Source of the DNA: an uncultured Verrucomicrobiota bacterium
GTDB taxonomy: Bacteria; Verrucomicrobiota; Kiritimatiellia; JAAZAB01
Length of the DNA stretch: 64,000 nt
Direction: 5' to 3'
Assembly (NCBI GenBank): GCA_964650945.1
Contig: CAZYXU010000001.1
Span: forward strand, 32,474-96,473
The position numbers and the translations under genes were made by a program. Below the pieces are notes generated by a model that saw only the letters and a list, made by a program, of their open reading frames with translations, ran no database searches and was not told where the DNA came from. Positions 1-64,000 of the stretch are shown here, in pieces (positions within the stretch are counted from its first letter, which is position 1; each line of letters opens with the position of its first letter).

Positions 1-714
1 TAACAGCAGCAGTTCCAGCATCTGGTTTTGACCGATGCTGGTGTCGGTCAAAATCACCTGGTCCGCCAGATGGCTTTCCAGGAATCCCCGCATTTCATCG
101 AGCGTGCCCTTCACCAGGTCGGGGGGAATGCCGGGATGCAGCGGGGCCTCGCCGATTTTCAGGCAGGCCACCACTTGCGAGCGCAGGCGCGGTTCACTCT
201 GCAAAGCCTTGCGCAAGCGGGCGGCCAGGGCATCGGTGCCGATCAAAATGACACGGTTGACCGTGCGGCGCTGCCGGGCCAGGCGGATTTCCCAGCGGAA
301 GAGCAGCCAGCGTTCGAGCAGGACGGTCAGGCTGATGGTGGGGATGGCCAGGAAGGCGACCATGCGCGCAAATTCCGGCTTGGTGCGCACCACGAAGGTC
401 AGGGCAATGGCGATGACGACGCCGGTGATCACCCCGCGGATCAGGCGGGGAATGCGGCCGCCGAAATCGCCAATCTGCGGGCGCACGTAAAGCTTCAGGG
501 ATTGAAAGGCGAAGAGCGTGACGATGGTGGTCACAATCGCGCCGCCGGTGTACATGGTGTAAAGCTGCGCCGGGGGCTTGTCATGAAAAAGCGGCACCCA
601 GCCGCTGTTAAAACGCAGCCAGGTCGCCAGCATGAATCCGGCAAACACCGCCAGCGCGTCGCCGGCCACCGCCAGGCAACTGGCTAATACATCGGATGTG
701 TCCCGCATGTGCAT
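1..714 (-). CDS. Polyprenyl-phosphate sugar phosphotransferase (WbaP/EpsB-like priming glycosyltransferase), N-terminal part; the gene's 3' end lies beyond the window start (partial)
   Basis: Reverse-strand reading from ATG (comp. 714/708) gives MHMRDTSDVLASCLAVAGDALAVFAGFMLATWLRF...RTVNRVILIGTDALAARLRKAL...VILTDTSIGQ. Four hydrophobic helices followed by a Rossmann-like ILIG(T/A) stretch are typical of the N-terminus of bacterial sugar transferases. The ORF track missed it because it runs off the window edge. The + strand ORF 28..687 is the antisense artefact. Confidence 0.6.
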   Translation of the reverse strand, partial: MHMRDTSDVLASCLAVAGDALAVFAGFMLATWLRFNSGWVPLFHDKPPAQLYTMYTGGAIVTTIVTLFAFQSLKLYVRPQIGDFGGRIPRLIRGVITGVVIAIALTFVVRTKPEFARMVAFLAIPTISLTVLLERWLLFRWEIRLARQRRTVNRVILIGTDALAARLRKALQSEPRLRSQVVACLKIGEAPLHPGIPPDLVKGTLDEMRGFLESHLADQVILTDTSIGQNQMLELLLL

Positions 715-719
715 GGCTG

Positions 720-1424
720 TTAGATCTGGTCGTTGCTCAAGATTTCACGGAGATTGTATTTGAGGATGCACCATAAGGCCGCACAGCCGTCCCGCCAGGT
801 GATCTTCTTGCCCGCGGCGTAGTCGCGGCCGTAGTAGGACACCGGCACCTCGTAAATGCGCCAGGATTTGCGGGCGATTTTGGCGGTGATTTCCACCTCG
901 AAGCCGAAACGGTTTTCCCGCAGCGCCAGCCCCTGCAGCACCTCCCGCCGGAATACCTTGTAACAGACTTCCATGTCCGTCAGGTTCAGGTTGGTGAAAA
1001 TGTTGGAAAGCGTGGTCAGCAGACGATTGCCCAGATAGTGCCAGTAAAACACCACCCGGTGCGGGCCGCTCAGGAAGCGCGAACCGTAAACCACGTCGGC
1101 ATGCCCCTGCAGGATCGGCGCGAGTAAAACCGGGTATTCGCGCGGGTCGTATTCCAGGTCGGCATCCTGGATCAGGACAATGTCGCCGGTGGCCGCGGCA
1201 AACCCCGTGCGCAAGGCCGCGCCCTTGCCCTGGTTGCGCTCGTGGTAAAAACAGCGGACATCCCCCGGCAGTTTCCGCATCAGTTCCCGCGTGCCGTCGG
1301 TGGAGCAGTCGTCCACCGCGATCAATTCCTTGGGCAGGTCAATGGGCGCATCGCGGACCGCCTGCAGCAATTTTTCCAGGGTGTGGACTTCATTATAAAC
1401 CGGTATGACAATGGATAATTTCAT
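720..1424 (-). CDS. Family 2 glycosyltransferase (polyprenol-phosphate glycosyltransferase, DPM1/ArnC-like)
   Basis: 234-aa ORF with the IVIPVYNE start, the [17 protein letters not shown] and a YGSRF segment, which are GT2 (GT-A fold, DxD) hallmarks. Confidence 0.85.
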
Positions 1425-1902
1425 TGATGCGCAACAGGTGCCAGAGCCGCCAGATCAGGTGATTCAGCAGCAAACTGTAAGCCGCCGCGATGCAATCGTC
1501 AATCACAATTCCAAGGCCGCCGTGCAAAGCCTGCAGTTGCCGGGCCGGGGGCGGCTTCAGGATGTCCATGGCCCGGTTGGTCAGGAAGGCCAGCACCAGC
1601 ACCGCCGGCGTCAGCGGCAGTCCCAGCAGGCCGATGGGGAAGGTCAGGTATTCGTCGGCGACAATCCGGCCGTCATCCTTGCGCTGAAAGTGCCGCTCCG
1701 CCGCGCCGCAGACGGGAATGGCCAGCGCGGCCAGGAACAGGGCGGCCAAAACCTGGTAGGGCCATAAATGCGCGCCGGCCCACAAGGGCGCCAGCGCCAG
1801 CATCAGCAACAGTCCCGGCAACGTGCCGAAAGTGCCGGAAGCCACCGGGGCATACCCCAAGCCTGCCCCGGTGGCCAGGAGCAGCATTAATTTTTTTTGC
1901 AT
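1393..1902 (-). CDS. pgpA: Phosphatidylglycerophosphatase A
   Basis: 169-aa membrane protein with the GTFGTLPG motif near the N-terminus and an IVIDD segment, as in the PgpA family. Its 3' end overlaps the GT2 gene by 32 nt. Confidence 0.75.
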
Positions 1903-1944
1903 TTAGTATGGATGTGGATGGGGCGCGTTGCCCGCATGTAAAAA

Positions 1945-4917
1945 TCACGAGCAGCCCATGGAATTGCCGCAGACGTAGCAGCGGTAGCAGGCGCCGTTGC
2001 GGACGGTGATGGCGCCGCATTGGTCGCAGACCGGGGCGTCCTCCTGGAAATGCAGGAACTGCCCGTCCAGGCGCCCCTGGGCATCCCCCGCCGCCGGTTC
2101 GGCCTGGGCGGCGGCCGGCGCGGCGGCGGCGGGTGCGGCGGCCGCCGGTTCGGCGGCGGGCGCGGGATGCTGCGCGGCCTTGGAATGGCCATCGGGGAAA
2201 GTCAAAGCCATCCAGCGGAAGATGTAATCCACGAGCGACTTGGCGAAGGGAATCTCCGGATTTTTGGTGAAACCGCTCGGTTCGAAACGGCTGTGGGTGA
2301 ATTTGTCAATCAGCGTGCTGATTGGCACGCCGTATTGCAGGCACATCGAAATGGCCGTGCCAAAGGCGTCCATAATGCCGCCCACCGTGCTGCCTTCCTT
2401 GGCCATGGTGATGAAGAGCTCGCCCGGCGCGCCGTCTTCATACAGCCCGACGGTCAGGTAACCCTGATGGCCGGCAACTTCGAATTTATGGGTGATGGAC
2501 TGGCGCGTTGCCGGCATCCGGCGCCGGAAAGGCTTGTTGGCCGGGCCCTTGGCGGCGGCCTCGTCAGTCGTTCCGCCCGCGCTTTCCCGGTTGGTGCTGA
2601 CCGGCTGGATACCCTTGGACCCGTCGCGGTAAATGGCCACGGCTTTCAACCCCAGTTTCCAGCCGTCCATGTAAGCCTGCAGCACATCCTCGACGGTGGC
2701 GTTGTTGGGCATGTTGATGGTTTTGCTGATGGCGCCGGAGAGGAAGGGCTGGGCCGCCGCCATCATCTGCAGGTGCGCGTGGTAGTTGATGCAGCGCTTG
2801 CCGTTCTTGGGCTTGAACGCGCAGTCGAACACCGGCAGGTGCGCCTCCTCCAGTTCCGGCGCGTCTTCAATCGTGTCGGTCTTGTCCACATGCGCGATAA
2901 TGGCCCGGATTTGCGCCGGGGTGTAGCCCAGGCGCTTGAGCGCGATCGGCAGCGACTGGTTGACGATTTTGAACATGCCGCCGCCGGCCAGTTGTTTGTA
3001 TTTCACCAGGGCGATGTCCGGCTCAACGCCGGTGGTATCGCAGTCCATCATGAAGCCGATGGTGCCGGTGGGCGCGAGGACGGTGACCTGGGCGTTGCGG
3101 AAGCCCTGGGCGAGCCCGGCTTCGCGGACATGCTCCCATACCGTCTGCGCTTCCCGCAGGATCACGCCGTTGCTGGCGGTGGCCGCGATGTGCGCCAGGG
3201 CGTCATGATGCTTGCCGATCACCTTGTTGAACGGTTCGCGGTTGAGCGGATACTCGTCAAAAGCACCCTTGACGCCGGCCAATTCGATGGAAGTGGCGTA
3301 CGCGGCCCCGGTCATCAGGGCGGTTACGGCGCCGGCGAAGGCCCGGCCGTCATTGCTGTCATACGGCAGCCCCAGGTTCATGATCAGCGCGCCCAGGTTG
3401 GCGTATCCCAGGCCCAGCGGACGGAAGCGATGGGAATTCTCCGCGATTTCGCGGGTCGGATAGCTGCCGTGGTCCACCAGGATTTCCTGGGCAATGACCA
3501 TGATGCGCGCTACGTGCTGGAACTGCCGGACGTCGAACACCTGGCGCTCGTCGGAAAATTTCATCAGATTGATCGAAGCCAGGTTGCAGGCGCTGTTGTC
3601 CACGAACATGTATTCCGAACACGGGTTGCTCGCGTTGATCGGCCCGCTTTTCGGACAGGTATGCCAACGGTTGATCGTGGTGTCGTATTGGAGCCCCGGG
3701 TCGCCGCAGAAATGCGCCGCCTCGGCGATGTTCCGCATCACCTGCCGCGCGTCCAGCACTTCCACAATCTCGCCCGTGGTGATCGCGCGGGTGTGCCAGA
3801 CCGTGCCGGCCTGCACGGCGTTGAGGAAGTCATCCGTCACGCGCACCGAAAGATTGGCGTTCTGAAACATGACCGATGAGTAAGCGTCGCCGTTGAAGGA
3901 GCCGTCATAGCCGGACTTGATCAGCACGCGCGCCTTTTTCTCTTCGTTGACCTTGCAATTGATGAAATCCAGGATGTCGGGATGTTGCACCTTGAGGCTT
4001 TGCATCTTCGCCGCGCGCCGGGTTTTGCCGCCCGACTTGATCACCGCCGCCACCTGGTCGAACACCCGCATGAAACTCAGCGGGCCGGAGGGCGTGCCGC
4101 CGCCGGAAAGCTTTTCGCGGCTGCTGCGCAGCGTGCTTAAATCCGTGCCGGTGCCCGACCCGTATTTGAACAGCATGGCCTCCGAACTCGCCAGGCGCAT
4201 GATGTCCTCCATGTTGTCGTTCACCGACTGGATGAAGCAGGCGGAAGCCTGGGGGTGCTTGTAGGAGTCCGCGGCCTTTTCAATCCGGCCGGCCTTGGCG
4301 TCCCAGTAATAGGCGGAGCGATTGTTGGAGGTCACGCCATACGCCTGTTGCAGTCCCACGTTGAACCAGACCGGGCTGTTGAAGGCGGCGTATTGGTTGA
4401 CGCAAAGATGCGTGAGTTCCTTGTAAAACACTTCGGCATCGGCCGGCGTCGCAAAGTAACCGTCATCGCGCCCCCAATCGGCGATGGTGCGCGCCACGCG
4501 GTGCACCAACTGGCGCACGGATTTTTCGCGCACGGCCGCGCCATGCGCGCCGTAAAAATATTTCGACGCCACCACGTTGGTCGCCAGCATGGACCAACTC
4601 TTCGGCACCTCAATATCGTCGGCTTCAAAAACCACTTCGCCCTTGTCGCTTTTGATGACTGCTTTGCGCTGTTCCCATTCGATCGCATCGAAGGGATGCC
4701 GGTCGGGGGTGGTGAATAATGGCTTGATCTGGATGCCCATGGCCTTGACCTTGCGTCCGTTGTTGCCGCCTTTGCGTGAATTGCGGGCGCGCACGCCCTC
4801 CGCCGATTCCGTCGTTTCAGTTTTTAATGCCCGGTTAACGCTGTCGTTTGCAGTATTATTCGCGGTGTTATCGCCCAAAGCCAGGCCGAGGCCGGCTGGT
4901 TCGCGGATTTCCAACAT
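1945..4917 (-). CDS. nrdJ: Class II (adenosylcobalamin-dependent) ribonucleoside-diphosphate reductase
   Basis: 990-aa ORF. The body from MGIQIKPLFTTPDRHPFDAIEWEQRKAVI...VVASKYF onwards is canonical NrdJ, with the Cys-rich C-terminal tail CDQCG...CYRCYVCGNSMGCS. An AGGAGA RBS sits 7 nt upstream of the ATG at 4917. An alternative internal start at comp. 4740 would drop a 59-aa low-complexity N-terminal extension. Confidence 0.9.
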   Translation of the reverse strand: MLEIREPAGLGLALGDNTANNTANDSVNRALKTETTESAEGVRARNSRKGGNNGRKVKAMGIQIKPLFTTPDRHPFDAIEWEQRKAVIKSDKGEVVFEADDIEVPKSWSMLATNVVASKYFYGAHGAAVREKSVRQLVHRVARTIADWGRDDGYFATPADAEVFYKELTHLCVNQYAAFNSPVWFNVGLQQAYGVTSNNRSAYYWDAKAGRIEKAADSYKHPQASACFIQSVNDNMEDIMRLASSEAMLFKYGSGTGTDLSTLRSSREKLSGGGTPSGPLSFMRVFDQVAAVIKSGGKTRRAAKMQSLKVQHPDILDFINCKVNEEKKARVLIKSGYDGSFNGDAYSSVMFQNANLSVRVTDDFLNAVQAGTVWHTRAITTGEIVEVLDARQVMRNIAEAAHFCGDPGLQYDTTINRWHTCPKSGPINASNPCSEYMFVDNSACNLASINLMKFSDERQVFDVRQFQHVARIMVIAQEILVDHGSYPTREIAENSHRFRPLGLGYANLGALIMNLGLPYDSNDGRAFAGAVTALMTGAAYATSIELAGVKGAFDEYPLNREPFNKVIGKHHDALAHIAATASNGVILREAQTVWEHVREAGLAQGFRNAQVTVLAPTGTIGFMMDCDTTGVEPDIALVKYKQLAGGGMFKIVNQSLPIALKRLGYTPAQIRAIIAHVDKTDTIEDAPELEEAHLPVFDCAFKPKNGKRCINYHAHLQMMAAAQPFLSGAISKTINMPNNATVEDVLQAYMDGWKLGLKAVAIYRDGSKGIQPVSTNRESAGGTTDEAAAKGPANKPFRRRMPATRQSITHKFEVAGHQGYLTVGLYEDGAPGELFITMAKEGSTVGGIMDAFGTAISMCLQYGVPISTLIDKFTHSRFEPSGFTKNPEIPFAKSLVDYIFRWMALTFPDGHSKAAQHPAPAAEPAAAAPAAAAPAAAQAEPAAGDAQGRLDGQFLHFQEDAPVCDQCGAITVRNGACYRCYVCGNSMGCS

Positions 4918-4977
4918 GGGGAGGTCTCCTAACTACAATTCATTAAGCAAATTACAACGATTGGTGGGCATTGCCTG

Positions 4978-5034
4978 CCACAATATTTGCCACCTTTTTT
5001 AAAAACAAGTCACTTTTAACACTACCTGTAGTGG
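4978..5034. promoter_or_regulatory. Two candidate NrdR-box-like operators upstream of nrdJ (CCACAATATTTGCCACC at 4978-4994; ACACTACCTGTAGTGG at 5019-5034)
   Basis: The second site matches the published 16-nt NrdR consensus acaCwAtATaTwGtgt at about 12/16 positions with palindromic flanks ACACTA...TAGTG. The first contains a CACAATAT half-site. Both lie 60-120 nt upstream of the nrdJ start in an AT-rich intergenic region. Confidence 0.3.
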
Positions 5035-5260
5035 ATGCCAAGAAAAAAATTTTAGCAAAAATATGAATGCCTAATTTTGCTTGGAAAACTGCGTTTTTTT
5101 TATTTTTTTTATTGAAAGAGTTGCTTCCAAAAGTCAAATATTGAAAGCGGTAGTCAGTATCCAGCGGTAAGTAGTCAGGATCGCAAAAGACACAAGACAT
5201 TTATAACAAACATCTTGTATTTATTCTGGATTCTGACTTGAATTCTGAATTCTTTCCATT

Positions 5261-5436
5261 AGCATCCCCCAGGATGCTCAGGCTGTAGGCTGAAGGCTGT
5301 AGGCTATAGGAAAACCGCGGATTTCAAGCATCGGATCGGAAAACACAGTTCCGTTTTTTTTGCCGATGTTTTTCGGGGTTTTAACCTACAGCCTACAGTC
5401 TAATAACCTTCAGCCTTGGCGTCCCTTATGGGACGC
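5261..5436. repeat. Composite inverted-repeat element: hairpin AGCATCC-CCCA-GGATGCT (5261-5278); left arm GGCTGTAGGCTGAAGGCTGTAGGCTATAGG (5281-5310); 73-nt core; right arm AACCTACAGCCTACAGTCTAATAACCTTCAGCC (5384-5416); hairpin GGCGTCCC-TTAT-GGGACGCC (5417-5436)
   Basis: Read directly: 5297-5310 pairs with 5385-5398 (14 bp, 1 mismatch) and 5288-5296 with 5408-5416 (9 bp), nested correctly. Two short perfect hairpins flank the arms symmetrically. The region is about 40% GC in a 65% GC genome. Confidence 0.5.
5329..5368 (+). terminator. Intrinsic-terminator-like hairpin (CGGAA-AACACAG-TTCCG followed by T8) nested inside an outer CATCGG/CCGATG pairing
   Basis: On the + strand the 5-bp stem and 7-nt loop are immediately followed by TTTTTTTT (5354-5361). 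The outer complementary hexamers 5329-5334 and 5363-5368 enclose the hairpin and T-tract. It lies inside the IR element core, about 330 nt upstream of the + strand gene at 5690. Confidence 0.4.
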
Positions 5437-5689
5437 CAGTGAAATTGGCTCAAAAAAATATTTTGCCGTGTTCATCGGGCGGATACGCGGCCGGCGTGAT
5501 CACGGCTGCGTCATACTCGGAAAAGACGGCTCGGCAGGGACGCCTCGCCCCACCATTTTGGCCATATCATCCTTGGTGGGGCGAACCGTCCCTGGTGAGC
5601 CGCAAGAATGACGCAGCCGTGCCGGCCTGATGCGGAGCGAAAATACCTGATTGCATTGTCGGGGATGGATTGATAACATCATCCGCATT

Positions 5690-6262
5690 ATGAAAAAACA
5701 TGCTGTAGTTTTTTTCGCGGCGTTTTTTAAACGCTGCTGGCCGCTGGGCCTGGCGGCGTTATGCCTGGTCTCCGCGCCCCGCGCGCAAGCCGAGCATTTG
5801 CTCGACCTGGGCGCGCGCTATCATGCCGCGCATCACCAGTTTGACAAACTGCCGTTCGGCAATGGCGATATCTCTTATCTGCTGGCCTATTCCTACGCCG
5901 AATCGCTGGCGCTCTGGCAATTGGGTGTGGATTTCGCGCCGGATGTTTCCGGTGAAATGGCGCTGGCGGGCGATCGGGTTGTCGGCGATATCGATTATGC
6001 CGTTACGCCGCAATTGAATTTGATCATCAAGGATAATTACTTCCGCGGCGGGGCGGGGGTGCGCACCAGCTATGTGGAAGCCGAAGATGACAGCGAGTGG
6101 CTCGATCCCTATTGGCAGTTTCTGCTGGGCCTGAATTTTCCGCTGATGGGCCGGTTTTCCCTGGATGCGTCCACAAGTTACGTCTTCGAACACCTGGAAA
6201 AACTGGATGGCTTCGATTTCCGCGATCTGGAATACCAACTGACCTTGAATGTGAAATTCTGA
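5690..6262 (+). CDS. Hypothetical secreted protein, probably a small outer-membrane beta-barrel (signal peptide; C-terminal Phe)
   Basis: N-terminus MKKHAVVFFAAFFKRCWPLGLAALCLVSAPRAQA is signal-peptide-like. Alternating hydrophobic residues and the terminal ...LTLNVKF are OMP-like. It is the first gene of the + strand glycosyltransferase cluster. Confidence 0.5.
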   Translation: MKKHAVVFFAAFFKRCWPLGLAALCLVSAPRAQAEHLLDLGARYHAAHHQFDKLPFGNGDISYLLAYSYAESLALWQLGVDFAPDVSGEMALAGDRVVGDIDYAVTPQLNLIIKDNYFRGGAGVRTSYVEAEDDSEWLDPYWQFLLGLNFPLMGRFSLDASTSYVFEHLEKLDGFDFRDLEYQLTLNVKF

Positions 6263-6336
6263 TTTGCCGCGGCGCCGCCGGCGGCAATCCCGGCAGCCGC
6301 TCCTGGCCCCCGCGCCGGTGAACCGGACGGTTTATA

Positions 6337-6873
6337 TTGCTTATGTCCAACGCATCCCCATCCGCAGCGAGCGCGCCGCCGGCCGGCCCGGCGGAGGCCG
6401 GTTTCGAGCTGGACATCGGCGCGGATGGCGTGGATGCGGAGCGGATCATGGCGGAAGTGCGCGCGGCGGTGGCGCGCAAGACGGAGGCCGGGGTTTATCG
6501 CGACTTGCGGATCGCCCAGGCCGAGCGCCATAACCTGCAAAACCTGCGGGATGACGAAAAATTTTTGCAGTTTTACCTGGAATGCCTGCATGAGGCCGCT
6601 TGCGTCGACATCAATGATTTTGAAATCCGCGAACGGCGGCGGCTGGGCGCCGGCCTGCTGGTGGCGTTGAAGCGGGCCGTCTGGCAGTTGTTGAAGTTCT
6701 ACACTTACCGGCTCTGGTCGCAGCAAAACCAGGTCAACGGCCTGCTGGTGACGGCGCTGGAAAGCCTGGATGAAAAATACCGGGTGCGCCTGGCGGCGCT
6801 GGAACAAAAAGTCGCCGCGCGGCCGCAAGCTGCGCAGGAAGGAACGCAGGTATGTCCACCGCCCGGCGCATAG
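6337..6873 (+). CDS. Hypothetical protein (no recognisable family), overlaps the start of the downstream GT4 gene
   Basis: 178-aa ORF, co-directional with the next gene and overlapping it by 22 nt (6852-6873); no motif recognised. Confidence 0.4.
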   Translation: MLMSNASPSAASAPPAGPAEAGFELDIGADGVDAERIMAEVRAAVARKTEAGVYRDLRIAQAERHNLQNLRDDEKFLQFYLECLHEAACVDINDFEIRERRRLGAGLLVALKRAVWQLLKFYTYRLWSQQNQVNGLLVTALESLDEKYRVRLAALEQKVAARPQAAQEGTQVCPPPGA

Positions 6874-8039
6874 CTTTTGTATGCCCGCGTTTTGCGGAAG
6901 GCGGCACGGTGGGCGGCGCCGAGACCTTGTTGAAAAATCTGGCGGAGCGCGCCGCCGCCGCCGGCCGCCAGGTGGCGTTCCTCACCACCTGCGCCGCCGA
7001 TCATTTCACCTGGGCCAACACCCTGCCGCCGGGCGTCCGCCAATTTGCCCCCAACATGACCGTGCAGTTTTTCCCCGTCGCGGAAAAACGCGATCTGGCG
7101 GAGTTCCTGCGGGCGCAGGATTTGATCTGCCGCGGCGCAGCCTATACGCCGGCGGATGAGCAGGCGTGGCTGGCCAACAGCGTCACCAGTCCGGCGCTTT
7201 GCGCGCATCTGGCGGAGGCCGGCGCGGCCTACGACCGGATCGTCATCGGGCCGTATCTGTTCGGGCTGACGTATTTCGCCAGCCAGGTCCGGCCGCGCCA
7301 GACCATCTTGCTGCCTTGCCTGCATGACGAGAGCTTTGCCCGGGTCCGGGCGTTCCGCGCGATGTTTCGGGCGGTGGGCGGGCTGATCTTCAATTCCGTT
7401 CCGGAACGCGAACTGGCGCGCCGGCTTTACGACCTGCCGCCGGACCGCGCCTGGGTGGTGGGGATGGGGTTGGACGCCTTCAGCGCCGATGCCGCGGCTT
7501 TCAGCCGGCGGCACGGACTGGCGGCGCCTTACTTGATCTATTCCGGCCGGCGCGAGGCGGGCAAGGGCGTGCCGCTGCTCCTGGATTATCTGAATCTTTT
7601 CCGGCAGCGCACGGGCATGGATGTCAAGCTGGTGCTGACCGGATCGGGAACGGTGGATCCGCCTCCCGGCCTGGCGCGGCATATTCTGGATGTGGGATTT
7701 GTCAGCGAAGCGGAGAAGCGCGAGGCCATGGCCGGCGCGGCGGTGTTTTGCCAGCCGTCCACCAACGAGAGTTTCAGCATCGTGCTGCTGGAGGCCTGGC
7801 TGGCGGGAACGCCGGCGTTGGTGCATGCGCGGTGCGCGGTCACCACCGATCATTGCCGGCAGAGCGGCGGCGGCCTGTGGTTCATGACTTACGCGGAGTT
7901 TGAAACGGAGTTGCTGCTGCTGCTGCGCCGGCCGGACTTGCGCCGGCGCATGGGGGCGGCGGGACGCGCCTATGTCGCGCGCGAGTATTCCTGGCCGGGC
8001 ATTCTGGCCAGGTTCCTCGCGGCGCTGGACCAGGAGTGA
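6852..8039 (+). CDS. GT4 family glycosyltransferase
   Basis: 395 aa; N-terminal IAFVCPRF...GGAE and a C-terminal E...FSIVLLEAWLAGTPAL block typical of Glycos_transf_1 (GT-B). Confidence 0.85.
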   Translation: MSTARRIAFVCPRFAEGGTVGGAETLLKNLAERAAAAGRQVAFLTTCAADHFTWANTLPPGVRQFAPNMTVQFFPVAEKRDLAEFLRAQDLICRGAAYTPADEQAWLANSVTSPALCAHLAEAGAAYDRIVIGPYLFGLTYFASQVRPRQTILLPCLHDESFARVRAFRAMFRAVGGLIFNSVPERELARRLYDLPPDRAWVVGMGLDAFSADAAAFSRRHGLAAPYLIYSGRREAGKGVPLLLDYLNLFRQRTGMDVKLVLTGSGTVDPPPGLARHILDVGFVSEAEKREAMAGAAVFCQPSTNESFSIVLLEAWLAGTPALVHARCAVTTDHCRQSGGGLWFMTYAEFETELLLLLRRPDLRRRMGAAGRAYVAREYSWPGILARFLAALDQE

Positions 8040-9142
8040 ACGCCATGGCTGCGCCAGATATTAAAAGCCGGCCCGCGGTCCACCAGTTCGTGGCCGGTTT
8101 CACCGCCGGCGATGCCATCAGCAATGCCGCCTTGACCATGCGCGCGGTGTTGCGGCAGTGGGGCTATGCCAGCGAAATTTTCAGCGAGCCGGCGCGCACC
8201 ATGCCCGCCTGGCGGCGGGAAACGCCGGATGTGCGCCAGGCGGACAAGCTGGTGCGGCCGGACGATGTGGTGATCCTGCACCTGTCCATCGGCTCGCCCG
8301 TCAACGATCTCTTTGCGCAATTGCGCTGCCGCAAGGCGCTGCTTTATCATAACATGACCCCGGCGGAATATTTCCGCGGCTTTCACGAGCAACTGGCCCG
8401 GGATTTGGACTGGGGCCGCCGGCAGACGGCGGCGCTGGCCGGCCAGGCGGAAGTGGTGATGGCGGTCAGCCGGTTTAACGCCGCGGAGTTGCAGCGCCAG
8501 GGTTACTCCCGCGTGGCGCTGCTGCCGCTGTTGCTGGATTTCGACCGCATCCTGACCCCGCCGGACCGCGGACTGCTGCGGCGCCTGCGGGACGGCCGGC
8601 TGAACGTGGTGTTTGTCGGGCGCGCCGTGCCGAACAAGAAACTGGAGGATTTGCTGCAGGCCTTTTATGTCCTGCAGCGGGCCGTGGCGCCGGCTTCGCG
8701 CCTGATCCATGTGGGCTCCTTCGCGGGGTTGCCCCGCTACCAGGCGTTGCTGACCGCGCAAGTCAAGGCCTGGCGCCTTAAAAACGCGCTTTTCCTGGGC
8801 GCCGTTCCGCAACGCGAACTCAGCGCCGTCTATGCCGCCGCCGATGTCTTCCTGTGCGCCAGCGAACACGAGGGGTTTTGTATCCCGATCCTGGAAAGCA
8901 TGGCGCACGGGGTGCCGGCGCTGGCCTACGCGGCCGGCGCCGTGCCGGAAACCATGGCCGGCGCCGGGGTTTTATTTCACCAGAAACGCTGGGAATACGT
9001 GGCGGAAATCATCGGCCTGCTGGCCCGCGACCGGGTTTTGCGCGCGGCGGTTATCCGGCGCCAGCACGACCGGGTGGCGGAATACCGCCGGCGCGATTTG
9101 GCCGCGGAATTGCGCGCACACCTGGCGCCCCTGTTGGATTGA
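8036..9142 (+). CDS. GT4 family glycosyltransferase
   Basis: 368 aa; C-terminal SEHEGFCIPILESMAHGVPALA block of Glycos_transf_1. 4-nt overlap with the upstream GT4 gene. Confidence 0.85.
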   Translation: MNAMAAPDIKSRPAVHQFVAGFTAGDAISNAALTMRAVLRQWGYASEIFSEPARTMPAWRRETPDVRQADKLVRPDDVVILHLSIGSPVNDLFAQLRCRKALLYHNMTPAEYFRGFHEQLARDLDWGRRQTAALAGQAEVVMAVSRFNAAELQRQGYSRVALLPLLLDFDRILTPPDRGLLRRLRDGRLNVVFVGRAVPNKKLEDLLQAFYVLQRAVAPASRLIHVGSFAGLPRYQALLTAQVKAWRLKNALFLGAVPQRELSAVYAAADVFLCASEHEGFCIPILESMAHGVPALAYAAGAVPETMAGAGVLFHQKRWEYVAEIIGLLARDRVLRAAVIRRQHDRVAEYRRRDLAAELRAHLAPLLD

Positions 9143-9205
9143 CTTGATTCGTTGGCGCGAATACGCTATCAATGATCGGGTTTTGGGTGGTTACCCCGGC
9201 GCGGG

Positions 9206-11032
9206 ATGCAGAAGATAAAGGGGATGGCAATGGATGCGCAAAATTCGGTGAATGCCGCCGGCGCGGAATCGCCGCCGCAGATTGACGGATTCGAGATTAT
9301 CGAGCGCTTGGGCCAGGGCGGCTCCGCCAGCGTCTGGAAGGCCCGGCAGATTTCCCTGCAGCGTTTTGTGGTGATCAAGGTGCTGGGCGAGCACTTTGCC
9401 CGGGATGCGGCGGACATCAAGCAATTCCGGCTGGAAGCCCGGCTGGCCGCCAACCTGAAGCATCCGGGGATTGTGCAGGTGTATGACTTCGGCCAATCCC
9501 GCGACGACAGCCGCTATTATTTCGTCATGGAATACATCTCCGGCTATTCGGTCGGGGAATGGATGCGGCGAAAAAAAATATTGCCGGAAAACGACGCGCT
9601 GGTGGTGGCCCATGGCGTTGCGGCAGCCTTGCGCTACGCCTGGGACACGTCCCGGATCGTCCATTGCGACCTCAAGCCCGACAACATCATGGTGGATGGC
9701 GACGGCACCGTCAAACTCACCGATTTGGGGCTGGCGCAGGTGGTCAGCACCATTGGCCATGCCGCGGGCCGGCCGGACGAGTTTGTCACCGGCACGCCGA
9801 ATTACATGTCGCCCGAGCAGGTGCGCGGGGATGTCAAGCTGGATTGCCGCAGCGATATCTATGCGCTGGGCATGACCTTGTATCACATGCTGACCGGGAA
9901 GCTGCCGTTTGCCGCGGCGCCGGCCGAGGTCATGGAAAAACAATTGCACGAGCTGCTGCCGCATCCCCAGCAGGTGAACCCGGCCATCTCCGCCGCGGCG
10001 GCGCAATTGGTGACGCGGATGACGGCCAAGCTGCCGGCCGACCGCCACCAGTCCTGGGACGAGGTGCTGGCCGCCATCGCCGCTGTCGAAAAACGGGCGG
10101 ACGGGATGGCGCCGGCGCCGGACCCGAGTCCTGCGCCGCCGGCCGCACCGGCGGCCGAATTCGTCTGCTGTCCGCATTGTAACCGCGAAATCCGTGAAAG
10201 CGCTGCGTTTTGCCGGCACTGCGGCAGCCAATTGCAAGCGGCGCCGAAAACGCCCAAGCCCAGGTTGCGGGTCCGGCCAGCCGCCGAACATCCGCAACCG
10301 CCGCCGCCCGTTGCCTGGTCCCAAGCCCGGCAGGCCGCTTCCCGGCGGTTGGCGAAACCCGGCGCCGGCGCCCGGGGCGCCCCGGGCGCGCGCCGCCGCG
10401 CCGCCGGCTGGTTTTCCGGGATGATGGGCAATGTGCGCCTGGTGCTTTCCGTCGGTTTGCTGGGTTTTTTTGGCTATTGCGGCTATCAGAAAGTTGTCAA
10501 CGACAAAGAAATCATTCTGCCGCTGCGCATCAAGTTACAGCGCTCGATGGCCGTGGCGTTTCGCCAGGCCCAAATCCGGGTGGTGGAGTTTTTCCAGCGC
10601 CGGCCGCCGGCGGATAAGCCGGCCGGGGTGCCGCCGCCGGTGATCGAGGAAACGATTGCGCCGGCGCCGCCGCCGGTTGCGCCGCCGCCCGCGTATGCGC
10701 CCCCGACCGCCGCTTTGCCTCCGCCGCCGATCGCGCCGGCTGCCGCGGAACAGGATCAGAACCGGGAATACGAGCGGCTGCTGGAATTATGCCGGCAGAA
10801 TTTACCCAGGGTGGGCGAAACAGTATCGATCAATTTGCAGCATCATGCGGGCAAGCGCGAGGGGACTTTGCAGTCCATCGACCGCGATGGCCTGGTGATC
10901 AAGGTCGAATCCGGCCTGCTGACCGTGCCGTTTAACGTCATGGACCGCGAATACCGCCTGCGGTTTTTCCCCGAGGAGCGCGCCCGGCTGCTGATGCAGC
11001 GCGCCGCGCAAACCAAATCATCCGGCGAATGA
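9206..11032 (+). CDS. Ser/Thr protein kinase with zinc-ribbon, Pro-rich linker, single TM helix and C-terminal extracytoplasmic domain
   Basis: Kinase subdomains are visible: GQGGSASVWKA (Gly loop), VIKVL (Lys), HCDLKPDNIM (catalytic loop), DLG (DFG-like) and TPNYMSPE (APE). These are followed by CCPHCNREIRESAAFCRHCG, a proline-rich stretch, hydrophobic LVLSVGLLGFFGYCGY, and a 170-aa tail. Confidence 0.85.
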   Translation: MQKIKGMAMDAQNSVNAAGAESPPQIDGFEIIERLGQGGSASVWKARQISLQRFVVIKVLGEHFARDAADIKQFRLEARLAANLKHPGIVQVYDFGQSRDDSRYYFVMEYISGYSVGEWMRRKKILPENDALVVAHGVAAALRYAWDTSRIVHCDLKPDNIMVDGDGTVKLTDLGLAQVVSTIGHAAGRPDEFVTGTPNYMSPEQVRGDVKLDCRSDIYALGMTLYHMLTGKLPFAAAPAEVMEKQLHELLPHPQQVNPAISAAAAQLVTRMTAKLPADRHQSWDEVLAAIAAVEKRADGMAPAPDPSPAPPAAPAAEFVCCPHCNREIRESAAFCRHCGSQLQAAPKTPKPRLRVRPAAEHPQPPPPVAWSQARQAASRRLAKPGAGARGAPGARRRAAGWFSGMMGNVRLVLSVGLLGFFGYCGYQKVVNDKEIILPLRIKLQRSMAVAFRQAQIRVVEFFQRRPPADKPAGVPPPVIEETIAPAPPPVAPPPAYAPPTAALPPPPIAPAAAEQDQNREYERLLELCRQNLPRVGETVSINLQHHAGKREGTLQSIDRDGLVIKVESGLLTVPFNVMDREYRLRFFPEERARLLMQRAAQTKSSGE

Positions 11033-12211
11033 TTGCCCGCGCGGCCAGGGCGGCAAGCCGAACCAGTCGGTTAAAGTCCGGGCGACATCGAAAAAACCCT
11101 GGCGGATTCCCAATGCCCGACCCGGCCGGCGGGGCTGGTAAACCAGCAGCGGCACATATTCGCGGGTGTGGTCGGTGCCGGCGAAGGTCGGATCGTTGCC
11201 ATGGTCGGCGGTGACGATCAGCCGGTCGTCCGCCTGAAGGCGCGGCAGCAATTCCCCGAAAAAGGCGTCGGTCTGCATCAGCGCGCCGGCATAACCGGCC
11301 GCGTCGCGCCGGTGCCCGTAAAGCATGTCGAAGTCTATGAAATTGGCCATGATCAGGCCGGCGGACTGCGCCGCGGCCGTTTCCAGCACTTTTTGCTGGG
11401 AATCCCGGCTGTTGCCGGTGTGGAACGCTTGCGTAAAGCCGCGTCCGGCGTAAATATCTTCCAGCTTGCCGATCATCGTCACCGGCCCGCCGGCCTGGAC
11501 CAGCCGCTCCATGACGAACGGTTCGGGCGGGGGATAGGAATAGTCGCGCCGGCGGGAGGTGCGCTGGAATCGCCCGGGCTGGCCGGTGTAGGGCCGGGCG
11601 ATCACCCGCCCGATGCGCAGCGGATTGCACAGCTCGCGGGCGATTTCGCAACCCCGGTAAAGTTCTTCCAGGGGGATGACTTCCTCGTGCGCGGCGATTT
11701 GCATTACGGAGTCGGCGCTGGTATAGACGATCCATGCGCCCGTGCGCATCTGGCGCGCGCCCAGTTCCTCGATGATGGCCGTGCCGCTGGCGGCCTTATT
11801 GCCCAGAATCGCGCGGCCGGTGCGTTTTGCGAATTCCGTTGTCAACTTTTCCGGGAAGGCCGGCGGTCCGGGCGGGAACAGCGTAAAACCTTCAGCCAGG
11901 CGCAGCCCGGCGATTTCCCAGTGGCCGGTGGTGGTGTCCTTGCCGGCGGAAATTTCATGCATCGCCCCGTAGCTGGCGGCCGGCGCGTCGGCCGGCGGCA
12001 CGCCGGCAATCGGCAGGCCGTCGGGCAGCAATGCCGGAATGTTGCCCAACCCCATCCGCTGCAGGTGCGGCAGGCGCAGGCCGCCGTCTTGGCCGCCGGC
12101 CACCGCCCGGGCCAGGTGTCCCAGGGTGTTGGCGCCGGCGTCGCCATAATCCCCGGCATCGGGGGCGGCGCCGATCCCCACCGAATCCAGCACTATCAGG
12201 ATGACTTTCAT
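11018..12211 (-). CDS. deoB: Phosphopentomutase
   Basis: MKVILIVLDSVGIG...TADHGNDPT motifs of DeoB (alkaline-phosphatase superfamily). Start placed at the conserved MKVI; the upstream extension in the ORF track is not supported. Confidence 0.85.
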   Translation of the reverse strand: MKVILIVLDSVGIGAAPDAGDYGDAGANTLGHLARAVAGGQDGGLRLPHLQRMGLGNIPALLPDGLPIAGVPPADAPAASYGAMHEISAGKDTTTGHWEIAGLRLAEGFTLFPPGPPAFPEKLTTEFAKRTGRAILGNKAASGTAIIEELGARQMRTGAWIVYTSADSVMQIAAHEEVIPLEELYRGCEIARELCNPLRIGRVIARPYTGQPGRFQRTSRRRDYSYPPPEPFVMERLVQAGGPVTMIGKLEDIYAGRGFTQAFHTGNSRDSQQKVLETAAAQSAGLIMANFIDFDMLYGHRRDAAGYAGALMQTDAFFGELLPRLQADDRLIVTADHGNDPTFAGTDHTREYVPLLVYQPRRPGRALGIRQGFFDVARTLTDWFGLPPWPRGQSFAG

Positions 12212-12279
12212 GCGCCAGGATGCTAATATAAACGCCGATGTGGGACAAGTAAGAATATATCTGCAAAGGATGGCCGCGC

Positions 12280-13287
12280 ATGCATACTGCAAAATACTGG
12301 GAAAGCACGGCGGACGGCCGGGCGCGCTGCCGGTTGTGTCCGCATGCATGCTTGATCGCCGAGGGCCATGCCGGCCGGTGCGGCGTGCGGGTGCTGCGCG
12401 GCGGCGTGTTGCGGGCCAGCGGTTACGGCATGCTGTCGGGCGCGCACACCGATCCGATGGAAAAAAAACCGCTCTATCATTTTTATCCCGGCGCCGCGGT
12501 CTTCAGCGTCGGCGGCTGGGGCTGCAATTTAAGCTGCCGGTTCTGCCAGAATTGGGGCATCTCCCAGCAAATCGGCCGCTCGGAGCGCGTGGTTCCGCCG
12601 GCGGAAGTGGTGGCCGCCGCGCTGGGCGCACAGCCGGCGCCGGCCCCGGCCATCGCCTACACCTACAACGAGCCGCTGATCAATTTTGAGTTCGTGCAGG
12701 ATTGCGCCCGCGCCGCGCGCGCCGCCGGCAAAAACATAAAAAACATCCTGGTCACGAATGGGCTCGTCAATCCCGCCCCGGCGGCGGAATTATTGCCGCT
12801 GATTGACGCCTTGAACATTGACATCAAGAGCATGGACCCGGAATTTTACCGGGAATACTGCGGCGGGCCGCTGGACCCGGTGCTGGACTTTGCCCGACAG
12901 GCGCGCGCCGCCGGCTGCCACCTGGAAATCACCAACCTGGTGATTCCCGGTTTGAATGACGCCGAGGCTTTGTTTCAAAAGTTGGCCGGCTGGATTCGGC
13001 AGCATCTGGGGGCGGCCACCCCCCTGCATCTCAGCGCCTACCATCCGGCTTTCAAGGTTGACCTGCCGGCGACGCCGCCGGAAACGCTCGAACGCGCCGC
13101 GGAATTGTGCCGACGGGAACTCCATTACGTCTATCTCGGCAACCTGGGCACGCCGGCTAGCCAGGACACCCTGTGCCCGCAATGCGGCGCCTTGCAGATT
13201 GAACGCCGCGGCTACCGGGTCCGGCGGCGCGGACTCAAGGGAACCGCTTGCGCCGGCTGCGGCCGGCCGGCGGATTTGGTTTTATAG
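12280..13287 (+). CDS. Radical SAM enzyme of the AmmeMemoRadiSam type (AmrS / PflA-like activase family)
   Basis: CNLSCRFCQNW (CxxxCxxC) radical SAM cluster motif and N-terminal CRLCPHAC. Overall the layout is like AmrS / pyruvate-formate-lyase activase homologues. Confidence 0.75.
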   Translation: MHTAKYWESTADGRARCRLCPHACLIAEGHAGRCGVRVLRGGVLRASGYGMLSGAHTDPMEKKPLYHFYPGAAVFSVGGWGCNLSCRFCQNWGISQQIGRSERVVPPAEVVAAALGAQPAPAPAIAYTYNEPLINFEFVQDCARAARAAGKNIKNILVTNGLVNPAPAAELLPLIDALNIDIKSMDPEFYREYCGGPLDPVLDFARQARAAGCHLEITNLVIPGLNDAEALFQKLAGWIRQHLGAATPLHLSAYHPAFKVDLPATPPETLERAAELCRRELHYVYLGNLGTPASQDTLCPQCGALQIERRGYRVRRRGLKGTACAGCGRPADLVL

Positions 13288-14904
13288 TCAGAACATGTTG
13301 CCGGGGTTGATCCGGCCGTGGGGGTCGAAGACGCGTTTGACCGCGCGCATGGCCTCAATGCCGTCCTCGCCGAACATCATCTGCAGCAGCGCTTTTTTCA
13401 GCTTGCCGACGCCATGTTCGGCGGAAACGGTGCCGCCGTGGCCCAGCGCCACGCGGGCCAGTCGCAGGTAAAGTTCCTTCCCGCGCCGGTATTCTTCCAG
13501 GTCGCGCGGCAGGATGTTGATGTGCAGGTGGTTGTTGCCGATATGGCCGAAAATCACGTATTCAAACCCGGCCGCCTGCAAAGCGGCATGGTAGGCCGCC
13601 AGGATCGCCGGCAGGGCGGCGTCCGGCACGGCGAAATCCGTGCCCAGTTTCGTCAAGCCGGGATATTGGACGGCGCGTTCGCCGATGCGCTGGTTGACGG
13701 CTTCCGGGAGCGCATGCCGGAAGTTTTTCAGCCGCAAGGTTTCGTCCTCATCCATGGCGGTCCAGGCGCTGTCCGGGTCGCTGCCGGCGGATTCCAGCAT
13801 GGCCAGCAGCGCTTCCGCCGTCTCTTCCATGGCGCAGCCGGTGGTGGCGATCTCGATGTAAACGGCGGTCTGCGCTTCGGGCGGCAGCGCCGGAATCGGA
13901 CTGCCGGCCCCCTGCCGGGTTTTCTGCGCACGCAGGAGGTTAAGGGCGCGCTCGTCGAAAAATTCCAGCGCCAGCAGGCGGCCGCCGGCGATGTCGGCTG
14001 CCCGGGCGGTCTGCACGAATTGGACGGCATGGGGTTCATCCGGGAAAAACGCGACGGCGCCCAGCAGGGCTTCCGGGGCGGGGATGAGCAGGATTTCGAT
14101 TTCGGTGTAAATGCCCAGCGTGCCTTCGGCGCCGATGAAGAGATCAATCAAATCCATGCCGGGCGCGCTGTAATAACCGGCGGCGTTTTTCACCGCCGGC
14201 ATGCGGTAACCGGGGATTAGAGCGCGGCGGGGCGGCCCGGCAGGGGGCAGCAACTGGAAGCCGCCATCCGGCGCGGCGCAATATTCGCCGCGCGGGATGG
14301 TTAACAAGGCGCCATCCGCCAGCGCCAGGCGCAGGCCTGTGACGTAGCGCCGCGTGGCGCCGTAAAACAGGGTGCGGGCGCCGGAGGCGTTGCAGGCGAC
14401 CATGCCGCCCAGGCTGGCGGTGTGCTCGGTGGGGTCGGGCGGGAAAAAGCAGGGCGGCGCCTGGCGGAGTTCCGCCAACGTCCGGCGGTCGGCCGCGGGC
14501 CAGGTTTCCATGCCGGGGAATTGCCCCGTATCCAGCGCCGCGTTGATGCCGGCCAGGGTGACGCCGGGCTGGCAGCGCAGGCGGAAATGTTCCGGGTTGG
14601 CCGGGTCGCGCCGCAGGCCGGTGAAAGCGCTTAAATGTTCCAGGCTTACCAGCCAGCCGCGCTGCGGCACGGCGCCGCCGGTGATGCCGGTGCGGCCGCC
14701 GGAGATGGTTACCGCGGCGCCTTCAGCCTGCGCCCGGCGGAGCAGCGCCAGGATTTCGGCTTCCGTGCGCGGCATGTAAATCTTATCCGCGCTGCCGGCC
14801 AGGCGCGATTCGTCCGTCAGGTAGGCGGCGCCATCGGCGGCCGCGACAGCCGGCGGCAGCGTCTCGGCGGACTCGGGATAAACGGTGGGCAGGCAGTTGT
14901 TCAT
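13288..14904 (-). CDS. FAD-linked oxidoreductase (GlcD / D-lactate dehydrogenase-like, FAD_binding_4 + FAD-oxidase_C)
   Basis: 538 aa with RGGGTGITGGAVP-type FAD-binding segment (ISGGRTGITGGAVP) and a C-terminal HGHIGNNHLH..EHGVG block typical of the family. Confidence 0.85.
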   Translation of the reverse strand: MNNCLPTVYPESAETLPPAVAAADGAAYLTDESRLAGSADKIYMPRTEAEILALLRRAQAEGAAVTISGGRTGITGGAVPQRGWLVSLEHLSAFTGLRRDPANPEHFRLRCQPGVTLAGINAALDTGQFPGMETWPAADRRTLAELRQAPPCFFPPDPTEHTASLGGMVACNASGARTLFYGATRRYVTGLRLALADGALLTIPRGEYCAAPDGGFQLLPPAGPPRRALIPGYRMPAVKNAAGYYSAPGMDLIDLFIGAEGTLGIYTEIEILLIPAPEALLGAVAFFPDEPHAVQFVQTARAADIAGGRLLALEFFDERALNLLRAQKTRQGAGSPIPALPPEAQTAVYIEIATTGCAMEETAEALLAMLESAGSDPDSAWTAMDEDETLRLKNFRHALPEAVNQRIGERAVQYPGLTKLGTDFAVPDAALPAILAAYHAALQAAGFEYVIFGHIGNNHLHINILPRDLEEYRRGKELYLRLARVALGHGGTVSAEHGVGKLKKALLQMMFGEDGIEAMRAVKRVFDPHGRINPGNMF

Positions 14905-14938
14905 ATGCTTGATTTTTTACCACGAAGGACGCGGGGTG

Positions 14939-16009
14939 TCACGCCGGTTTTTCCGCGGCCCGGCGGCTGAGCCGCAACTGCCCGCAGGCGGCATTGATCC
15001 CGGCGCCGCGCGAGGCGCGCAGAGTGGCATTGATGCCGGCTTGCTCCAGGATGCGGATAAACGCCTGGGCGGCGGCGGCGGGCGGCGGGCGCCCGGAGAA
15101 TTCCGCCACCGGGCTCAGGGGAATGAGGTTGAGCCGGCAGGGGCAACCGCGCAGCAGCTTCACCAGATCGCGCGCCTGCGCCGGGGCGGCGTTGACCTGG
15201 TCAACCAGCGTGTATTCGAAAGTGATGATCCGCCCGGTCTGCCCGGCGTATTCCCGGCAGGCTTCCAGCAGCGGCAGCAGCGCGTAATGGCGGTTGACCG
15301 GCATGAGTTGCGAGCGCAAAGCGTCAGCGGGCGCGTGCAGCGAAACGGATAGTTCCACCTGCAAGCCTTCGCGGGCGAGGCGCCGGATGCCGGGGATGAT
15401 GCCGCAGGTGCTGATGGTGATGCGGCGGGCGCCAATCCGCAGGCCGTCCGGATGGTTGAGAATACGGATGGCGGCCAGCACGTTGTCGTAATTATCCAGC
15501 GGCTCGCCAATGCCCATGAAAACCACGTTGGACGGCGGCGCGCCCAGCCGCCGGGTGAAAATCAATACCTGCTCCACCATCTCCGCGGCGGACAGGTTGC
15601 GCTGGAATCCCGCCTGGCCGCTGGCGCAGAAGGCGCAGTGGAATTTGCAGCCGGCCTGGCTGGAAACACACACGGTCTGGCGCACGCCGGCCGTCCGGCC
15701 GGCCGCCGGAATCAGCACGGTTTCAATGACTTCGCCGTCCGCCAGCGTGGCGCTGATTTTTTGGGTTTGAGGGGCTTCGCCGGCGGCCGGCGCCCCGGCC
15801 GGCTGGTCGGGTCTGACTGCAGCGAGCTGGAAGCGCTCGGCCAGTTGCGCCCGCAATGCGCGCGGCAGGTTGCGCATGACTTCCCAATCGTCGGCATAGC
15901 GGACGTAAAGCCAGTGCCAGATTTGAGCGGCGCGCCAGGCCGGCTCGCCCAGCGCCAGGCAGGCCGCCTCAAGCTGCGCGGGCATCAGGTTGTGGATCGG
16001 CTCCTTCAT
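14939..16009 (-). CDS. rlmN: 23S rRNA (adenine2503-C2)-methyltransferase, radical SAM
   Basis: SQAGCKFHCAFCASG radical-SAM motif, MGIGEPLDNYDNV and C-terminal CGQL are RlmN/Cfr family signatures. Start placed at MKEPIHNL. Confidence 0.85.
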   Translation of the reverse strand: MKEPIHNLMPAQLEAACLALGEPAWRAAQIWHWLYVRYADDWEVMRNLPRALRAQLAERFQLAAVRPDQPAGAPAAGEAPQTQKISATLADGEVIETVLIPAAGRTAGVRQTVCVSSQAGCKFHCAFCASGQAGFQRNLSAAEMVEQVLIFTRRLGAPPSNVVFMGIGEPLDNYDNVLAAIRILNHPDGLRIGARRITISTCGIIPGIRRLAREGLQVELSVSLHAPADALRSQLMPVNRHYALLPLLEACREYAGQTGRIITFEYTLVDQVNAAPAQARDLVKLLRGCPCRLNLIPLSPVAEFSGRPPPAAAAQAFIRILEQAGINATLRASRGAGINAACGQLRLSRRAAEKPA

Positions 16010-16104
16010 GGCAAGGCGGCAGTCATTTCCCGGATGATGCCTGCCGCGTGTGAATACCGCGTCAGGCGGACGCGGTGGTTTGCGGCAGATGATTAAAGAT
16101 TGCG

Positions 16105-17259
16105 TCAAACATGGCGAAAACCCAACGCGGAAAGTTTTTGCCGCAAGCTCGGGGATAATCCCCGGCCGGCAATGCGCGTGTAGCGGAATTCGCGGCGCAC
16201 GGGATATTTCTGGCGCAGCTCCTCAAACGCGCGGCCGCGCGCCTGGTCTTCCAGGGCGGCGATCCGGCGCAGGTTGGCGTCGTCGCGCTCAATGTCGTAA
16301 AGCTGCCGCACCGCTTCCTCCAGCAACCGCTCGTCCGGCATGCCGGCGGCCGGGGCCGCCAGCGCGATTTCCGGCACCGCGGGCGGCGGCAGCAGCGGCT
16401 CGTGATCCCAGTCCGGCTGAACACCCAGGAAGCGGCAGAGTTCGCGGTACACCATGACCGTGCCCATGACCTTGCCCTCGTAGGAGTAACCGGCGATATG
16501 CGGCGTGCCGCAGGCGGCGCGGCGCAGGACGTCCGGGCGGAAGGCCGGCTCGCCTTCCCATGTGTCCAGGATGGCATGCGCCACCCGGCCGCCGGCCAGC
16601 GCCGCCAGCAGCGCGTCCGAATCCTGCGCGCCGCCGCGGGCGGCGTTGATGAAAATCGCGCCCGGCTTGAGCTTGGCGAAAAAGGCGGCATCGGCCAGGT
16701 GGCGGGTGGGATAGGGGCCGTCTTTGGTCAGCGGCACGTGCAGGGTGACAATATCCGCCTGCGGCAGGATTTCATCCAGCGGGCGGAAAACCGGATTTTT
16801 TTCCGCATCTAGCCGCGGCGGATCGTTTTGCAGGATGCGCAAACCCAGGGCGCCCAGCTTGCTGACCACCAGCCGGCCGACATTGCCCACGCCGATCACC
16901 GCCATGGTCATGCCCGCCAGGGTGAAGTTTTGCCGGGCGGCCAGCCGCAGCAGCGCCGCCGCCACGTATTCCGCCACGCTGTTGGCATTGCAGCCGGCGG
17001 CGGAACACCAGCGAATCCCGGCCTGCTCCAGCCAGGGAATCTCCATGTGGTCGGTGCCGATGGTGGCCGTGCCCACGAACCGCACGCGGCTGCCTGCCAG
17101 CAGTTCGCGGTTGACGCGCAGCGTGGAGCGCACGGCCAGGATTTCCGCGTCGCGTACGCGCGCGGGGGTAATTTCGCGGGGCGGCAGGATCTCCACCGCC
17201 CCCAAACGGCCAAAGGCCTCTTGCGCGAACGGCATGCTGGTGGCGCAGATTATTTTCAT
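16105..17259 (-). CDS. pdxB: Erythronate-4-phosphate dehydrogenase
   Basis: MKIICATSMPFAQEAF...VGTATIGTDHMEIPWL...IGVGNVGRLV (NAD-binding GxGxxG)...HIAGYSYEGK plus a C-terminal dimerisation tail, collinear with PdxB. Start at MKII. Confidence 0.8.
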   Translation of the reverse strand: MKIICATSMPFAQEAFGRLGAVEILPPREITPARVRDAEILAVRSTLRVNRELLAGSRVRFVGTATIGTDHMEIPWLEQAGIRWCSAAGCNANSVAEYVAAALLRLAARQNFTLAGMTMAVIGVGNVGRLVVSKLGALGLRILQNDPPRLDAEKNPVFRPLDEILPQADIVTLHVPLTKDGPYPTRHLADAAFFAKLKPGAIFINAARGGAQDSDALLAALAGGRVAHAILDTWEGEPAFRPDVLRRAACGTPHIAGYSYEGKVMGTVMVYRELCRFLGVQPDWDHEPLLPPPAVPEIALAAPAAGMPDERLLEEAVRQLYDIERDDANLRRIAALEDQARGRAFEELRQKYPVRREFRYTRIAGRGLSPSLRQKLSALGFRHV

Positions 17260-17335
17260 GGCATGAACGGCTGCGGGTTTCCCGGGACAAAACAGGCGCA
17301 TTGTTTGCCAAAATACGCCGGCTGTCAATCCCGAA

Positions 17336-19336
17336 TTGCAGCGGTTTTGTTTGACACGCCCCGGCAGATGTGCCAGCATGTCCGCTGAAAAACAACTGCA
17401 AGGATTCAATCAAATGCATAGGATTACGAAGAGAATATGGTTTGATCATGCCCGGCAATATGTTGCGGCGCTGGCAGCGGTTGGGTGCGTCTGCGGCGGC
17501 GTGCGCGCGGCAACGCCAACGCCGGCGGAAAAAGTCAGCAACGCCGTGCATGCCGTGCGCCTGAACCTGGAGGCGGAACTGGGCGTTACCGTGCCGTCGT
17601 TGAGCGTATTGCTGGAGACTTCCAATGAAACTTTTTTTGCCTCCTCGGCGGCTGCCCCGGGCCAGGCTCTGACCCCCGACACCACTTTCCGGTTTGCCAG
17701 CAATACCAAGAGTTTCACCGCCGCGGCCATCCTGCGCCTGCATCGCCAGGGTCTGCTGGACTTCCATGCTAAAATCACGGACAGCATTCCGGGCAGCGCC
17801 ATCCCTTACGTCCCCGCCGATACCAACTGGAACATCCCGTACAAGGACGAGATCACCATCGCGCAACTGCTCCGGCACAGCGCCGGCGTCTATGACGTGG
17901 ATAACAATCCCGTCCCGGGCTGCGGCGGCGAGTCCTACGTCACATACCGCCTGGACCTGGAGCCGGAACATCAGTTTACCGCCGCCGAGCTGGTCGGGCA
18001 GGTTGCCCTGCATCGCCTGGAGTTTTTCGCGCCGAACCGGAATTATCACTACAGCGATACCGGTTACACGATGCTCGGCGAAATCGTCGCCCGGGTTTAT
18101 TCGCGGTTTTGCGGCGCGCCCAAAACCTATTCTGATTATCTGCACGAGCAAGTCGTGGGCGTGCATGCCCCCGTGCCTTTGGCCGCCATCCGGTTTCCAT
18201 GCCTGGCCGCGGACACGGCCTTGCCGGCGCCGTTTGTGCCGGGGGTCCAATATCTGCCTGGCGGGGAAACGCTGATCACTTCCAACGCCAACATCAGCGC
18301 GAATGTCGCCGAGGGCAATGGCTACGGGACCCTGGCAGCGCTCAATCGCTATATTCGGACCATGATGCGGGGCGAAAACATCCTCGATGCGCAGATGGTG
18401 CGTCTCATGCAAACCAACACCGCGCCCCATAACGCCAATTACGGCTGCGGTTGCTCGTTTATGCTGGACATCGGCTATGGCCATACCGGCGCCACGCTGG
18501 GATATCTTTCACTGATGGCCTACAATCCCGAAACGGATGTGTCGGTGGCGGTTTGCCTGCCGTTTTGGGATGAGGCCGGACAGGACTCCTTCAAGCAATG
18601 TTTCAACGCTTTGAGCGCGGCGGCGATTAGCGCAACCGAGGCGCTGGGATACCCGAAAACTCCGGTGCTTTTGCCGGGCGCCACGACCAACGTCAACCTG
18701 GCGCCCGCCGCCGTGCAACGGTTCGGCCTGGCCGCCCGCGCCGGCGTCGATTACCGCGTCACCGCCGGGGGCGCCGCGGCCAATGTGTCGTTGGGCCTGG
18801 CGCCGGCAGCCAATCCCGGTGCGCCCCATTGGAGCGTCAACCAACTGGATTGGGTATGCCCGGCGACCGGCACTTATTTTCTGTCCGTCGTTTCCGCCGC
18901 CGCCACCCCCTGCGCCTTGCGCCTGGACACGCTGACGCCGGTCGGGCCGCTGGTTACGGTCAACGGCTTGGCCGGGGATGGAGTTTGCCTGGGCGCCGGC
19001 GACCCCTTGACGCTGGCCGTGAGCATGCTGCATGTCGAGCCATATGCCGGCATCCCGGTGGATTGGTGGGTGGCGGCGTATGCGCATGATGCCGGGCTCT
19101 GGTATTATTTAAACGATCGGATGGCCTGGACGCCGTTTGATGGCAACCCAGCCAACTGCCGCCCGGCATTCCAGGGGCCGTTGCAGAATTTGGCGCCGCT
19201 CGCTCTCGTGCAGGATCTGGTGCCGGCGCCCGGGACTTACAGCTTCTGGTTCGCGGTGGATTATCCCATGGATGGCGTTCTGCGCCTGGACGGGCAGGTC
19301 ATGCTTTCCCGGGTTACGGCCACGGTGGGGCGATAG
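17336..19336 (+). CDS. Secreted beta-lactamase-family serine hydrolase with a ~170-aa C-terminal domain of unknown function
   Basis: FASNTKSF (S-x-x-K), HYSDTGY and GHTGAT motifs of class C beta-lactamase / esterase-like hydrolases. The C-terminal domain carries VDWWV...FAVDYPMDGVL, which is shared with the protein at 37494..39296. The true start may be the internal Met MHRITK (17414). Confidence 0.75.
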   Translation: MQRFCLTRPGRCASMSAEKQLQGFNQMHRITKRIWFDHARQYVAALAAVGCVCGGVRAATPTPAEKVSNAVHAVRLNLEAELGVTVPSLSVLLETSNETFFASSAAAPGQALTPDTTFRFASNTKSFTAAAILRLHRQGLLDFHAKITDSIPGSAIPYVPADTNWNIPYKDEITIAQLLRHSAGVYDVDNNPVPGCGGESYVTYRLDLEPEHQFTAAELVGQVALHRLEFFAPNRNYHYSDTGYTMLGEIVARVYSRFCGAPKTYSDYLHEQVVGVHAPVPLAAIRFPCLAADTALPAPFVPGVQYLPGGETLITSNANISANVAEGNGYGTLAALNRYIRTMMRGENILDAQMVRLMQTNTAPHNANYGCGCSFMLDIGYGHTGATLGYLSLMAYNPETDVSVAVCLPFWDEAGQDSFKQCFNALSAAAISATEALGYPKTPVLLPGATTNVNLAPAAVQRFGLAARAGVDYRVTAGGAAANVSLGLAPAANPGAPHWSVNQLDWVCPATGTYFLSVVSAAATPCALRLDTLTPVGPLVTVNGLAGDGVCLGAGDPLTLAVSMLHVEPYAGIPVDWWVAAYAHDAGLWYYLNDRMAWTPFDGNPANCRPAFQGPLQNLAPLALVQDLVPAPGTYSFWFAVDYPMDGVLRLDGQVMLSRVTATVGR

Positions 19337-19435
19337 TGTAGCCGGAGCATCCTGGCATTTTCTGCGAAGGCGGCGCGCGGCCGTGCTTCCGGCAATGGGC
19401 AGGCCTGCGCAATTCCGGTTGAATCAGGTGTTGGC

Positions 19436-20014
19436 ATGAAAATAACGGTAATAGCATTAACAGCAATCTTACTTGGCGGATGTGTAAATCCGGGAAAGGT
19501 GCAAGTGACGACGCAAGGCGCGGTGAATACCACGGTGGTGATGGAGACTTCGGCGGGGGCGGTGGAAATCGAATTGCTCGGCGAGCAGGCGCCGGTTTCC
19601 GTCAGCAACTTCCTGGCTTATGTGGACGCGGGATTCTACGATCAGACCGTGTTTCACCGCGTGATCCCGGGATTCATGATCCAGGGCGGCGGTTTTGAAA
19701 CCAACCTGCATCAGAAGACTGTCCGGCCGCCGATCAAGAACGAGGCCGCCAACGGGCTGAAAAATGACCGCGGCGCCGTGGCGATGGCGCGGACCATGGT
19801 GGTGGACAGCGCCACCGCGCAGTTCTTTATCAACCTGAAAAACAACGATTTTCTCAATCACGGCGCCCGCGATTTCGGCTATGCCGTGTTTGCCCGGGTG
19901 ACGGCCGGCATGGAGGTGGTGGATCGGATTGCCGCGGTCGAGACTACCACCAAAAACGGCATGGGGAATGTCCCGGCGGAGGCGGTGGTGATTTTGTCGG
20001 TACGGCGGAAATAA
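19436..20014 (+). CDS. ppiA: Cyclophilin-type peptidyl-prolyl cis-trans isomerase, lipoprotein
   Basis: Lipobox LLGGC after the signal peptide; [14 protein letters not shown] and AMAR motifs of cyclophilins. Confidence 0.85.
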
Positions 20015-20074
20015 CGGACCGGCCGCCGTGGCGCCGGTATTTGCGCGGTTTTACGCAGGGAGCCCGAATGCAAG

Positions 20075-20557
20075 GTGCGAGGATACCCGAATACCATGTT
20101 CAGCGGATTCATCGTCAAAATCAACAATTTCGTTGTCCGGTTAAGAAGCCCTAAAATCCCGGCCGGCAACGTGCTGCTGCTGGCGCCGCGCTGCATCCAT
20201 CGCGGCGCATGCCGGCTGAACGTGGAAGACGACATCGGCGCCTGCGCGCTGTGCGGCAAATGCAACGTCAAGGAACTGGCGGAAATCAGCAAGGCCTACG
20301 GCGTCAGATGCCGGATCAGCCGCGGCGGGCGGGAGGCGGTGCGCTACGCGGGAGCGGCGGATGTGCAGGGCGTGGTGGCGGTGGCCTGTTTTCAGGAGCT
20401 TGCCGCGGGAATTTTAGCGGTATTCCCGAAACCGGTGATTGCCGTGCCGAATTGCCAGCCCAACGGGGCGTGCTGTGACACGTGCGTGGATGCCGCGGCC
20501 GTCCGGCGCGCGCTGGATGCCATGGTCGATCCGAAAAGAGCCTCAGCTAGCACCTGA
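20075..20557 (+). CDS. Hypothetical cysteine-rich protein (DUF116-like, tentative)
   Basis: 160-aa ORF with several Cys pairs (CALCGKC, CCDTC). Family assignment is from memory only. Confidence 0.4.
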   Translation: MRGYPNTMFSGFIVKINNFVVRLRSPKIPAGNVLLLAPRCIHRGACRLNVEDDIGACALCGKCNVKELAEISKAYGVRCRISRGGREAVRYAGAADVQGVVAVACFQELAAGILAVFPKPVIAVPNCQPNGACCDTCVDAAAVRRALDAMVDPKRASAST

Positions 20558-20602
20558 ATTTTGCCCCGCGCCGGCTGCCGGCTGGGTCGTTTCTGCCGAA
20601 CG

Positions 20603-21139
20603 TCACGGGTGAGCGGACGGATTGCCCGCCGCGGGTGCGCCGTCCGCTCCGCCCGCTGGCCGGACCTCGTGTGATTCCTTTTTCTTGCTGAGAACGATTT
20701 CGGCGCCGTTGACCGTTCGCTCAAGATGTGCAAGCTCCTGAAGAACTTGCACGGCCTCGAGGACGGACATATCCAGCCCGCCGAAGGTGTAGACGCCCTT
20801 GATGCCGCCACCACCTTCCCATGTATGAAAGGTCATCAGATCCCTGTCGGCGCCGGGGTCTAGCGTAATCCTAATCCGCTTTGATTCTGGGGTCTTGCCG
20901 CGGTCTTGGATTGAGATGTTGAAGAAATAGATTATGTCAGCAATGGCGGCTTGCTTGAAGTCGACCTTCGGCAGTCTGGTTTCGTGCAAGAGCTGCTCGG
21001 TGTCGTTCGTCAACTTTGCGGCGGTGGCATCGTCGATGATCACAACTTTCCTTAATTCACGGGCTTCCGGAGCGGCTGCTGACGGAACAGATGCCCAGAG
21101 GGTCATGCAGGCCAGGATCATCAGTGGCGCTTTCTTCAT
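20603..21139 (-). CDS. Hypothetical secreted protein (signal peptide), lower-GC gene
   Basis: MKKAPLMILACMTLWASVPSAAAP signal peptide. Local GC is about 50-55% versus about 65% for the flanks. Confidence 0.55.
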   Translation of the reverse strand: MKKAPLMILACMTLWASVPSAAAPEARELRKVVIIDDATAAKLTNDTEQLLHETRLPKVDFKQAAIADIIYFFNISIQDRGKTPESKRIRITLDPGADRDLMTFHTWEGGGGIKGVYTFGGLDMSVLEAVQVLQELAHLERTVNGAEIVLSKKKESHEVRPAGGADGAPAAGNPSAHP

Positions 21140-21615
21140 GTCTTCCTTCTATATTGAGCCCTGCTTGCCTGCCACCACTTCTCCAACGTCGTGAAGTCTT
21201 CAGATGAAAGAGCTTTAAGGCTCGGATCGCCGGCCATCTCTTTGAAGACAAGTTTCCACTTGGACTTATCTCGCGCCATGATCTCGTACTGGACACTTCC
21301 GTCGGTCTTCCCGTTGTTGGTGACGCTAATCTTGACGACCAAGAAAGCCCAATCTCCTTGCACCTTGCTGTCGATAACTGTGATCGACAGATCACCCGAA
21401 CGGAGCTTTTCAGAGTTGACGCTGAGTTGGGCTTTCTGTTGCTCCAGGAATTCCTTGTTGTCTATAGGGAAGAGGTAGTCATCCGCTTGTGCCAGCTTCC
21501 CTTCCTTCACAATGGTCCAGAACTGGTCATAGGCGTTTTGGGGAGTCTCCTCCGCCGTAACAGGTGTGGCTGCCATTAGGGTTGAGATGATTATTGTTGT
21601 GATGTATGTCTTCAT
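21136..21615 (-). CDS. Hypothetical secreted protein (signal peptide; possibly NTF2/SnoaL-like fold), lower-GC gene
   Basis: MKTYITTIIISTLMAATPVTA signal peptide. GC is about 50%. It overlaps the downstream gene by 4 nt. The ORF-track start at 21642 is a TTG, so the ATG at 21615 is preferred. Confidence 0.55.
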   Translation of the reverse strand: MKTYITTIIISTLMAATPVTAEETPQNAYDQFWTIVKEGKLAQADDYLFPIDNKEFLEQQKAQLSVNSEKLRSGDLSITVIDSKVQGDWAFLVVKISVTNNGKTDGSVQYEIMARDKSKWKLVFKEMAGDPSLKALSSEDFTTLEKWWQASRAQYRRKT

Positions 21616-21830
21616 ATTCAGATCTGATGTCATTTTGATCAAATGTGCCCATGAGCGGCGCGGCCTGTCCGGGCCCGTTGTATGCGCTTGTTCGTTTGGT
21701 TTTTTCTTACAAAGCCACGAAGGAAGGTCTATAACTCCCCATCAGTCGTTCGGGTTAGTTTTCACCCATCTTGGTGTCTTTGTGGCTTTGTGAGAGAAAA
21801 TATCCATTGTTCGCTCTTCACTTCGCCTCG

Positions 21831-23219
21831 TCATGATTTGGCTGGGATTGCAGCGGCGCAGCAGGATGTCCGGCGGAAAAGGAAGAGCGTGCCGACGCGC
21901 TGGGGTTGGCCGTCCACCTCCAGGTAGGGATAGGCCAGGAAATTGATCGGACCGGCCGCCGGTCCGGGGTCGAGCGCAAGATCGCGGCCGCGCGAGAACT
22001 CGATCCGGTTGGCGGGGTGGTGACCGAAGTAGTACATGCTCAGGGCGCTGAACTTGTCGGCCTCGCTGATGTCCACGGGCCACCACTTGCCGTCCGCGTA
22101 GAACTCGGCCCAGCAGTGATACCCGTCGGTCCCGCCCTCGTCGCGTTCCGAAGGGATGGCCGCGCCGATGGCAAAGCGCGCGGGAATGCCCAGCGCGCGT
22201 GCCAGTCCGATGAAGTAGGCGTGGTAGTCGGTGCAGTTACCCGAAAGCGCATCGCAGGCGCGCATGGCGTCGCCCTGCCCCCAGCCGTCACCGCACTTCT
22301 GGTAGAGCATACTGTCAATCACATGATCGTACAAGGCCCGCGCCCGCATCAAATCGCCTTCCAGCCCCGCGACCGCTTTCTCAGCCGCCGCTCTGACCTT
22401 TTCGTCGGCCGGCACCATTTGTTCGGGCTGCAGGTGTTTGACGGCGTCCTGCGGATCGCCGGCATAGGCGCCCTTCTCGACGCGGAAGACATCGTAGACA
22501 ATCTCGATGGCCTGGCCGGAGTGCTCGGGGCCAAGTTCCAGGAAGAGCGCCTTGTTGCCGTGCGCGCTGTCCGTGAGCGTCTTGGCCGGGACCGGCGTGT
22601 TGACGGACTTCACGGTGATTTTCTGGAAATCGTCCGATTGCGCCAGCGGGATCCAGCAACGGGCCGGTCCGTCAAGCTTCGGCAGCGTGGCCTGGTAGCG
22701 GAATTCGAAAGCGTCGTGCCCCGTCAGGACGCCGAGCAACTCCTTCGACGCGTCTTCCACCGGAGCGCGGACCCAGCGCTTGTCCTCGTTCTGCTTCCAG
22801 ACGTAGTACGGTTGGCCGTTCAGCTTATGGACCGTGGTTTCGGTCACGGTCATCGCGCCCGGATCGCCATGGAGGAAGAAGTCAATGTCGTAGAATTGTC
22901 CGTCAGCGCTGACCATGTCCACGCAGGCGAAATGGCGTTGGGGCGCCAGCGACGCGAGGTATTCGACATGCACGCGCACCAGCTTAAGCTTCAGTTCCTT
23001 GCCCTCGAAAGGCACGGTGAAGTATCCTGCGCCCGCCGCTACCTCTTCGGCAATATGCTTTTCGATGCCGGCCTGGATGTCGGCCGTGACGATGGTAGGA
23101 ACATAGGGCTCGTCTGCGGCGGCGGACGATGGCTTGGCTATGTTCGGCTGTTCCCTGGCGCACCCGAGCAAACAGAGCGAGACGGCCACCATGGTCCAGT
23201 ATCTTTGGAATCCTGCCAT
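21831..23219 (-). CDS. Transglutaminase-like domain lipoprotein
   Basis: MAGFQRYWTMVAVSLCLLGCAR lipoprotein signal; catalytic-triad-like spacing GNCTDYHAYFIGLARALGIPARF (Cys)...YHCWAEFY (His)...WWPVD (Asp) of transglutaminase-like cysteine proteases. The N-terminal 43 codons in the ORF track are rejected as an Arg/Pro-rich artefact. Confidence 0.75.
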   Translation of the reverse strand: MAGFQRYWTMVAVSLCLLGCAREQPNIAKPSSAAADEPYVPTIVTADIQAGIEKHIAEEVAAGAGYFTVPFEGKELKLKLVRVHVEYLASLAPQRHFACVDMVSADGQFYDIDFFLHGDPGAMTVTETTVHKLNGQPYYVWKQNEDKRWVRAPVEDASKELLGVLTGHDAFEFRYQATLPKLDGPARCWIPLAQSDDFQKITVKSVNTPVPAKTLTDSAHGNKALFLELGPEHSGQAIEIVYDVFRVEKGAYAGDPQDAVKHLQPEQMVPADEKVRAAAEKAVAGLEGDLMRARALYDHVIDSMLYQKCGDGWGQGDAMRACDALSGNCTDYHAYFIGLARALGIPARFAIGAAIPSERDEGGTDGYHCWAEFYADGKWWPVDISEADKFSALSMYYFGHHPANRIEFSRGRDLALDPGPAAGPINFLAYPYLEVDGQPQRVGTLFLFRRTSCCAAAIPAKS

Positions 23220-23409
23220 GCTCCCTCTTCCTGGATTCGCGCGGCGAGGCCCCGCCGGCCTGGCCGGGCGTCGCCCCCGCGTTTTCAAGGACGGTGGCCG
23301 CGGACCGCGGGTCGCCGCGCGAATCTGATTACGGGGGGCGGCTGACACGCCGCCCCCCTGGTGTTCTAGTAAAAAGCCGCTATGGCCGAGTCTCAGGCTC
23401 AGGGCTGAC

Positions 23410-23682
23410 TCAGTGCGCGGGATGATCCTTGGGCTTCGTCGTCGCGGGATGCTCCACGACTGCCTTCTCTGTCGCAGCAGCGCCTTCCGCGGCCTTCTGC
23501 TCGACCTGTGTCGTCGTCGGAGGTTGTGCTTTCTCTGTTGCAGCCGCCGCTTCCGGGGCCTTCTGCTCGATCTGCGGCGCGGTCGGAGGCTCCATCTTCG
23601 GCTCTTCCTTTGACTGGCAACCCGCCATCATCAACGCCGTTCCGGCAAACGCGCCCGCCATCAACAATACCGACTTTTTCAT
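23410..23682 (-). CDS. Small repeat-containing lipoprotein (90 aa)
   Basis: AAGGAGA RBS 8 nt upstream; MKKSVLLMAGAFAGTALMMAGC signal and lipobox, then two 22-aa repeats (PPTAPQIEQKAPEAAAATEKAQ / PPTTTQVEQKAAEGAAATEKAV). Confidence 0.55.
   Translation of the reverse strand: MKKSVLLMAGAFAGTALMMAGCQSKEEPKMEPPTAPQIEQKAPEAAAATEKAQPPTTTQVEQKAAEGAAATEKAVVEHPATTKPKDHPAH
23461..23589. repeat. Tandem duplication, 2 x ~63 nt with 66-nt period (about 83% identical), inside the small lipoprotein gene
   Basis: 23461-23523 and 23527-23589 align with about 52/63 matches. Confidence 0.6.
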
Positions 23683-24165
23683 ACAATTTCTCCTTGCATG
23701 GTTTCGCCCGTGCCGGTTTACCGACGGAATCGTTCGGCGACCGACGGGAGATTACTTTCGAGTAAATAATAAGCTTTAGGCGAGCAATATGCAAGACTGT
23801 AATCCCCGTCCAGGGTCACCCCGTTCAAAAGATAATATTCTTGCGTGATTCAGGTTTATGCGACATATTGCCGGCACGGCACAGCCATTAAAGGTTGAAT
23901 ACAAAGGTGCGATTTACCACGCCACGGCGTGGATGCCGGGATATGCGCCGGCGCCGGGAACCGCCGGCGACTCAAGATACGCTTGGGTGGACGGGCTGTA
24001 TCAAAAGCGAGTGGCGGAAGACCGGCAGCCGGAAGATGCAAGTATTTGGAGTATCAGGAATGCTTTGGATGAATCGACAATGTCGGGCAGAATCTCCCCA
24101 TGTGGATCGCTGATCTCGATATCGAATCCATCAGGAGGGATGCGGGCATCAAGTCGGATTAGAAA

Positions 24166-24975
24166 ATGAACATACGGACAAAATGGCAATATGATGAATA
24201 CCGGCAGGTCGGCGTGGACTATGCGGATACCGCGGCGGTTGAAGCCTACGATGCCCGCCATGCCCGGTTTCGCGACGTTCATGCCGAATGCAACCGCATT
24301 CTTGATACTCTGGCCGTCACGCCTGAGTCGGTCGTGATAGAATTCGGCACGGGCACCGGCGCCTTTGCCATCCATGCGGCGCAGCGCTGTGCCGGCGTTT
24401 ACGCGGTCGATGTTTCCAAACCCATGCTGGAATATGTCCGGCAGCGGGCGGCCAAAGCGGGACTCAAAAACATCGTCTTTGGCCATGCTGGTTTCCTGAC
24501 TTACGAGCATGGCGGCGCTCCGGCAGATGCGATTGTAACCAGCATGGCCCTCCACCATTTGCCGGATTTCTGGAAGGGCATAGCCCTGGCGCGGATGCAC
24601 GGCATGCTCAAATCCGGCGGGCTTTTGTACATCCACGATGTGATCTTCGATTCGGTGGACGCCGAGTCCAACATCTCGCGCTGGATAGATAAGCTGGGCG
24701 GAATTGGCGGGGCGCAGCTTCGCGATGAAATTGCAACGCATGTCCGGGAGGAGTTCTCGACCTTCGACTGGATCCTGGACGGCCTGCTCGAAAGAGCCGG
24801 CTTCCAGATTCTGTCCAAAGAGATGGTCGAAGGCGTCGTTGGGACATATTTGTGCAAAAAACGAGGAGTTCACGGACGGGGCGGCAGGATTTTACACCGC
24901 AACCGGAAAAAGGAAGAAGATGATCCGGTCGGATCAGGAAAACCGGACAAGAAAACAGGAACTTTCAAACCGTAG
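24166..24975 (+). CDS. Class I SAM-dependent methyltransferase (small-molecule type, Methyltransf_11/25-like)
   Basis: VIEFGTGTGAF (motif I), AVDVS (motif post-I) and LKSGGLLYIHD segments; no DNA-MTase motifs. Confidence 0.8.
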   Translation: MNIRTKWQYDEYRQVGVDYADTAAVEAYDARHARFRDVHAECNRILDTLAVTPESVVIEFGTGTGAFAIHAAQRCAGVYAVDVSKPMLEYVRQRAAKAGLKNIVFGHAGFLTYEHGGAPADAIVTSMALHHLPDFWKGIALARMHGMLKSGGLLYIHDVIFDSVDAESNISRWIDKLGGIGGAQLRDEIATHVREEFSTFDWILDGLLERAGFQILSKEMVEGVVGTYLCKKRGVHGRGGRILHRNRKKEEDDPVGSGKPDKKTGTFKP

Positions 24976-25096
24976 GAAGGAATGTACTGCTTCGGTTCTT
25001 CACAACCATGCGACGACGACGGTGACGCCCGCGCCCGCCGCGAGGGCCGCCAGAACAAGCTTCACTGTGCCTGCGTCCATGACGATGCCGCCTTGT

Positions 25097-25759
25097 TTAC
25101 GCCACCAGTCCCGCCTCCTGAAAACTGTAATACCCTTTCCGGGTAACAATGATCTGATCCAGGACGCGGATGCCTAGAATCTTTGCCGCCTGGGTCAGTT
25201 GCTCGTGTATCTTCAGGTCGGCGTCGCTGGGTTTGAGTTCGCCGGATGGGTGGTTGTGGGCGAAGATGACGGCGGCGGCCCGGTCGGCGATTACGTCGGC
25301 AAAGACCTCTCGCGGGTGAACCTGGCTCCGGTCCAGTAGGCCGATGGTGACGGTGCGCTTCTCGATGACTTCGTTTGCGCCGTTCAGGGAAATGCAGAGG
25401 AAGTGCTCCTGTTGCTTCCCGGCAATGTCGGCCAGTAGTGGAAGGGCATCGGCGGACGTCGCAATCTTGACCGTGTCCCTTAACAGGTGCCGCCGGGCGA
25501 GTTCAAAAGCGGCAAGGACTTGGTATGCCTTGGCGGGGCCCATGCCGTGAATGGCGGTCAGGTCCGCCTCGGTAAGCCCCGTTTTCTTCACTTGAATGAT
25601 CTTGGCGATCTCCTTCGACATAGCCCGTACATCGTGGCCCTGAACGCCGCGGCCAAGGATGACCTGAACGAGTTCCTCATCCGTCAAGGCAGACGCGCCC
25701 CTGGCCGCCATCTTTTCACGGGGTCGATCCTGTTCAGGCATGTCCTTGATGGTCTTCAC
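25097..25759 (-). CDS. radC: RadC-family JAB/MPN domain protein (UPF0758)
   Basis: C-terminal HNHPSGELKPSDADLKIHEQL (JAMM motif) and N-terminal HhH region; 4-nt overlap with hsdM upstream. Confidence 0.85.
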   Translation of the reverse strand: MKTIKDMPEQDRPREKMAARGASALTDEELVQVILGRGVQGHDVRAMSKEIAKIIQVKKTGLTEADLTAIHGMGPAKAYQVLAAFELARRHLLRDTVKIATSADALPLLADIAGKQQEHFLCISLNGANEVIEKRTVTIGLLDRSQVHPREVFADVIADRAAAVIFAHNHPSGELKPSDADLKIHEQLTQAAKILGIRVLDQIIVTRKGYYSFQEAGLVA

Positions 25760-27339
25760 GCTTTCAGTTCCTGTAATCCGGCGGCGATCTCGCGTTGCGC
25801 TTCTTCGATGATGGCCGTCAGTTCCGCTGGGGTCCGCTTGTCGGAGAGGTCCGGGGCGTTGTCATTATTGGCTTTGATGTCGAAGTCCCTGGACTTGATG
25901 GTCTCGGCGTCCACGTACCAACTGCGCTCGCTGATGCGGCGTGGGTCGTCGGCCGGCAGGCGGATGCGTTCCAGAAAGTCCCCGAAATTGGCGTAGGTCA
26001 GGGGATTGGATTTGTTCACCTTGCGAGGCGTGAAGTCGTCCTTCAGGGTCATGTCGTAGTACCAGACCCGCTGTGTGGCCCGGCCCTTGGTGAAGAAGAG
26101 AAGGTCGGTCTTCACGCCCGCACCGGCATTCACGAAAACGCCTTGGGGCAGACTGACGATGCACCAGAGGTCGCACTCGTCCATGAGTTTACGCTTCGTC
26201 TGCCGGTAAGCCGCGGTTTTCGTGTGGAAGAGGACGCCCTCGTCAATCACCATACCGCACGTCCCGCCCTCGGCCAGCGCGTCGATGATGTGCTGGAGAA
26301 ATAGAATCTGCGCCTTGCCGCACTTGAAGGCGAACTGCGCCTGGGCGTCCTTGCCTTCCTTGCTGCCGAACGGGGGATTGGTCAGAACGTAGTCGAACTG
26401 GGACGGCGCGCCGGTGAACAGGTCGGCATAGGTGGGTGTCCCGGTCAACGTGTTGCCGTGCCAGATGCGCGGCAGGTCAATCTCGTGCAGAGCCATGTTG
26501 GCCAACGTGATCGGGATCGCTTCCGGCGCGTCCTCCCGGCCCCAGAATGTTTCGGTCTTCAACTCCTTCATCTGCGTCGGCGTCGGGCGCTGTTGCAGCA
26601 GGTGCTTGTACGCCTCGATGAGAAAGCCGCCGGTCCCGCAACAGGGATCGTACACGGTCTTGTCGAGACGGGGATTGACGACGTTGACGATAAGCCGGAT
26701 CACCTCGCGCGGGGTAAAGAATTGTCCGCCGTCGTTCTTCTTCTCGCCGAGGCTGGGGAGCAGCCCCTCGAATGCCTGCGAGATCGGAAACATGTGCTGG
26801 GCGTCAATCGTCCCGGCGGTCAGTGCGTGGACGCGGTCCAGAACGTCGAGAAGATTTGTCTGGCTGGCGACAACCGTTCGCTCCTTGTTGGCGAAAATCT
26901 CCCCGATGATCTTCTGTTTCGCACTGGTGCCCGCCTTCTCCTTCAGGCCGATCAGGAACGGGAACAACTCCCCGTTCACAAAGGACAGAAAACCGTTGAG
27001 TTCGGCCTTCGTCTCGGTTAGCTCGTAGCGCTTCCACCCGGTAAAGGCTTTACCTTTGCCGCCGGCGTGCTTGTCGAATGGGGCGGCCCAGTCACGCCAG
27101 CGGTATGGCGGCGGGATGGATTCATGGTAAGGTTTTTTGACCGCCAGGGCCTTGGCAGCCTCCTTCTCCTCCATCATGTCGAGGAACCGGAGAAAGAACA
27201 TCCATGTCAGTTCCGGCACGTATAGCCGCGCCCCCTTGGCCTTGTCGCGGCGCAGGATGTTGCAGATGCCCTTGACCGCCTTGTCCATGCCGGCCTGGGT
27301 CGAGATGGTTTTACCGTTGTTCTGAAGACGATTTTTCAT
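25756..27339 (-). CDS. hsdM: Type I restriction-modification system, DNA methyltransferase subunit
   Basis: HsdM_N region, DPCCGTGGFL (motif I) and NPPFG (motif IV) of N6-adenine MTases; 527 aa. Confidence 0.9.
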   Translation of the reverse strand: MKNRLQNNGKTISTQAGMDKAVKGICNILRRDKAKGARLYVPELTWMFFLRFLDMMEEKEAAKALAVKKPYHESIPPPYRWRDWAAPFDKHAGGKGKAFTGWKRYELTETKAELNGFLSFVNGELFPFLIGLKEKAGTSAKQKIIGEIFANKERTVVASQTNLLDVLDRVHALTAGTIDAQHMFPISQAFEGLLPSLGEKKNDGGQFFTPREVIRLIVNVVNPRLDKTVYDPCCGTGGFLIEAYKHLLQQRPTPTQMKELKTETFWGREDAPEAIPITLANMALHEIDLPRIWHGNTLTGTPTYADLFTGAPSQFDYVLTNPPFGSKEGKDAQAQFAFKCGKAQILFLQHIIDALAEGGTCGMVIDEGVLFHTKTAAYRQTKRKLMDECDLWCIVSLPQGVFVNAGAGVKTDLLFFTKGRATQRVWYYDMTLKDDFTPRKVNKSNPLTYANFGDFLERIRLPADDPRRISERSWYVDAETIKSRDFDIKANNDNAPDLSDKRTPAELTAIIEEAQREIAAGLQELKA

Positions 27340-27359
27340 TTCAGAGTTTCCGCCAGCAC

Positions 27360-27527
27360 TCAGGCTTCCGTGGCGCCGTATTCCGCCGGTTTCTCAGCCA
27401 CAACCAAACGCTTTCGGCTGGCACAGCGCTTCTCGAACTGCTCGCGCGCCTCCCGCAGTTCCTTCGTCATCAATTCCGGGTGTCCATAGTATCGCTTGGA
27501 CAATTCCGTTCGGATGTCGCGCATCAT
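27360..27527 (-). CDS. Small basic hypothetical protein (55 aa from MMRDIR; the ORF extends to 27584 and overlaps the PIN gene's 3' end)
   Basis: Open frame 27360..27584, placed between the PIN gene and hsdM. No family recognised; start choice uncertain (27527 or 27554). Confidence 0.35.
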   Translation of the reverse strand: MMRDIRTELSKRYYGHPELMTKELREAREQFEKRCASRKRLVVAEKPAEYGATEA

Positions 27528-27537
27528 CCTGACGCAG

Positions 27538-28005
27538 TCAAATGTCTTTTTCATTGAGCACCTCCCTGGGTGTGCGAATATCAATCAAACCGTAACCTTC
27601 CTTCAAGTTTACGGAATTGTATAGTCGGATGCGGTTTAGATTCACGATGTGCTTGAAGTTCCAACTTACCAGAACATCCACTCGTGCCACCGTCGCGGCG
27701 GCGATGTGCAGTCCATCCGCCACGGTTGCCGGCGTCACAATGCCATCGCGGAGATAGGCATCGGCCAAGGCCAGCGATTCATTTGTCTCGGGCAATATCT
27801 CTCGGCGCTCCACGGGCATATCCTCCACAATCTCCCGCACTCGTCCCGGCGCTTGCCGTAGTTCCCGGATCGTCAGTTCCGACAGCACCATCTTCTTGCG
27901 CCCATGCCGAAACTCCCCCATCAGGCGTACCGACCATTCCTTGAACTCATCCTCAAAGCAACCTCCGATCACTGACGTGTCAACGTAGATTCGCATCTTG
28001 TCCAT
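27538..28005 (-). CDS. PIN-domain protein (VapC-like putative toxin/ribonuclease)
   Basis: MDKMRIYVDTSVIGG (first conserved Asp), E at about 40, VADGLHIAAA (third acidic), SWNFKHI and a C-terminal acidic residue: the PIN fold signature. Starts 15 nt after the HTH gene stop. Confidence 0.75.
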   Translation of the reverse strand: MDKMRIYVDTSVIGGCFEDEFKEWSVRLMGEFRHGRKKMVLSELTIRELRQAPGRVREIVEDMPVERREILPETNESLALADAYLRDGIVTPATVADGLHIAAATVARVDVLVSWNFKHIVNLNRIRLYNSVNLKEGYGLIDIRTPREVLNEKDI

Positions 28006-28020
28006 CCATATTGCTGAAGG

Positions 28021-28425
28021 TCACACGGCCAACGCCTTTGCGCGCCGGTCTAGATCGGGCGAGTGGAGTTTCCGCACTTCCTCGATGAATTCGTCCAGTT
28101 CCTTCTCGGTCAATTCCGCGCCGCGGACCGTCCGGAAGAAGACCGGCAGTTTCGCGAGCAACTTCTCGTCGCTCATGATCTCCCGTGGAATCTGGCCTCG
28201 GGCGATATCCGCCTGATCCATGAAGTCCTGCCACTCGGATGACTCCGGCTTCAGGCCGAGCGCCTTGGCCCATTTCGCCAAGGTCTTCGTGTCCTTGGGC
28301 GGCGGATTGACGTTCCGCTCGATCTTGCTCCAGTTGCTCGGATCAACCTCGTTCTCGGCACAGAATTGCCGTAGCGTCCTCCCCTGCGCGATCCGCTTGT
28401 CTTTAACGAGTTCGCCGAATGTCAT
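28021..28425 (-). CDS. XRE-family helix-turn-helix protein (putative antitoxin/regulator), 134 aa
   Basis: AGGAGG RBS 8 nt upstream of the ATG; ELVKDKRIAQGRTLRQFCAENEVDPSNWSKIERN is a classic HTH_3 motif, with a 70-aa C-terminal domain. Confidence 0.75.
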   Translation of the reverse strand: MTFGELVKDKRIAQGRTLRQFCAENEVDPSNWSKIERNVNPPPKDTKTLAKWAKALGLKPESSEWQDFMDQADIARGQIPREIMSDEKLLAKLPVFFRTVRGAELTEKELDEFIEEVRKLHSPDLDRRAKALAV

Positions 28426-28497
28426 GGTAAGGTCCTCCTGTTGCTTCATCCGTGGTGTAGAATAAACCACATGTGGTAGGAATGCAACCACAAAATA

Positions 28498-29718
28498 CTA
28501 CCCGAAATCGAACGCCTCGCGCAGGATCGCTCCGGGCAGGGCGGAAACAGCATCTCGTTCGTTGGCCGAAGCCGCTCTGATCCTGCTTATGGCCTTCCGT
28601 TGCCTTTCGACGTCTTTCACAATGTTTTCCTGGTCGTCAATAGTGGGCGGTATGGGTACCGGGTAGTCACGCATGAAATCCGCAGGCACCCGCTGTTGCC
28701 CCGCGCTGCCATCGAATTTCGCCTCTGCAGCATCGCGGAATTCGCGAGTTCGCACCAGAAACAAGAGCCATTCTCGCCGAATCCCGGGCTTGGCCCTCAA
28801 GACGTGGAATTCGGTTGTGCCAAAACCGAAGCCTTTGGTCAAACCCGTTGCGATCGCCGACTTTCCGTTCTGCATACATGGCGTTATTTTCGCAAACAAC
28901 ACGTCGCCCTCTTCGAAATAGGTGTAGCCCTTCGCGACTGACGAGAGAGGTTTCGTAATTCTCGTTGCGATCTGCCCCAGAGTCTCGTCTATGGCGTCCA
29001 TTGGCACAAAACTGACCATGGCATCTGCCTTTTCTGCGCCAAGCGCCTTGCGACGCGGATTGATGTCGGCCATCTTACCCAATGGTACTCTCATCCATCC
29101 ACTAGGCAAACGATCTCCTCGTCCCGTGTGCAGGGCGTTGCGAAGAAACGCGCATTCGAGCGTTGCCGCTGCGTCTATCTGTCTCTCCGACGCCCGCCGC
29201 ATGGACTCGACCTTGCTTAACTTCCGCTCCAGTTCGGCAGCGAGACTGTCTCTCGCTGCTTCCTCACGTGGGACAGGAACGCAAAGGCGTTTCAGTTTCC
29301 GAATGTCGGCTCTGGGCATCCGGCCGCCCGTTGAATACTTCACCGCGCAGTCTATGACCTGCTTCGACTGGAGAGCGGCTGCAAGAAAGGCGCGGGACAC
29401 CCCGGCGGCTGGTCTCAATGTGAGGATTTCCATACAGCATTTTCCAGGTATATCCGGCAGGAATACCTTGTCGAGATAGGGGCGCAGTTTTCCGTATAGG
29501 ACGTGAGTATGGTCGAAACGGAAGCATGTGCTCTCCGCCTTGGCGGGAGACTCCGAAATGAACCGGCGCGTATGCGATTCGATATTTTCCAGACCTACAA
29601 ACGGCAATCCGGCGAAGTCGGGGTCACCCGCTTGGACTTGGTTTCGCTCTTCCTCGAAGAGATTTCCCAGTTCCATCCATTGCCAGTCTGGGGGTAGTTG
29701 TCTGGCTGTTGAGGTCAT
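28498..29718 (-). CDS. hsdS: Type I restriction-modification system, specificity subunit (two TRDs)
   Basis: 406 aa with two target-recognition domains separated by a conserved central helix (LAAELERKLSKVE...) and C-terminal helix repeats. ATGA overlap with the hsdR stop. Confidence 0.85.
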   Translation of the reverse strand: MTSTARQLPPDWQWMELGNLFEEERNQVQAGDPDFAGLPFVGLENIESHTRRFISESPAKAESTCFRFDHTHVLYGKLRPYLDKVFLPDIPGKCCMEILTLRPAAGVSRAFLAAALQSKQVIDCAVKYSTGGRMPRADIRKLKRLCVPVPREEAARDSLAAELERKLSKVESMRRASERQIDAAATLECAFLRNALHTGRGDRLPSGWMRVPLGKMADINPRRKALGAEKADAMVSFVPMDAIDETLGQIATRITKPLSSVAKGYTYFEEGDVLFAKITPCMQNGKSAIATGLTKGFGFGTTEFHVLRAKPGIRREWLLFLVRTREFRDAAEAKFDGSAGQQRVPADFMRDYPVPIPPTIDDQENIVKDVERQRKAISRIRAASANERDAVSALPGAILREAFDFG

Positions 29719-32111
29719 GCCAGCAGCCTCGCCTTGGTTTCCTGAATCACGGCCTGCGGCGTGAGCGGGAGGCGCAGGAGCGCGTCGAAGCCGCCTTGCT
29801 GAACGACCTCGTCCACGTCGAACAGATGATGGGTTTCCAGTTCCTCAATGCCGCCCTTCTCGAATTGGCGGGCAATCGCCATGACCACGCCGGCGGAGCG
29901 GTCCGGGAATTGCCGCAGCCAGGTCTTGTTCTTATACCCGAAGGCGGCGACGCGCTCCGGGCGCGAGCGGGCGGGTATGCCGTAGCCGAGATTGACCAAC
30001 ACGTCGAAAAGATCGCACTCCTGCTCTTCCTCGATTTCCCGAATGAGCCGGATCGCGCCTTCGCCGCCCGGTAGGGCGGTGATTAACTCCCGGCGGCGGG
30101 CCGGTTGAATCCAGATGGTGCGCAGGGCGTCCGCCGTGGGCGCGGTCTCGGTGAGTTGCGCGGCAAGGCGCTGTTTGTAGGTCTCCAGCGGAACCAGGAC
30201 TTCCTTCCCGTCCTCCTCGCATAGGATGGAATGGCCGGCGCCGTCAATCTGGACCGTGAATTGATCCTGCCCTACGCGAATGATCTTTCGCTTGGGCGTG
30301 TCGGATTTGCCGTAGCCGGGCGTCGGGGATTCGACGCCTTCGGCCGGTTCGTCGGTCGGGGAAGACGGTTTGGCGCGGCTGACGAAGGGTTGCCCGAAAA
30401 GGCGGGCGGCGTTGGTGTAGTCGTAAACGCGGAAGAGCAGTTTCGAGCCGCGCGGTTCGCCGGTGCGCGTGCCGCGGCCCACCATCTGGTAGAACATGAT
30501 CGGCGATTCGATGTATCGGAAGAAGACCACGTTGGCGCAGTTGGGTATATCCACGCCGTAGCCCAGCAGATCGACCGTGGCGGCGATGAAATGGGAGTTC
30601 TTCGATCCCCGGAATTCGGGGATCAGTTTGTCGGCGGATGGCCGCAAGTCCGGGTTGCCCGTGCATTGGAAGGCAAACCACTCCTTCGGCGTGCGCCCGT
30701 TGTCCCGGCACCATTGCTCGTACAGGTTGTTCAACTTGATCATCACGCGGTTGGCGTGGCTGTCGCGGGCGCAGAACAGGATGGTTTTCTGGTGAGGCCC
30801 GCCGGAATCGAGCAGGAGCTTAAACAGGTCTTCGCACATGGCGTTCACACGGTCGTCCAGCATCAGAATGCTGTCGTAGTCCGTAGCGGTATACTTGTCT
30901 TCGATATCGCCGGGATTGACCGGCTTACCGGTGAAGGGGTCCACGGCGGACCGCGTCTCAATGTCTTTTCGCGTGATCTCCTTCTTGTCCAGATCAACGG
31001 TCCGGCGGATGATCTCGCACGCGGCGAGATAGCCGTCATCCTGGCCGGTGGTCATGGCGTACTCGTAGACCGGTTCGCCGAAATAGTTGACGTTGTGTGC
31101 GGTGATGGTCTCGTCCGTCATCCGGGCCGGCTGCCCCTTTTTGCCCCCGACTACCTTCCGGGGCGTGGCGGTCAGGCCGATATGCACGGCATCCGGGTTG
31201 TCCTTCAGAATCACGCTCCACTTGCTCCACGCCGACCGGTGGCACTCGTCAATGACGATGTGACTAAAGAAACCGGGCGGGTAGTTCTGTTTCCAGAATA
31301 AGGGTTCGCTGTCCTCCGCCGTGACATTGAGCGTCTGATAGGTCGCCACGAGCACCTTGGCATTGCGGGCCGGATCCTCGCTGGTGACGATCTTCGCATT
31401 ATCGCCGAAGATCGCGTGCAACTTGCCCATGCCCTGGGTGCGGAGTTCATCGCGGTCGCAGACGAACAACGCGCGTTTCAGCATGCCAGCCTGGGCCAGT
31501 TTCCAGAGCAATTGAGCGGCTAGGACCGTCTTGCCCGTGCCGGTAGCCAGGGACAGAAGCGCCCGATTTCCGCCGCCGGCCAGCTTCTCCAACGTCGCGC
31601 GGATTGCCGCATCCTGGAAGTACCAGCGGGCCGCCTCGCCGCCCTTGTACGGCATGAAAAGCGCCTTGGCCGCGTCGGTATCGAGGGTGATTCCCCGCAA
31701 CGCCTCGTAACGCGCCTTGAGTTGTGCGGGAGTCGGGAACTCAGACAGCGGCCGGTTCTCGATAATCTGACCGGTATCCTCGCCGTATTCGGTGAAAAGG
31801 TGGCCGTTCGTGGCAAACACAAACGGCACATTGTACTTCCGCATGTAGTCCTTCGCTTGTTGGATGCCGAGGGACGGCAGTTTGTCCTCGGCTTTGGCCT
31901 CCATCAGGGCGATTGACAACGGCGACTTGCCGGCATGGATCGGCAGGCACAGAAGGTAATCTGACCGCCCCTTCCGCTTGCGGGGCTTCCCGTCCACGAT
32001 ATCCGCACCGCCTGGAGTCTTCTCTTCCCGGACAAGATCGTCCGTCCATCCGATCCCGTCCAGAACCGGATCGATCAACTCCACCCTGGTCAGATGTTCA
32101 TTCCGTGGCAT
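29715..32111 (-). CDS. hsdR: Type I restriction enzyme, R (endonuclease/helicase) subunit, short EcoEI-like form
   Basis: HSDR_N-type N-terminus (LIDPVLDGIGW...SIALMEAKAED PD-(D/E)xK), Walker A SLATGTGKT, DEAH box VIDECHRS, helicase motifs, and an EcoEI_R_C-like C-terminus; 798 aa. Confidence 0.85.
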   Translation of the reverse strand: MPRNEHLTRVELIDPVLDGIGWTDDLVREEKTPGGADIVDGKPRKRKGRSDYLLCLPIHAGKSPLSIALMEAKAEDKLPSLGIQQAKDYMRKYNVPFVFATNGHLFTEYGEDTGQIIENRPLSEFPTPAQLKARYEALRGITLDTDAAKALFMPYKGGEAARWYFQDAAIRATLEKLAGGGNRALLSLATGTGKTVLAAQLLWKLAQAGMLKRALFVCDRDELRTQGMGKLHAIFGDNAKIVTSEDPARNAKVLVATYQTLNVTAEDSEPLFWKQNYPPGFFSHIVIDECHRSAWSKWSVILKDNPDAVHIGLTATPRKVVGGKKGQPARMTDETITAHNVNYFGEPVYEYAMTTGQDDGYLAACEIIRRTVDLDKKEITRKDIETRSAVDPFTGKPVNPGDIEDKYTATDYDSILMLDDRVNAMCEDLFKLLLDSGGPHQKTILFCARDSHANRVMIKLNNLYEQWCRDNGRTPKEWFAFQCTGNPDLRPSADKLIPEFRGSKNSHFIAATVDLLGYGVDIPNCANVVFFRYIESPIMFYQMVGRGTRTGEPRGSKLLFRVYDYTNAARLFGQPFVSRAKPSSPTDEPAEGVESPTPGYGKSDTPKRKIIRVGQDQFTVQIDGAGHSILCEEDGKEVLVPLETYKQRLAAQLTETAPTADALRTIWIQPARRRELITALPGGEGAIRLIREIEEEQECDLFDVLVNLGYGIPARSRPERVAAFGYKNKTWLRQFPDRSAGVVMAIARQFEKGGIEELETHHLFDVDEVVQQGGFDALLRLPLTPQAVIQETKARLLA

Positions 32112-32255
32112 TCAAGAGGCTCCAAATATGCCATTTTCATAACACGAAACCTTCCAGAAAGAAAGATATATTTCGTATGTGGACGGGTTGATCTTATGTT
32201 GGCCCGGAAGTATAAGATTGATTGCATCGGTTAAAATTGGTATGGTGCCAATGTT

Positions 32256-32474
32256 ATGGCAAGTACACTCCAGATTGAGAGCATGTCACGCGCGGAAAAA
32301 CTCCAGGCAATGGAGGCCATTTGGTCCGATTTATCCAAAGATGAAGCCAACGTGGAGTCTCCTCCATGGCACGCTGACGTTCTCAGGGAAACCAATGCCA
32401 GGGTTGCCGCAGGTCAGGAGCGCATAGCAGACTGGGAAACGGCCAAGCTGGAACTCCGGAAACGGTTTGAATGA
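32256..32474 (+). CDS. Addiction-module antitoxin (putative addiction module component family, 72 aa)
   Basis: MSRAEKLQAMEAIWSDLSKDE...PPWHADVL...AAGQERIADWE pattern of the TIGR02574-type antitoxins that partner RelE/ParE toxins. Confidence 0.75.
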   Translation: MASTLQIESMSRAEKLQAMEAIWSDLSKDEANVESPPWHADVLRETNARVAAGQERIADWETAKLELRKRFE

Positions 32475-32611
32475 GGATCAAAATCCTGTCTTCAGCCATG
32501 GAAGACTTACACGCCGGGCGCCTGTTTTACGAGATGCAGGCGGAGGGAGTAGGCGCGTACTTTTTTGATTCCCTGTTTTCCAACATTGACTCCCCCGTTG
32601 ATCCAGAATAG
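32471..32611 (+). pseudogene. Truncated RelE/ParE-family toxin remnant (46 codons; about half length)
   Basis: ATGA overlap with the antitoxin stop. MRIKILSSAMEDLHAGRLFYEMQAEGVGAYFFDSLFSNIDS resembles ParE N-termini, but the frame stops after 46 aa, directly followed by the RBS and start of gap. Confidence 0.45.
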
Positions 32612-32625
32612 TTAAGGAGGCAAGC

Positions 32626-33630
32626 ATGAGTAAAATAGCCATTCACGGATTCGGTCGTATCGGGCGCTCCACACTGAAGGCGGCCCTCAAGCGGAACCTC
32701 TTTGTGCCTGTCGCCATTTCCGACATCAAGGACTTGCCGACACTGGCCGCGCTGTTCGAGGCGGACTCCAATTACGGCCGCTGGAGCGAAGCCGTTACCA
32801 CGAAGGACGGACACCTCGGGATCGCATCGCGCTCGGTGCAGTACATCGACGCAACCAAGTCGTTGCCGGACTGGGGCGCCTTGGGCGTCGAGCTGGTGAT
32901 TGACTGTACCGGACGGGCAACGACCCGGGCCGGCGCCCAGGCTCATCTCGACCGCGGGGCCAAGCGCGTCCTGATCAGCGCGGCAAGCAAGACGCAGCAG
33001 GATGCAGACGCCGTCCTGCTGCCCGGGATCAATCTGGACCAGTTCGATCCGCTGCGGCACCGCATTGTGAGCATGGCGAGTTGCACGACCAACGCCCTGG
33101 CGCCCGTGATCAAGGTGCTGCTGGACAATTTCGGGATCAAGTGCGGTTTCTTCTCGACCGTGCATGCCTACACGAACACCCAGGCGCTCACGGACCAACC
33201 CATGCGCGACCGCCGCGATTCATGGGCCGCCGCCGAGAACATCATCCCCTCGTCTTCGGGCGCAGCGCGGGCCCTGCAGTTCATCTGGCCGGGGTTGACC
33301 ATCACGGGGAAATCGTACCGCGTGCCGGTGCGCACCGTGAGCATCGCCGAGGTGAATGCGGTAACCGCACGGGCCGCCGGCGCGGAAGAAGTCAAGGCGC
33401 TGTTCCGGGAGGCGGCCGCAAGCGGCCCGATGAAGGGTATCGTGGATGTGCTGGAGCAGGAATGGGCGTCTTCCCGGATTATTGGCGACGAGCACTCATC
33501 CATCATTGACCTGCCCCTGGTGCAAGTACTCGGCGGCACACTGGTATCAGTGGCGGCCTGGTATGACAACGAGATGGGATACGCCACTCGACTGGCCGAG
33601 GCGGCAGCCTGCTTGACCGCCGGCCGATGA
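32626..33630 (+). CDS. gap: Glyceraldehyde-3-phosphate dehydrogenase family protein
   Basis: AIHGFGRIGR NAD-binding start and ASCTTNALAP catalytic Cys motif; 334 aa. AAGGAGG RBS. Confidence 0.85.
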   Translation: MSKIAIHGFGRIGRSTLKAALKRNLFVPVAISDIKDLPTLAALFEADSNYGRWSEAVTTKDGHLGIASRSVQYIDATKSLPDWGALGVELVIDCTGRATTRAGAQAHLDRGAKRVLISAASKTQQDADAVLLPGINLDQFDPLRHRIVSMASCTTNALAPVIKVLLDNFGIKCGFFSTVHAYTNTQALTDQPMRDRRDSWAAAENIIPSSSGAARALQFIWPGLTITGKSYRVPVRTVSIAEVNAVTARAAGAEEVKALFREAAASGPMKGIVDVLEQEWASSRIIGDEHSSIIDLPLVQVLGGTLVSVAAWYDNEMGYATRLAEAAACLTAGR

Positions 33631-33689
33631 CACTGCCGCCTTGCTCAACAACTGCCTGGATATTTCCGGAACGCTGGCGAGGCAGTCAC

Positions 33690-33717
33690 CGGAATTTGAA
33701 CGGGATTTACAGGATTA
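33690..33717. repeat. 28-nt direct repeat copy 1 (CGGAATTTGAACGGGATTTACAGGATTA)
   Basis: Matches 33866-33893 at 24/28 positions; located just after the gap stop at the left edge of an about 40% GC islet. Confidence 0.5.
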
Positions 33718-33865
33718 CCTATTCGCTCTGAAAGAAAGATTTGATTTCAGCGGTCTTTTATGAATATTATGTACTAGGTGAAAATATGCGTGCGAGGGGT
33801 CGCTGCAAGGGGGCGGTCCCATAAAATGATGATCATGGCATGAAGGTGGTGGGCAGGTCAGGCAT

Positions 33866-33893
33866 CGGAATTATGACAGGATTTACAGGATTA
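33866..33893. repeat. 28-nt direct repeat copy 2 (CGGAATTATGACAGGATTTACAGGATTA), ends 5 nt before the PIN gene start codon
   Basis: See copy 1; 176 nt apart. Confidence 0.5.
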
Positions 33894-33897
33894 AAAA

Positions 33898-34329
33898 ATG
33901 TTGATTTATCTGGATACATGCTGTTTTAACCGTCCGTATGATGACCAGATGCAGATAAATGTCAGGCTGGAGACGGAAGCCAAGTTGTCCATTCAGGAAC
34001 ATGTGAAGCGAGGTAACCTGGATTTAGCTTGGTCGTTCATTTTGGATTATGAAATTGCCCAAAATCCCTTTCCGGAACGCCGGCTTGCAATCCATGATTG
34101 GCGTGGTTATGCGTGCAGGGATGTTGCGCAATCGGCCAAAATTGTTCATCAGGCAAAAATACTGTCTGAACAGTTGATTCAAACATTTGATGCGTTGCAT
34201 GTCGCTTGCGCGATGCAAGCTGGTTGTCAATATTTCATAACTGCCGACAAACGCTTGATTCAAAGATTGAAACATAATAAGGTAATCCATGTTGTTAATC
34301 CCGTCAGATTTGTCATGGAGGTGCTATAA
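33898..34329 (+). CDS. PIN-domain protein (VapC-like), AT-rich gene
   Basis: MLIYLDTCCF (N-terminal Asp), E about 26-30, FDALHVACA and ITADKRL segments fit a PIN fold. Gene GC is about 40%. Confidence 0.6.
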   Translation: MLIYLDTCCFNRPYDDQMQINVRLETEAKLSIQEHVKRGNLDLAWSFILDYEIAQNPFPERRLAIHDWRGYACRDVAQSAKIVHQAKILSEQLIQTFDALHVACAMQAGCQYFITADKRLIQRLKHNKVIHVVNPVRFVMEVL

Positions 34330-34577
34330 TGATCAGCGATACGCAAATACGTATTAAGGGCATGCAGGCGCTTACGGGCACTTTGGGTGATATCCAGGCG
34401 GAAAGGTTTATTACGCTTATGATTCGCGAACCATTTGATTACACCGAATGGCGACGTGATTTGTGGCAAGGTAAAAGCGTGGAAGAAATAAGCAATGAAG
34501 CCATGCGATACCGACGCACACACCGTTTGCGTAAAATCGGGTCCGCCAGGAAGACCGCAACTAAACGCAATAAATAA
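34329..34577 (+). CDS. Hypothetical 82-aa protein downstream of and overlapping (ATGA) the PIN gene; possible cognate antitoxin
   Basis: Start codon overlaps the PIN stop; basic C-terminus (RRTHRLRKIGSARKTATKRNK). No family recognised. Confidence 0.4.
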   Translation: MISDTQIRIKGMQALTGTLGDIQAERFITLMIREPFDYTEWRRDLWQGKSVEEISNEAMRYRRTHRLRKIGSARKTATKRNK

Positions 34578-34580
34578 CTC

Positions 34581-34640
34581 ATGCTCGCAAAAATCCATAG
34601 CGGCGCGGTGTACGGTGTTGACGCATCCCTCCTTCGCTGA
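34581..34640 (+). pseudogene. Duplicated, divergent 5' fragment of comM ([16 protein letters not shown] then stop)
   Basis: 19-codon frame whose first 16 residues match the N-terminus of the intact comM 100 nt downstream ([16 protein letters not shown]) with mostly synonymous nucleotide differences. Confidence 0.45.
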
Positions 34641-34681
34641 AGCTACGGAGGGCGAGACGCGGTGTTTTGAGCAGAATCATT

Positions 34682-36217
34682 ATGCTTGCCAATGTTCATA
34701 GTGGCGCCGTTTATGGCGTCGATGCTTATGCCGTGGAGATTGAGGTTAACTCCGGCCATGGCGATCCGCAGACGGTGATCGTGGGGCTGCCCGACGCCGC
34801 CGTGAAGGAATCGAAGGACCGGGTCCACACCGCCATCATCAATTCCGGATTCGAGATGCCGAAGGGGCGGCTGACGGTCAACCTGGCGCCGGCGGATGTG
34901 AAGAAGGAAGGGCCGAGTTTCGACTTGCCGATTGCCCTGGGCGTGCTGGCGACGGAGGGCGAGGTACCGGCCGGCGTCCTGGAGCAATTTGCCCTGGTGG
35001 GCGAATTGGCTTTAAGCGGGGAAGTCCGCCGGGTGCGCGGCATCTTGCCGATCACCCTGGCCATGCGGGATGCCGGGCGGCGGGCGATCATCGTGCCGCA
35101 GGACAATGCCGAGGAGGCGGCGGTGGTGGATGGGATTGACGTGTATCCCGTCAACTCCCTGCGCCAGGCGGTGGAACTGCTGGCCGGGCGCGGTCTTGAT
35201 AAGCCGTGCAAGGTTGACATTGAAAAGGCGTTCGAATCGCACCTGGCGTACGAGGAGGATTTTTCGGACATCAAGGGGCAGGAGCAGGCCAAGCGCGCGG
35301 TGGAAGTGGCGGTGGCCGGCGGCCACAACATTTTATTCATCGGGCCGCCGGGCACGGGTAAAACCATGCTGGCCCGGCGCATTCCCTCGATTCTGCCGCT
35401 GTTGACCCTGCCGGAGGCGCTGGAGGCGACCAAGATCCACAGCGTGGCCGGCGCCCTGCCTCCGCACCAGGCGCTCCTGACGCGCCGGCCGTTCCGCACC
35501 CCGCACCACACGGTTTCCGATGCCGGGCTGTTGGGCGGCGGCGCGCATCCGGCGCCGGGCGAGGTCAGCCTGGCGCATGGCGGCGTGCTTTTCCTGGACG
35601 AGTTGCCGGAATTCCACCGCAACGTGCTGGAAGTGTTGCGCCAGCCGCTGGAGGATGGGATGGTGACGATCGCGCGGGCGGCGGCCAGTGTGGCCTTCCC
35701 CTGCCGGTTCATGCTGGTGGCGGCGATGAATCCCTGCCCCTGCGGCTATCTCAACGACCGCCGGCATGAGTGCCGCTGTACGCCGCTGCAAATCCAGCGT
35801 TACCGCAACAAGATTTCGGGTCCGTTGCTGGACCGGATTGACATCCATATCGAAGTGCCGTCGGTGCGCTACCAGGACCTGGCGGCGCCGCCGGCCGGCG
35901 AAAAGTCCTTCGCGGTCCGCCAGCGGGTGATGGCGGCGCGCGCGCGGCAGCAGGCGCGGTTTGCGCCGGCGCGCAAGACGCATTGCAATGCGGAAATGCG
36001 CGCCCGCGACATCCATAAGCATTGCGCGCTCGACGCCGCCTCCCAGCAATTGCTCAAAACCGCGATCACGGAATTGAATTTCAGCGCCCGGGCCTACGAC
36101 CGCATCCTCAAGGTCGCGCGCACCATCGCCGACCTGGAAGGCGCGGAAAACATCCAGTCGCAGCATGTCTCCGAGGCGATTCAGTACCGGACACTCGACC
36201 GGCAGTTCTGGGTTTAA
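34682..36217 (+). CDS. comM: YifB/ComM family Mg-chelatase-like AAA+ ATPase
   Basis: N-terminal Lon-protease-like domain, Walker A GPPGTGKT, Walker [10 protein letters not shown]4 zinc motif [15 protein letters not shown] and a C-terminal helical domain; 511 aa from MLANVHSG. Confidence 0.85.
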
Positions 36218-36257
36218 CCGGGCCGGGCCGGAAGCGGAATGGACAGGAATATAAAAT

Positions 36258-37439
36258 ATGAGTAAGCAATCGCAAGGTTTGCATCCCGGAATACACGCGG
36301 CGCTTCAAAAGGAAGCCGCCGACCTCAAGCAACTGGCTTTGGACATCCATGCCCGTCCGGAAACCGGCGGCCGGGAAGCCTACGCCTGCCGCCGGCAAGT
36401 GACGTTGCTGCGCCGCTGGGGATTTCGCGTGACGACCCCCTTCGCCAAACTGCCGACCGCCTACCGCGCCAGTTATGGACAGGGCCGGCCGGTATTCTGC
36501 CTGATGGCGGAATATGACGCCTTGGAGGGGCTGGGCCATGGCTGCGGCCATAATCTGATCGCCGCCGCCGCGCTGGGCGCCGGACGGGCGCTCGGCTTGG
36601 CCTTGCGCGCCGGCCGCATCCCCGGCACGCTGCTGGTCATTGGCACGCCGGCCGAGGAAACGACGGGCGGCAAGGTGCAGATGATTGCCGCCGGCGCGCT
36701 GCACGGCGTGGATGCGGCGTTGATGGCGCATCCCCAATGGCGGACCACGCCGGATGGCGGCGGCACGGCGCTGGCGCGTTACCGGATCAAATTTCACGGC
36801 AAGGCGGCGCATGCGGCGGCCCAGCCGGAATTGGGACGCAACGCCCTGGACGCCGTGATGCTGTTGTTCCAGGGCGTCAATGCCTGGCGTCAACAACTGC
36901 CGGAAACCAGCCGCGTGCATGGCATTGTCACCGACGGCGGGGCGGCGCCCAATATCATCCCCGATTTGGCCGCCGCTTACTTTTTCCTGCGTTCTACCGA
37001 CGATGCCTTCCTGCGAACCATGCGGCGGACATTTATCGATATTGCCCGGGGCGCCGCGCTGATGACCGGCACGCGCCTGGAAGTCGGGGAAACGGACACC
37101 CCCTACCGCGCGCGCCGGCTGAACCGGCCGCTGAATGACGCCTACCTGGAATATGCCGCGGCGCTGGGCCTTAATCCCGTGATTCCCAAGGTGCCCGGCC
37201 GCGGGTCCACGGATTTTGGCGATGTTTCCCGGGCGATTCCCGGCGCCCATGTTTACTTCGGGATTGCGCGCCGGAAAATCCCCGCCCATTCGGTGGCCAT
37301 GCGGGATGCCGCCAAAAGCGCTTTCGGCCTGGAACGGATGCTGCGCGCCGCCGAGGCCCTCGCCAATATCGGGTATCGTTTTTTTTCCGAGCCGGAATTC
37401 CGCAAAAATGTAGCGCGCGATTTCAAGCATCCGGAGTGA
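36258..37439 (+). CDS. M20 family metallopeptidase / amidohydrolase (AbgB/HipO-like)
   Basis: GHGCGHNL metal-binding motif, GTPAEE and dimerisation domain; 393 aa. Confidence 0.8.
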   Translation: MSKQSQGLHPGIHAALQKEAADLKQLALDIHARPETGGREAYACRRQVTLLRRWGFRVTTPFAKLPTAYRASYGQGRPVFCLMAEYDALEGLGHGCGHNLIAAAALGAGRALGLALRAGRIPGTLLVIGTPAEETTGGKVQMIAAGALHGVDAALMAHPQWRTTPDGGGTALARYRIKFHGKAAHAAAQPELGRNALDAVMLLFQGVNAWRQQLPETSRVHGIVTDGGAAPNIIPDLAAAYFFLRSTDDAFLRTMRRTFIDIARGAALMTGTRLEVGETDTPYRARRLNRPLNDAYLEYAAALGLNPVIPKVPGRGSTDFGDVSRAIPGAHVYFGIARRKIPAHSVAMRDAAKSAFGLERMLRAAEALANIGYRFFSEPEFRKNVARDFKHPE

Positions 37440-37493
37440 CGCGGATGACGAATGGCCGGATCACAGCGGCCGCCACATCTAGAATAGGATTAT

Positions 37494-39296
37494 ATGCGCC
37501 ATCAGAAACGTTCGGTCGGAATCTTTGCCGGTTTCCATCTTTGCCGCGCCTGGTTCGGCGCGCCGCTCTTAACGTTGCTGCTGGCGTCGGCCTGCGCCAT
37601 GCCCGGCGCGCTCCCGGCCGCGGATGCGGTGATGAAATTGAAAGTTGTCAACCAGAGCGGTTTTCCGGACGACCAGGTGTATTTCATAATGGTTTGCCAG
37701 GCTCCGCTCGGTTATTTCGATTTCCGCCAGCATGTCCTGGTGGCGACGCCTGTTTTCACGCTGGATGTCAATACCATGGCGGCCTCCCTGGCGCAAATCA
37801 GGCAATACAGCGGCGACGGCACGGCCACGATTTCCTGCCCGGCCATGGGCAGCACCCGGATTTATTTTGCCCTGGGCAAAAATTTCGATCAAATGGGCGG
37901 GTTCCCCGCGTCCGGACCGGAAAAGGGGTGGGGCAACCTGGTGCCTTGGGCGATGTTCGAGTTCGATCTATCCAACCATGGGTTTGTGAACCAGAGCAAT
38001 GTGGATTTCTTCAGCCTGGCTTACACCCTGGCCGCGACCCGGAGTTCCGGCGAACACGTGACGGTGGGCATCACCACGCCATCCTCCACCATTTTCAGCG
38101 CGTTCGAGGCGATCCCGCTGCCGGCGGACAGCGGGCAGCAATCCGGCAACGCGCAAATTTTCAAATCGCTGATCGTCAAGGATGCCGCCGGCGCGGTGGT
38201 GCGGGTGATTGCCCCGAAAGCCGCCGCCCTGGGAGATGTCGGCACCCCGGCCGCGCTGCCCCAGATGTTCACGCATTTTCTGCGCGATTATATCAACAAT
38301 CATTGCTGGAAACCTAACCGCACCTTTTCCTTTTCCAGCAAAATTGCGGGAGACTCAAACACCTATTACGGCCGGGTCAGCGCCGATGGCCAGACTCTTT
38401 CGATTTATACCGATGCGGCGATGACCGTCCCGTATGCGCCGGTGCCGACCCTGCCCCGCCCGAGCAATGCCTGGGGGCATCCCGCTTTCAACGCCAACCC
38501 CGGTTTATGGCATAATGTCGGCGCCGCCGGCACGGCGCCGGACGCGATTGACTGGGGCTACCTGCTCTACGGGCAGGACGGCTATGTGTCCGGGCCGGGG
38601 GCGCACTGGCACCTTGATCCGGTGGCGATGGCCATCCCGGTTTCCATCACCCGCGGCGTCATGCATTATGACAACGGCACGACGGCTTGGAAAGACAGCA
38701 CAAAATATTACAAAGGTCTGAACGGGGTGAGCGCGCCGGATCGTCCGATTTTTTATTACGGTGAAATCCTGCACCGGTTCGGCCTGGCCGGCCATGTTTA
38801 CGCGCTCTCCTTCGATGATGTTTACGGCCATGATTCCGGCATCAGTTTCACCGACCCGAACGTCACGCTGACGCTCCATCCGTTCAGCGCGCCGCCGGCG
38901 CTCGGGCCGTGTATCCGGGCCAACGGCCGGCGCGGCACGGTGGGGGTGGCTTATCCGGACAAGGTGGCGCTGACGGTGTCCATGCAGGCCGGGCAGTATG
39001 CCGGCGTCCCGGTGGATTGGTGGGTGCTGGCCATCCCGAGTTACGGGAGCGAGTGGTATTGCCTGCATTCGAACCTGCAATGGGCCGGGTTCCCCGCCGG
39101 CGACCTGGCCCGGTGCCATCCGGTTTACAGCGGCGCCCTGGGTAATATTGAGACACCCCTGACGGTGCTCCCTTCCACCGCCTTGCCGCGCGGGACGTAC
39201 CACGTCTATTTTGCCGTGGATTATCCCATGGACGGCGTCTTGCATTATCCGGCCGGGTCCATGCTTTCCGACATGGTGACGGTGGTTGTGCAGTAA
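37494..39296 (+). CDS. Secreted protein of unknown function. The N-terminal ~450 aa are possibly beta-1,3-glucanase (GH64/thaumatin-like), which is tentative. The C-terminal ~110 aa are shared with the protein at 17336..19336.
   Basis: Signal peptide MRHQKRSVGIFAGFHLCRAWFGAPLLTLLLASACA. C-terminal VPVDWWVLAIPSYGSEWYCL...GTYHVYFAVDYPMDGVL matches IPVDWWVAAYAHDAGLWYYL...GTYSFWFAVDYPMDGVL of the other protein. Confidence 0.6.
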   Translation: MRHQKRSVGIFAGFHLCRAWFGAPLLTLLLASACAMPGALPAADAVMKLKVVNQSGFPDDQVYFIMVCQAPLGYFDFRQHVLVATPVFTLDVNTMAASLAQIRQYSGDGTATISCPAMGSTRIYFALGKNFDQMGGFPASGPEKGWGNLVPWAMFEFDLSNHGFVNQSNVDFFSLAYTLAATRSSGEHVTVGITTPSSTIFSAFEAIPLPADSGQQSGNAQIFKSLIVKDAAGAVVRVIAPKAAALGDVGTPAALPQMFTHFLRDYINNHCWKPNRTFSFSSKIAGDSNTYYGRVSADGQTLSIYTDAAMTVPYAPVPTLPRPSNAWGHPAFNANPGLWHNVGAAGTAPDAIDWGYLLYGQDGYVSGPGAHWHLDPVAMAIPVSITRGVMHYDNGTTAWKDSTKYYKGLNGVSAPDRPIFYYGEILHRFGLAGHVYALSFDDVYGHDSGISFTDPNVTLTLHPFSAPPALGPCIRANGRRGTVGVAYPDKVALTVSMQAGQYAGVPVDWWVLAIPSYGSEWYCLHSNLQWAGFPAGDLARCHPVYSGALGNIETPLTVLPSTALPRGTYHVYFAVDYPMDGVLHYPAGSMLSDMVTVVVQ

Positions 39297-39306
39297 GCGC
39301 GAGGGG

Positions 39307-39966
39307 TTATTGGAACTGTTTGGTGAAGTCGCTGAATTGCGCTTTTAAACGCTCCAATTCATCGGTCATGACCGCGACACGGGCTTCCAAGGCGGCCAGG
39401 CGTTCATTTTCGGCCATGACGGCGATGCGGGCCGGCTCCAGGGGCGTTGGCGGCGCCTGGTGCTCTTCCGGAATGTCGCCGCAGAGCCTGTGCCCATAGC
39501 GTTCCTCCCGCTGCCCGGGCTGGCGGGGGAGTTTGGCGACCAGGCGGGCGCCTGCCGGGGCGGCCAGTTCGTTCAGCTCGGCTTCCACGGCGGCCGTCCC
39601 GTCAAACGGCGCCATGCGCGCGGCGCGGGTGCGCAGTTCCCCGATCGTCTGCGGCCCGCGGAGGAGCAATTCGCAGAGCAGGGCCAATTGCCGCGGGGTC
39701 AGCGCGAGCACGTCCGGGATGCTATGCCGGTATTTGAGCACGCGGCTGTTGGCGAGCGCGACGGATGCCGCCAGTTTTTTTTCACGGAGGCTGTCCAAGG
39801 CCCGGACGACTTCCTTTTCGTCGGTTTGGATGACGGGGTTGCGGTTGGATTTTTGATTGCAGGCAGCGGTCAGCGCCGCGAGCGTCAGCGGATAATATTC
39901 CGGCGTAGTGGCGGCCTTTTCAACCAGGCATCCCAGCACGCGCGCTTCCAGTTGGCTCAAGATCAT
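39307..39966 (-). CDS. YceH-like protein (DUF480 / UPF0502)
   Basis: MILSQLEARVLGCLVEKAATTPEYYPLTLAALTAACNQKSNRNPV is the conserved YceH N-terminus; winged-helix repeats and a coiled-coil C-terminus. Confidence 0.75.
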   Translation of the reverse strand: MILSQLEARVLGCLVEKAATTPEYYPLTLAALTAACNQKSNRNPVIQTDEKEVVRALDSLREKKLAASVALANSRVLKYRHSIPDVLALTPRQLALLCELLLRGPQTIGELRTRAARMAPFDGTAAVEAELNELAAPAGARLVAKLPRQPGQREERYGHRLCGDIPEEHQAPPTPLEPARIAVMAENERLAALEARVAVMTDELERLKAQFSDFTKQFQ

Positions 39967-39995
39967 TTCCATATGCATCTCCGCTTGATGTCGCC

Positions 39996-41054
39996 TTAGG
40001 GCGTCGCCGACAACCCATCCATGAATTTTTGCGTGTTCCAGACGTAGCGCGCCAGCGCGGTTTCCCGCCCCTGCGCCCCCAGGCGCCGCCGCAGCGGCGC
40101 ATCCGCGGCCAGCCTGCCCATGGCATCCGCCAAATCGTTCAGGTCCTGAAAAATCAACCCCCCGCCCTGGTCGAGTTTTTCCGCCAGCACCGGCAGGTTG
40201 CTGACAATCAAGGGCAGGCCGGTAAGCATGCCCTGCACGGCGGCCTGGGAAAACGTTTCCCGCATGACGCGGTCATCGCGCGACGGCACGATCATCACAT
40301 CCATCCGCCGCAGGAATTCCCCGACCTGGGCGTAAGGCTGCCAGGGATAAGCAATGATGCCGGCATCCGGGAACGCCGGGGGCTGCGCAAATCCCGCCAG
40401 GTGCAGGCGGCAATTTTCCTTGATCCCCGGCGGCAGGCGGCCAAAGGCCGCGACGGCCGCCGCGTGTCCTTTCCACGGCCGTTCCAGGTGGCCGACCACG
40501 CAGAAATTAACCATGGATTGCGGCGCGGCCGCTGCCGCCGGATGGAACAATTCCGCCTGGGTGATGCCGTATTCAACCTTCACGGCGGGGATGCCGCCGC
40601 GGGTGAAGTGGGCGGCAATCTGCCGGTTCACCGCCGTGACGCGCGCGGGCATGGCGCGCAGGGCGCGGATAAACCGCGCGCCTGGCTCGCGATGCGCAAT
40701 CAGCGCCAGGCGCGGCGCCAGGCGCAGCCGGCGCAGTATCCAGATGAGGGGGATCAGCCGGTCGCCGACATTGCCGAGCAGCGCCAGGTCAAACCGGCGC
40801 GCGCGCAGTTTCCACAGAACCGCCAGCCCGCCCGCGCTGTTGCTGAAATGCCCGGGCAGGCGGATAAATTCCAGCCGCCCGCTGCCGGCATGTTGCTTGA
40901 AAAGCGGTTCCCAGTCGCGGTGCGCCGGCACGGTCACGGCGCAGCCCATGGCCGCCAGATCCTGCAGCAATGACAGGTTGAAAAGTTCCACCCCGCCGGG
41001 TGATTTTTTGACGGGATGCAGGAACACTTTTTCGATGAATAAAACGCTTTGCAT
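39996..41054 (-). CDS. GT4 family glycosyltransferase
   Basis: MQSVLFIEKVF start, EGFPLIVSN-like GLPLIVSNLPVLAE block near the C-terminus. The ORF-track start at 41090 is a TTG, so the ATG at 41054 is preferred. Confidence 0.8.
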   Translation of the reverse strand: MQSVLFIEKVFLHPVKKSPGGVELFNLSLLQDLAAMGCAVTVPAHRDWEPLFKQHAGSGRLEFIRLPGHFSNSAGGLAVLWKLRARRFDLALLGNVGDRLIPLIWILRRLRLAPRLALIAHREPGARFIRALRAMPARVTAVNRQIAAHFTRGGIPAVKVEYGITQAELFHPAAAAAPQSMVNFCVVGHLERPWKGHAAAVAAFGRLPPGIKENCRLHLAGFAQPPAFPDAGIIAYPWQPYAQVGEFLRRMDVMIVPSRDDRVMRETFSQAAVQGMLTGLPLIVSNLPVLAEKLDQGGGLIFQDLNDLADAMGRLAADAPLRRRLGAQGRETALARYVWNTQKFMDGLSATP

Positions 41055-41253
41055 CGCAGGCACTATGGAAACTGACCGCGGGTCTGTCAATCTTTATTTT
41101 GGCCGGAATCATTCCGGTTTCAAGAGGATGGCGCAAAAACTTCTGGATTTACAAGCCGGGATTTTGTATACTGCTTTCGTAAAAACAGCGAGCGTCCGGC
41201 GTTTTCACGGGTGGGGGAAATGCCGGCGCCGCCGCGCTAAAGGAGCGTCAAGC

Positions 41254-41442
41254 ATGAAAGCAAAAGTGGATGCAGATACTTGCACGGGTTGCGGACTGTG
41301 TGCGGATACCTGTCCCGATGTATTCGAAATGGATGACGATGTGGCCAAGGTTAAAGTCGCGGTGGTGCCCAAGGAGGCGGAAGCTTCCTGCCGCGAAGCG
41401 GCGGAAGGCTGCCCGGTCGAAGCCATCTCCATTGAAGATTAG
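41254..41442 (+). CDS. Small 4Fe-4S single-cluster ferredoxin (62 aa)
   Basis: AAAGGAG RBS; MKAKVDADTCTGCGLCADTCPDVFEMDDD...CPVEAISIED (CxxCxxC...CP). Hidden in the 3' end of a long antisense ORF in the track. Confidence 0.7.
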   Translation: MKAKVDADTCTGCGLCADTCPDVFEMDDDVAKVKVAVVPKEAEASCREAAEGCPVEAISIED

Positions 41443-41576
41443 CGCGGATTGCATGGCAAGCCGGCCGCCGCGCGCCGAAACCGGCCCGGGGTTAAGCGCG
41501 GATGCGTCGCGGCTTGACATGCCGCGCGCGCTTCCGGCAAGATGCCGTCCGGGGGCGTTTTGTGGATTGGGCGCAA

Positions 41577-42572
41577 ATGATTGATTCGCATTGGGCCTTG
41601 GCGCGCGCGTTCGACCTGGGCGCGGCCTGTTTGCTTGACGCCTGGCTGGGCGATCCCGGCTGGCTGCCGCACCCGGTGCGCGGCATCGGCGCATTGATTG
41701 CCGGGTTGGAAAAATTTACGCGCCGCTGCTGGCGCAACGAACGCCTGGCCGGCGCCGTCACCGTGGGTCTGACGGTGCTGGTTACGGCCGGCGCCGTTTG
41801 GCTGAGCCTGCGCCTGGCGGCGGCGGCGGGTTTCTGGGTGGAGCGCTTGGCGGCCGTGCTCTGGCTGTATTTAGGATTGAGCACCCGCTGCCTGGCGGAT
41901 GAAGCCGGCCGGGTGCGGCGGAACCTGGCGGAAGGCGTCCGCACCGGCAACCTGGCCGGTGCGCGCCGCGCCGTCTCCCGGATCGTCGGGCGCGACACCG
42001 CGCGGCTGGATGCCGTGGAAATCAGCCGGGCGGCGATCGAGTCGGTGGCGGAAAACACCGTGGACGGGTTCCTGTCGCCGCTGTTTTACGCCGCCATCGG
42101 CGGGCCGGCGGCCATGTGGATCTTCAAGGCCGTCAGCACCTGCGATTCCATGATCGGGCACCGCGATGCGCGCTATGTCCGGTTCGGCACGGTGGGCGCG
42201 CGCAGCGATGATGCGCTGAATTTTCTGCCGGCGCGGCTTTCCGTCTGGCTGTTTGCGCTGGCGGCATTGTGCGCGGGCGGGTCTTGGCGCGGCTGCCTGC
42301 GGACGGCCGGGCGCGATGGCGCGCGGCACGCCAGTCCGAATGCGGGCATTCCGGAGGCCGCCATGGCCGGGGCATTGCAGGTGCGCCTGGGCGGCGCCGT
42401 GGAATATGACGGCGAAGCCGTAACGCACGGGCCGTTTGGCGGGGAATACCGCGAACCGCAGCCGGCCGATGTCAACCGCGCCGTGCGCATGCTCTGGGGC
42501 GTGAGTTTATGGGGTGGGGGCCTTACCGTGGCGGGCCTGCTGGCGCTGGCGTTATATCTGGAAAAATCTTGA
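41577..42572 (+). CDS. cbiB: Adenosylcobinamide-phosphate synthase (CobD/CbiB)
   Basis: LLDAWLGDPGWLPHPVRGIG, VAENTVDGFLSPLFYA and NAGIPEAAMAGAL blocks of CbiB; polytopic membrane protein. Start at MIDSHW. Confidence 0.8.
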   Translation: MIDSHWALARAFDLGAACLLDAWLGDPGWLPHPVRGIGALIAGLEKFTRRCWRNERLAGAVTVGLTVLVTAGAVWLSLRLAAAAGFWVERLAAVLWLYLGLSTRCLADEAGRVRRNLAEGVRTGNLAGARRAVSRIVGRDTARLDAVEISRAAIESVAENTVDGFLSPLFYAAIGGPAAMWIFKAVSTCDSMIGHRDARYVRFGTVGARSDDALNFLPARLSVWLFALAALCAGGSWRGCLRTAGRDGARHASPNAGIPEAAMAGALQVRLGGAVEYDGEAVTHGPFGGEYREPQPADVNRAVRMLWGVSLWGGGLTVAGLLALALYLEKS

Positions 42573-42637
42573 CTTTCGCCGCCAAGGGACTATTCTGATT
42601 GGCCTTTAATAAAGCGGCGGTCGAAATCATCAAAAAT

Positions 42638-42711
42638 TGCCGGATGGTGTAACGGTAGCACAGCAGACTCTGGATCTGTTTGTCTAGGTTCAAATCCTAG
42701 TCCGGCAGCCA
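42638..42711 (+). tRNA. tRNA-Gln (anticodon CTG), CCA encoded
   Basis: Cloverleaf: acceptor TGCCGGA/TCCGGCA with U1-A72 and discriminator G73 (bacterial tRNA-Gln identity elements), anticodon stem GCAGA/TCTGT, loop CTCTGGA, T-loop GGTTCAAATCC. Confidence 0.8.
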
Positions 42712-42745
42712 TGCCATCATCAACGTCATCCGCGCGCAGACTGGG

Positions 42746-43858
42746 ATGAACGAAGTAGTCTTTGTAAGGCGCGGCGGGCTGGCGGCTTTCACCAGCCCCG
42801 TATCGGTTGCGGAGGCCCGGACACTGCCGGAGATTCCCCCTTGCCTGGAGCGCGTGCGCCGCGGGCTGCGCCGCGGTTTATATGCCGCCGGATTCGTTGC
42901 CTATGAAGCCGCGGCGGCATTTGACCGGGCTTTTTGCGCGCATCCGCCGGCCGCGCTGCCGCTGGTCTGGTTTGGCTTGTACCGACCGCCGGCATCGGCG
43001 TATGCCTGGCCGGCCGGCGATTTCCAGGTCGGGGCCTGGCGGCCGCTGGCGGGGCGGGCGGAATATGGCCGGAAAATTCGCGCCATCCGCCGGCTGATCG
43101 CCGCCGGCGATGTCTACCAGGTCAATTACACCTTCCCCTTGCAGGCAAAATTTTCCGGCAACGCCGCGGCATGGTTTCGCCGGCTCTGCGCGGCCCAGCC
43201 GGCGGACCATTGCGCTTATATCTGCCTGCCGCGCCGGCGCATTCTCAGCATCTCGCCGGAACTGCTGTTCCGGTTGGAAAAGGGCGAGCTGCTCACCCGC
43301 CCGATGAAAGGCACCCGGCCGCGCGCGGCGGACGCCGGCGCCGATCGCCGGGCGGCGCGGGCCCTGGCGGCCAGCGCCAAGGACCGCGCGGAGAATGTCA
43401 TGATCGTGGATTTGCTGCGTAACGATATGAGCCGCGTCTGCCGCCCGGGCTCGGTGCGGGTACGCCGCCTGTGCGACCTGGAAAAATATCCCACGGTCTG
43501 GCAGATGACTTCCACCATCACCGGCCGCACCGGCGCCGCGCCGCTGGAAGTTTTACAGGCGCTGTTCCCGTCCGGCTCGGTCACCGGCGCGCCCAAGGTG
43601 CGGGCGCTGCAGATTATCCGCGAGCTGGAGGCGTTCCCGCGCGGCATCTATTGCGGGTCCATCGGCTGGATGGCGCCGGACGGCCGGGCCGAGTTCAACG
43701 TGGCCATCCGCACGGCGGAGGTGGATTTGGCGCGCGGCCGGGCGCGGTACCACGTGGGCGGCGGCATTACCTTCGATTCCACCGCCGCCGGCGAATACCA
43801 GGAATGCCTGGATAAGGCCGCCGTCTTGCGCCAGGCGGCTGGCATGGCCGATGCCTGA
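42746..43858 (+). CDS. Chorismate-binding enzyme (aminodeoxychorismate/anthranilate synthase component I family, short form)
   Basis: GDVYQVNYTF, LRNDMSRV, GSVTGAPK, RGIYCGSIGW and VGGGITFDS blocks of the chorismate-utilising family; 370 aa. Confidence 0.75.
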   Translation: MNEVVFVRRGGLAAFTSPVSVAEARTLPEIPPCLERVRRGLRRGLYAAGFVAYEAAAAFDRAFCAHPPAALPLVWFGLYRPPASAYAWPAGDFQVGAWRPLAGRAEYGRKIRAIRRLIAAGDVYQVNYTFPLQAKFSGNAAAWFRRLCAAQPADHCAYICLPRRRILSISPELLFRLEKGELLTRPMKGTRPRAADAGADRRAARALAASAKDRAENVMIVDLLRNDMSRVCRPGSVRVRRLCDLEKYPTVWQMTSTITGRTGAAPLEVLQALFPSGSVTGAPKVRALQIIRELEAFPRGIYCGSIGWMAPDGRAEFNVAIRTAEVDLARGRARYHVGGGITFDSTAAGEYQECLDKAAVLRQAAGMADA

Positions 43859-43877
43859 ATTTGCGCCGCGCCGGCCG

Positions 43878-44783
43878 TCAACGCAGCAGCACCCCGGCGC
43901 GGGTGAACCAGGCGTCATCCACTTCCGATTTGTACAATTCGCCCGCGTTGTTGCTGACTTCGTATTGGCGCTCCAGCGCCATCCCGCCGCCCAGGTGCAG
44001 CCAGAGCGCGCCGGCCAGGTTGTATTCCACCCCGGCGCCCGCGCGCCAGCACTCCAGCTTGAAGTCGTAATCCTCCGGTTCGCCGTCCACGCGGACGTTC
44101 CACTTGTCGCCTGCCGGCCGCAGGTCGGCGTAAACCAGCAGGCGCCGGTGCGGGCGCCAGACAACCGCCGGCGCGGGCAAAATCAGGCTGACGAGCCACT
44201 GGGCATGCGCGCGCCAGATCAACCCGCCCATCGGGTAAAGATCGTCATCGCCAAAGGCGCTGTCATAGGCCAGCCCGGCGGCCAGGTGCAGGCGCGGCTG
44301 CCAGCGGTAAACCGCCATGCCGTGCAACTGGGTTTTGTAATCGTCGCGGTTCAAGCCCTCCAGGTCGCTGAAAAGACCCGGGGTGACGTTCCCCCAGAAC
44401 ATCCAGTCGCCGCCCTGGTCATGGATGTAATCCAGCGGCAGGCGCAGCGCATAGACGTTTTCATCGGCCAGCGGAACGTTTTCGAACTCGAAACGGTTGT
44501 ATTTGGCGCCGGCGCCCAGCAACAGCGTCTGCGCGCCGGCCTGCCAGACCGGCGCCGCCGCCAGGGCTTCCCATTCGTGCATGCGGGCTTTGGAGCCAGG
44601 CCGGCCGGTGTCTTCTTTTTTCAGGTCGGCTTCGCCGATGTAAGTGTACATGGCGAAAGCATAGGGGTCCGCCGGGAAATTAGTGACGGCAAGGTCTGCC
44701 GCGGTTTCCGCCGCCCGGGCGCCGCCGGCGCAGACCAGCCGCAAGCCAACCAACCCCCAGAAGAAGATCGAGCGCCGTTTCAT
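43878..44783 (-). CDS. Hypothetical secreted protein, probably outer-membrane beta-barrel
   Basis: MKRRSIFFWGLVGLRLVCAGGARA signal peptide, amphipathic beta pattern, aromatic-rich. Its start overlaps the stop of the upstream Gfo/Idh/MocA gene (ATGA). Confidence 0.55.
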   Translation of the reverse strand: MKRRSIFFWGLVGLRLVCAGGARAAETAADLAVTNFPADPYAFAMYTYIGEADLKKEDTGRPGSKARMHEWEALAAAPVWQAGAQTLLLGAGAKYNRFEFENVPLADENVYALRLPLDYIHDQGGDWMFWGNVTPGLFSDLEGLNRDDYKTQLHGMAVYRWQPRLHLAAGLAYDSAFGDDDLYPMGGLIWRAHAQWLVSLILPAPAVVWRPHRRLLVYADLRPAGDKWNVRVDGEPEDYDFKLECWRAGAGVEYNLAGALWLHLGGGMALERQYEVSNNAGELYKSEVDDAWFTRAGVLLR

Positions 44784-45853
44784 AAACGCACTTCCCGGCC
44801 GGTTTTCGCGGACTGATAGATGGCGTCCAGAATTTTTTGGACCACCAGCGCCTGTTCCATGGTGACATCCCGCTGGTCCCTGCCCAGGATCACATCCAGC
44901 CAATGCGCTTGGCGGCTGGCGAGCGGATGGCGCAGCGGAATGTTTTGCGGCTCAACGACCTCGTATTCGCCCGGGTTTTTGCCGTAGCGGAAAACTTTGG
45001 CCGCAAAGGCTTCGGCGCCGGCTTCCGTGCCGAACAGTTCCAGTCCGTTTTTGTTGTCCTGCTCGGCATGCCGCGCCCAACTGGCTTCCAAGGTCAGCGT
45101 AACGCCGCCGGCCAGGCGGATGAAGGCGATGCCGGCATCGTCCACGTCAAACCGGTTTTTGCCGATGTCGCTTTTACCCCATTTGCCTTCGCCCAATCCG
45201 CGCGGTCCGAACTTGGAATAAACCGCGCCGGTAACGGCCAATGGCCTCCAGTTGTCCAGCAGGTAAAGCGCCGCGTCGAGCGCATGCACGCCGATGTCGA
45301 GGATCGCGCCGCCGCCGGCCAGTTGCTGCTGGCTGAACCATGTGCCGAATTTCGGGCAGCCGCTGCGCCGCAGCCAATAGGCCTTGGCTTGATAAATCTC
45401 GCCGAATTCGCCGCGCTTGGCCAACGCCTTGATGGTCTGGATTTTCTTGTTGAACCGCATGTTCATCGCCGGCATCAGGACGCGTTTGTGTTTGCGCGCG
45501 GCCTCGGCGATCCGCCGCGCCTCGCCGTAATTCAGCGCCATGGGTTTTTCCAGCAACACGTGCTTGCCGGCCGACAGCGCCGCCAGGCTGACAGGCAGGT
45601 GCAGGTAATTCGGCAGACCGATGATCACGGCGTCAATCTCAGGGTCGGCAATCAACTTCCGCAGGTCGGTGTAAATTTTTGGGATTTGGAATTTATCCGC
45701 CATGGCGCGGCAGCGTTCGGCGCTGCTGTCGGCGATGGCCGCCACCCGCGCGTCGGGATATGCCTTGACGCCGTTGGCATGGTCAACGGCAATCGCGCCC
45801 GCGCCGATGATGCCGACATTGATGGTGTGGTTGGTGGCCGCCGTTTTTTTCAT
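44780..45853 (-). CDS. Gfo/Idh/MocA family NAD(P)-dependent oxidoreductase
   Basis: VGIIGAGAIA Rossmann start, EKPMAL motif and C-terminal alpha/beta domain. Confidence 0.85.
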   Translation of the reverse strand: MKKTAATNHTINVGIIGAGAIAVDHANGVKAYPDARVAAIADSSAERCRAMADKFQIPKIYTDLRKLIADPEIDAVIIGLPNYLHLPVSLAALSAGKHVLLEKPMALNYGEARRIAEAARKHKRVLMPAMNMRFNKKIQTIKALAKRGEFGEIYQAKAYWLRRSGCPKFGTWFSQQQLAGGGAILDIGVHALDAALYLLDNWRPLAVTGAVYSKFGPRGLGEGKWGKSDIGKNRFDVDDAGIAFIRLAGGVTLTLEASWARHAEQDNKNGLELFGTEAGAEAFAAKVFRYGKNPGEYEVVEPQNIPLRHPLASRQAHWLDVILGRDQRDVTMEQALVVQKILDAIYQSAKTGREVRL

Positions 45854-45887
45854 GTTTTGCTCGCTCCGCTATGATCACCCGTTGATG

Positions 45888-46664
45888 TTAAATTTTACCC
45901 ATTGCGCGCAAGGCTTCCAAGGAGCGCCGGACGCTTTCCATGGGCGGGTAGGGCCGGTACTCCTCCTCCACAATATACCATTGCGTGCCGCCGATGGTTT
46001 CGCACAACTCGAAGACAGTCGGCCAGGGGACCTCGCCTTCGCCGATCAGCGCCTTGGGCTTGGCGGCGGAATATTCCTTGAGATGCACCGTTTCCGCCCG
46101 CCCGGCATAGCGCTGCAAGTAGTCCGCCGCCAGGCCGCCGCCGCGCAGGGCGTTGCCGGTGTCGAATTGCATGATGACTTCGCGGCGGGTGGCGTCAAAA
46201 AAAACATCCCAGGGCCGCCGCCCTTCCAGCAGTTCGAACTCCATCCAGTGATTGTGGTAGCCGACGCGCAAATCGCGCGCGGCCGCCTTTTCGGCCATTT
46301 GGTTGAAAAAATCCGCCAGCCGGCGCCAGTCGTCCAGCGTCTTGCGGCGCTCCGCCGGGATGCCGGGGACAATCAGGTAGCGGTTGCCCAGCGCCTGGTT
46401 GAAGTCGGCGTTGGCCTCCCAGTTGGCCGGTTCGAATTGCGCGAGGTGGATGTGGGCGCCGGCGGGCCGCAGACCGTTGTCCGCCAGCATTTTTTTTAAT
46501 TCCGCGGCCGGGTGATTATGCCAGCCCGCGAATTCCACGCCGGCATACCCCATTTCCGCCACCGCCTTCAGCGTGCCCGCGAGATCGCGCGCGCAATCTT
46601 CGCGGACGGAATAAAGCTGCAAGGCGATCGGGAGGCGTTTCATTTTTTTCTCCTGGTTTTCCAA
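45888..46664 (-). CDS. Sugar phosphate isomerase/epimerase (xylose-isomerase-like TIM barrel)
   Basis: GYAGVEF, HNH and ...E... metal ligand spacing typical of AP_endonuc_2 / xylose-isomerase-like TIM barrels. Confidence 0.8.
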   Translation of the reverse strand: MENQEKKMKRLPIALQLYSVREDCARDLAGTLKAVAEMGYAGVEFAGWHNHPAAELKKMLADNGLRPAGAHIHLAQFEPANWEANADFNQALGNRYLIVPGIPAERRKTLDDWRRLADFFNQMAEKAAARDLRVGYHNHWMEFELLEGRRPWDVFFDATRREVIMQFDTGNALRGGGLAADYLQRYAGRAETVHLKEYSAAKPKALIGEGEVPWPTVFELCETIGGTQWYIVEEEYRPYPPMESVRRSLEALRAMGKI

Positions 46665-46778
46665 ACGTGAGAGTTGAAAGGACTCAATTTACTTGCAGAA
46701 AATAGCAGAAAAATCATCAGCGTCAATTATATTTGCGCCGGGGGATCGATGCCGGCGCGGCCGGTTTCCGGCATGACG

Positions 46779-47621
46779 TCATTTGGCCAGAAATTGGCCG
46801 GCAGTCTCGCCGGCCACCTGGCGGAAAACGCGCATGAAATACGCCGGATCGGCGTACCCGACCTGCGTGGCGGCATCCTTGATGGGGACGCCATGGGCGA
46901 GCAATGACTTGGCGCGCGCGATGCGTTGCGCCGCAATGAAGGCCACGGGCGCGCGGCCGGTATAACTTTCAAATAAACGCCGGAAATGCGGAATGCTCAA
47001 ATGCGCCAGTTGGGCGAGTTCCGCCACCGGCAGCCGCGTTTCCAGCCGCCGGCCAATGTAATCCACCACCGCCGCCAGCGCCGCCTCGTGCGCGTGCCCC
47101 CGCAGTTGGCGCCGCCGGCGGAGTTCCGCCAGCATTTTTAACAGAATGATCTTGCGTTCCATGGCGGCGGTCAGGTCTTCGCCATCCATGCAGCGCGCCA
47201 GCGCGAAGAAAGCCTCGCGGACGGCGGCCGCGGCATGCTGGAAAACCGGCGCGCGGGTGTCCAGCAACTGTAAATCCATCAGGAGCTGGGCTTCCGGACC
47301 GCTCCACACGATCCAACGCGTAAACCACGCGGCGCCGGGCGCGTAAGCGGCCGGCTCGGCGGGCGTCAGGAAAATCACATCGCCCGTCCGCAATACGCCC
47401 TGGCCGCGATTCTGCATGACATACCGCCCCGCGCCTTCTTCCACCGCCACCGCGGCGTATTGCCCTAAAATCCGCAAATGCCTCAACTCGCGCGGAGCGT
47501 TGCCCCCCGCGCCAATCCGGTCCACCCATAGTCCCAGCCGCTGTTCGAAAGGGCTGGGCTGGCGGAACCGGGTTTCACGCCAGACCGGCAGTGCGGCAAT
47601 ATCGGTGATTGATTTATCCAT
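46779..47621 (-). CDS. AraC-family transcriptional regulator (cupin-like N-terminus + HTH_18)
   Basis: C-terminal AELAQLAHLSIPHFRRLFESYTGRAPVAFIAAQRIARAKSLL dual-HTH. Divergently oriented to the gene at 47788. Confidence 0.8.
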   Translation of the reverse strand: MDKSITDIAALPVWRETRFRQPSPFEQRLGLWVDRIGAGGNAPRELRHLRILGQYAAVAVEEGAGRYVMQNRGQGVLRTGDVIFLTPAEPAAYAPGAAWFTRWIVWSGPEAQLLMDLQLLDTRAPVFQHAAAAVREAFFALARCMDGEDLTAAMERKIILLKMLAELRRRRQLRGHAHEAALAAVVDYIGRRLETRLPVAELAQLAHLSIPHFRRLFESYTGRAPVAFIAAQRIARAKSLLAHGVPIKDAATQVGYADPAYFMRVFRQVAGETAGQFLAK

Positions 47622-47787
47622 AAAATTGATTTTTCCGTCAATTGATTTTGTCAGGCAATACAATAGAATCAGACGATAAAAAAACAAGCGCTAAATTTTT
47701 AATATGATTGTTTTGTTCGAAAACGTGAAAGATCCTGCCGGCGGTTTTGCCGGTTGAACCGTAAATACCAGTGGAAGGAGTCGTCCG

Positions 47788-48933
47788 ATGAATGCCCGTG
47801 AACGCATGCTGGCCGCCCTGAAGTTTGGTCAACCGGATCGCATCCCGCTGGCTCCCGGTGGCGGCCGTGAATCCACCTTGAAACGCTGGCATGCCGAAGG
47901 GCTGCCGGAGGGGGTAAGTTATCAGGAATACGCCTACCGGCAGGCCGGCGGCAAGCTGGATTTTCCGCCGCCATCCACCCCCAAGCTCAGTTTTCCCCTC
48001 AAATTCGCGATGATCCCGGAATTCGAGCAAAAAGTTATCGAACGCCGCGCAAATTCGCAGGTGGTGCAGGACTGGAAGGGGAATATTTGCGAGATCGGCC
48101 TGGAATATTCGGCGGAATATCTGGGCGGGCAGAACAGCAAAAAATTCGATTTTGTCACCCGCCGCTGGATTAAATGCCCGGTGGAAAACCGCGCCGATTG
48201 GGCGGAAATGCAGCGGCGGTACGATCCGGCGGCGGCGGAGCGGCTGGCGGCGGATGCGGCCGCGAACGGCGCGCAACTGCAGGCCCGCAACTGGTTCATG
48301 CAGTGGGGGCTTTCCGGGCCGTTCTGGCAACTGCGGGAATGGCTGGGCTTCGAGAATCTCTGCACGATGTTTTATGACGACCCGGGGCTGGTGCGCGATA
48401 TGATCGCCTTCTGGGAGGATTTTGTGGCCCGGCTTTTGCGGCGCGCCCTGGATTGCGTTGTCCCGGACAGCGTGCATGTTTCCGAGGACATGGCCTACAA
48501 GGGGTTTTCCATGATCTCGCCGGCCATGGTCCGGGAATTCCTGTTGCCGACCTGGAAACGCTGGGGGGCGCTCATCCGCGGCGCCGGGGTGCCGGTCTAT
48601 GCCATGGATTCGGACGGGTTCATCGGCGAATTGATCCCCCTTTGGATTGAAGCCGGCGTCAATGTCTGCGATCCGATTGAAGTCGCCGCGGGCAACGACA
48701 TCAATGCGTTCCGCAAAAAATTCGGCCGCAACATGGCTTATCGCGGCGGCGTGGACAAGCGTGCCATGGCGCGTGGCGGGCGGGTGATCGCCGCTGAAAT
48801 CGCCCGGTTGCAGCCGGTGATTAACGGCGGCGGATATGTGCCGGGCTGCGATCACGGGATTCCGCCGGACGTTTCCTGGCCGAATTTCGTGGAATATGTC
48901 GGGCGGCTGGCCCGCGCCATTGGCTGGTTGTAG
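47788..48933 (+). CDS. Uroporphyrinogen-decarboxylase (URO-D) family protein (MtaA/CmuA-like methyltransferase or decarboxylase homologue)
   Basis: 381 aa with a URO-D-like TIM-barrel pattern (MLAALKFGQPDRIPL...DP..); function not assignable from sequence alone. Confidence 0.7.
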   Translation: MNARERMLAALKFGQPDRIPLAPGGGRESTLKRWHAEGLPEGVSYQEYAYRQAGGKLDFPPPSTPKLSFPLKFAMIPEFEQKVIERRANSQVVQDWKGNICEIGLEYSAEYLGGQNSKKFDFVTRRWIKCPVENRADWAEMQRRYDPAAAERLAADAAANGAQLQARNWFMQWGLSGPFWQLREWLGFENLCTMFYDDPGLVRDMIAFWEDFVARLLRRALDCVVPDSVHVSEDMAYKGFSMISPAMVREFLLPTWKRWGALIRGAGVPVYAMDSDGFIGELIPLWIEAGVNVCDPIEVAAGNDINAFRKKFGRNMAYRGGVDKRAMARGGRVIAAEIARLQPVINGGGYVPGCDHGIPPDVSWPNFVEYVGRLARAIGWL

Positions 48934-49119
48934 CCGCTGCCGCCGGTCCGCGCTTGCCGCCCCCCTCCCTGCCGGTAGCGGCCGGGCGCCCCGCCCGGGG
49001 GCGCTTACCCCCGCGCCGTCTGCCGAAAAAAAGAAAAATACAATTGACTTTTTCCCGCTTCTGGTGGATAAAGCGCGGTTTCGGTTGACTTGGCAATGCG
49101 GGGAGCAACGTTGGTGCGC

Positions 49120-50034
49120 ATGGAAATTAGCGCTCATGCTAAGATAAATTTGTTCCTGGAGGTGTTGGGCCGGCGTCCGGACGGGTTCCATGAAATTCGG
49201 AGCGTGTTGACGCCGATCACCCTGGCCGACCGCCTGGTGATTGAGCCGACGGACGGCTTGCTGGAATTGTTGACGCCCGACCAGGTGCAATTGGAAGGCA
49301 TGCCTGATCCGGTGGCCCTCTGCCCGGCGCAGGAAAACCTGGTGTTCAAGGCCGCCCGCCTGTTGCGGGAAAAAACCGGGTGCCGGCAGGGAGCGCGCAT
49401 TTCCCTCGAAAAGCTGGTGCCGGTTGCCGGCGGTTTGGGCGGCGGCAGCGCCGATGCCGCCGCCGCCCTGACGGCTTTGAACCGGCTCTGGAAAACGGGG
49501 CTGTCCCGGACAGCCCTGATGGAATTGTCCAGCCGGCTGGGGTGCGACATCCCGGCGCTCGTGCATGGCGGCGCGGTATGCATGACCGGCCGGGGCGAGC
49601 TGGTGCAGCCGGTGCAATGGCGCGCGGGCTGGCGGCCGTGGGTGTTGCTGGTGAACCCCGGGTTTGGCGTGTCCACGGGGGATATTTACGGAAGATACAG
49701 ACCGGACTTGACTTCCGCTTCGAAAAAAACTACATTTAAAGACTTGCTTGCCGCCTTGAACGGCGGCGATGCGCAGGGGTTGGCGGCCGGCTTGCATAAC
49801 GACCTGCAAAAGACAGTCTTCGACAAGTATCCCTTGCTGGAGATGCTTGCCGGCCGGTTGGTCCAACTCGGCGCCGCGGCGGTGTTGCTGTCCGGCTCCG
49901 GGGCCACGCTTTTTGCCCTGGTGCGGAGCGAGGCGCATGGCCGGGAATTGGCGGCGGCATTGCGGCGCGCCATGGATTGCCAGTTGTGGACCAGCGTGGC
50001 GCAAATTGCGGGCGACCTGCGCCCGGAATTTTGA
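49120..50034 (+). CDS. ispE: 4-diphosphocytidyl-2-C-methyl-D-erythritol kinase
   Basis: AHAKINLFLEVLGRRPDGFHEI, VPVAGGLGGGSADAAAAL (GHMP kinase ATP motif). Confidence 0.85.
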   Translation: MEISAHAKINLFLEVLGRRPDGFHEIRSVLTPITLADRLVIEPTDGLLELLTPDQVQLEGMPDPVALCPAQENLVFKAARLLREKTGCRQGARISLEKLVPVAGGLGGGSADAAAALTALNRLWKTGLSRTALMELSSRLGCDIPALVHGGAVCMTGRGELVQPVQWRAGWRPWVLLVNPGFGVSTGDIYGRYRPDLTSASKKTTFKDLLAALNGGDAQGLAAGLHNDLQKTVFDKYPLLEMLAGRLVQLGAAAVLLSGSGATLFALVRSEAHGRELAAALRRAMDCQLWTSVAQIAGDLRPEF

Positions 50035-50073
50035 GGGAAGGATGACCGCGGCGCTGTCGGCGGGCCAGGCGAT

Positions 50074-50144
50074 TGCCCGATGGTGTAATGGCAGCACACG
50101 GCCCTTTGGAGGCCAGAGTCCAGGTTCGAGTCCTGGTCGGGCAA
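50074..50144 (+). tRNA. tRNA-Gln (anticodon TTG), CCA not encoded
   Basis: Acceptor TGCCCGA/TCGGGCA (U1-A72), anticodon loop CTTTGGA, T-arm CCAGG-TTCGAGT-CCTGG. The first anticodon-stem pair is a C/A mismatch, which lowers confidence. Confidence 0.7.
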
Positions 50145-50159
50145 CGGTGATAATTGACG

Positions 50160-50195
50160 CGCGCGGGCGCGGCGGCAGCAAGCCGCGCCCGCGCG
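50160..50195 (+). other. Perfect 14-bp GC hairpin (CGCGCGGGCGCGGC-GGCAGCAA-GCCGCGCCCGCGCG), 16 nt after the tRNA-Gln(TTG) 3' end. Possible tRNA transcript processing or termination structure.
   Basis: Read directly; not followed by a canonical T-run (TTGATG only). Confidence 0.35.
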
Positions 50196-50223
50196 GTTGA
50201 TGAAAAACGTTAGGAGTAGAACA

Positions 50224-51153
50224 GTGAAAATTTTCACGGGCAGCGCCAACCCCGGGTTGGCTGAAGGCATCGCGCGCAATCTGGGCATCCCGCTGGGCGA
50301 GATTCAAATCGTGCGTTTCCCCGACGGGGAAATTTCGGTCAAGATCATTGAAAACATCCGCGGCAAGGATGTCTTCATCATTCAGCCGACCTGCCACCCG
50401 GCGAATGAAAACATCATGGAGCTGCTGATCGTCATTGACGCCATGCGCCGGGCCTCCGCCGCCCGCATCACCGCCGTCATGCCCTTCTACGGCTACGGCC
50501 GGCAGGACCGCAAGGATCAACCCCGCGTGCCGATCACCGCCAAGCTGGTCGCCAACCTGCTGACGGCGGCCGGGGCGCACCGGCTCCTCGCCATGGACTT
50601 GCACGCCCAGCAAATCCAGGGGTTTTTCGACATCCCGGTGGACCACCTTTACGCCTCGCCGGTGCTGGTGAAGTACCTGCGGGAAAAAAATCTCGGCAAC
50701 CTGGTGGTGGTTTCGCCGGATCCCGGCGGCATGAAGATGGCCTACGCCTATTCCCGCATGCTGCATTCCGGCCTGGCGATTGTCGCCAAACAACGCACCA
50801 GCCCCTCGGAAGTCGAAGCCTTCAACCTGGTGGGCGAGGTCGAGGGCAAAACCGCCGTCCTCGTGGACGACTTGATCACCACCGGCGGCACCTTGAGCGC
50901 CGCGGCGGCGCTGCTGCGGCGGCATGGCGCGGTGGAGGTCTTCGCCGCGGTCACCCACCCGGTGTTCATCCCGACCGCTTTCGACCGCCTGGCCGGCTGC
51001 GCCATCAAGGAATTCGTGGTCACGGACAGCGTGCCGCTGCGGCAGCCCACTGATAAAATTCAAATCACCGTCTTGACGGTGGCCGATCTGCTGGCGGAAG
51101 CCATCCGGCGCATTCACAGCAATCAATCGGTGTCGTCGCTGTTTCACATTTAG
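50224..51153 (+). CDS. prs: Ribose-phosphate pyrophosphokinase
   Basis: GTG start 7 nt after an AGGAG RBS; VKIFTGSANPGLAEGIA, DLHAQQIQGFFDIPVDHL and VSPDPGG motifs. Confidence 0.9.
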   Translation: MKIFTGSANPGLAEGIARNLGIPLGEIQIVRFPDGEISVKIIENIRGKDVFIIQPTCHPANENIMELLIVIDAMRRASAARITAVMPFYGYGRQDRKDQPRVPITAKLVANLLTAAGAHRLLAMDLHAQQIQGFFDIPVDHLYASPVLVKYLREKNLGNLVVVSPDPGGMKMAYAYSRMLHSGLAIVAKQRTSPSEVEAFNLVGEVEGKTAVLVDDLITTGGTLSAAAALLRRHGAVEVFAAVTHPVFIPTAFDRLAGCAIKEFVVTDSVPLRQPTDKIQITVLTVADLLAEAIRRIHSNQSVSSLFHI

Positions 51154-51171
51154 CGAGGAAAGGATACGCAT

Positions 51172-51954
51172 ATGGTCAAGGAAATGGAAGTCATCAAACT
51201 GGAAGCCCAGCGGCGCGTGGAACTGGGATCGAGCGCGGTTAACCGCTTGCGCCGCGCCGGCTGGCTGCCGGCGGTGGTCTATGATTCAAACGGCAAATCC
51301 CAGCCGGTGCAATTCAACCGCCATGCGTTTGAATTGATGGTGCGCCGGCACGGCGGCCAGAACCTGGTCATGGATATGCAACTTGATGGCGCGGCGGCCC
51401 TGAAGGTTCTGCTGAAGGACGTGCAGCGCGACTGCATTCATGACCACATGCTCCACGTGGATTTGCTGGAAATTTCGATGACCCGCAAACTGCGCATTGA
51501 CGTCGCCCTCCGCCTGGTGGGCGAGCCGCAGGGCGTTACCCAGCAGGGCGGCATCCTGGAGCAGTTGCTGCGCACGGTGCAGATTGAGTGTCTCCCCGCG
51601 GATATCATCCAGGAACTGCCGCTGGACGTGAGCGCCATGAACCTGGACGAGAGCTTGTTTGTCCGCGACTTGAAAACTTCTCCCGCCCTCACCGTTCTGA
51701 CCCCCGGCCATATCGCCGTGGCGTCCGTGCATCTGCCGGCGGCGGAAGAAGAAGTCAAGCCTGCCGAGGAAGAGGCGGCGGCTGAAGGCGCGGCGCCGGC
51801 GGAAGGCGAAGCGGCGGCGAAGGCGGAAGGCGCGGCGGAAGGGAAGCCGGCCAAGGACGGCAAGGAGCCCGCCAAGGATGCCAAGCCGGCGGCCAAGGAT
51901 GCCAAACCGGCGGCCAAGGAGCCGGACAAGAAGGATAAGAAGGAGAAGAAATAA
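51172..51954 (+). CDS. rplY: 50S ribosomal protein L25 / general stress protein Ctc, with a long Ala/Lys/Glu-rich C-terminal tail
   Basis: N-terminal L25 beta-barrel (VIKLEAQRRVELGSSAVNRLRRAGWLPAVVY) and a Ctc-type second domain, then an ~70-aa low-complexity AEEK/AKDAKPAAK tail. Confidence 0.85.
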   Translation: MVKEMEVIKLEAQRRVELGSSAVNRLRRAGWLPAVVYDSNGKSQPVQFNRHAFELMVRRHGGQNLVMDMQLDGAAALKVLLKDVQRDCIHDHMLHVDLLEISMTRKLRIDVALRLVGEPQGVTQQGGILEQLLRTVQIECLPADIIQELPLDVSAMNLDESLFVRDLKTSPALTVLTPGHIAVASVHLPAAEEEVKPAEEEAAAEGAAPAEGEAAAKAEGAAEGKPAKDGKEPAKDAKPAAKDAKPAAKEPDKKDKKEKK

Positions 51955-52019
51955 TTGCCGTGAAATTCGCTTGGTCATGGCCGCCCTGGCGGGCGGGCCG
52001 GCCGGACGGCAAGGGCGGC

Positions 52020-52598
52020 ATGGACATCAAATTGGTCGTGGGACTGGGCAATCCGGAGCCGCGTTACGCGGATACGCCGCATAACGTCGGGTTTGCCGTG
52101 GTGGACCATCTGGCCGGGCAATGGCAATGCCGGTTGCGCCGCAGTTGGCGCTGGCGCGCGCTGGTGGCCCGGCATGCCCGGGACAACCAGCCGGTCTGGC
52201 TGGTCCAGCCGTTGTCATACATGAACAACAGCGGCACGGTGGTGAGCGCGATCATGCGGCAGGCCGGCATCGCGCCGGCCAACCTGGTGGTGGTGCTGGA
52301 TGACGCGGATTTGCCGCTGGGCCGCATCCGCGTGCGCGCCGGCGGCGGCGACGCCGGCCACCGGGGCTTGCGGTCGGTGCGGGAATGTCTGGGGAGCGCG
52401 GATTTTACGCGCATCCGTCTGGGAGTGGGCAGCGAAAACCGCGCCGGCAGCCTGGTGGATTATGTGCTGACCCGCTTCCCGGCGGCGGCGCGTCCGGCGG
52501 TGGCGCAAATGGTCGAACTGGCGGGCGCGGCGGTGTGCATGGTTTTGGATAAAGGTGCGGCGGCGGCGATGAACGAATATAATGCCCGGCAGATTTAA
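52020..52598 (+). CDS. pth: Peptidyl-tRNA hydrolase
   Basis: MDIKLVVGLGNPEPRYADTPHNVGF signature start, HNG and D...GH segments. The upstream 20 codons in the track are not supported. Confidence 0.85.
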   Translation: MDIKLVVGLGNPEPRYADTPHNVGFAVVDHLAGQWQCRLRRSWRWRALVARHARDNQPVWLVQPLSYMNNSGTVVSAIMRQAGIAPANLVVVLDDADLPLGRIRVRAGGGDAGHRGLRSVRECLGSADFTRIRLGVGSENRAGSLVDYVLTRFPAAARPAVAQMVELAGAAVCMVLDKGAAAAMNEYNARQI

Positions 52599-52614
52599 CT
52601 CAAGGAGGTGGGCG

Positions 52615-52950
52615 GTGAAAAAATACGAGGGAATGTTTATTTTTCATCCGGTATCGGATGAACAGTTGGAGGAAAAGATCAACAAGGCCGGTGCGGAGAT
52701 CACCAAGCTGGGCGGTAAAGTCGGCGCCGTGACCCGCATGGGACGCAGCTCCTTCGCCCGGCCGATGCACAAAAAGGATTCCGGCACCTACGTCCTGATG
52801 GCGTTTGAACTGGACCCGCTTCAGGTGGATGCCTTGCGCAAGCGTTACCGCCTGAACGACGATTTGATGCGGGCGCAGGTTTTCCTGGCCGTGGAGCACC
52901 GCGCGCCGCAAGCGGAAGCGCCGGCCGCGGCGGAACCCGCGACGGTCTGA
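52615..52950 (+). CDS. rpsF: 30S ribosomal protein S6
   Basis: GTG start 5 nt after AAGGAGG. KKYEGMFIFHP...GTYVLMAFELDP...RLNDDLMRAQV follows the S6 consensus pattern. Confidence 0.8.
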   Translation: MKKYEGMFIFHPVSDEQLEEKINKAGAEITKLGGKVGAVTRMGRSSFARPMHKKDSGTYVLMAFELDPLQVDALRKRYRLNDDLMRAQVFLAVEHRAPQAEAPAAAEPATV

Positions 52951-53002
52951 CGCCGCCGTGGCGGGATGCGGATGTTTTGAGATTTTTTAACAGGAGGTCA
53001 GA

Positions 53003-53248
53003 TTGAAAAAAGCAAAAAGAATGCCACGTAAACCGCGCAATACCTTCGGGTTTTTTGCCGAGGAAAAACGGTCGCGCTATCTGCAGGGCATCACCCATGT
53101 GGATTACAAGGATCATGAATTGCTCCGGAAATTCATGACCGAGCAGGGCAAAATCATTCCTTGCCGCATTTCCGGCACCACGACCAAACAGCAGCGTCAA
53201 TTGAAAAGCGCCATCCGGCGGGCGCGCACCGTGGGTTTGGTGATGTAA
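53003..53248 (+). CDS. rpsR: 30S ribosomal protein S18
   Basis: [42 protein letters not shown] is the S18 core. Start is either TTG 53003 (5 nt after AGGAGG) or ATG 53021. Confidence 0.85.
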
Positions 53249-53271
53249 AGGCCGGTCAGGGGGATTTTGCT

Positions 53272-53733
53272 ATGTCGCGCGAATTGATTTTAATGTCGGA
53301 TGTTGACGGGTTGGGCCTGGAAGGCAACATCGTCAAAGTCAGCGAGGGGTATGCCCGTAATTATTTGATTCCCCGCAAGCTGGCCGTGCCGGTGGACAAG
53401 GCCGCCCTGCGGCGCCTGGAGAAAAACCGGAAGGAACGCGAGGACCGCCAGGGGCGGGAATTGGCCGCGGCGCGCGCCAAGGCCGAAGCCCTCGGACAGG
53501 TCTCCTGCACCATTACCGTCAAGGTGGGCGAGGGTGAAAAAATCTTCGGCTCGGTGACGGTGGCGGACATCATGGAGGCGCTGAAAGCCCAGGGCTTTGA
53601 ACTCGAGCGCCGCCGCATCCTGCTGGCCGACCCCATCCGCGAGTTGGGCGTTTATAACGTCAAAATTCGCTTGCACCAGGAGGTCGAGGCGGTGGTGAAG
53701 GTGTGGGTCGTGGACGAGGCGCTGCCGCGCTGA
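53272..53733 (+). CDS. rplI: 50S ribosomal protein L9
   Basis: MSRELILMSDVDGLGLEGNIVKVSEGYARNYLIPRKLAV is a canonical L9 N-domain; a C-terminal domain is present. Confidence 0.85.
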   Translation: MSRELILMSDVDGLGLEGNIVKVSEGYARNYLIPRKLAVPVDKAALRRLEKNRKEREDRQGRELAAARAKAEALGQVSCTITVKVGEGEKIFGSVTVADIMEALKAQGFELERRRILLADPIRELGVYNVKIRLHQEVEAVVKVWVVDEALPR

Positions 53734-53818
53734 CCGCCGGCGCGCCGCCCGCAGGTTTGGAAAACATTGATCCGACGCGCCGGCCGTCCGCCGCGTCATC
53801 CACTCCCGGGAGTGTGTC

Positions 53819-55264
53819 ATGCCGGTTGCCAATGCGCCAGTTGCCCCGTTAGCCGCCGCCGGCGGGCGCCGGCCGCTGTTCAGCGGCGATGCCGAACGCG
53901 GCGTGCTGGGGTCGATCCTGCTGGATTGGCAGAAGGTCCTGGATTTTTGCGTCGAAAAGCAGTTGACGGCGGATTCGTTTTATCTCCGCCCGCATCAGGT
54001 GGTCTTCGAGACCATGCTGGAGATGTCCCGCGACAGCCGGCCGATCGACGTGCTGACCCTCGGCGAGCGGCTGAATGCCGCCGGCCGGCTGGCGGAAGTC
54101 GGCGGCGTCACTTTCCTGAACCAGTTGCTCGACGCCACCCCCACCGCTGCCCATGCCGAATATTACGTGGATATTGTGCGCCAGCATCACCTGCTGCGCC
54201 GCATCGTGGACTGCGCCCGCTCCTCGGAAAGCACCTGCTACGCGTCCGAGGAGAGCGCCGACGCCATCCTGGCGCGCGTGGAACAGGATTTTTTCGATAT
54301 CTCCGAGCAGCGCCATGACGCCATGATGCACTGGCCGCGCGCTGTGGACGCCTCGATGGAGGCGATTAATAAAATCCTCGACATGAAGAAGGGCATCACC
54401 GGGATTCCCACCGGCTACCCGGACCTGGACGAAAAACTGTCGGGCATGCATGCCGGGGAAATGATCGTGCTGGCCGCCCGGCCGTCCATGGGCAAGACTT
54501 CGCTGGCAATGAATATCGTGGAACACGTCGCCCTGGGCGCCACCGACCACCAGCCGCGCCCGGTCGCCATCTTCAGTCTGGAAATGTCGCGGGAACAGTT
54601 GATCATCCGCATGCTGGGAAGCCATGCGCGCATTCCCGCCCACCGCATTTCTTCCGGATATTTGACCACCGCCAATCACGGGCTGCTGATGCAGGCGGCG
54701 GATGTGCTGAAAAAAGCCCCGATTTACCTGGATGACACCGGCGGCCTCGATATCCTGGAACTGCGCGCCCGGGCCCGCCGCATGAAACGCAAATACGATA
54801 TCGCCCTCTTCGTCATCGATTACCTGCAGTTGCTCAATTCCCACGAACACCGCCGCGACGGCCGGCAGTTGGAAGTCGCGCATATTTCCGGCTCGATCAA
54901 GAACATGGCCAAGGAATTGAAGGCGCCCGTGCTGGTGCTCAGCCAGTTGAACCGTTCGCCCGAAGCCCGCGACCGCGGCGAGCCGCGCCTGGCGGATTTG
55001 CGCGATTCCGGCTCCATCGAGCAGGATGCCGACGTCGTCTGCCTGCTGCGCCGGCCATCCAAGTACAACGATGACCAGGACGCCGCCGCCGGCATCAGCA
55101 ACAAGGCCATCGTGGATATCGCCAAGCAGCGCAACGGTCCGACGGGCGAGGTGGAACTGGTGTTCCGTGATGAAATCATGCGTTTTGAAAGCCTGGCTAA
55201 AGGCGGCGCTTACAACGAAGAAATGGCGCCGGCCGCTCCGACCGGCCGGGAATCAAGGGAGTAA
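53819..55264 (+). CDS. dnaB: Replicative DNA helicase
   Basis: N-terminal DnaB domain (ERGVLGSILLD), Walker A ARPSMGKTSLA, Walker B FVIDYLQLL, arginine finger region. Confidence 0.9.
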   Translation: MPVANAPVAPLAAAGGRRPLFSGDAERGVLGSILLDWQKVLDFCVEKQLTADSFYLRPHQVVFETMLEMSRDSRPIDVLTLGERLNAAGRLAEVGGVTFLNQLLDATPTAAHAEYYVDIVRQHHLLRRIVDCARSSESTCYASEESADAILARVEQDFFDISEQRHDAMMHWPRAVDASMEAINKILDMKKGITGIPTGYPDLDEKLSGMHAGEMIVLAARPSMGKTSLAMNIVEHVALGATDHQPRPVAIFSLEMSREQLIIRMLGSHARIPAHRISSGYLTTANHGLLMQAADVLKKAPIYLDDTGGLDILELRARARRMKRKYDIALFVIDYLQLLNSHEHRRDGRQLEVAHISGSIKNMAKELKAPVLVLSQLNRSPEARDRGEPRLADLRDSGSIEQDADVVCLLRRPSKYNDDQDAAAGISNKAIVDIAKQRNGPTGEVELVFRDEIMRFESLAKGGAYNEEMAPAAPTGRESRE

Positions 55265-55266
55265 TC

Positions 55267-57630
55267 ATGCATTTTAAACTGCGTCAATCTCTGCCGGCGC
55301 TGGCTGGCATCCTGCTCTTTGCCGCGTCCCTGCCGGCCGCGGTCATCCGGGAAATCCGGGTGGAAGCCGTGGATGTGCATTTCAACGACCGGGATTTCAT
55401 CATGGCCGCCACCCAGGTCAAGCCGGGCGACACCGTGGACCAGCGCCGCATCTCCCGCGATGTCAAAAACCTGATGGAAACCGGCCGCTTCTCCTTCGTG
55501 GACTCGGAATTGGTCGCCGCCGGGGCGGATTTCGACCTGGTTTACCGCGTGGCCGTCAAGCCCCGCCTGGAAAAGCCGGTCACCGTCGAAGGCGCCGAGG
55601 CCATGGGCGAACGCCACATCCGCAAGTGGCTGGAATTGGAGCCGGGCGACGCGGTGGACGACGCGATCCTGAGCATGCGTTCCCGCAAGGTGCGCGACGA
55701 ATACCACCAGCGGTTTTATCCCGATGTCAAGTTGACCTGGGAAATCATCACCGAGCCCAACAGCGGCTTCGCCCGGGTGATTTACCGCGTGGACGAAGGC
55801 GGCCGCGCCACGCTCCGCCGCGTGAAATTCACCGGCAATACCTACCAGCCCCCCGGCTTCACGGAGCGGTTTGTGGCCGGGATGCACCGGCGCGAAGCCG
55901 TCGCCGAAGCCTCGGTGCCGCCGGAACAGTTGGAGGCCGTCATGCAGCCGCGCCTCTGGCACATTTTTTCCTTCTTCACCAAGCGCGGCATGTACAACGC
56001 CGACGATCTGGACGCCGACCGCGACGCTTTGCGCGCGCTCTACCTGAACCGCGGTTACCTGGACGCGCAAATCGGCCGCCCGGAAGTCGTTTATTACCAG
56101 CCGCGCAAGCTCGCGGCGACTTTCCCCATCACCGAGGGCCCCCAGTACCGGCTGGGCGAAATCAAATTGCAGGACCATACCCGCTTCCCGACCGAAGACT
56201 TGCAGGCGCTCGTCAAGCTCCGCCCGGGCGATATCGCCGGCATGGGCGCCATTAACCGCACCGCGGAAGCGCTGCGCGATTATTACTGGAACCGCGGTTA
56301 CATGCGCGCCGCCGTCCGCCCGCGCTTGCGGCCCCGGCCGGCGGCGCCGGTGGTGGACGTGGATTTCCAGTTCAGCGAAGGCGACGTGGTCAACATCCGC
56401 TACGTGGACATCCGCGGCAACACCCGCACCAAGGAACAGGTTATCCGCCGCGAATTGGTGGTGTATCCGGGGGAGCTTTACAATATGGTCAAGGTGCGGC
56501 AGAGCGAGCGCATCCTGCAGAACCTGGGCTTCTTCTCCAATGTCAGCAGCTACCCGCGCGAGACGGGCGAGGCTTTCCGCGACGACCTGGTGTTTGAGGT
56601 CGAGGAAACCCGCACCGGCCAGTTCATGGTAGGCGCCGGCTATTCCAGCATTGACGAGATCATCGGGTTCGTGGAAGTATCCCAGGGCAACTTCGACCTG
56701 TTCGGCTGGCCGCGTTTCACCGGCGGCGGCCAGAAATTGCGGCTGCGCGCGCAAGTCGGCAGCGAAACCGAGGAATACCTGATTTCGCTGGTCGAGCCCT
56801 GGTTCCTGGGGCGCAAGCTTTCGCTGGGCGGGGAACTCTACCGCACCGTCCGGAAAAACCTGAGCGATTACTACAACGAGCGGCGCCTGGGCAGCGCCGT
56901 GACGCTCGGCAAACCGTTGAAAGGTTTTTTCCAACGCGCCAACCTGCGTTACGGCCTGGAGGAAATCACCATCTACGATGTGGCCACCAATGCCGTCCAG
57001 CGCATCAAGGATGAGGATGGCAGCCGCATGGTCAGTTCCCTCAAGCTCACCCTGATCCATGACACCCGCGACAACTTCTTCGTGCCGACCCGCGGCGTGC
57101 GCACCACCCTCGCCAGCCGCCTGACCGGCGGGCCGCTGGCCGGCGATGTGGACATGTACGGGTTGGAAGCCGACACTTCCGCCTATTACCCGCTCTGGTT
57201 CGGCCATGTCTTCAACCTGCGCGGCTGGGCCGCCGTGGTGCAGGAATACGGCAAGGACGACGATGTGCGCATCTTCGACCGCCTGTCGCTGGGCGGCGCG
57301 CGCACATTGCGCGGGTTCAAGTACCGCCATGTCAGCCCCTACGAGGAGGGCGAACCGATCGGCGGCAAGACCGCCGCCCTGGCGGCGGCGGAATACAGCG
57401 TGCCGATCACCCGCAAAATTTTGCGCGCGGCGGTTTTCTATGAATTGGGCAACGTCTGGATGGACGCCTACGAGATGGATTCGTCGTACTGTTCCGATAT
57501 CGGCATTGGCGCGCGGCTGGATATCCCGGGGTTTCCCATCCGCGTCGATTACGCCTGGCCGCTGGAAATCAGCGGCGACGTTGAGCGCACTTCGGCGCGC
57601 TTTAATTTCTGGCTGGGGTATGGATTCTAA
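55267..57630 (+). CDS. bamA: Outer membrane protein assembly factor BamA
   Basis: Signal peptide, five POTRA-like repeats, Omp85 C-terminal barrel ending in ...FWLGYGF. Confidence 0.9.
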   Translation: MHFKLRQSLPALAGILLFAASLPAAVIREIRVEAVDVHFNDRDFIMAATQVKPGDTVDQRRISRDVKNLMETGRFSFVDSELVAAGADFDLVYRVAVKPRLEKPVTVEGAEAMGERHIRKWLELEPGDAVDDAILSMRSRKVRDEYHQRFYPDVKLTWEIITEPNSGFARVIYRVDEGGRATLRRVKFTGNTYQPPGFTERFVAGMHRREAVAEASVPPEQLEAVMQPRLWHIFSFFTKRGMYNADDLDADRDALRALYLNRGYLDAQIGRPEVVYYQPRKLAATFPITEGPQYRLGEIKLQDHTRFPTEDLQALVKLRPGDIAGMGAINRTAEALRDYYWNRGYMRAAVRPRLRPRPAAPVVDVDFQFSEGDVVNIRYVDIRGNTRTKEQVIRRELVVYPGELYNMVKVRQSERILQNLGFFSNVSSYPRETGEAFRDDLVFEVEETRTGQFMVGAGYSSIDEIIGFVEVSQGNFDLFGWPRFTGGGQKLRLRAQVGSETEEYLISLVEPWFLGRKLSLGGELYRTVRKNLSDYYNERRLGSAVTLGKPLKGFFQRANLRYGLEEITIYDVATNAVQRIKDEDGSRMVSSLKLTLIHDTRDNFFVPTRGVRTTLASRLTGGPLAGDVDMYGLEADTSAYYPLWFGHVFNLRGWAAVVQEYGKDDDVRIFDRLSLGGARTLRGFKYRHVSPYEEGEPIGGKTAALAAAEYSVPITRKILRAAVFYELGNVWMDAYEMDSSYCSDIGIGARLDIPGFPIRVDYAWPLEISGDVERTSARFNFWLGYGF

Positions 57631-57642
57631 TAAGGAGCAATC

Positions 57643-58230
57643 ATGATGCGTGGCAACCTGGTATGGGCTTTGGCGGTCACCGCGGGCGTTTTGTCCGGCG
57701 CGCTGGCGCCGGCGGCCGCGGGCGCGGATTTGAAACTGGCGACGGTGTCCATGGAGCGCCTGTTCGACGAGTATCACCGCACCCAGACGTTTAACGCCGA
57801 TTTGAAGAAGCGCGCGGCGGCGCTCGAGGGCAAGCGCGACCAGTTGGTGCTGGAGGCCAAGTCCCGGCAGCGCGCGTTGGAAACCGTGGCGGAGGAGGCG
57901 CGCGACCGGTCGCTGAGCGACAGCGAGCGCGACCGCAAGAAACGCGACGCCGAGGAGGCCTATGCCCGCGCGCGCAGCGCCGAGGAGGCGGTGGTGGAAT
58001 TTGACCGCAGCGAAAAACGCCGGTTCAGCGAGGAAATGCGCGAAGCCCAGCAGGAGCTGGTCAAGGAAATCCGCGCGGTGATCCGCGAATACGCCGCCCA
58101 AAAAGGATTTACGCTGGTGCTGGATGTTTCCGGGAAAACGCTCAACGGCGTGGAGGCGGTGGTTTACAGCGATCCGGGCTTCGAGATCACCGGGCCGGTG
58201 CTGGAAATCCTGAACAAGAAAGGCAAATGA
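57643..58230 (+). CDS. skp: OmpH/Skp family periplasmic chaperone
   Basis: Signal peptide, long Arg/Glu/Ala coiled-coil and a position right after bamA. Confidence 0.8.
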
Positions 58231-58231
58231 T

Positions 58232-59290
58232 ATGTCAGCGCGCTTGACCGTGGCGGAAATCGCCCAGCGCCTTGAAGGCCGGCTCGAAGGCGACGGGCAT
58301 GTGGAAATCACCGGCCTCGCGGGCATCCGCGAAGCCCAGCCGGGCCAGTTGAGTTTTGTGGCCAACCCCCAGTACGCCGCCGCCGCCGCCGCCACGCGCG
58401 CCAGCGCGGTGATTGTCGCCGCGGATTGGTCGCGGCCCTGTTCCGCGGCGCTGATCCGCGTGCGCAATCCCGACAAGGCCTTTGCCCTGGCCGCCCAGTG
58501 GTTCGCCCCCGCGCCGCCCCCGCCGCTGACCGGCGTGCATCCCACGGCCATCGTCGCGCCGGACGCCCGGTTGGGCGACGGCGTGGCCTTGGGCCCGTTT
58601 TGCGTGGTCGAAGCGGGCGCGCGCATCGGCGAGCATACCGTCATCAGCGCCGGCTGCTACATCGGGCATGGGGTGGCCATCGGCGCCAACTGCCGCTTGT
58701 ATCCCCATGTCTCGATCCGCGAACATTGCCGCCTGGGCGACCGCTGCATTCTGCATAACGGCGTGGTGATCGGCAGCGACGGCTTCGGCTATATCCAGGA
58801 AGGCGCGATCCGCCGCAAAATCCCCCAAATCGGCATCGTGGTCATCGGCAACGATGTCGAAATCGGCGCCAATGTCACCGTTGACCGCGCCCGGTTCGGC
58901 CAGACGATCATCGGCAATGGCGTGAAGATCGACAACCTGGTACAGATTGCGCACAACGTGATCATTGGCGACAACGCCGTGATTGTCGCCCAGGTCGGCA
59001 TCTCCGGCAGCACCACGATCGGCGAACGCACCATCCTCGCCGGCCAGGTGGGGATCGCCGGCCATTTGACCATCGGGTCGGATGTGATCATCGGCGCCCA
59101 GTCCGGGGTGAGCAAAAACATCCCGGACAAATCCTTTGTGCTGGGCAGCCCGGCCCAGCCTTACGAAAAGACGGCGAAAATCCACGCGCTGACCATGCGC
59201 CTGCCGGACTTGAAGGATAAGTTGGCGGCCTTGGAGCAGCGCATCGCGGCCCTGGAACAGCCGGCCGCCAAAAAGACGCCGCCCGCCTGA
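58232..59290 (+). CDS. lpxD: UDP-3-O-(3-hydroxyacyl)glucosamine N-acyltransferase
   Basis: N-terminal LpxD domain ([10 protein letters not shown]...) and long left-handed beta-helix hexapeptide repeats (IGxxVxIGxN...). Confidence 0.9.
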
Positions 59291-59306
59291 ACCGGCCGGC
59301 GGCGGT

Positions 59307-61067
59307 TCAACTGCGCTGCAATCGCCAGTTGCCCCACGCCTGGACCTCCGACATCAGTTCCTGGCCTTCCCGGCCTTTCCAGTAAACGCGGTGCTGGTCG
59401 CCGTAAGGCGTGTAATCCGCCGGCACGCGCTCCCACCAAGGCTGGGCCGGCGACCGCCGGGCGCCCGCCGCCGGCAGCGGCGCGGAAGGCTGGACCACGC
59501 AGACGTTGAATTTCAATGTGTCGCCCGGGCGCAAACCCGAATCCGGGTCGGCGTTGCGCCGGCGCAGCGCGGCCAGGGGCAGGGCGAGCATGACGGCATA
59601 CCCGCGCGGGGTGGGGCGGACGGCATGCCGGAAAACCATCCCGGGGAATTGGCTTTCCTTCGGCATCCAGACATTGCCCTGCGCATCCACGGAGATTTCA
59701 AACGATTCGGGCGTGAAGTTGATGTGTTCCAGGCGCGGATTGGCGGCAAACAGGAACCGCACCGCGTCGCACTTTTGCATGGACAGCAGCCCATGCCACC
59801 CCGCGCGCGTCTGGCTGACGACATCCGCCAGGATGTAAAGCAGTCCGCCGGCATGCATGGCGCGCACGGTGTAGGAGCAATAACCGTGCCGGAATGCCGC
59901 CGGATAACGCTCCCGGGCGTAGTCGTAATTGGCGTCCTGCGAGACCTGGATCGCCGGAATCTTTTGCCAGGCGCCGGCCTGGACGTCGGCGTCCACCGCC
60001 ACCGGTTCGCCCCGGCGCACGATATAATCGGCGCGGATTAGCCGCGCGCCGGCGAGCCGCGCGGGCTTTGAGCTTTGCGCGGCTGAACGCGCGCCGCCGC
60101 GCCGCAGGCTGGCGCCGTGCCGGCGCATCCACCGGCCGATGGTCCGCAGGCGCCGGACTTCCTCGGTCCGCAATTGCCCGTCCGGGCGCGGGCCGACATT
60201 CAGCAGCAGGTTGCCGCCCAGGCCGACGGTGGCGCGCAGCAATTCCACCAGCTTCTCCGCCGGCCGGAAATCCGCCGGCCGCTCGTGCCGGCAATAGCCC
60301 CAGGACTGCCCGGTCATTGTGTGGCAGGCTTCCCAGGGGATGGGCCGGCCGTTGTACAGCGGCGGCGCATGCGGGGTCATTTGCTCCGGCGTGATGAAAT
60401 CCGGGTGGTTGCCGGTCAGGCGGTTGTTGATGAGGATGTCGGGCTGGCACTTGCGGATTTCCCGGCCGATCGGTCCGCCGTCGAAAATCGGGTCGCGCCC
60501 GTCAAACCACAGGATGTCAATCTTGCCGTAATTGGTGAGCAACTCGCGCAACTGGCCGACCATGTATGCCTGGTACCTGGCCAGGTCGGGCTGGCGGGCG
60601 TTGGGCTCCAGGCGCACCAGCGGGAAATCCGGGGGCAAGGGATAGTGCTGGTGGTGCCAGTCCTTGATCGAGTAATAAATCCCAACGCGCAATCCTTCCG
60701 CGCGGCAGGCGTCCACGTATTCCCGCACCAGGTCGCGCCGCGCGCCCGCATGCATGGACGTGTATTTGGTCAGCTTGGAATCGAACAGGCAAAACCCGTC
60801 ATGATGCTTGGCGGTCAGCACCATGTAACGCATGCCGGCTTCGCGCGCCAGGCGCGCCCATTGCCGCGGCGCGCCGGGCCGGGGCTTAAACAGCGGCAGC
60901 AGTTTTTCGTACTCCCGGATTTTGACGCGCTCGGAGAACATGACCCATTCCCCGCGCGCCGGGATGGCGTACAGGCCGAAATGGATAAACATGCCGAATT
61001 GGGCCTCACGCCACCACTGGCTGCGCGCCGCCGCGGCGGCCGGATGCGGTTCAAAATTGCTTTTCAT
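59307..61067 (-). CDS. Alpha-L-fucosidase (GH29) with an extra C-terminal domain; no signal peptide
   Basis: WWREAQFGMFIHFGLYA, TAKHHDGFCLFDS and ILWFDG catalytic-domain blocks of GH29. Confidence 0.85.
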   Translation of the reverse strand: MKSNFEPHPAAAAARSQWWREAQFGMFIHFGLYAIPARGEWVMFSERVKIREYEKLLPLFKPRPGAPRQWARLAREAGMRYMVLTAKHHDGFCLFDSKLTKYTSMHAGARRDLVREYVDACRAEGLRVGIYYSIKDWHHQHYPLPPDFPLVRLEPNARQPDLARYQAYMVGQLRELLTNYGKIDILWFDGRDPIFDGGPIGREIRKCQPDILINNRLTGNHPDFITPEQMTPHAPPLYNGRPIPWEACHTMTGQSWGYCRHERPADFRPAEKLVELLRATVGLGGNLLLNVGPRPDGQLRTEEVRRLRTIGRWMRRHGASLRRGGARSAAQSSKPARLAGARLIRADYIVRRGEPVAVDADVQAGAWQKIPAIQVSQDANYDYARERYPAAFRHGYCSYTVRAMHAGGLLYILADVVSQTRAGWHGLLSMQKCDAVRFLFAANPRLEHINFTPESFEISVDAQGNVWMPKESQFPGMVFRHAVRPTPRGYAVMLALPLAALRRRNADPDSGLRPGDTLKFNVCVVQPSAPLPAAGARRSPAQPWWERVPADYTPYGDQHRVYWKGREGQELMSEVQAWGNWRLQRS

Positions 61068-61094
61068 CTTGCTCCTTCAGGATGGGATGCGCGC

Positions 61095-62825
61095 TCAATG
61101 GCGGGTTGGAAATTCCTGGCGCCGCAGACGCGGCGCGCTCGCCTGATTGTAACCGGCGAAAAAAGCCTGCGTGTCCGCCGGGCCGGCCCAGCCCCGGCTG
61201 GCCAGGCAATCGCCCACCCGGAACAAATCGCGCCCGGCGCGGCGGCGGGAGACGCGCCAGTGTTTGTGGACGCCGTCCAGGTCCACTGCCCACATGTCGG
61301 ATGGGGCGGCGCCGGCCATGACATTTTCATATTTCAAGTCGCGGTTGGAATAGTTCCGCGCGTGAAACATGGCCGCCAGCCGGCCGTAGGCGGTCAGCAG
61401 CGCCGCGCGTTCCGCCGGGGGCAGGTCCGGTCGCGCCAGGCGGTCCTGCAAGGGCTGCGCGTCCAGCGCCACGGCGATCAGATATTCCGCCCGCCGCCGT
61501 CCGCCGCGCCATTGCGCGCTCCAGGCCAGCGCCGGCGCGGTGGGAATGCCCGCCGCGCCTAACTGCCGGGCGAGGTCGAAGTTCCGGCGCGCCCGGGGCG
61601 GCCGCAGGGAAAAGCGCCAGCCGCCCGGCCGGCCGCGGCGCGGCCAATGCGCCTTGATCACCAGCCCGTCCAGGGCGGTGACGCGGCAGCCGTCATAGGC
61701 CTTCAATTCCCGGCCGGGGCCGCTCGTTTCCACGAACGGCGCCGGGCCGGCCGCTGCCGGCTGCCAATGGCGTTGCAGCCATTGAACCAGCCGGCCGGCC
61801 TGCGCCGGATCGGCCTGCCAGGCCAGGCCGCCCTGCCGGATCGAGATGGCCGGCGCCGGGATGCGCCGGCGCAAACCGCCGGCCAGCAACAGCGCCAGCA
61901 TCATGCCGGTGGCCAGGAGCGAGTCGGTGAAATCGGCTTCCGTGCCGAACCAGATGCCGGGTTTGCGGGCGGGATTGAAATCCGTGAAAAAGTGGTGGAA
62001 TTTAATCACCCAAACCCAGGCGGCATGCGCGCCGATGCTCTGCCAGATCGAGCCGGTCCGCTCCAGGAAGGCGCATAAAACCACTCCCAGCAAAGTCAGA
62101 TTGCAGAAACGCAGGATGAACGCGTCCGTCCGCGGAACATTGGCAAAGGTATCCAGGTAAACCCGCCAGACGGCGGCCGCCGGGGACACGCCCTCGAACG
62201 CTTCCGGCGTGGGACTCAGAAAATGCGCGAGCGCGAAAATCGCGCTGGAAAACAACGCCGCCGGCCAGACCCGCCAGAGGCGCGTGCATACCCGGAACAG
62301 GATTCCGCGGCAGATGATTTCCTCCAGCAGGCCGACGGAAATGCCGGAAAGCAGGTAGGAAAAGGTCCGGTAAGGCATGACCGACCAGTCCGCCGGGAGG
62401 GTGATGATCCGGATATCCAGCAGTCGCGCGGCCAGGCTCATGCCCCCCAGCGTCGCCAGGCCGATGAGTATGCCCCAGGCGATTTGCCGCCGCCACTGCG
62501 GGCTGACGGCCCGGTCCGGGTCGGCGCTGAATCCGCAGTCGCGCCCGCCGCGCCAGCCGGCGATTTTCAAAAAATAGCCCAGGAAAATCAGGCCGATGAC
62601 AAAGATGCACCGGCGCATTACCCGGTCCGCTCCCTTGTCGAGCAGGTAAGCGCCCACCGGCCCGTCCAGCCGGACGGCGCCTTGCATGATCAACACCGCC
62701 GCCAGCGCCGCCGTCCCGATCCCGACCGTCAGGAACAGGACCATCAGGATAATGATCTGCCAGGGGCTGGCCGGTCGCAACGCCTGGTTTGATTTATGCA
62801 TAAGATCAAATTTCAAAACTCTCAA
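61095..62825 (-). CDS. Fusion protein: N-terminal CPBP (CAAX/Abi) intramembrane protease domain + C-terminal lipopolysaccharide-kinase (Kdo/WaaP/InaA, RIO-like) domain
   Basis: Polytopic N-half with LLEEIICRGILF (EExxxR) and FSSAIFALAHF (FxxxH) CPBP motifs. C-half has a kinase-like core with catalytic loop YSNRDLKYENVM and DLDG. ATGA overlap with the upstream SGNH gene. Confidence 0.7.
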   Translation of the reverse strand: MRVLKFDLMHKSNQALRPASPWQIIILMVLFLTVGIGTAALAAVLIMQGAVRLDGPVGAYLLDKGADRVMRRCIFVIGLIFLGYFLKIAGWRGGRDCGFSADPDRAVSPQWRRQIAWGILIGLATLGGMSLAARLLDIRIITLPADWSVMPYRTFSYLLSGISVGLLEEIICRGILFRVCTRLWRVWPAALFSSAIFALAHFLSPTPEAFEGVSPAAAVWRVYLDTFANVPRTDAFILRFCNLTLLGVVLCAFLERTGSIWQSIGAHAAWVWVIKFHHFFTDFNPARKPGIWFGTEADFTDSLLATGMMLALLLAGGLRRRIPAPAISIRQGGLAWQADPAQAGRLVQWLQRHWQPAAAGPAPFVETSGPGRELKAYDGCRVTALDGLVIKAHWPRRGRPGGWRFSLRPPRARRNFDLARQLGAAGIPTAPALAWSAQWRGGRRRAEYLIAVALDAQPLQDRLARPDLPPAERAALLTAYGRLAAMFHARNYSNRDLKYENVMAGAAPSDMWAVDLDGVHKHWRVSRRRAGRDLFRVGDCLASRGWAGPADTQAFFAGYNQASAPRLRRQEFPTRH

Positions 62826-63991
62826 AACCTCTGCGCCGCCGCCATTGCCTGCAATTTATGGTAGATGGATTCCGCGATATATTGCAATCCCTGCTGGCGG
62901 AAATGTATGCCGTCGCCGGAAAAATACGGGTCGAATTCCGGACCGGCGCCCAGGGCATGCAGGTCCAGCAGGTCGGCCCCGGTCTGCGCGGCCACCTGCC
63001 GGGTCAATTCCGCGTATTCGTCATGCACGGCGTTGAAATCAATCCTGGCCGCGGCTTCGGCAAATTTGTACTGGTTGGCCTCCACCTCGCGGCGCGGCGC
63101 CGTGATCAGCAACGGGCGCGCCCCGGCCGCCCGGATGTCCTTCACGAATTCGGTCAGGATCGCCGCGTATTCGCCCGGCGGCACGCGGAATCCGGCTTCC
63201 TCCCGTACCGGCCGGCCATTGTGGCCGTTGGCAAACAGGTTGAACAACAGCATGAAGCAGCGCTTGTTCTTCAGGATGTTGTAGAGCGTGCCATGCCAGC
63301 GGCTGACCTTCATGGCCATGCGGTTGCGGTCGGTCTGCATTTCCAGCCAGTGATCGTTCCAGCCGTAATACAGGGTGACAATGTCGGGCCGCAGTTGGCG
63401 GGCCTGGGTTTTGAACACTTTTAAACCCTGGGCCGACGAATACCCGTAAACCGCCATATTGAAGGCCTCCCAGCGGTTGGATGTCGGGGGCGCCACCGCC
63501 AGCAGGTTGTGCAGCAACTGGCTGTAGGGCGGGTGGCCTTGCGCGGTGACCGAATCGCCCATGCAGATGACGCGCGTGATGCCCGGCTGTTTGACGGGGT
63601 CAACCTCGCGGTCCCGGTAGCCCAGGCGGTTGATGACGATCCGGTCATAACGCTTGCCGGGACGGAACTTCCAGAGCAATTCCGGGTCGGAATACCCCTC
63701 GTCGCGTTCGGTATGGCCGTCGGCGTCCGTGGTTTCGAAGATGACCGGCGCCATTTCCACCTTGAAATCCGATTTCGCCAGGGTCCATTCCAGCGCGCCG
63801 ACCATGATGTATAAGGTTGCCAGCGCCAGGATGATCTGGCGCGGCACGAGGCCGTCCAGCAGACTGCGGATTTCCCGCCCCTGCCGGCGGGCGTGCAGTT
63901 TGACCGCGATGCGCGCCGCCAGCAGCAGCGCCACCGCCAGCCAGGGCTTGAAATTGGCGTTGACGGTGAGGTGCAATGGCCCCGCGCGCAA
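62822..63991 (-). CDS. SGNH/GDSL-family hydrolase with N-terminal membrane anchor
   Basis: VICMGDSVT (GDS block), GWNDHW and a D..H C-terminal block; N-terminal TM helices. ORF start at 63989-63991, close to the window end. Confidence 0.7.
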   Translation of the reverse strand: MRAGPLHLTVNANFKPWLAVALLLAARIAVKLHARRQGREIRSLLDGLVPRQIILALATLYIMVGALEWTLAKSDFKVEMAPVIFETTDADGHTERDEGYSDPELLWKFRPGKRYDRIVINRLGYRDREVDPVKQPGITRVICMGDSVTAQGHPPYSQLLHNLLAVAPPTSNRWEAFNMAVYGYSSAQGLKVFKTQARQLRPDIVTLYYGWNDHWLEMQTDRNRMAMKVSRWHGTLYNILKNKRCFMLLFNLFANGHNGRPVREEAGFRVPPGEYAAILTEFVKDIRAAGARPLLITAPRREVEANQYKFAEAAARIDFNAVHDEYAELTRQVAAQTGADLLDLHALGAGPEFDPYFSGDGIHFRQQGLQYIAESIYHKLQAMAAAQRF

Positions 63992-64000
63992 CTGCAGCGG

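Follow-up and report, generated by a model that had tools for sequence, protein, structure and literature searches.

A probable MITE with tandem-heptamer arms in the nrdJ spacer of an uncultured Kiritimatiellia bacterium

Introduction

Between two divergent genes of an uncultured Verrucomicrobiota bacterium lies a long AT-rich spacer dense in inverted repeats. What is this structured DNA, and does it serve the genes beside it? An earlier note on the sequence offered three readings—a small RNA on the + strand ending at a run of eight T residues, an attenuator or riboswitch-like leader of the downstream polysaccharide genes, and a MITE/REP-like mobile element of 136 nt—and saw in the whole region a possible regulatory hub. 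Here, the spacer is examined within a window of 64 kb (the whole stretch of DNA that was analyzed) and is compared with copies on metagenome contigs and with the same locus in relatives. Bacterial MITEs have been defined as small elements that lack a transposase, carry terminal inverted repeats, are flanked by a duplication, occur in multiple intergenic copies, and form a stable stem-loop (Delihas 2011, PMC3184786). They generally measure <200 bp and may reach ~400.

Results

Genes and spacer

The spacer measures 772 nt, close to the ~770 nt given previously, and separates nrdJ (990 aa, - strand, 1945-4917) from the gene of a 190-aa signal-peptide protein (+ strand, 5690-6262). Its GC content is 33-48%, bracketing the ~40% of the earlier estimate, against ~62% for the window. 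A search of Pfam returned no match for the 190-aa protein, nor for the 176-178-aa ORF that lies 3' of its gene (6337-6873) and is followed by two GT4 glycosyltransferases and then a Ser/Thr kinase. The neighboring protein has a 56%-identical homologue labeled Kiritimatiellia/Lentisphaerota, which makes a PVC-group bacterium the probable host. Exact-protein look-up gave no record for the nrdJ protein, and for the 190-aa protein it gave four short Logan contigs only; these come from the same strain (99.8-99.9% identical), and each ends inside a second element of the spacer (5501-5621). Assemblies often break at repeats or palindromes, as in those four contigs.

Architecture and fold of the element

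All of the features listed in the earlier note were found within a few bases of where it had placed them (Table 1). TRF reports the upstream ATTCTG motifs as ATTCTGA x4.7 at 5223-5253 and a second array, AGGCTGT x4.4, at 5280-5310 (period 7, 87% matches). The nested long-range inverted repeat is recovered as arms at 5286-5306 and 5382-5402 (21 nt, 86%) together with overlapping registers, and the core CGGAA-AACACAG-TTCCG with its T8 is present. The repeat pair reported near 5110-5147 is TATTGAAAG at 5110/5139, and the direct repeats reported near 5145-5178 are of the AGCGGTAG type. When up to 2 mismatches are allowed, the motif AGGCTGTAGGCT is counted 8 times in the window, and 6 of these matches lie at the element; the expected number is 2.1, and none of 100 shuffles reaches 8. 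Both of the short hairpins said to bracket the structure, at 5261-5278 and 5417-5438, belong to the minimum-energy fold; they are not separate from the element, being its own terminal inverted repeats.

The shuffled-control comparison proposed in the note favors a genuine structure. As + strand RNA, 5255-5440 folds at -96.1 kcal/mol (z = -10.8), as - strand RNA at -88.2 kcal/mol (z = -9.2), and the DNA fold of 5257-5441 has z = -9.9; none of 200 shuffles was as good in any of these comparisons. The predicted fold is one long hairpin with a small hairpin on either side.

Table 1. Features of the nrdJ spacer (window coordinates)
Feature	Position	Strand	Basis
Ancestral nrdJ-proximal intergenic part	4918..5117		98.4% identity to L125 up to 5117
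Left part of AT-rich palindrome H (GAGTTGCTTCCAAAAG-TCAA-ATATTGAAAG)	5118..5147		H-like palindromes beside MITE elsewhere; absent from L125
Lineage-specific insert: AGCGGTAGTCAG-type repeats, small hairpin, ATTCTGA x4.7 (5223-5253)	5148..5256		Absent from L125, L126, L128
Probable complete MITE copy, 185 bp, subfamily A	5257..5441	+	blastn with 27 metagenome contigs; 16-copy alignment A2
Left terminal inverted repeat CATTAGCATCCCCCAGGATGC, own 7-bp hairpin at 5261-5278	5257..5277	+	First bases conserved in all copies
Left subterminal arm, AGGCTGN tandem heptamers x4.4	5280..5310	+	TRF
Core/loop with inner helices AAAACCGCGG/CGGGGTTTT and CATCGG/CCGATG	5311..5381	+	Minimum-energy fold
Weak terminator-like hairpin CGGAA-AACACAG-TTCCG + T8	5337..5361	+	Consensus scan
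Right subterminal arm, NCAGCCT complementary heptamers, broken by TCTAATAA	5382..5416	+	Repeat finder, motif count, fold
Right terminal inverted repeat GGCGTCCCTTATGGGACGCCAGTG, 8-9-bp hairpin inside	5418..5441	+	Last bases conserved in all copies
Other end of palindrome H, AAATTGGCTC, abutting MITE right end	5442..5451		Same motif 3' of MITE in L146
Target-site duplication of the second element, left CCGGCGTGAT / right CCGGCCTGAT (5622-5631)	5491..5500		Direct repeat
Second MITE-like element, 121 bp, unrelated; termini CACGGCTGCGTCAT...ATGACGCAGCCGTG	5501..5621		Inverted repeats, fold, absent from L125
Ancestral block directly upstream of 190-aa gene	5632..5689		Kept in L125, L126, L128

A dispersed family of copies

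The element is present once in the 64-kb window. When its core 21-mer, GGATCGGAAAACACAGTTCCG, was used as the query against a metagenome collection, 28 copies were recovered on 27 contigs (two metagenomes contributed 19 and 7 of these, and the last is an ENA contig); as the copies were found through this 21-mer, the conservation of its stem-loop among them is partly an ascertainment effect. Printed in register, the 28 copies have different flanks in every contig, and blastn of the 27 contigs against the window confines the match to 5257-5441 (+/-3 nt), at 78-98% identity. Their common boundaries are sharp, with CATTRGCATCCC at the start and GGGACGCCAGTG at the finish, and their terminal inverted repeats of ~21 bp (5'-CATTRGCATCCCAYAGGATGC ... 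GGCGTCCCTRTGGGACGCCAGTG-3'), each holding a small hairpin, are conserved across all of them. In alignment A2, which comprises 16 complete copies, CATTGGCATCCCATAGG and the opposite-strand CACTGGCGTCCCACAGG agree at 14 of 17 positions when the consensus of subfamily B is taken and at 11 of 17 in the window copy. The same alignment divides the family into two subfamilies by their cores (...GCCGATGTTTTTCGGGG... versus ...CATTAAGCCCTTTTGGGTGC...) and gives the left heptamer arm between 2 and 9 units; copy length is 162-213 bp.

Perfect 9-bp target-site duplications flank six of the 16 complete copies (L133b, L135, L142, L149, L155, and L158), and two more have a 7/9 flanking duplication; a perfect 9-bp match has a chance probability of 4^-9 per copy. 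Examples of these repeats, in otherwise unrelated sequence, are CTTGAATGT, AAACGGAAA, ATGTTCATT, and AAACAAATA. The duplication is thus found for the family and is missing from the window copy, which has no recognizable one (AATTCTTTC versus AAATTGGCT, 3/9).

A subfamily-B copy also folds end to end, with its terminal repeats paired (-89.3 kcal/mol, z = -8.5). With the window-derived structure laid over A2, 88% of cells are paired and three pairs are changed on both sides. One of the three involves the variable seventh base of a heptamer, which covaries between the left and right arms: six copies have U-A and six have A-U. This modest covariation fits a maintained palindrome, although in an alignment of related copies it is by itself no proof of RNA function.

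Among the copies examined, none is spanned by a coding-like ORF; a bias in the orientation of copies relative to neighboring genes was set aside as evidence, since ORF calls near the copies are crude (the neighbor of the window copy was mis-called). In the window, the sole ORF touching the element, 5360-5611, spans two insertions that relatives lack. The terminal repeats occur on MITE copies only among the examined loci, with no autonomous element having matching ends, and a search for such a partner in viral contigs, plasmids, and phages gave no matches.

The same locus in relatives

Orthologous loci were located by searching for homologues of the 190-aa protein and then by exact look-ups. 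These loci, L125, L126 (NCBI assembly GCA_964463985.1), and L128, have the gene order pgpA, nrdJ <-> 190-aa gene, glycosyltransferases, kinase in common, and their versions of the 190-aa protein are 97%, 77%, and 70% identical to that of the window, respectively. Their nrdJ-to-gene spacers are far shorter, at 307, 214, and 214 nt versus 772. L125 DNA matches the window at 98.4% identity as far as 5117 and at 97.4% from 5621 on; between these points, L125 has 39 nt where the window has 503 (5118-5620). Read side by side, the 39 nt correspond to window positions 5452-5500, and the window therefore carries two insertions, 5118-5451 (with the element) and 5501-5621. Both fall between conserved blocks. 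The first of these, 4918-5117, contains stretches invariant in four of four genomes (e.g., CCACAATATTTGCC and AACACTACCTGTAGTGG), and the second, just 5' of the ATG at 5690, retains the pattern AAAATACCTG.TTGCATT...TGATAA.ATC...GCATTATG in L125, L126, and L128.

The empty site in L125 is wider than the MITE, with all of 5118-5451 missing, and so does not represent a precise 185-bp excision; the insertion history at the locus is accordingly composite. The reciprocal situation is found in L126, where a sibling element that shares the terminal repeats but has a different interior (L126:6563-6768) lies between pgpA and nrdJ, flanked by the duplication AAAGCCACT/AAAGCAACT, and where the window is empty at the corresponding position. 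As judged from these sites, the family has been mobile within the lineage. The earlier note had proposed that a single genomic copy without conservation in relatives would count against a meaningful element. Conservation at the locus is indeed lacking; the copy is not single, as the metagenome contigs hold many. Absence from this locus in relatives combined with multiple copies elsewhere is, on these comparisons, the signature of a MITE.

Second element and flanking inserted DNA

The second insertion, 5501-5621, folds as an end-to-end hairpin (-81.7 kcal/mol, z = -10.4). Its 10-bp duplication has one mismatch and is a single copy in L125, which carries the uninterrupted site GGCCGGCCTGATGCGG at this position. 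Judged by this alignment, it reads as a textbook case of a filled versus an empty site, and it is probable that a second MITE family sits beside the first.

The two outer ends of the first insertion resemble parts of a small AT-rich palindrome (H), and H-like palindromes also adjoin the MITE in L126, L132, L145, L146, and L154; in L126, the sibling MITE and its duplication lie inside palindrome H. A one-base variant of AAATTGGCTC follows the MITE on its 3' side in L151, as does its complement in L154. Palindrome H could be either a favored insertion target or a segment that moves together with the MITE. For the adjacent insert, 5148-5256, no second copy was found in any sequence examined, and the stretch 5118-5256, with its ATTCTGA repeats, shows no significant structure on folding (z = -1.2).

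Heptamer arrays in other genomes

Arrays resembling the left arm are widespread. A scan for (AGGCTGN)x3.7, with one genome per species, returned at least 120 loci, and those listed come from Verrucomicrobiota, Planctomycetota, Acidobacteriota, Gemmatimonadota, Proteobacteria, Bacteroidota, Cyanobacteria, and others; viral contigs gave 65 further loci. Among the matches listed, arrays comprise 4-17 units, and at 26 of the 120 listed genome loci a complementary array lies close enough to allow a hairpin. In the short-range pairs among the listed genome loci, the AGGCTGN array is the 5' arm every time. A TRF census of the examined genome and viral loci likewise finds the purine-rich array as the 5' arm in 66 cases versus 3 for AGGCTGN-like heptamers and in 20 versus 7 for other heptamers. 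A PF05635 four-helix-bundle gene is present at 4 of the 120 listed loci, between the arrays in two of them, an association that is real but rare.

These loci do not form a family. Neither duplications nor terminal repeats were found outside the arrays at the AGGCTGN genome loci, and their cores and flanks are unrelated to the MITE and to one another. Composition-matched control heptamers in viral contigs gave 15 and 29 loci, and ATTCTGN gave 99; among all tandem arrays at these loci, period 7 prevails. With unrelated cores and common control heptamers, the wide distribution reflects a general excess of heptameric SSRs and not a shared mobile element, and the idea that AGGCTGN arrays mark one mobile element spread across phyla was rejected. 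A general excess of heptameric simple-sequence repeats is attributed to Mrazek et al. 2007 in the two papers through which that work is cited here (PMC4679880, PMC4692102).

Discussion

The dispersed copies, the terminal inverted repeats, and the 9-bp duplications identify a MITE with variable heptamer arms, and we put the probability that 5257-5441 is one copy of such a non-coding element at roughly 0.9. The small size without a transposase gene and the empty site in relatives conform to this reading. Of the three possibilities first raised, it is therefore the mobile one that stands, with its kind specified as a MITE by the multiple copies, duplications, and empty sites, and its boundaries redrawn from 136 to 185 nt.

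The best of the alternatives is a cis-regulatory RNA, mobile or not, whether a small + strand RNA that stops at the T8 or an attenuator of the 190-aa gene and the glycosyltransferase cluster. The fold is very stable, the hairpin with T8 is on the + strand and co-oriented with the downstream genes, and some bacterial MITEs carry promoters or terminators (PMC3184786, PMC4596501). The hairpin itself, however, has a 5-bp stem with 3 GC pairs and a 7-nt loop, and is the one terminator-like site in 4800-5800, where 1.7 are expected in shuffled sequence. There is no + strand gene upstream of it to terminate, since nrdJ lies on the - strand. In the family, the consensus of this core is TTCCGGTTTTTTT, with T7-T8 in subfamily A and TTTTCAT in subfamily B; a terminator role, if any, is therefore no family property, and classification as an intrinsic (Rho-independent) terminator was rejected on these grounds. 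A scan of 4800-5800 for sigma-70 promoters found zero sites. The Rfam scan suggested in the earlier note matches no family to the element: at the gathering score, the whole window yields two tRNAs and nothing else, and at E<=10 the interval 4800-5800 yields chance miRNA-type hairpin matches only.

The comparison with relatives weighs further against such a role. The element is missing from the leader in three relatives with the same downstream operon, one of them 98% identical and two more distant, all of which lack the block 5118-5620 in their orthologous spacers; in the window, the conserved gene-proximal block separates the element from the 190-aa gene. As the insertions are confined between conserved gene-proximal blocks and are absent in relatives, neither a conserved leader or attenuator nor the proposed hub is supported, and the riboswitch class, for which Rfam also gives no match, was set aside. 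As far as crude ORF calls can tell, other copies lie beside unrelated genes, in both orientations. The suggested resemblance to an ops/JUMPstart element also fails: AGCGGTAG at 5146-5153 matches 7 of 8 positions of the ops core consensus, GGCGGTAG, and lies inside inserted DNA that L125, L126, and L128 lack. We regard a regulatory RNA of either sort as quite improbable.

Less probable still is that the structure arose in place, as convergent heptamer arrays built by slippage or template switching that never transposed. The abundance of AGGCTGN arrays across phyla and in viral contigs, the 26 of 120 listed loci with a complementary array and no duplications or terminal repeats outside, the frequency of control heptamers, and the dominance of period 7 all lend this some plausibility, and convergent heptamer pairs are known from Xanthomonas (PMC4692102). 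But slippage cannot yield a non-repeat core and terminal hairpins that are 78-98% identical in 28 copies at different loci, six of them with perfect 9-bp duplications. The arrays account for the arms and not for the dispersal, and the description of a heptameric SSR or STRR-like array (variable 7-nt units, intergenic) fits the arms only, not the whole element; the idea survives as an origin of the arms.

Least credible is a REP/BIME palindrome spread by a RAYT, or an IS200/IS605-type hairpin end: the element is palindromic and intergenic, its ends are hairpins, and GTAG, a tetranucleotide characteristic of REP heads, occurs in its heptamers. But a unit of 185 bp that has distinct terminal inverted repeats and leaves 9-bp target-site duplications departs both from REP/BIME palindromes (~20-40 nt, GC-rich) and from IS200/IS605-type elements; these are much shorter units, and neither type makes duplications.

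For the MITE, a simple mechanism can be proposed. A transposase supplied in trans would recognize the ends of the element and insert it by a staggered 9-bp cut, which would give the 9-bp target-site duplication; the heptamer arms would then gain or lose units through slippage. From the termini, 5'-CA...TG-3', and the 9-bp duplication, a combination that presumably fits DDE families such as IS4, we infer a transposase of that kind. At this locus, the element, the inserted DNA at 5118-5256, and the 121-bp element landed between the divergent control regions of nrdJ and the 190-aa gene, stretching the spacer from ~300 to 772 nt. With both conserved gene-proximal blocks intact, we infer that the insertion was selectively near-neutral here. 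Were the element transcribed, its RNA would be predicted to form a very stable hairpin, which could act as a terminator, an insulator, or an RNase III substrate, effects that other bacterial MITEs have been described to have.

The new family belongs to an already known type, the bacterial MITEs. Like Correia/NEMIS in Neisseria, ERIC/IRU in enterobacteria, Nezha and Chunjie in cyanobacteria, and RUP in S. pneumoniae, it is <200 bp in the window, lacks a transposase gene, has inverted-repeat ends around a core, leaves a target-site duplication, is present in many intergenic copies, and forms a long stem-loop; as for Nezha, mobility is deduced by comparing occupied with empty sites among close relatives (PMC3184786). 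It differs from those MITEs, to which no sequence similarity is expected, in the hairpins within its terminal repeats, in the tandem heptamers that serve as subterminal arms, and in its probable PVC-group host. The duplication is also distinct, at 9 bp here versus TA in Correia. A parallel for the variable arms is the Porphyromonas gingivalis MITE BrickBuilt (Klein et al. 2015, PMC4596501), which is found exclusively in intergenic DNA, ends in small inverted repeats, and contains a tandem repeat whose copy number varies. The repeat of BrickBuilt is a central, direct 23-nt minisatellite, whereas here 7-nt units form two inverted subterminal arrays that pair together. The terminator-resembling core recalls SPRITE, a dispersed Rho-independent terminator-like repeat of S. 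pneumoniae (PMC3184786); the putative terminator here differs in having a 5-bp stem that is part of a larger hairpin, and a T-run lost in one subfamily.

The arms themselves resemble the heptameric SSRs known as cyanobacterial STRRs and the GGGAATC repeats of Xanthomonas, which are likewise variable 7-nt units, often convergent and stem-loop-capable. In Xanthomonas, GGGAATC arrays are paired in convergent, inverted orientation (Rehm et al. 2015, PMC4692102), TAACTGA heptamers occur in Beggiatoaceae (PMC4679880), and sites of MTYCTGA x5 are known from Geobacter metallireducens, a consensus to which the ATTCTGA array of the window conforms (PMC2700814). Such SSRs have been described in place, without terminal inverted repeats, duplications, or a conserved core; here they are found inside a transposable unit. 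The prevailing polarity of the heptamer palindromes may reflect a dedicated process that builds or uses them, with the units forming, for example, multimeric sites to which a transposase or a single-strand-binding protein binds, a suggestion we consider rather unlikely. If it were true, the MITE would show that polar heptamer modules can be mobilized.

For annotation, a false lead is removed: the structure upstream of this polysaccharide/outer-membrane cluster is best treated as recent mobile DNA and not as a conserved riboswitch, small RNA, or ops site. A MITE family, and probably a second, is also put on record for a little-studied lineage that probably belongs to the PVC group, with clear terminal repeats, 9-bp duplications, and filled and empty sites in both directions. 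Elements of this kind break assemblies and can serve as strain markers. Finally, heptamer SSRs, in arms of 2 to 9 units, here travel inside a transposable unit, which links two classes of repeats that are usually kept apart.

A second mobile-like element and the flanking genes

Besides the 185-bp MITE, the divergent nrdJ/190-aa-gene intergenic region holds a second, unrelated MITE-like element (see table). In folding, this element forms a single hairpin spanning both of its ends (-81.7 kcal/mol, z = -10.4), and it is bracketed by the duplication CCGGC[G/C]TGAT (5491-5500 and 5622-5631). L125, the relative with 97% identity in the 190-aa protein, presents the exact empty site, and four Logan contigs from the same strain terminate within the element. 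Its terminus is the 14-mer CACGGCTGCGTCAT, found at 5501-5514 and 5608-5621. This 14-mer also occurs singly in intergenic sequence of a relative (L126:990-1003) and of one metagenome contig (L142:2636-2649).

The two palindromic boxes 5' of nrdJ, 41 bp apart from centre to centre, are kept in all three relatives, and they resemble NrdR boxes. On the other side of the region, within 5640-5689, a block that ends ~10 nt 5' of the ATG at 5690 is kept in all relatives. No Shine-Dalgarno sequence is evident, and the leader of the 190-aa gene may be very short or absent altogether; the L126 annotation makes the gene 18 codons longer.

Features in the window and in related loci
Feature	Position	Strand	Detail
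Second MITE-like element	window 5501-5621		121 bp; unrelated to first MITE
Palindromic box 5' of nrdJ	window 4978-4993		CCACAATATTTGCCAC
Palindromic box 5' of nrdJ	window 5019-5034		ACACTACCTGTAGTGG
Sibling MITE	L126:6563-6768		between pgpA and nrdJ; 77% relative
AT-rich palindrome	window 5118-5147 + 5442-5451
AT-rich palindrome	L126:6528-6562
AT-rich palindrome	L146:895-926
AT-rich palindrome	L145:3186-3216
AT-rich palindrome	L132
AT-rich palindrome	L154
PF05635 gene between inverted AGGCTGN arrays	L038:2374-2811	-	arrays 2264-2298 and 2798-2867
PF05635 gene between inverted AGGCTGN arrays	L008:783-1031		arrays 740-767 and 1158-1185

Heptamer arrays

Arrays of 4-17 AGGCTGN units recur at more than 120 loci in genomes of many phyla and at 65 viral-contig loci (L159-L223), and the loci listed (L005-L124 and L159-L223) also contain abundant arrays with a period of 7 built from many other sequences. 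Where AGGCTGN-like arrays are paired in inverted orientation at these loci, the purine-rich array is the 5' arm in 66 cases versus 3; for other inverted heptamer pairs the figures are 20 versus 7. Genes for PF05635, the four-helix-bundle 23S rRNA intervening-sequence protein, occur at four of the 120 genome loci listed. The ATTCTGA array in the window (4.7 units, 5223-5253) matches the consensus, MTYCTGA, of the five-heptamer palindromic sites of Geobacter metallireducens (PMC2700814), and ATTCTGN arrays occur at 99 viral-contig loci.

Elsewhere in the window, another intergenic inverted repeat (21700-21800) has 23-nt arms, 87% complementary and spaced by 55 nt, with a right arm of tandem CTTTGTGG units; an AT-rich tandem repeat (47608-47649) comprises 2.5 copies of the 17-nt unit ATTGATTTTTCCATAAA.

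A sibling MITE and its insertion context

The sibling MITE in L126 shares its terminal repeats with the window MITE and differs in its interior. Its target-site duplication matches at 8 of 9 positions (AAAGCCACT/AAAGCAACT), and window 1880-1960 holds the corresponding empty site. At six or more loci, a small AT-rich palindrome resembling GAGCCAATTTCAAAAC-N4-GTTTTGAAAGCAACTC directly adjoins MITE copies or is split by them; this palindrome may serve as a favoured target for insertion, or it may be a piece that travels with the element.

What the first reader, a model, noticed from the sequence alone, without database searches (positions are those of the whole stretch)
25097..32111. Type I R-M operon split by an embedded XRE-HTH / PIN / small-ORF cassette, with radC as the last gene
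Seen in sequence: seven co-directional minus-strand genes are packed with 4-nt overlaps or very short gaps. hsdR/hsdS overlap at 29715-29718, hsdM/radC at 25756-25759, and the HTH stop is 15 nt before the PIN start. A 1.1-kb three-gene insert separates hsdS from hsdM, which normally abut. It consists of an XRE HTH protein (AGGAGG RBS), a PIN-domain protein with the acidic-residue signature, and a 55-74 aa basic ORF overlapping the PIN 3' end. Established knowledge: Type I R-M loci are recurrent hot spots for embedded toxin / abortive-infection genes (for example prrC inside the E. coli prr hsd locus). HTH-XRE antitoxin + PIN toxin is a common VapBC-like layout. Inference: this is either an addiction module that stabilises the restriction operon, or an uncharacterised PIN-based abortive-infection/defence module that is co-transcribed with restriction. 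The third ORF has no family I can recognise and could be a new component. radC (JAB/MPN) fused into the operon's 3' end is also atypical.
Basis: partly seen in the sequence, partly recalled or inferred. Interest (0 to 1): 0.7.

Follow-up and report, generated by a model that had tools for sequence, protein, structure and literature searches.

The report
Restriction operon with two stacked inserts
A mobile Type I restriction-modification operon that ends in radC has a cargo slot between two of its genes; here the slot holds a repressor gene that has lost its usual protease partner, followed by a PIN-nuclease and small-protein pair that looks like a toxin-antitoxin module, a new example of a known habit of defence loci.

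Summary
The seven co-directional minus-strand genes exist as described. The 1.1-kb insert between hsdS and hsdM is real and variable. Metagenomic relatives with about 89% nucleotide identity (L104, L106) carry hsdR-hsdS-hsdM-radC with hsdS abutting hsdM.

The insert is two independent modules, not one three-gene cassette.

1. The PIN gene's conserved partner is the small downstream ORF (64 aa). The pair recurs with the same 17-nt overlap in eight contexts without the HTH gene. One of these is the same slot of the same R-M family (L116). Related pairs sit next to rep genes on Leptospira plasmids.

2. The XRE-HTH gene belongs to a family that is normally followed by an M78 (ImmA/IrrE/CapP-like) peptidase: 62 of 80 genome loci, and none with a PIN gene. 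It arrived with its own conserved promoter and two GTGGT-N9-ACCAC operators, but without the peptidase.

The PIN domain has a VapC-like fold. It keeps only three of the four canonical acidic residues; an invariant Asn in SWNFKH replaces the fourth. radC is a conserved last gene of this mobile R-M cassette.

Embedding of toxin or defence genes in Type I R-M loci is already well documented. The PIN/small-protein family and the radC linkage are uncharacterised. All functions here are inferred.

The parts
29715..32111 (-). hsdR, the Type I restriction subunit (798 aa; ResIII, helicase C and EcoEI_R_C domains)
   Evidence: Pfam, PADLOC and NCBIfam hits. The NCBIfam EcoAI/FtnUII model scores 422 bits, below its equivalog cutoff of 550. 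It is 94-95% identical to the HsdR of L106 and L117.
28498..29718 (-). hsdS, the specificity subunit (406 aa). Its second half (28498-29195) belongs to the window-specific segment.
   Evidence: PADLOC Specificity_I 1.5e-77. DNA homology to L104 and L106 stops at 29196. The second half resembles the hsdS of L116 at about 70% nucleotide identity.
28452..28491 (-). Internal promoter-operator of the HTH module. It has two inverted repeats, GTGGT-N9-ACCAC, at 28473-28491 and 28452-28470. These overlap a -35-like TTGCAT (28482-28487) and a -10-like TATTCT (28459-28464) separated by a 17-nt spacer.
   Evidence: The same architecture lies upstream of the HTH gene in 18 of 20 related loci. The motif occurs only twice in the 64 kb, both times here, against 0.02 expected. 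DNA homology to HTH-M78 loci extends to 28492-28496.
28021..28425 (-). XRE-family HTH repressor gene (134 aa). It is of the ImmR/CapH-like type and lacks its usual M78 peptidase partner.
   Evidence: Sub-threshold HTH_19 and HTH_31 hits, and PADLOC capH at 2.6e-4. The family is 60-81% identical along its whole length. The partner is an M78 peptidase in 62 of 80 loci. There is no M78 gene in the window.
27538..27996 (-). PIN-domain protein (152 aa; an alternative ATG lies at 28005). It has a VapC-like fold and an SWNFKH motif.
   Evidence: 6783 homologues. AF2 model pLDDT 94.7. The top Foldseek hits are Salmonella and Shigella VapC. Conserved residues are D9, E20, E48, D97, N116 and H119.
27360..27554 (-). 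Small basic protein (64 aa), the conserved partner of the PIN gene. It has its own GGGAGG and overlaps the PIN 3' end by 17 nt.
   Evidence: Conserved relatives. 188 clusters in an exhaustive profile search, with no Pfam family. It is paired with a PIN gene in all close relatives. The model is a helical hairpin with a disordered tail.
25756..27339 (-). hsdM, the Type I methyltransferase (527 aa)
   Evidence: N6_Mtase 1.6e-59 and PADLOC MTase_I 2.9e-148. It is 91-93% identical to the HsdM of L106 and L116.
25097..25759 (-). radC (220 aa; UPF0758_N HhH domain plus RadC JAB domain). It is the last gene of the mobile cassette.
   Evidence: NCBIfam NF000642 scores 193.6 against a cutoff of 180. The JAMM motif HNHPSGELKPSDAD is intact. 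It is 92% identical in L106 and 85% in L116, in both cases downstream of hsdM.
27321..29195 (.). Window-specific segment relative to the 'empty' cassettes L104 and L106. It holds the second half of hsdS, the HTH module, the PIN/small module and the first six codons of hsdM.
   Evidence: The blastn homology blocks are 32111-29196 and 27320-25107. Junction repeats are described.

Best explanation
**Overview.** The locus is a horizontally mobile Type I R-M cassette, hsdR-hsdS-[slot]-hsdM-radC. The hsdS/hsdM junction is a cargo slot. In this window the slot holds two unrelated modules stacked head to tail.

**Module A: PIN plus small protein.**
- It is a VapC-fold PIN nuclease followed by a translationally coupled 64-aa helical-hairpin protein.
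- I infer that it is a toxin-first type II toxin-antitoxin-like pair. The small protein would bind and silence the PIN RNase.
- When expression stops, through loss of the cassette or phage-induced shut-off, the small protein would decay and the nuclease would arrest growth.
- This would stabilise the R-M cassette and could act as a back-up abortive-infection layer.

**Module B: orphan XRE repressor.**
- It is an ImmR/DdrO/CapH-type XRE repressor that arrived with its own sigma-70-like promoter. Two GTGGT-N9-ACCAC operators overlap that promoter.
- Its usual M78 peptidase partner is absent.
- I infer that it autorepresses an internal promoter reading into PIN, the small ORF, hsdM and radC.
- This would give the downstream half of the operon transcription independent of hsdR. 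Without a cognate peptidase in cis, induction would need a peptidase encoded elsewhere.

**How the slot is filled.** Cargo is exchanged by recombination between the conserved middle of hsdS and the 5' end of hsdM. Each insertion regenerates the hsdS-tail/start-codon junction.

**Shown versus inferred.**
- Shown: gene content, module boundaries, variability of the slot, partner statistics, operator conservation and the PIN fold.
- Inferred: toxicity, neutralisation, repression and any defence phenotype.
For: **Empty and alternative slots.**
- L104 and L106 have hsdS abutting hsdM.
- L116 has PIN plus small ORF and no HTH gene.
- L117 has a different, unidentified gene after hsdS.
- Homology to L104 and L106 starts at the hsdR ATG and ends at the radC 3' end, and the flanks are unrelated.

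**PIN/small pairing.**
- The pair occurs with a 17-nt overlap in L001-L013, L023 and L116. It also occurs on viral contigs L107 and L108, and on Leptospira plasmids directly after rep.
- The identities of the two proteins fall together across loci: 84/75, 78/71, 70/60, 62/48 and 61/48 %.

**HTH family.**
- 62 of 80 loci have an M78 gene downstream, and none has a PIN gene.
- The closest relative, at 81% identity, is followed by an HELGH peptidase, and homology ends at that gene's start codon.
- The operators are conserved.
- The M78 partners score as capP at 1e-11 to 1e-14.

**Other.**
- The PIN model is confident and VapC-like.
- The junction repeats are shown.
- No terminator signal above chance lies inside the operon.
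Against: - No experiment supports toxicity, neutralisation, DNA binding or defence.
- The PIN lacks the acidic residue after strand 4. [quoted passage not shown] It could be inactive or use different chemistry.
- The small protein has no recognisable DNA-binding or antitoxin fold, and Foldseek found nothing.
- Neither the PIN nor the small protein hits any PADLOC model.
- Two orphan HTH loci (L040, L043) lie about 300 nt upstream of a HepT-like RNase. This HTH family may therefore sometimes partner RNase toxins directly.
- The junction repeats are short and not statistically testable.
- Only 64 kb of the genome was seen, so an M78 partner acting in trans cannot be excluded.
Confidence: 0.6

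Rival explanations
1. The XRE-HTH protein is the antitoxin of the PIN toxin, as in a VapBC-like pair, and the small ORF is an additional third component.
For: - The HTH and PIN genes are adjacent and co-directional, with a spacer of only 24 nt.
- Xre-PIN pairs and Xre/COG2856/PIN three-component systems are described (PMC2701414; PMC5499597).
- Two orphan members of this HTH family precede a HepT RNase.
- L106 carries an HTH-M78 fusion followed by a DUF4411 PIN-like gene next to the same R-M cassette.
Against: - None of the 80 loci of this HTH family has a PIN or small-ORF homologue.
- The PIN/small pair occurs without the HTH gene in eight contexts, including the same R-M slot.
- DNA homology shows two separate modules with a breakpoint at about 28049-27999.
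Confidence: 0.12
2. The PIN/small module is a dedicated guard of the restriction enzyme, in the manner of PrrC. The VapC-like RNase would be held inactive until a phage anti-restriction factor disables the Type I complex. It would then cleave tRNA and abort the infection.
For: - The module is embedded in the same hsdS/hsdM slot in two diverged versions (61% PIN identity) and beside an hsdS-tail remnant in L023.
- Genes embedded in Type I R-M loci are often defence genes: PrrC, DarTG2 and TgvAB.
- The closest structures are tRNA-cleaving VapCs.
Against: - The module also stands alone next to ordinary metabolic genes and beside plasmid rep genes. It therefore does not need an R-M partner.
- It has no similarity to PrrC and no PADLOC hit.
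- Its active site is atypical.
Confidence: 0.18
3. The insert is inert debris. The HTH gene is a decaying remnant of an HTH-M78 pair, and the PIN is a catalytically dead pseudo-nuclease carried along by recombination in hsdS.
For: - The M78 partner is missing.
- The acidic residue after strand 4 is missing from the PIN.
- The last 9 codons of the HTH gene are not homologous to the family.
Against: - All three ORFs are intact and have good ribosome-binding sites.
- Both operators are perfect.
- Near-identical copies of all three proteins occur in several independent samples.
- The Asn and His of the SWNFKH motif are invariant in an alignment of 38 representative relatives, out of 6783 homologues found. 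This indicates selection on a defined site rather than decay.
Confidence: 0.1

Closest known systems
Toxin or defence modules embedded in Type I R-M operons: PrrC in E. coli prr, DarTG2 with the RptR repressor in EPEC, TgvAB in V. cholerae VPI-2, and the 'guilt-by-embedding' candidates of Payne et al. 2024
   Same: A small accessory module sits between hsd genes and is co-directional with them. The site behaves as a recombination hotspot whose content varies between relatives. In the DarTG2 case a small repressor gene also accompanies the island.
   Different: The slot here is between hsdS and hsdM, not between hsdS and hsdR. The cargo is a PIN/small-protein pair unrelated to PrrC, DarTG or GmrSD. 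The repressor is internal to the operon and is an XRE of the peptidase-partnered type, not RptR. No phenotype is known.
VapBC type II toxin-antitoxin systems
   Same: The PIN domain has a VapC-like fold, with Foldseek probability 1.0 and TM 0.56-0.65 to Shigella and Salmonella VapC. It forms a two-gene operon with a small partner and occurs on plasmids next to rep. NCBI annotates some family members as 'VapC family toxin'.
   Different: The gene order is reversed, with the toxin first. The partner has no AbrB, RHH, PhD or HTH domain and no Pfam family. The acidic residue after strand 4 is replaced by an invariant Asn. The Pfam PIN score is below threshold.
XRE repressor plus M78/COG2856 metallopeptidase pairs: ImmR/ImmA, DdrO/IrrE and CapH/CapP
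   Same: Relatives of the HTH protein are followed by an overlapping M78 peptidase that scores best as capP. Palindromic operators overlap the promoter. Several pairs lie beside R-M or other defence genes.
   Different: The peptidase is absent from this window. Sequence similarity to CapH itself is marginal, at 2.6e-4. The HTH gene sits inside an operon rather than upstream of, or divergent from, its target.
Three-component Xre / COG2856 / PIN-like systems (Makarova 2009; Matelska 2017)
   Same: An XRE HTH of the peptidase-associated kind lies next to a PIN-fold gene. A textbook example, an HTH-M78 fusion plus DUF4411, lies next to the sister cassette in L106.
   Different: There is no peptidase here. 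The PIN is not DUF4411, COG2405 or one of the listed PIN families by Pfam. The PIN also has its own separate small partner.

Membership tests
Type I restriction-modification system | HsdR with an SF2 helicase/ResIII core, HsdM with an N6-adenine methyltransferase domain, and HsdS with two target-recognition domains, all in one locus | tested here: met
   Pfam ResIII 1e-30, Helicase_C and EcoEI_R_C; N6_Mtase 1.6e-59; PADLOC Specificity_I hits with two stretches.
EcoAI/FtnUII (type IB) HsdR equivalog | Score above the NCBIfam NF046051 equivalog cutoff of 550 bits | tested here: not met
   The score is 422.5 bits, full length but below the cutoff. It is a related subfamily, not an equivalog.
VapBC type II TA | Toxin with a PIN fold | tested here: met
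   AF2 pLDDT 94.7. The best Foldseek PDB hits are VapC proteins, at E 1.8e-5 and TM 0.56-0.65. Sequence-only searches fail: Pfam gives 17.3 bits against a cutoff of 23.6, and the PDB sequence search gives no hit.
VapBC type II TA | Four conserved acidic active-site residues: after S1, after S2, at the start of H4 and after S4 | tested here: not met
   D9, E48 and D97 are conserved. The position after S4 is an invariant N116 in SWNFKH. Assignment to structural positions was made from the model's secondary structure, not from coordinates.
VapBC type II TA | An upstream antitoxin with a DNA-binding domain (AbrB, RHH, PhD or HTH) that neutralises the toxin | tested here: not met
   The conserved partner is downstream and is a helical hairpin with no known domain. 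The upstream HTH gene is not a conserved partner. Neutralisation itself cannot be tested here.
ImmR/ImmA - DdrO/IrrE - CapH/CapP regulator pair | An adjacent M78 (COG2856) metallopeptidase gene | tested here: not met
   None is present in the 64-kb window. One is present downstream of the HTH gene in 62 of 80 family loci.
ImmR/ImmA - DdrO/IrrE - CapH/CapP regulator pair | An XRE HTH repressor with a C-terminal oligomerisation and cleavage domain | tested here: inconclusive
   The N-terminal HTH hits are sub-threshold, and PADLOC capH scores 2.6e-4 over nearly the full length. A conserved C-terminal LPVFFRTVRGAEL motif exists. There is no PDB sequence match beyond a generic HTH.
ImmR/ImmA - DdrO/IrrE - CapH/CapP regulator pair | Operators overlapping the promoter of the regulated operon | tested here: met
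   Two GTGGT-N9-ACCAC repeats overlap the -35-like and -10-like hexamers, and are conserved in 18 of 20 loci. Binding was not tested.
PrrC-type R-M-embedded anticodon nuclease | An ABC-ATPase-like N-domain plus an anticodon-nuclease C-domain, embedded in a Type I R-M locus | tested here: not met
   The module is embedded, but the protein is a 152-aa PIN with no PrrC or other PADLOC hit.
RadC/YicR family | An N-terminal UPF0758 HhH domain, a RadC JAB domain with a JAMM motif, and a score above the NCBIfam cutoff | tested here: met
   PF20582 8.1e-19, PF04002 7.8e-39, and NF000642 at 193.6 against 180. The motif HNHPSGELKPSDAD is present.

The most novel reading that the evidence does not exclude
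The hsdR-hsdS-[slot]-hsdM-[slot]-radC cassette is a modular defence platform. In this reading RadC, a JAB-domain protein of unsettled function, is a working accessory of Type I restriction. It might process DNA ends or control HsdR. The SWNFKH-type PIN plus its small partner would be a new R-M-guarding abortive-infection module with a non-canonical PIN active site, placed under a repressor that senses DNA damage or infection.
Probability: 0.15. Interest if true: 0.7.

Novelty: new variant of a known kind. Interest (0 to 1): 0.45.

Why it matters
**Why it matters.**

- It adds a clean, comparatively resolved example of the rule that Type I R-M operons carry exchangeable cargo slots. Empty, single-filled and double-filled states are all seen, together with the recombination boundaries.
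- It identifies a widespread but uncharacterised pair. The PIN family has more than 6700 homologues, and the partner family has 188 clusters and no Pfam entry. The gene order is toxin-first and the catalytic motif is atypical.
- It shows how a peptidase-controlled repressor can be captured without its peptidase, bringing a ready-made promoter-operator into the middle of a restriction operon.
- It gives RadC, whose biochemical role is disputed, a reproducible genomic partner (hsdM) in which to test its function.

None of this overturns current ideas. It supplies testable candidates.

Tried and rejected
**Tried and led nowhere.**

1. Profile searches for the small ORF against Pfam, NCBIfam and PADLOC gave nothing. 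A Foldseek search with its model returned no match. I had guessed it might be a ribbon-helix-helix antitoxin; the model shows only two helices and no strand, so this is unsupported.
2. A sequence search of the PIN profile against the PDB found no VapC. An hhalign against a Shigella VapC sequence quoted from memory aligned only 24 columns at 1.7% probability. Catalytic residues therefore could not be mapped residue by residue.
3. A sequence search of the HTH profile against the PDB gave only a generic HTH match.
4. I guessed that the gene after hsdS in L117 is a NYN nuclease. Neither Pfam nor PADLOC supports this.
5. The metagenome scan with HsdM returned only two loci. The useful relatives came from exact-cluster look-ups instead.
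6. Literature and plasmid searches for a RadC/Type I R-M link found nothing specific.
7. The consensus promoter/terminator scan, Rfam and tRNA scans added nothing inside the operon.

**Considered and rejected.** I considered radC as merely a neighbouring housekeeping gene. I rejected this because homology to L104, L106 and L116 ends at or just past radC while the flanks differ.


Full report
**1. What is in the sequence**

Seven minus-strand ORFs fill 25097-32111.

- Profile searches identify hsdR (29715-32111), hsdS (28498-29718), hsdM (25756-27339) and a canonical two-domain radC (25097-25759) with high confidence.
- hsdR/hsdS and hsdM/radC overlap by 4 nt.
- Three ORFs lie between hsdS and hsdM:
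  - An XRE-type HTH gene at 28021-28425 (134 aa). An AGGAGG lies 8 nt upstream, and the gap after hsdS is 72 nt.
  - A PIN gene at 27538-27996 (152 aa).
  - A 64-aa ORF at 27360-27554, with a GGGAGG 6 nt upstream. It overlaps the PIN gene by 17 nt and has a pI of 9.5.
- The HTH and PIN Pfam hits are both below threshold, and the small ORF hits nothing.
- No Rfam family, tRNA, or above-chance terminator lies inside the operon.

**2. The insert is variable, and the R-M plus radC unit is mobile**

The window's HsdM and HsdR belong to clusters of relatives that are at least 90% identical. The contigs carrying them show four states of the slot after hsdS.

| Locus | Arrangement |
|---|---|
| L104, L106 | hsdR-hsdS-hsdM-radC, with hsdS and hsdM 1 nt apart |
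| L116 | hsdR-hsdS-PIN-small-hsdM-[deaminase/HATPase_c_4]-radC, no HTH gene |
| window | hsdR-hsdS-HTH-PIN-small-hsdM-radC |
| L117 | hsdR-hsdS followed by an unrelated, unidentified gene |

- DNA homology to L104 and L106 (about 89%) begins exactly at the hsdR ATG (32111) and runs to 29196 inside hsdS. It resumes at hsdM codon 7 (27320) and ends at the radC 3' end (25107).
- The flanks are unrelated. hsdR-hsdS-hsdM-radC is therefore a transferable cassette.
- The window-specific segment is 27321-29195.
- In L116 the PIN is 61% identical to the window's, the small protein 48%, HsdM 91% and RadC 85%.
The split arrangement is not fixed in relatives.

**3. Two modules, not one cassette**

*PIN plus small ORF.*
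- The PIN family is large, with 6783 hits.
- Every close relative examined has the small ORF downstream with the same 17-nt overlap. In most of these contexts there is no R-M system and no HTH gene. The loci are L001-L008, L009, L010-L013, L023 and L116.
- Two viral-contig relatives at about 42% identity also have a matching small ORF.
- On Leptospira plasmids a SWNFKH-type PIN (46-49% identical) sits directly after the replication initiator. It is followed by an overlapping small ORF with a related N-terminus.
- Identity of the two proteins falls in parallel across loci.
- An exhaustive profile search finds 188 clusters of the small protein, nearly all 40-80 aa, sharing K-x-F-D-x-V-K-M-M-R-x-I-R. 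No Pfam family covers them.

*HTH gene.*
- The family is 60-81% identical over its full length.
- In 80 genome loci, mostly PVC-superphylum bacteria, 62 have an M78 peptidase immediately downstream and none has a PIN or small-ORF homologue.
- The closest relative (81%, L022) is followed by an HELGH peptidase. DNA homology to the window ends at that gene's start codon.
- The peptidases score best as PADLOC capP, at 1e-11 to 1e-14.
- The window has no M78 gene.
- Homology to HTH-M78 loci extends upstream through the 72-nt gap to 28492-28496.
- That gap holds two GTGGT-N9-ACCAC inverted repeats overlapping TTGCAT-17 nt-TATTCT.
- The same layout precedes the HTH gene in 18 of 20 loci.
- The motif occurs nowhere else in the 64 kb, against 0.02 expected.
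- The HTH gene therefore came with its own promoter-operator and without its peptidase.

**4. How the slot is filled**

- The empty-site junction in L106, 'cggagaacTGAcGTG' (hsdS tail, stop, then the hsdM start), recurs after the small ORF in L116 as 'gagaacTGAcATG'. It recurs in degenerate form in the window as 'cggaaactcTGAaATG'.
- In L116 and L023 the PIN ATG directly follows an hsdS-type tail.
- The last codons of the window's HTH gene, 'aag gcg ttg gcc gtg tga', look like an in-frame degenerate copy of the hsdS tail 'gag gcg ttc gat ttt ... tga'.
- Taken with the homology break inside hsdS, this suggests that the second recognition domain and its cargo are exchanged together. The exchange would occur by recombination between the conserved middle of hsdS and the 5' end of hsdM, with the HTH module as the latest addition.
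- The repeats are short, so this step is suggestive only.

**5. The proteins**

*PIN.*
- The model is confident (pLDDT 94.7), and its best structural matches are VapC toxins.
- The family conserves D9 after strand 1, E48 on the helix after strand 2, and D97 at the start of the crossover helix. It also has invariant E20, R144 and E148 (numbering from the 155-aa form).
- After strand 4 it has an invariant SWNFKH motif, with Asn116 where an acidic residue is almost always found.
- The nuclease may be active with altered chemistry, or it may not be a nuclease. This cannot be settled here.

*Small protein.* It models as two helices (residues 7-22 and 26-46) with a disordered tail, and it has no structural match.

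*RadC.* It has an intact JAMM motif.

**6. Most likely mechanism (inferred)**

- The PIN/small pair behaves genomically like a toxin-first type II TA module. It is an autonomous, mobile, translationally coupled pair that also occurs next to plasmid rep genes.
- Inside the cassette it would stabilise the R-M genes and might add an abortive-infection layer.
- The HTH protein probably autorepresses the internal promoter, which reads into PIN, the small ORF, hsdM and radC.
- Relief of repression would need an M78 peptidase in trans. Otherwise the promoter gives a low constitutive output.
- I put the composite-architecture part at about 0.85 and the functional part at about 0.6.

**7. Comparison with what is known**

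- Embedding of toxin or defence genes in Type I R-M operons is established. Examples are PrrC, DarTG2 with the RptR repressor (PMC12255303), TgvAB (PMC11411939), and thousands of embedded genes catalogued by Payne et al. (10.1101/2024.01.29.577857).
- XRE/M78 pairs and their links to PIN toxins and defence operons are also described (PMC2701414; 10.1101/2022.04.27.489752; PMC5499597).
- Four things appear to be new here:
  - this particular PIN/small-protein family;
  - the hsdS/hsdM slot, seen in its several states;
  - the capture of an orphan repressor together with its operators;
  - radC as a conserved terminal gene of a mobile Type I cassette. I found no literature on this last point.
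- RadC also follows a different R-M system, 26-28% identical, plus an HTH-M78 pair in L020.

**8. Verdict**

It is a mobile addiction- or defence-type hitch-hiker, and an internal promoter is likely. The pairing was assigned to the wrong partners, and the acidic quartet is incomplete. This is a new variant of a known kind and is of moderate interest.

Noticed in passing
window 33898-34577 (+): A second toxin-first-looking pair lies 2 kb upstream of hsdR. It is a 143-aa PIN protein (Pfam PIN 24.5 bits) followed by an 82-aa ORF that starts at the PIN stop (ATGA overlap). It sits in a lower-GC stretch (0.52).
   Followed up: partly
window 32256-32611 (+): An 'Unstab_antitox' addiction-module component (72 aa, 5.4e-11) is followed by an overlapping 46-aa ORF. 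That ORF looks like the truncated N-terminus of its toxin.
   Followed up: partly
window 25000-25080 (-); L116 6993-7157: A 26-aa hydrophobic ORF lies just after radC (MDAGTVKLVLAALAAGAGVTVVVAWL). It matches the N-terminus of a 54-aa gene that in L116 precedes ABC-3C system genes (CTD9, MC5). The window may therefore keep a truncated edge of that neighbouring island.
   Followed up: partly
L116 4669-6177: A 502-aa dCMP-deaminase plus HATPase_c_4 protein is inserted between hsdM and radC. Its first ~15 residues (MKTVKGIPEKDRPRK) copy the RadC N-terminus. The hsdM/radC junction may therefore be a second cargo slot.
   Followed up: partly
L106 9300-10930: Directly after radC in the 'empty' cassette lies an HTH-M78 fusion (380 aa) plus a DUF4411 PIN-like gene. 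This is the described three-component Xre/COG2856/PIN arrangement.
   Followed up: partly
L040 77-1097; L043 6941-7958: Two members of the HTH family lack the M78 gene. They lie about 300 nt upstream of a HepT-like (HEPN) RNase, with no obvious MntA partner.
   Followed up: partly
L023 567-1348: A PIN/small pair (84% and 75% identical to the window's) lies immediately after a 42-aa ORF ending in an HsdS-type tail (GAILREAFDLAEK). No hsdM follows. The pair may have outlived a decayed R-M locus.
   Followed up: partly
L020/L025 (uncultured Victivallales) 150-7661: A different Type I system, 26-28% identical and with a GIY-YIG domain fused to HsdS, is followed by HTH, M78 and RadC (49% identical to the window's RadC).
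   Followed up: partly
window 5001-6000 and 21001-22000: These are low-GC stretches (0.49 and 0.53) against a background of about 0.63. They could be other acquired segments.
   Followed up: no

Follow-up and report, generated by a model that had tools for sequence, protein, structure and literature searches.

A putative toxin-first PIN-domain cassette with a previously undescribed small partner protein, probably recombined in upstream of comM

VapBC systems, exemplified by the VapBC modules of Shigella and Rickettsia and by FitAB of Neisseria, are the described toxin–antitoxin (TA) systems closest to the locus reported here. Their toxin of about 140 amino acids adopts the PIN fold with conserved acidic residues, and the antitoxin VapB is of the AbrB, RHH, Phd or HTH type. 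The two genes form a compact bicistronic operon in which they overlap or abut, the operons occupy mobile island-type sites, and the toxin decays while its partner is kept. HigBA, HicAB and MqsRA place the toxin gene before the antitoxin gene in one operon. The toxins of these systems have RelE-like, HicA or MqsR folds, and the DNA-binding domains of the corresponding antitoxins are of the HTH, HicB or zinc-HTH type. The gene comM is a known target of integrative elements and islands, for example the AbaR-type islands of Acinetobacter, for which it serves as the insertion point and which leave a displaced comM fragment at the junction.

Here we describe a short AT-rich islet located upstream of comM in a stretch of DNA of 64 kb (64,000 nucleotides, referred to as the window). 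The islet encodes a PIN-domain protein followed by a small protein of 82 amino acids, termed SM. The pair resembles VapBC in the fold, acidic residues and size of its putative toxin, in its compact overlapping arrangement, in the island-type sites of its family and in the decay of the toxin gene beside a retained partner. However, the gene order is the reverse of that of VapBC, and SM is not a VapB of the AbrB, RHH, Phd or HTH type but an all-helical protein with no relative in Pfam, NCBIfam or the PDB. A canonical VapBC was therefore rejected as an assignment, because no VapB with an AbrB, RHH, Phd/YefM or HTH domain is encoded upstream of PIN and none of these domains or folds is seen in SM, which is encoded downstream. 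With HigBA, HicAB and MqsRA the locus shares only the toxin-first architecture, whereas its predicted toxin has a PIN fold and SM lacks the DNA-binding domains of their antitoxins. The locus is also reminiscent of the AbaR-type islands in its position at comM and in the comM fragment at its junction. Unlike these islands, the insert is only about 0.9 kb in length, no recombinase or transposase was found, the resident comM is intact, and the edges are diverged (69–79%) rather than being identical target duplications. A crude tblastn search of the window with one tyrosine recombinase as query returned no recombinase gene.

Layout of the AT-rich islet

The islet lies between the stop codon of the gap ORF, which the ORF listing places at 33630 as had been predicted, and the start codon of comM (Table 1). 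In 200-nt windows between 33700 and 34600 the GC content is 0.415–0.455, compared with 0.61–0.69 on either side. The 950-nt islet as a whole has a GC content of 45.3% and ranks lowest among 1261 sliding windows of the 64 kb (mean 0.625). The original prediction of a GC drop between gap and comM is thus right in position, this being the lowest-GC kilobase of the window, but the value of about 40% given there is too low compared with the measured value of about 45%. The comparison with neighbouring genes, which had been proposed together with the prediction, reveals the same difference at third codon positions. PIN has a GC3 of 0.45 and the 82-aa ORF one of 0.49, far below the values of gap (0.80), comM (0.83) and hsdR (0.80).

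Table 1 Features of the islet and of the adjoining comM gene, in window coordinates.
Feature	Coordinates	Strand	Description
16-nt fragment TTTCCGGAACGCTGGC	33663..33678	+	15/16 identical to PIN-internal 34069-34084; E 0.012, borderline
Repeat copy 1	33676..33717	+	Diverged (79%) duplicate of the cassette leader; no gene after it
Inter-repeat segment	33718..33851	+	Starts with CCTATTCGCT; counterpart in L010 is CCTACTCGCT
Repeat copy 2, cassette leader/5′UTR	33852..33893	+	Tandem 9-mers ACAGGATTT/ACAGGATTA; Shine-Dalgarno-like AGGA
PIN-domain (VapC-like) putative toxin, 143 aa	33898..34329	+	PF01850 and predicted fold
SM, 82-aa all-helical basic protein, putative antitoxin/partner	34329..34577	+	Unannotated family
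comM′ stub ATGCTCGCAAAAATCCATAGCGGCGCGGTGTACGGTGTTGACGCATCC	34581..34628	+	Codons 1–16 of a comM allele of foreign origin, 48 nt
53-nt spacer, comM′ stub to resident comM start	34629..34681	+	Presumed resident comM leader
Resident comM, 511 aa, Mg_chelatase/ChlI domains	34682..36217	+	Flanking core gene outside the cassette

Apart from PIN and SM, the islet contains two antisense ORFs, 34260–34598 and 34024–34290, neither of which matches any family. A structured RNA or a type III antitoxin was considered and rejected, as Rfam returned no matches, a tandem array is absent and the fold is not significant. In the region 33631–33897, where ERFDFS- and FPER-like strings prompted a search for relics, comparison of the PIN and SM family profiles with the six-frame translation revealed no decayed coding sequence of either gene. 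The 16-nt PIN-like fragment located 5′ of repeat copy 1 does not fit a simple insertion scheme; judged by its sequence, it may derive from an earlier cassette. The 53-nt spacer in front of comM contains no predicted terminator and has no significant fold. A 43-nt stretch with about 70% similarity to this spacer is found within the comM gene of another locus (L172).

The PIN protein and its partner SM

The PIN gene aligns to a PIN profile and spans the coordinates originally predicted. PF01850 matches residues 80–121 only of the protein, and its score of 24.5 bits (E 4.6e-5) narrowly exceeds the gathering score of 23.6. The profile also matches 50 of the 56 members of the PIN family, the best with an E value of 4.9e-8. 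The AF2 model of the protein has a pLDDT of 95.3 and a pTM of 0.89, and its top 20 Foldseek matches in the PDB are all VapC or FitB proteins (probability 1.0, TM 0.53–0.67). At the sequence level no PDB relative was detected, and VapC was found by fold comparison only. In the alignment of 56 family sequences, no variation occurs at D6, D98 or D117, and conservation is at least 90% at E25 and E27. These acidic residues are located at the strand ends and helix starts where the PIN fold would have its catalytic positions. Homologues, each of about 145 aa, number at least 630 and are distributed over many phyla. The profile, the modelled fold and the acidic residues identify the protein as VapC-like, and a ribonuclease activity and toxicity are predicted for it.

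SM overlaps PIN by 1 nt (TAATG), and the TAA that ends PIN sits one codon before an ATGA. The ATGA overlap that had been assigned to this locus is therefore incorrect here; a 4-nt ATGA overlap is the state in most relatives. The basic character ascribed to the 82-aa ORF at 34329–34577 agrees with its translation, from which a net charge of about +8 is counted, contributed mainly by the C-terminal tail. Neither the single sequence nor a 54-member alignment of SM gave a match in Pfam, NCBIfam, PADLOC, PHROGs or the PDB, and the SM model has no recognisable DNA-binding or antitoxin fold. UPF0175, DUF433, RHH and HicB, which had been suggested as possible partner families, do not match the 82-aa protein at E values up to 1, nor does any other Pfam family. 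The SM family is nevertheless large, comprising 1631 clusters (50% identity) with E ≤ 1e-3, and genes for relatives are present at 570 or more metagenome loci. Its members are 67–82 aa in length, share the invariant residues L15, F27, D37, Y38, T39 and W41 and the motif REPFDYTEW, and are called "hypothetical protein" wherever the source names them. In a full-text search of the literature, no description of a toxin-first PIN system with an SM-like partner was found. The partner protein SM is previously undescribed; the element itself is of an ordinary kind.

PIN and SM constitute a conserved pair. An SM homologue lies directly downstream of PIN in all eight independent PIN-anchored contexts (E 1e-24 to 1e-34 with the family profile), and PIN without SM was never seen in these eight. 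In addition, the pairwise identities of the two proteins are correlated (mirror-tree r = 0.87), and none of 2000 permutations gave a value as high. When loci are anchored on SM, PIN is less constant. In metagenomes, 69 loci anchored on SM extend far enough upstream to be scored; PIN is intact in 43 of these, disrupted by stops, frameshifts or truncation in 13 and absent in 13. One of the loci scored as disrupted (L124) appears intact in tblastn; its score may be a stop-codon artefact of the test, and the split may be 44/12. Where an intact PIN is located upstream of SM, the two genes mostly overlap by 4 or 11 nt. In L180 and L181 an internal deletion fuses codon 22 of PIN to about codon 110, and in L173 PIN is wholly lost; SM is intact in all three. 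The frequent loss of PIN with retention of SM, and never the reverse among the contexts examined, is the pattern expected of a poison and its antidote.

The loci of the family have surroundings of a mobile or defence type, in which integrases, TraG_N, a transposase, further TA genes and HsdM are encoded. No conserved partner is located upstream of PIN, where the genes vary among gap, an unassigned ORF (L010), MNT (L008) and others. The VapC fold, the conserved, overlapping and co-evolving pair and the asymmetry of decay support the TA-like module of the original prediction. On the basis of sequence, PIN–SM is interpreted as a toxin-first PIN TA-like cassette, in which PIN would be toxic and SM would neutralise it.

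Edges of the cassette and relatives at comM

The right edge of the cassette is marked by the comM′ stub, which the original prediction did not mention. The stub begins 3 nt past the SM stop codon, and its ORF continues to a TGA at 34638–34640. It matches the 5′ end of comM of L180 at 42 of 48 positions, versus 33 of 48 for the adjacent resident comM start located 100 nt downstream. Relatives that were useful for this comparison were drawn from exact-protein look-ups and a metagenome scan. L180 and L181 are MAG contigs (GCA_046260775.1 and GCA_020201415.1, with the source names Kiritimatiellia bacterium and Lentisphaerota bacterium) that were found through a 90%-cluster member of SM. The order SM, 3 nt, then comM forms the junction in L180, L181, L172 and L173; comM is intact in L180 (511 aa), and no comM gene is called in L181. 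As judged by its sequence, the stub is the right end of the presumed imported segment.

The window segment 34225–34624, which covers the 3′ end of PIN, SM and the stub, is 91.25% identical in nucleotide sequence to L180/L181, whereas the resident comM and the comM of L180 share only 81.5% of nucleotides and 86.7% of amino acids. The cassette and stub are thus closer to these MAGs than comM is, which is a signature of transfer, although the higher identity of the module could derive in part from saturated GC-rich third positions in comM. This contrast, together with a GC3 far below that of the neighbouring genes, supports the horizontal acquisition proposed in the original prediction. Moreover, the window and the metagenome contig L010 share 99.3% identity along 603 nt of the module. 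The identity falls to 88% in the 43 nt immediately 5′ of the leader, and farther upstream the two sequences are unrelated.

The locus closest by comM (L091, 84% aa) carries a different member of the family 33 nt upstream of comM. Its PIN and SM are 55% and 72% identical to those of the window, and its cassette has a GC content of 0.42–0.47. The best comM match in a set of species-representative genomes reaches no more than 69% identity and lacks synteny, and no relative without the insertion at comM was found in this set. Linkage to comM was found neither in about 70 other SM loci nor in 80 comM loci of other phyla. The same site and the low GC in L091 may indicate an old, vertically kept and fast-evolving cassette. 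However, the PIN of L091 is no closer than unrelated members of the family, which argues for turnover and not for vertical descent. From these sequence comparisons we conclude that the 5′ end of comM is probably a lineage-specific slot in which members of the cassette family turn over.

The left edge is characterised by a direct repeat upstream of PIN. Two 28-nt repeats had been described here, the coordinates and the match of 24/28 being correct, but this length is too short; the true extent of the repeat is 42 nt, with an identity of 33/42 (79%) and a spacing of 176 nt. The 42-nt repeat gives a BLAST E value of 2e-7 and a best diagonal score of 24, compared with a maximum of 13 in 300 shuffles. 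Its 15-mer core GGATTTACAGGATTA is found in the 64-kb window at only these two sites (0.03 expected). Copy 2 ends 4 nt before the ATG of PIN, and its AGGA, at 33887–33890, is located 7 nt 5′ of the ATG. L010 has copy 2 unchanged, L181 retains the 3′ half of copy 2 at 19 of 21 positions, and L173 contains a shortened form. Since copy 2 is kept together with the cassette in these three loci, it represents the leader of the cassette itself. Copy 1 is missing from every relative seen, including these three, which have the equivalent of copy 2 only, and the similarity to L010 is taken up again by the sequence 3′ of copy 1 (CCTATTCGCT...). Most simply, copy 1 would be the scar of another leader, since diverged, that belonged to a resident or older cassette.

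A conserved box CCCATAAAATGATGATC of the form CC(C/T)ATAAAATGATRATC is located at 33818–33834, about 70 nt upstream of the PIN ATG, and is kept in L010 and L181. The TAAAAT within this box (33822–33827) is a candidate −10 element. The sole sigma70-type site obtained from a scan, at 33741–33770, has a score at chance level.

Several other identities of the repeats and of the insert were considered and rejected. A genome-wide REP or MITE is not supported, as the core is unique in the window and does not occur in viral contigs. The repeats were also examined as relics of Phd/RelB-like antitoxin genes accompanied by a "relE stub"; the upstream ORF fragment of L010 has no Pfam match, and a 19-nt match inside that ORF is at chance level. 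A site-specific element at comM does not fit, because both 42-nt repeats are located upstream of the genes and the stub matches the comM start at only 33 of 48 positions. An integron cassette was rejected because suitable inverted repeats are absent from 33000–35500, no significant fold is present downstream of SM, and the tblastn search with the tyrosine recombinase gave no integrase-like match in the window.

Proposed origin and meaning of the cassette

We consider it fairly probable that the segment 33718–34628 is a horizontally exchanged, toxin-first type II-like TA cassette of about 0.9 kb that recombined in upstream of comM. The donor would be related to certain Kiritimatiellia/Lentisphaerota MAGs, in which the cassette is located 3 nt upstream of comM. 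The cassette would have been excised together with the first 16 codons of the donor comM and joined upstream of the resident comM through non-homologous or homology-facilitated illegitimate recombination, with copy 1, as the leader already at the site, on its left and the leader of the resident comM (34629–34681) on its right. At the right edge, the donor comM′ stub would have come to lie beside the resident comM start. At the left edge, copy 2 would be the donor leader with its ribosome-binding site, and copy 1 the diverged resident leader. One recombination event would thus account for both edge duplications, namely that of the stub and the comM start and that of the two leaders. Within the cassette, SM would most likely bind and neutralise the PIN ribonuclease, the two genes being coupled via their overlapping stop and start codons.

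The original prediction offered two readings of the repeats, as operator sites or as remnants of an insertion event, and the second fits the data better. The 42-nt repeats, or the ACAGGATT(T/A) 9-mers that occur in tandem in each copy, could be operators bound by SM or by PIN–SM for autoregulation of the operon. Copy 2 occupies a typical place for an operator, between the TAAAAT box and the start codon, and in this sub-lineage the C-terminal tail of SM is strongly basic, but SM lacks a known DNA-binding fold. Significant close direct repeats are present upstream of PIN in five of about 45 family loci (L098, L137, L147, L097 and L126), whereas most of the loci have none above shuffle level. Only copy 2 moves with the cassette. 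Copy 1 lies 176 nt upstream with no gene after it and is missing in L010, L181 and L173; both copies are upstream, and the opposite edge is marked by the comM stub, a parallel diverged duplicate that points to a recombination origin of both. The operator reading is judged rather unlikely and would apply best to the tandem 9-mers of copy 2. It is somewhat less likely still that the cassette is an old resident and that an incoming comM with its 53-nt leader replaced comM from codon 17, the stub being the resident remnant. A family member is found at the comM start in three lineages (the window, L180/L181 and L091), with low GC in the cassettes of all three, and the stub directly adjoins the cassette, beginning 3 nt past SM, exactly as in L180. 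However, the GC3 of comM, 0.83, is like that of gap, hsdR and the rest of the window, and it is the cassette that is the compositional outlier. Moreover, replacement of comM only leaves the left-edge duplicate, copy 1, unexplained, and the PIN of L091 (55% aa) is no closer than members from unrelated samples (52–57%).

The function of the pair may also be read in another way, with PIN–SM as a two-subunit nuclease for RNA processing or defence, in which SM would be a cofactor or specificity subunit and which would be co-transcribed with comM in this clade. This is in line with the lack of an antitoxin-like fold in SM, with the lack of a predicted terminator between SM and comM, and with the cassette adjoining comM in three lineages. 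We regard it as improbable and as the least favoured of these readings, because orphan SM genes and dead PIN genes beside an intact SM are frequent, whereas no PIN lacking SM was encountered. This pattern marks an antidote and its poison rather than an obligate enzyme of two subunits; in addition, the comM linkage does not extend to the other SM loci or to the comM loci of other phyla, and PADLOC gave no match.

These findings do not overturn current understanding. The reading of the locus as a recombined TA cassette provides a clean natural case of cassette turnover at a fixed chromosomal slot with both junction scars kept, which would be useful for studying how cassettes move without a recombinase of their own. 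The close association of the cassette with comM in one clade is a hint that a TA operon may be coupled to a natural-transformation gene. In a broader and more tentative view, which we put forward as a possibility well short of even odds, PIN–SM would be a large toxin-first type II TA family that spans phyla and has so far escaped annotation (50% identity clusters numbering at least 1,600), with a new small helical antitoxin fold (REPFDYTEW). In one Kiritimatiellia/Lentisphaerota clade its members would have been exchanged repeatedly at a fixed slot immediately before the start codon of comM, from which no predicted terminator separates them, and there the cassette may drive or gate expression of the ComM competence helicase. 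If SM is a true antitoxin, it would extend the partners of PIN/VapC toxins by an antitoxin family that is abundant and new, also in its fold, and would provide an annotation for well over a thousand hypothetical small proteins.

Loss of the PIN gene in the closest relatives

In the closest relatives (the Kiritimatiellia/Lentisphaerota contigs L180 and L181, and contig L173), the gene for the VapC-like putative toxin PIN is inactivated, while SM, its 82-aa putative antitoxin, is intact. Near the window cassette, a 16-nt segment at 33663–33678, located directly 5' of repeat copy 1, shares 15 of its 16 nucleotides with the NPFPER region inside PIN (34069–34084), a match of borderline significance (E 0.012).

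Coordinates of the features
Feature	Location	Strand	Remarks
990-aa ORF	window 1945–4917	-	5' end and upstream region within the low-GC stretch 4300–5900
RadC	window 25097–25759		
HTH_19/31 protein and weak PIN-like ORF	window 27538–28488	-	between hsdS and hsdM, type I R-M operon
hsdR	window 29715–32111		
Unstab_antitox antitoxin and truncated toxin-like ORF	window 32256–32611		antitoxin 72 aa, Pfam E 5e-11
19-codon ORF	window 34581–34640		first 16 codons, diverged copy of comM 5' end
PIN internal deletion, ~260 nt	L180 1–104; L181 6988–7153		SM intact
PIN complete deletion	L173 1–60		leader fused to SM codon 27; SM intact
Unstab_antitox and 103-aa partner; DUF2442; PIN-SM remnant	L181 5000–7500		

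The comM-like stub and the spacer

The 19-codon ORF starts 3 nt past the SM stop codon, and its comM-like part is identical to comM of related MAGs at 42 of 48 positions, versus 33 of 48 for the adjacent comM. The spacer between this stub and comM (34629–34681) has a 43-nt counterpart of ~70% similarity at 388–430 of L172, a low-coverage metagenome contig, where it sits within the comM reading frame. No repeats of this 43-nt stretch were found elsewhere.

Other toxin–antitoxin genes and low-GC regions

The PIN-like ORF in the hsdS–hsdM interval matches PF01850 with an E value of 0.0074, under the gathering score. The sole other low-GC stretch in the window (4300–5900) has a GC content of 0.46–0.49; the 990-aa ORF reaching into it is presumably a ribonucleotide reductase, judged from its sequence.

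Upstream of gap lies a second toxin–antitoxin relic. Here the reading frame of the Unstab_antitox antitoxin overlaps that of a truncated toxin-like protein of 46 aa, and the latter stops 15 nt short of the gap start codon. In a related MAG, contig L181 carries a 2.5-kb low-GC stretch upstream of comM containing several small genes of toxin–antitoxin type, which suggests that the site upstream of comM is a zone of toxin–antitoxin accumulation.
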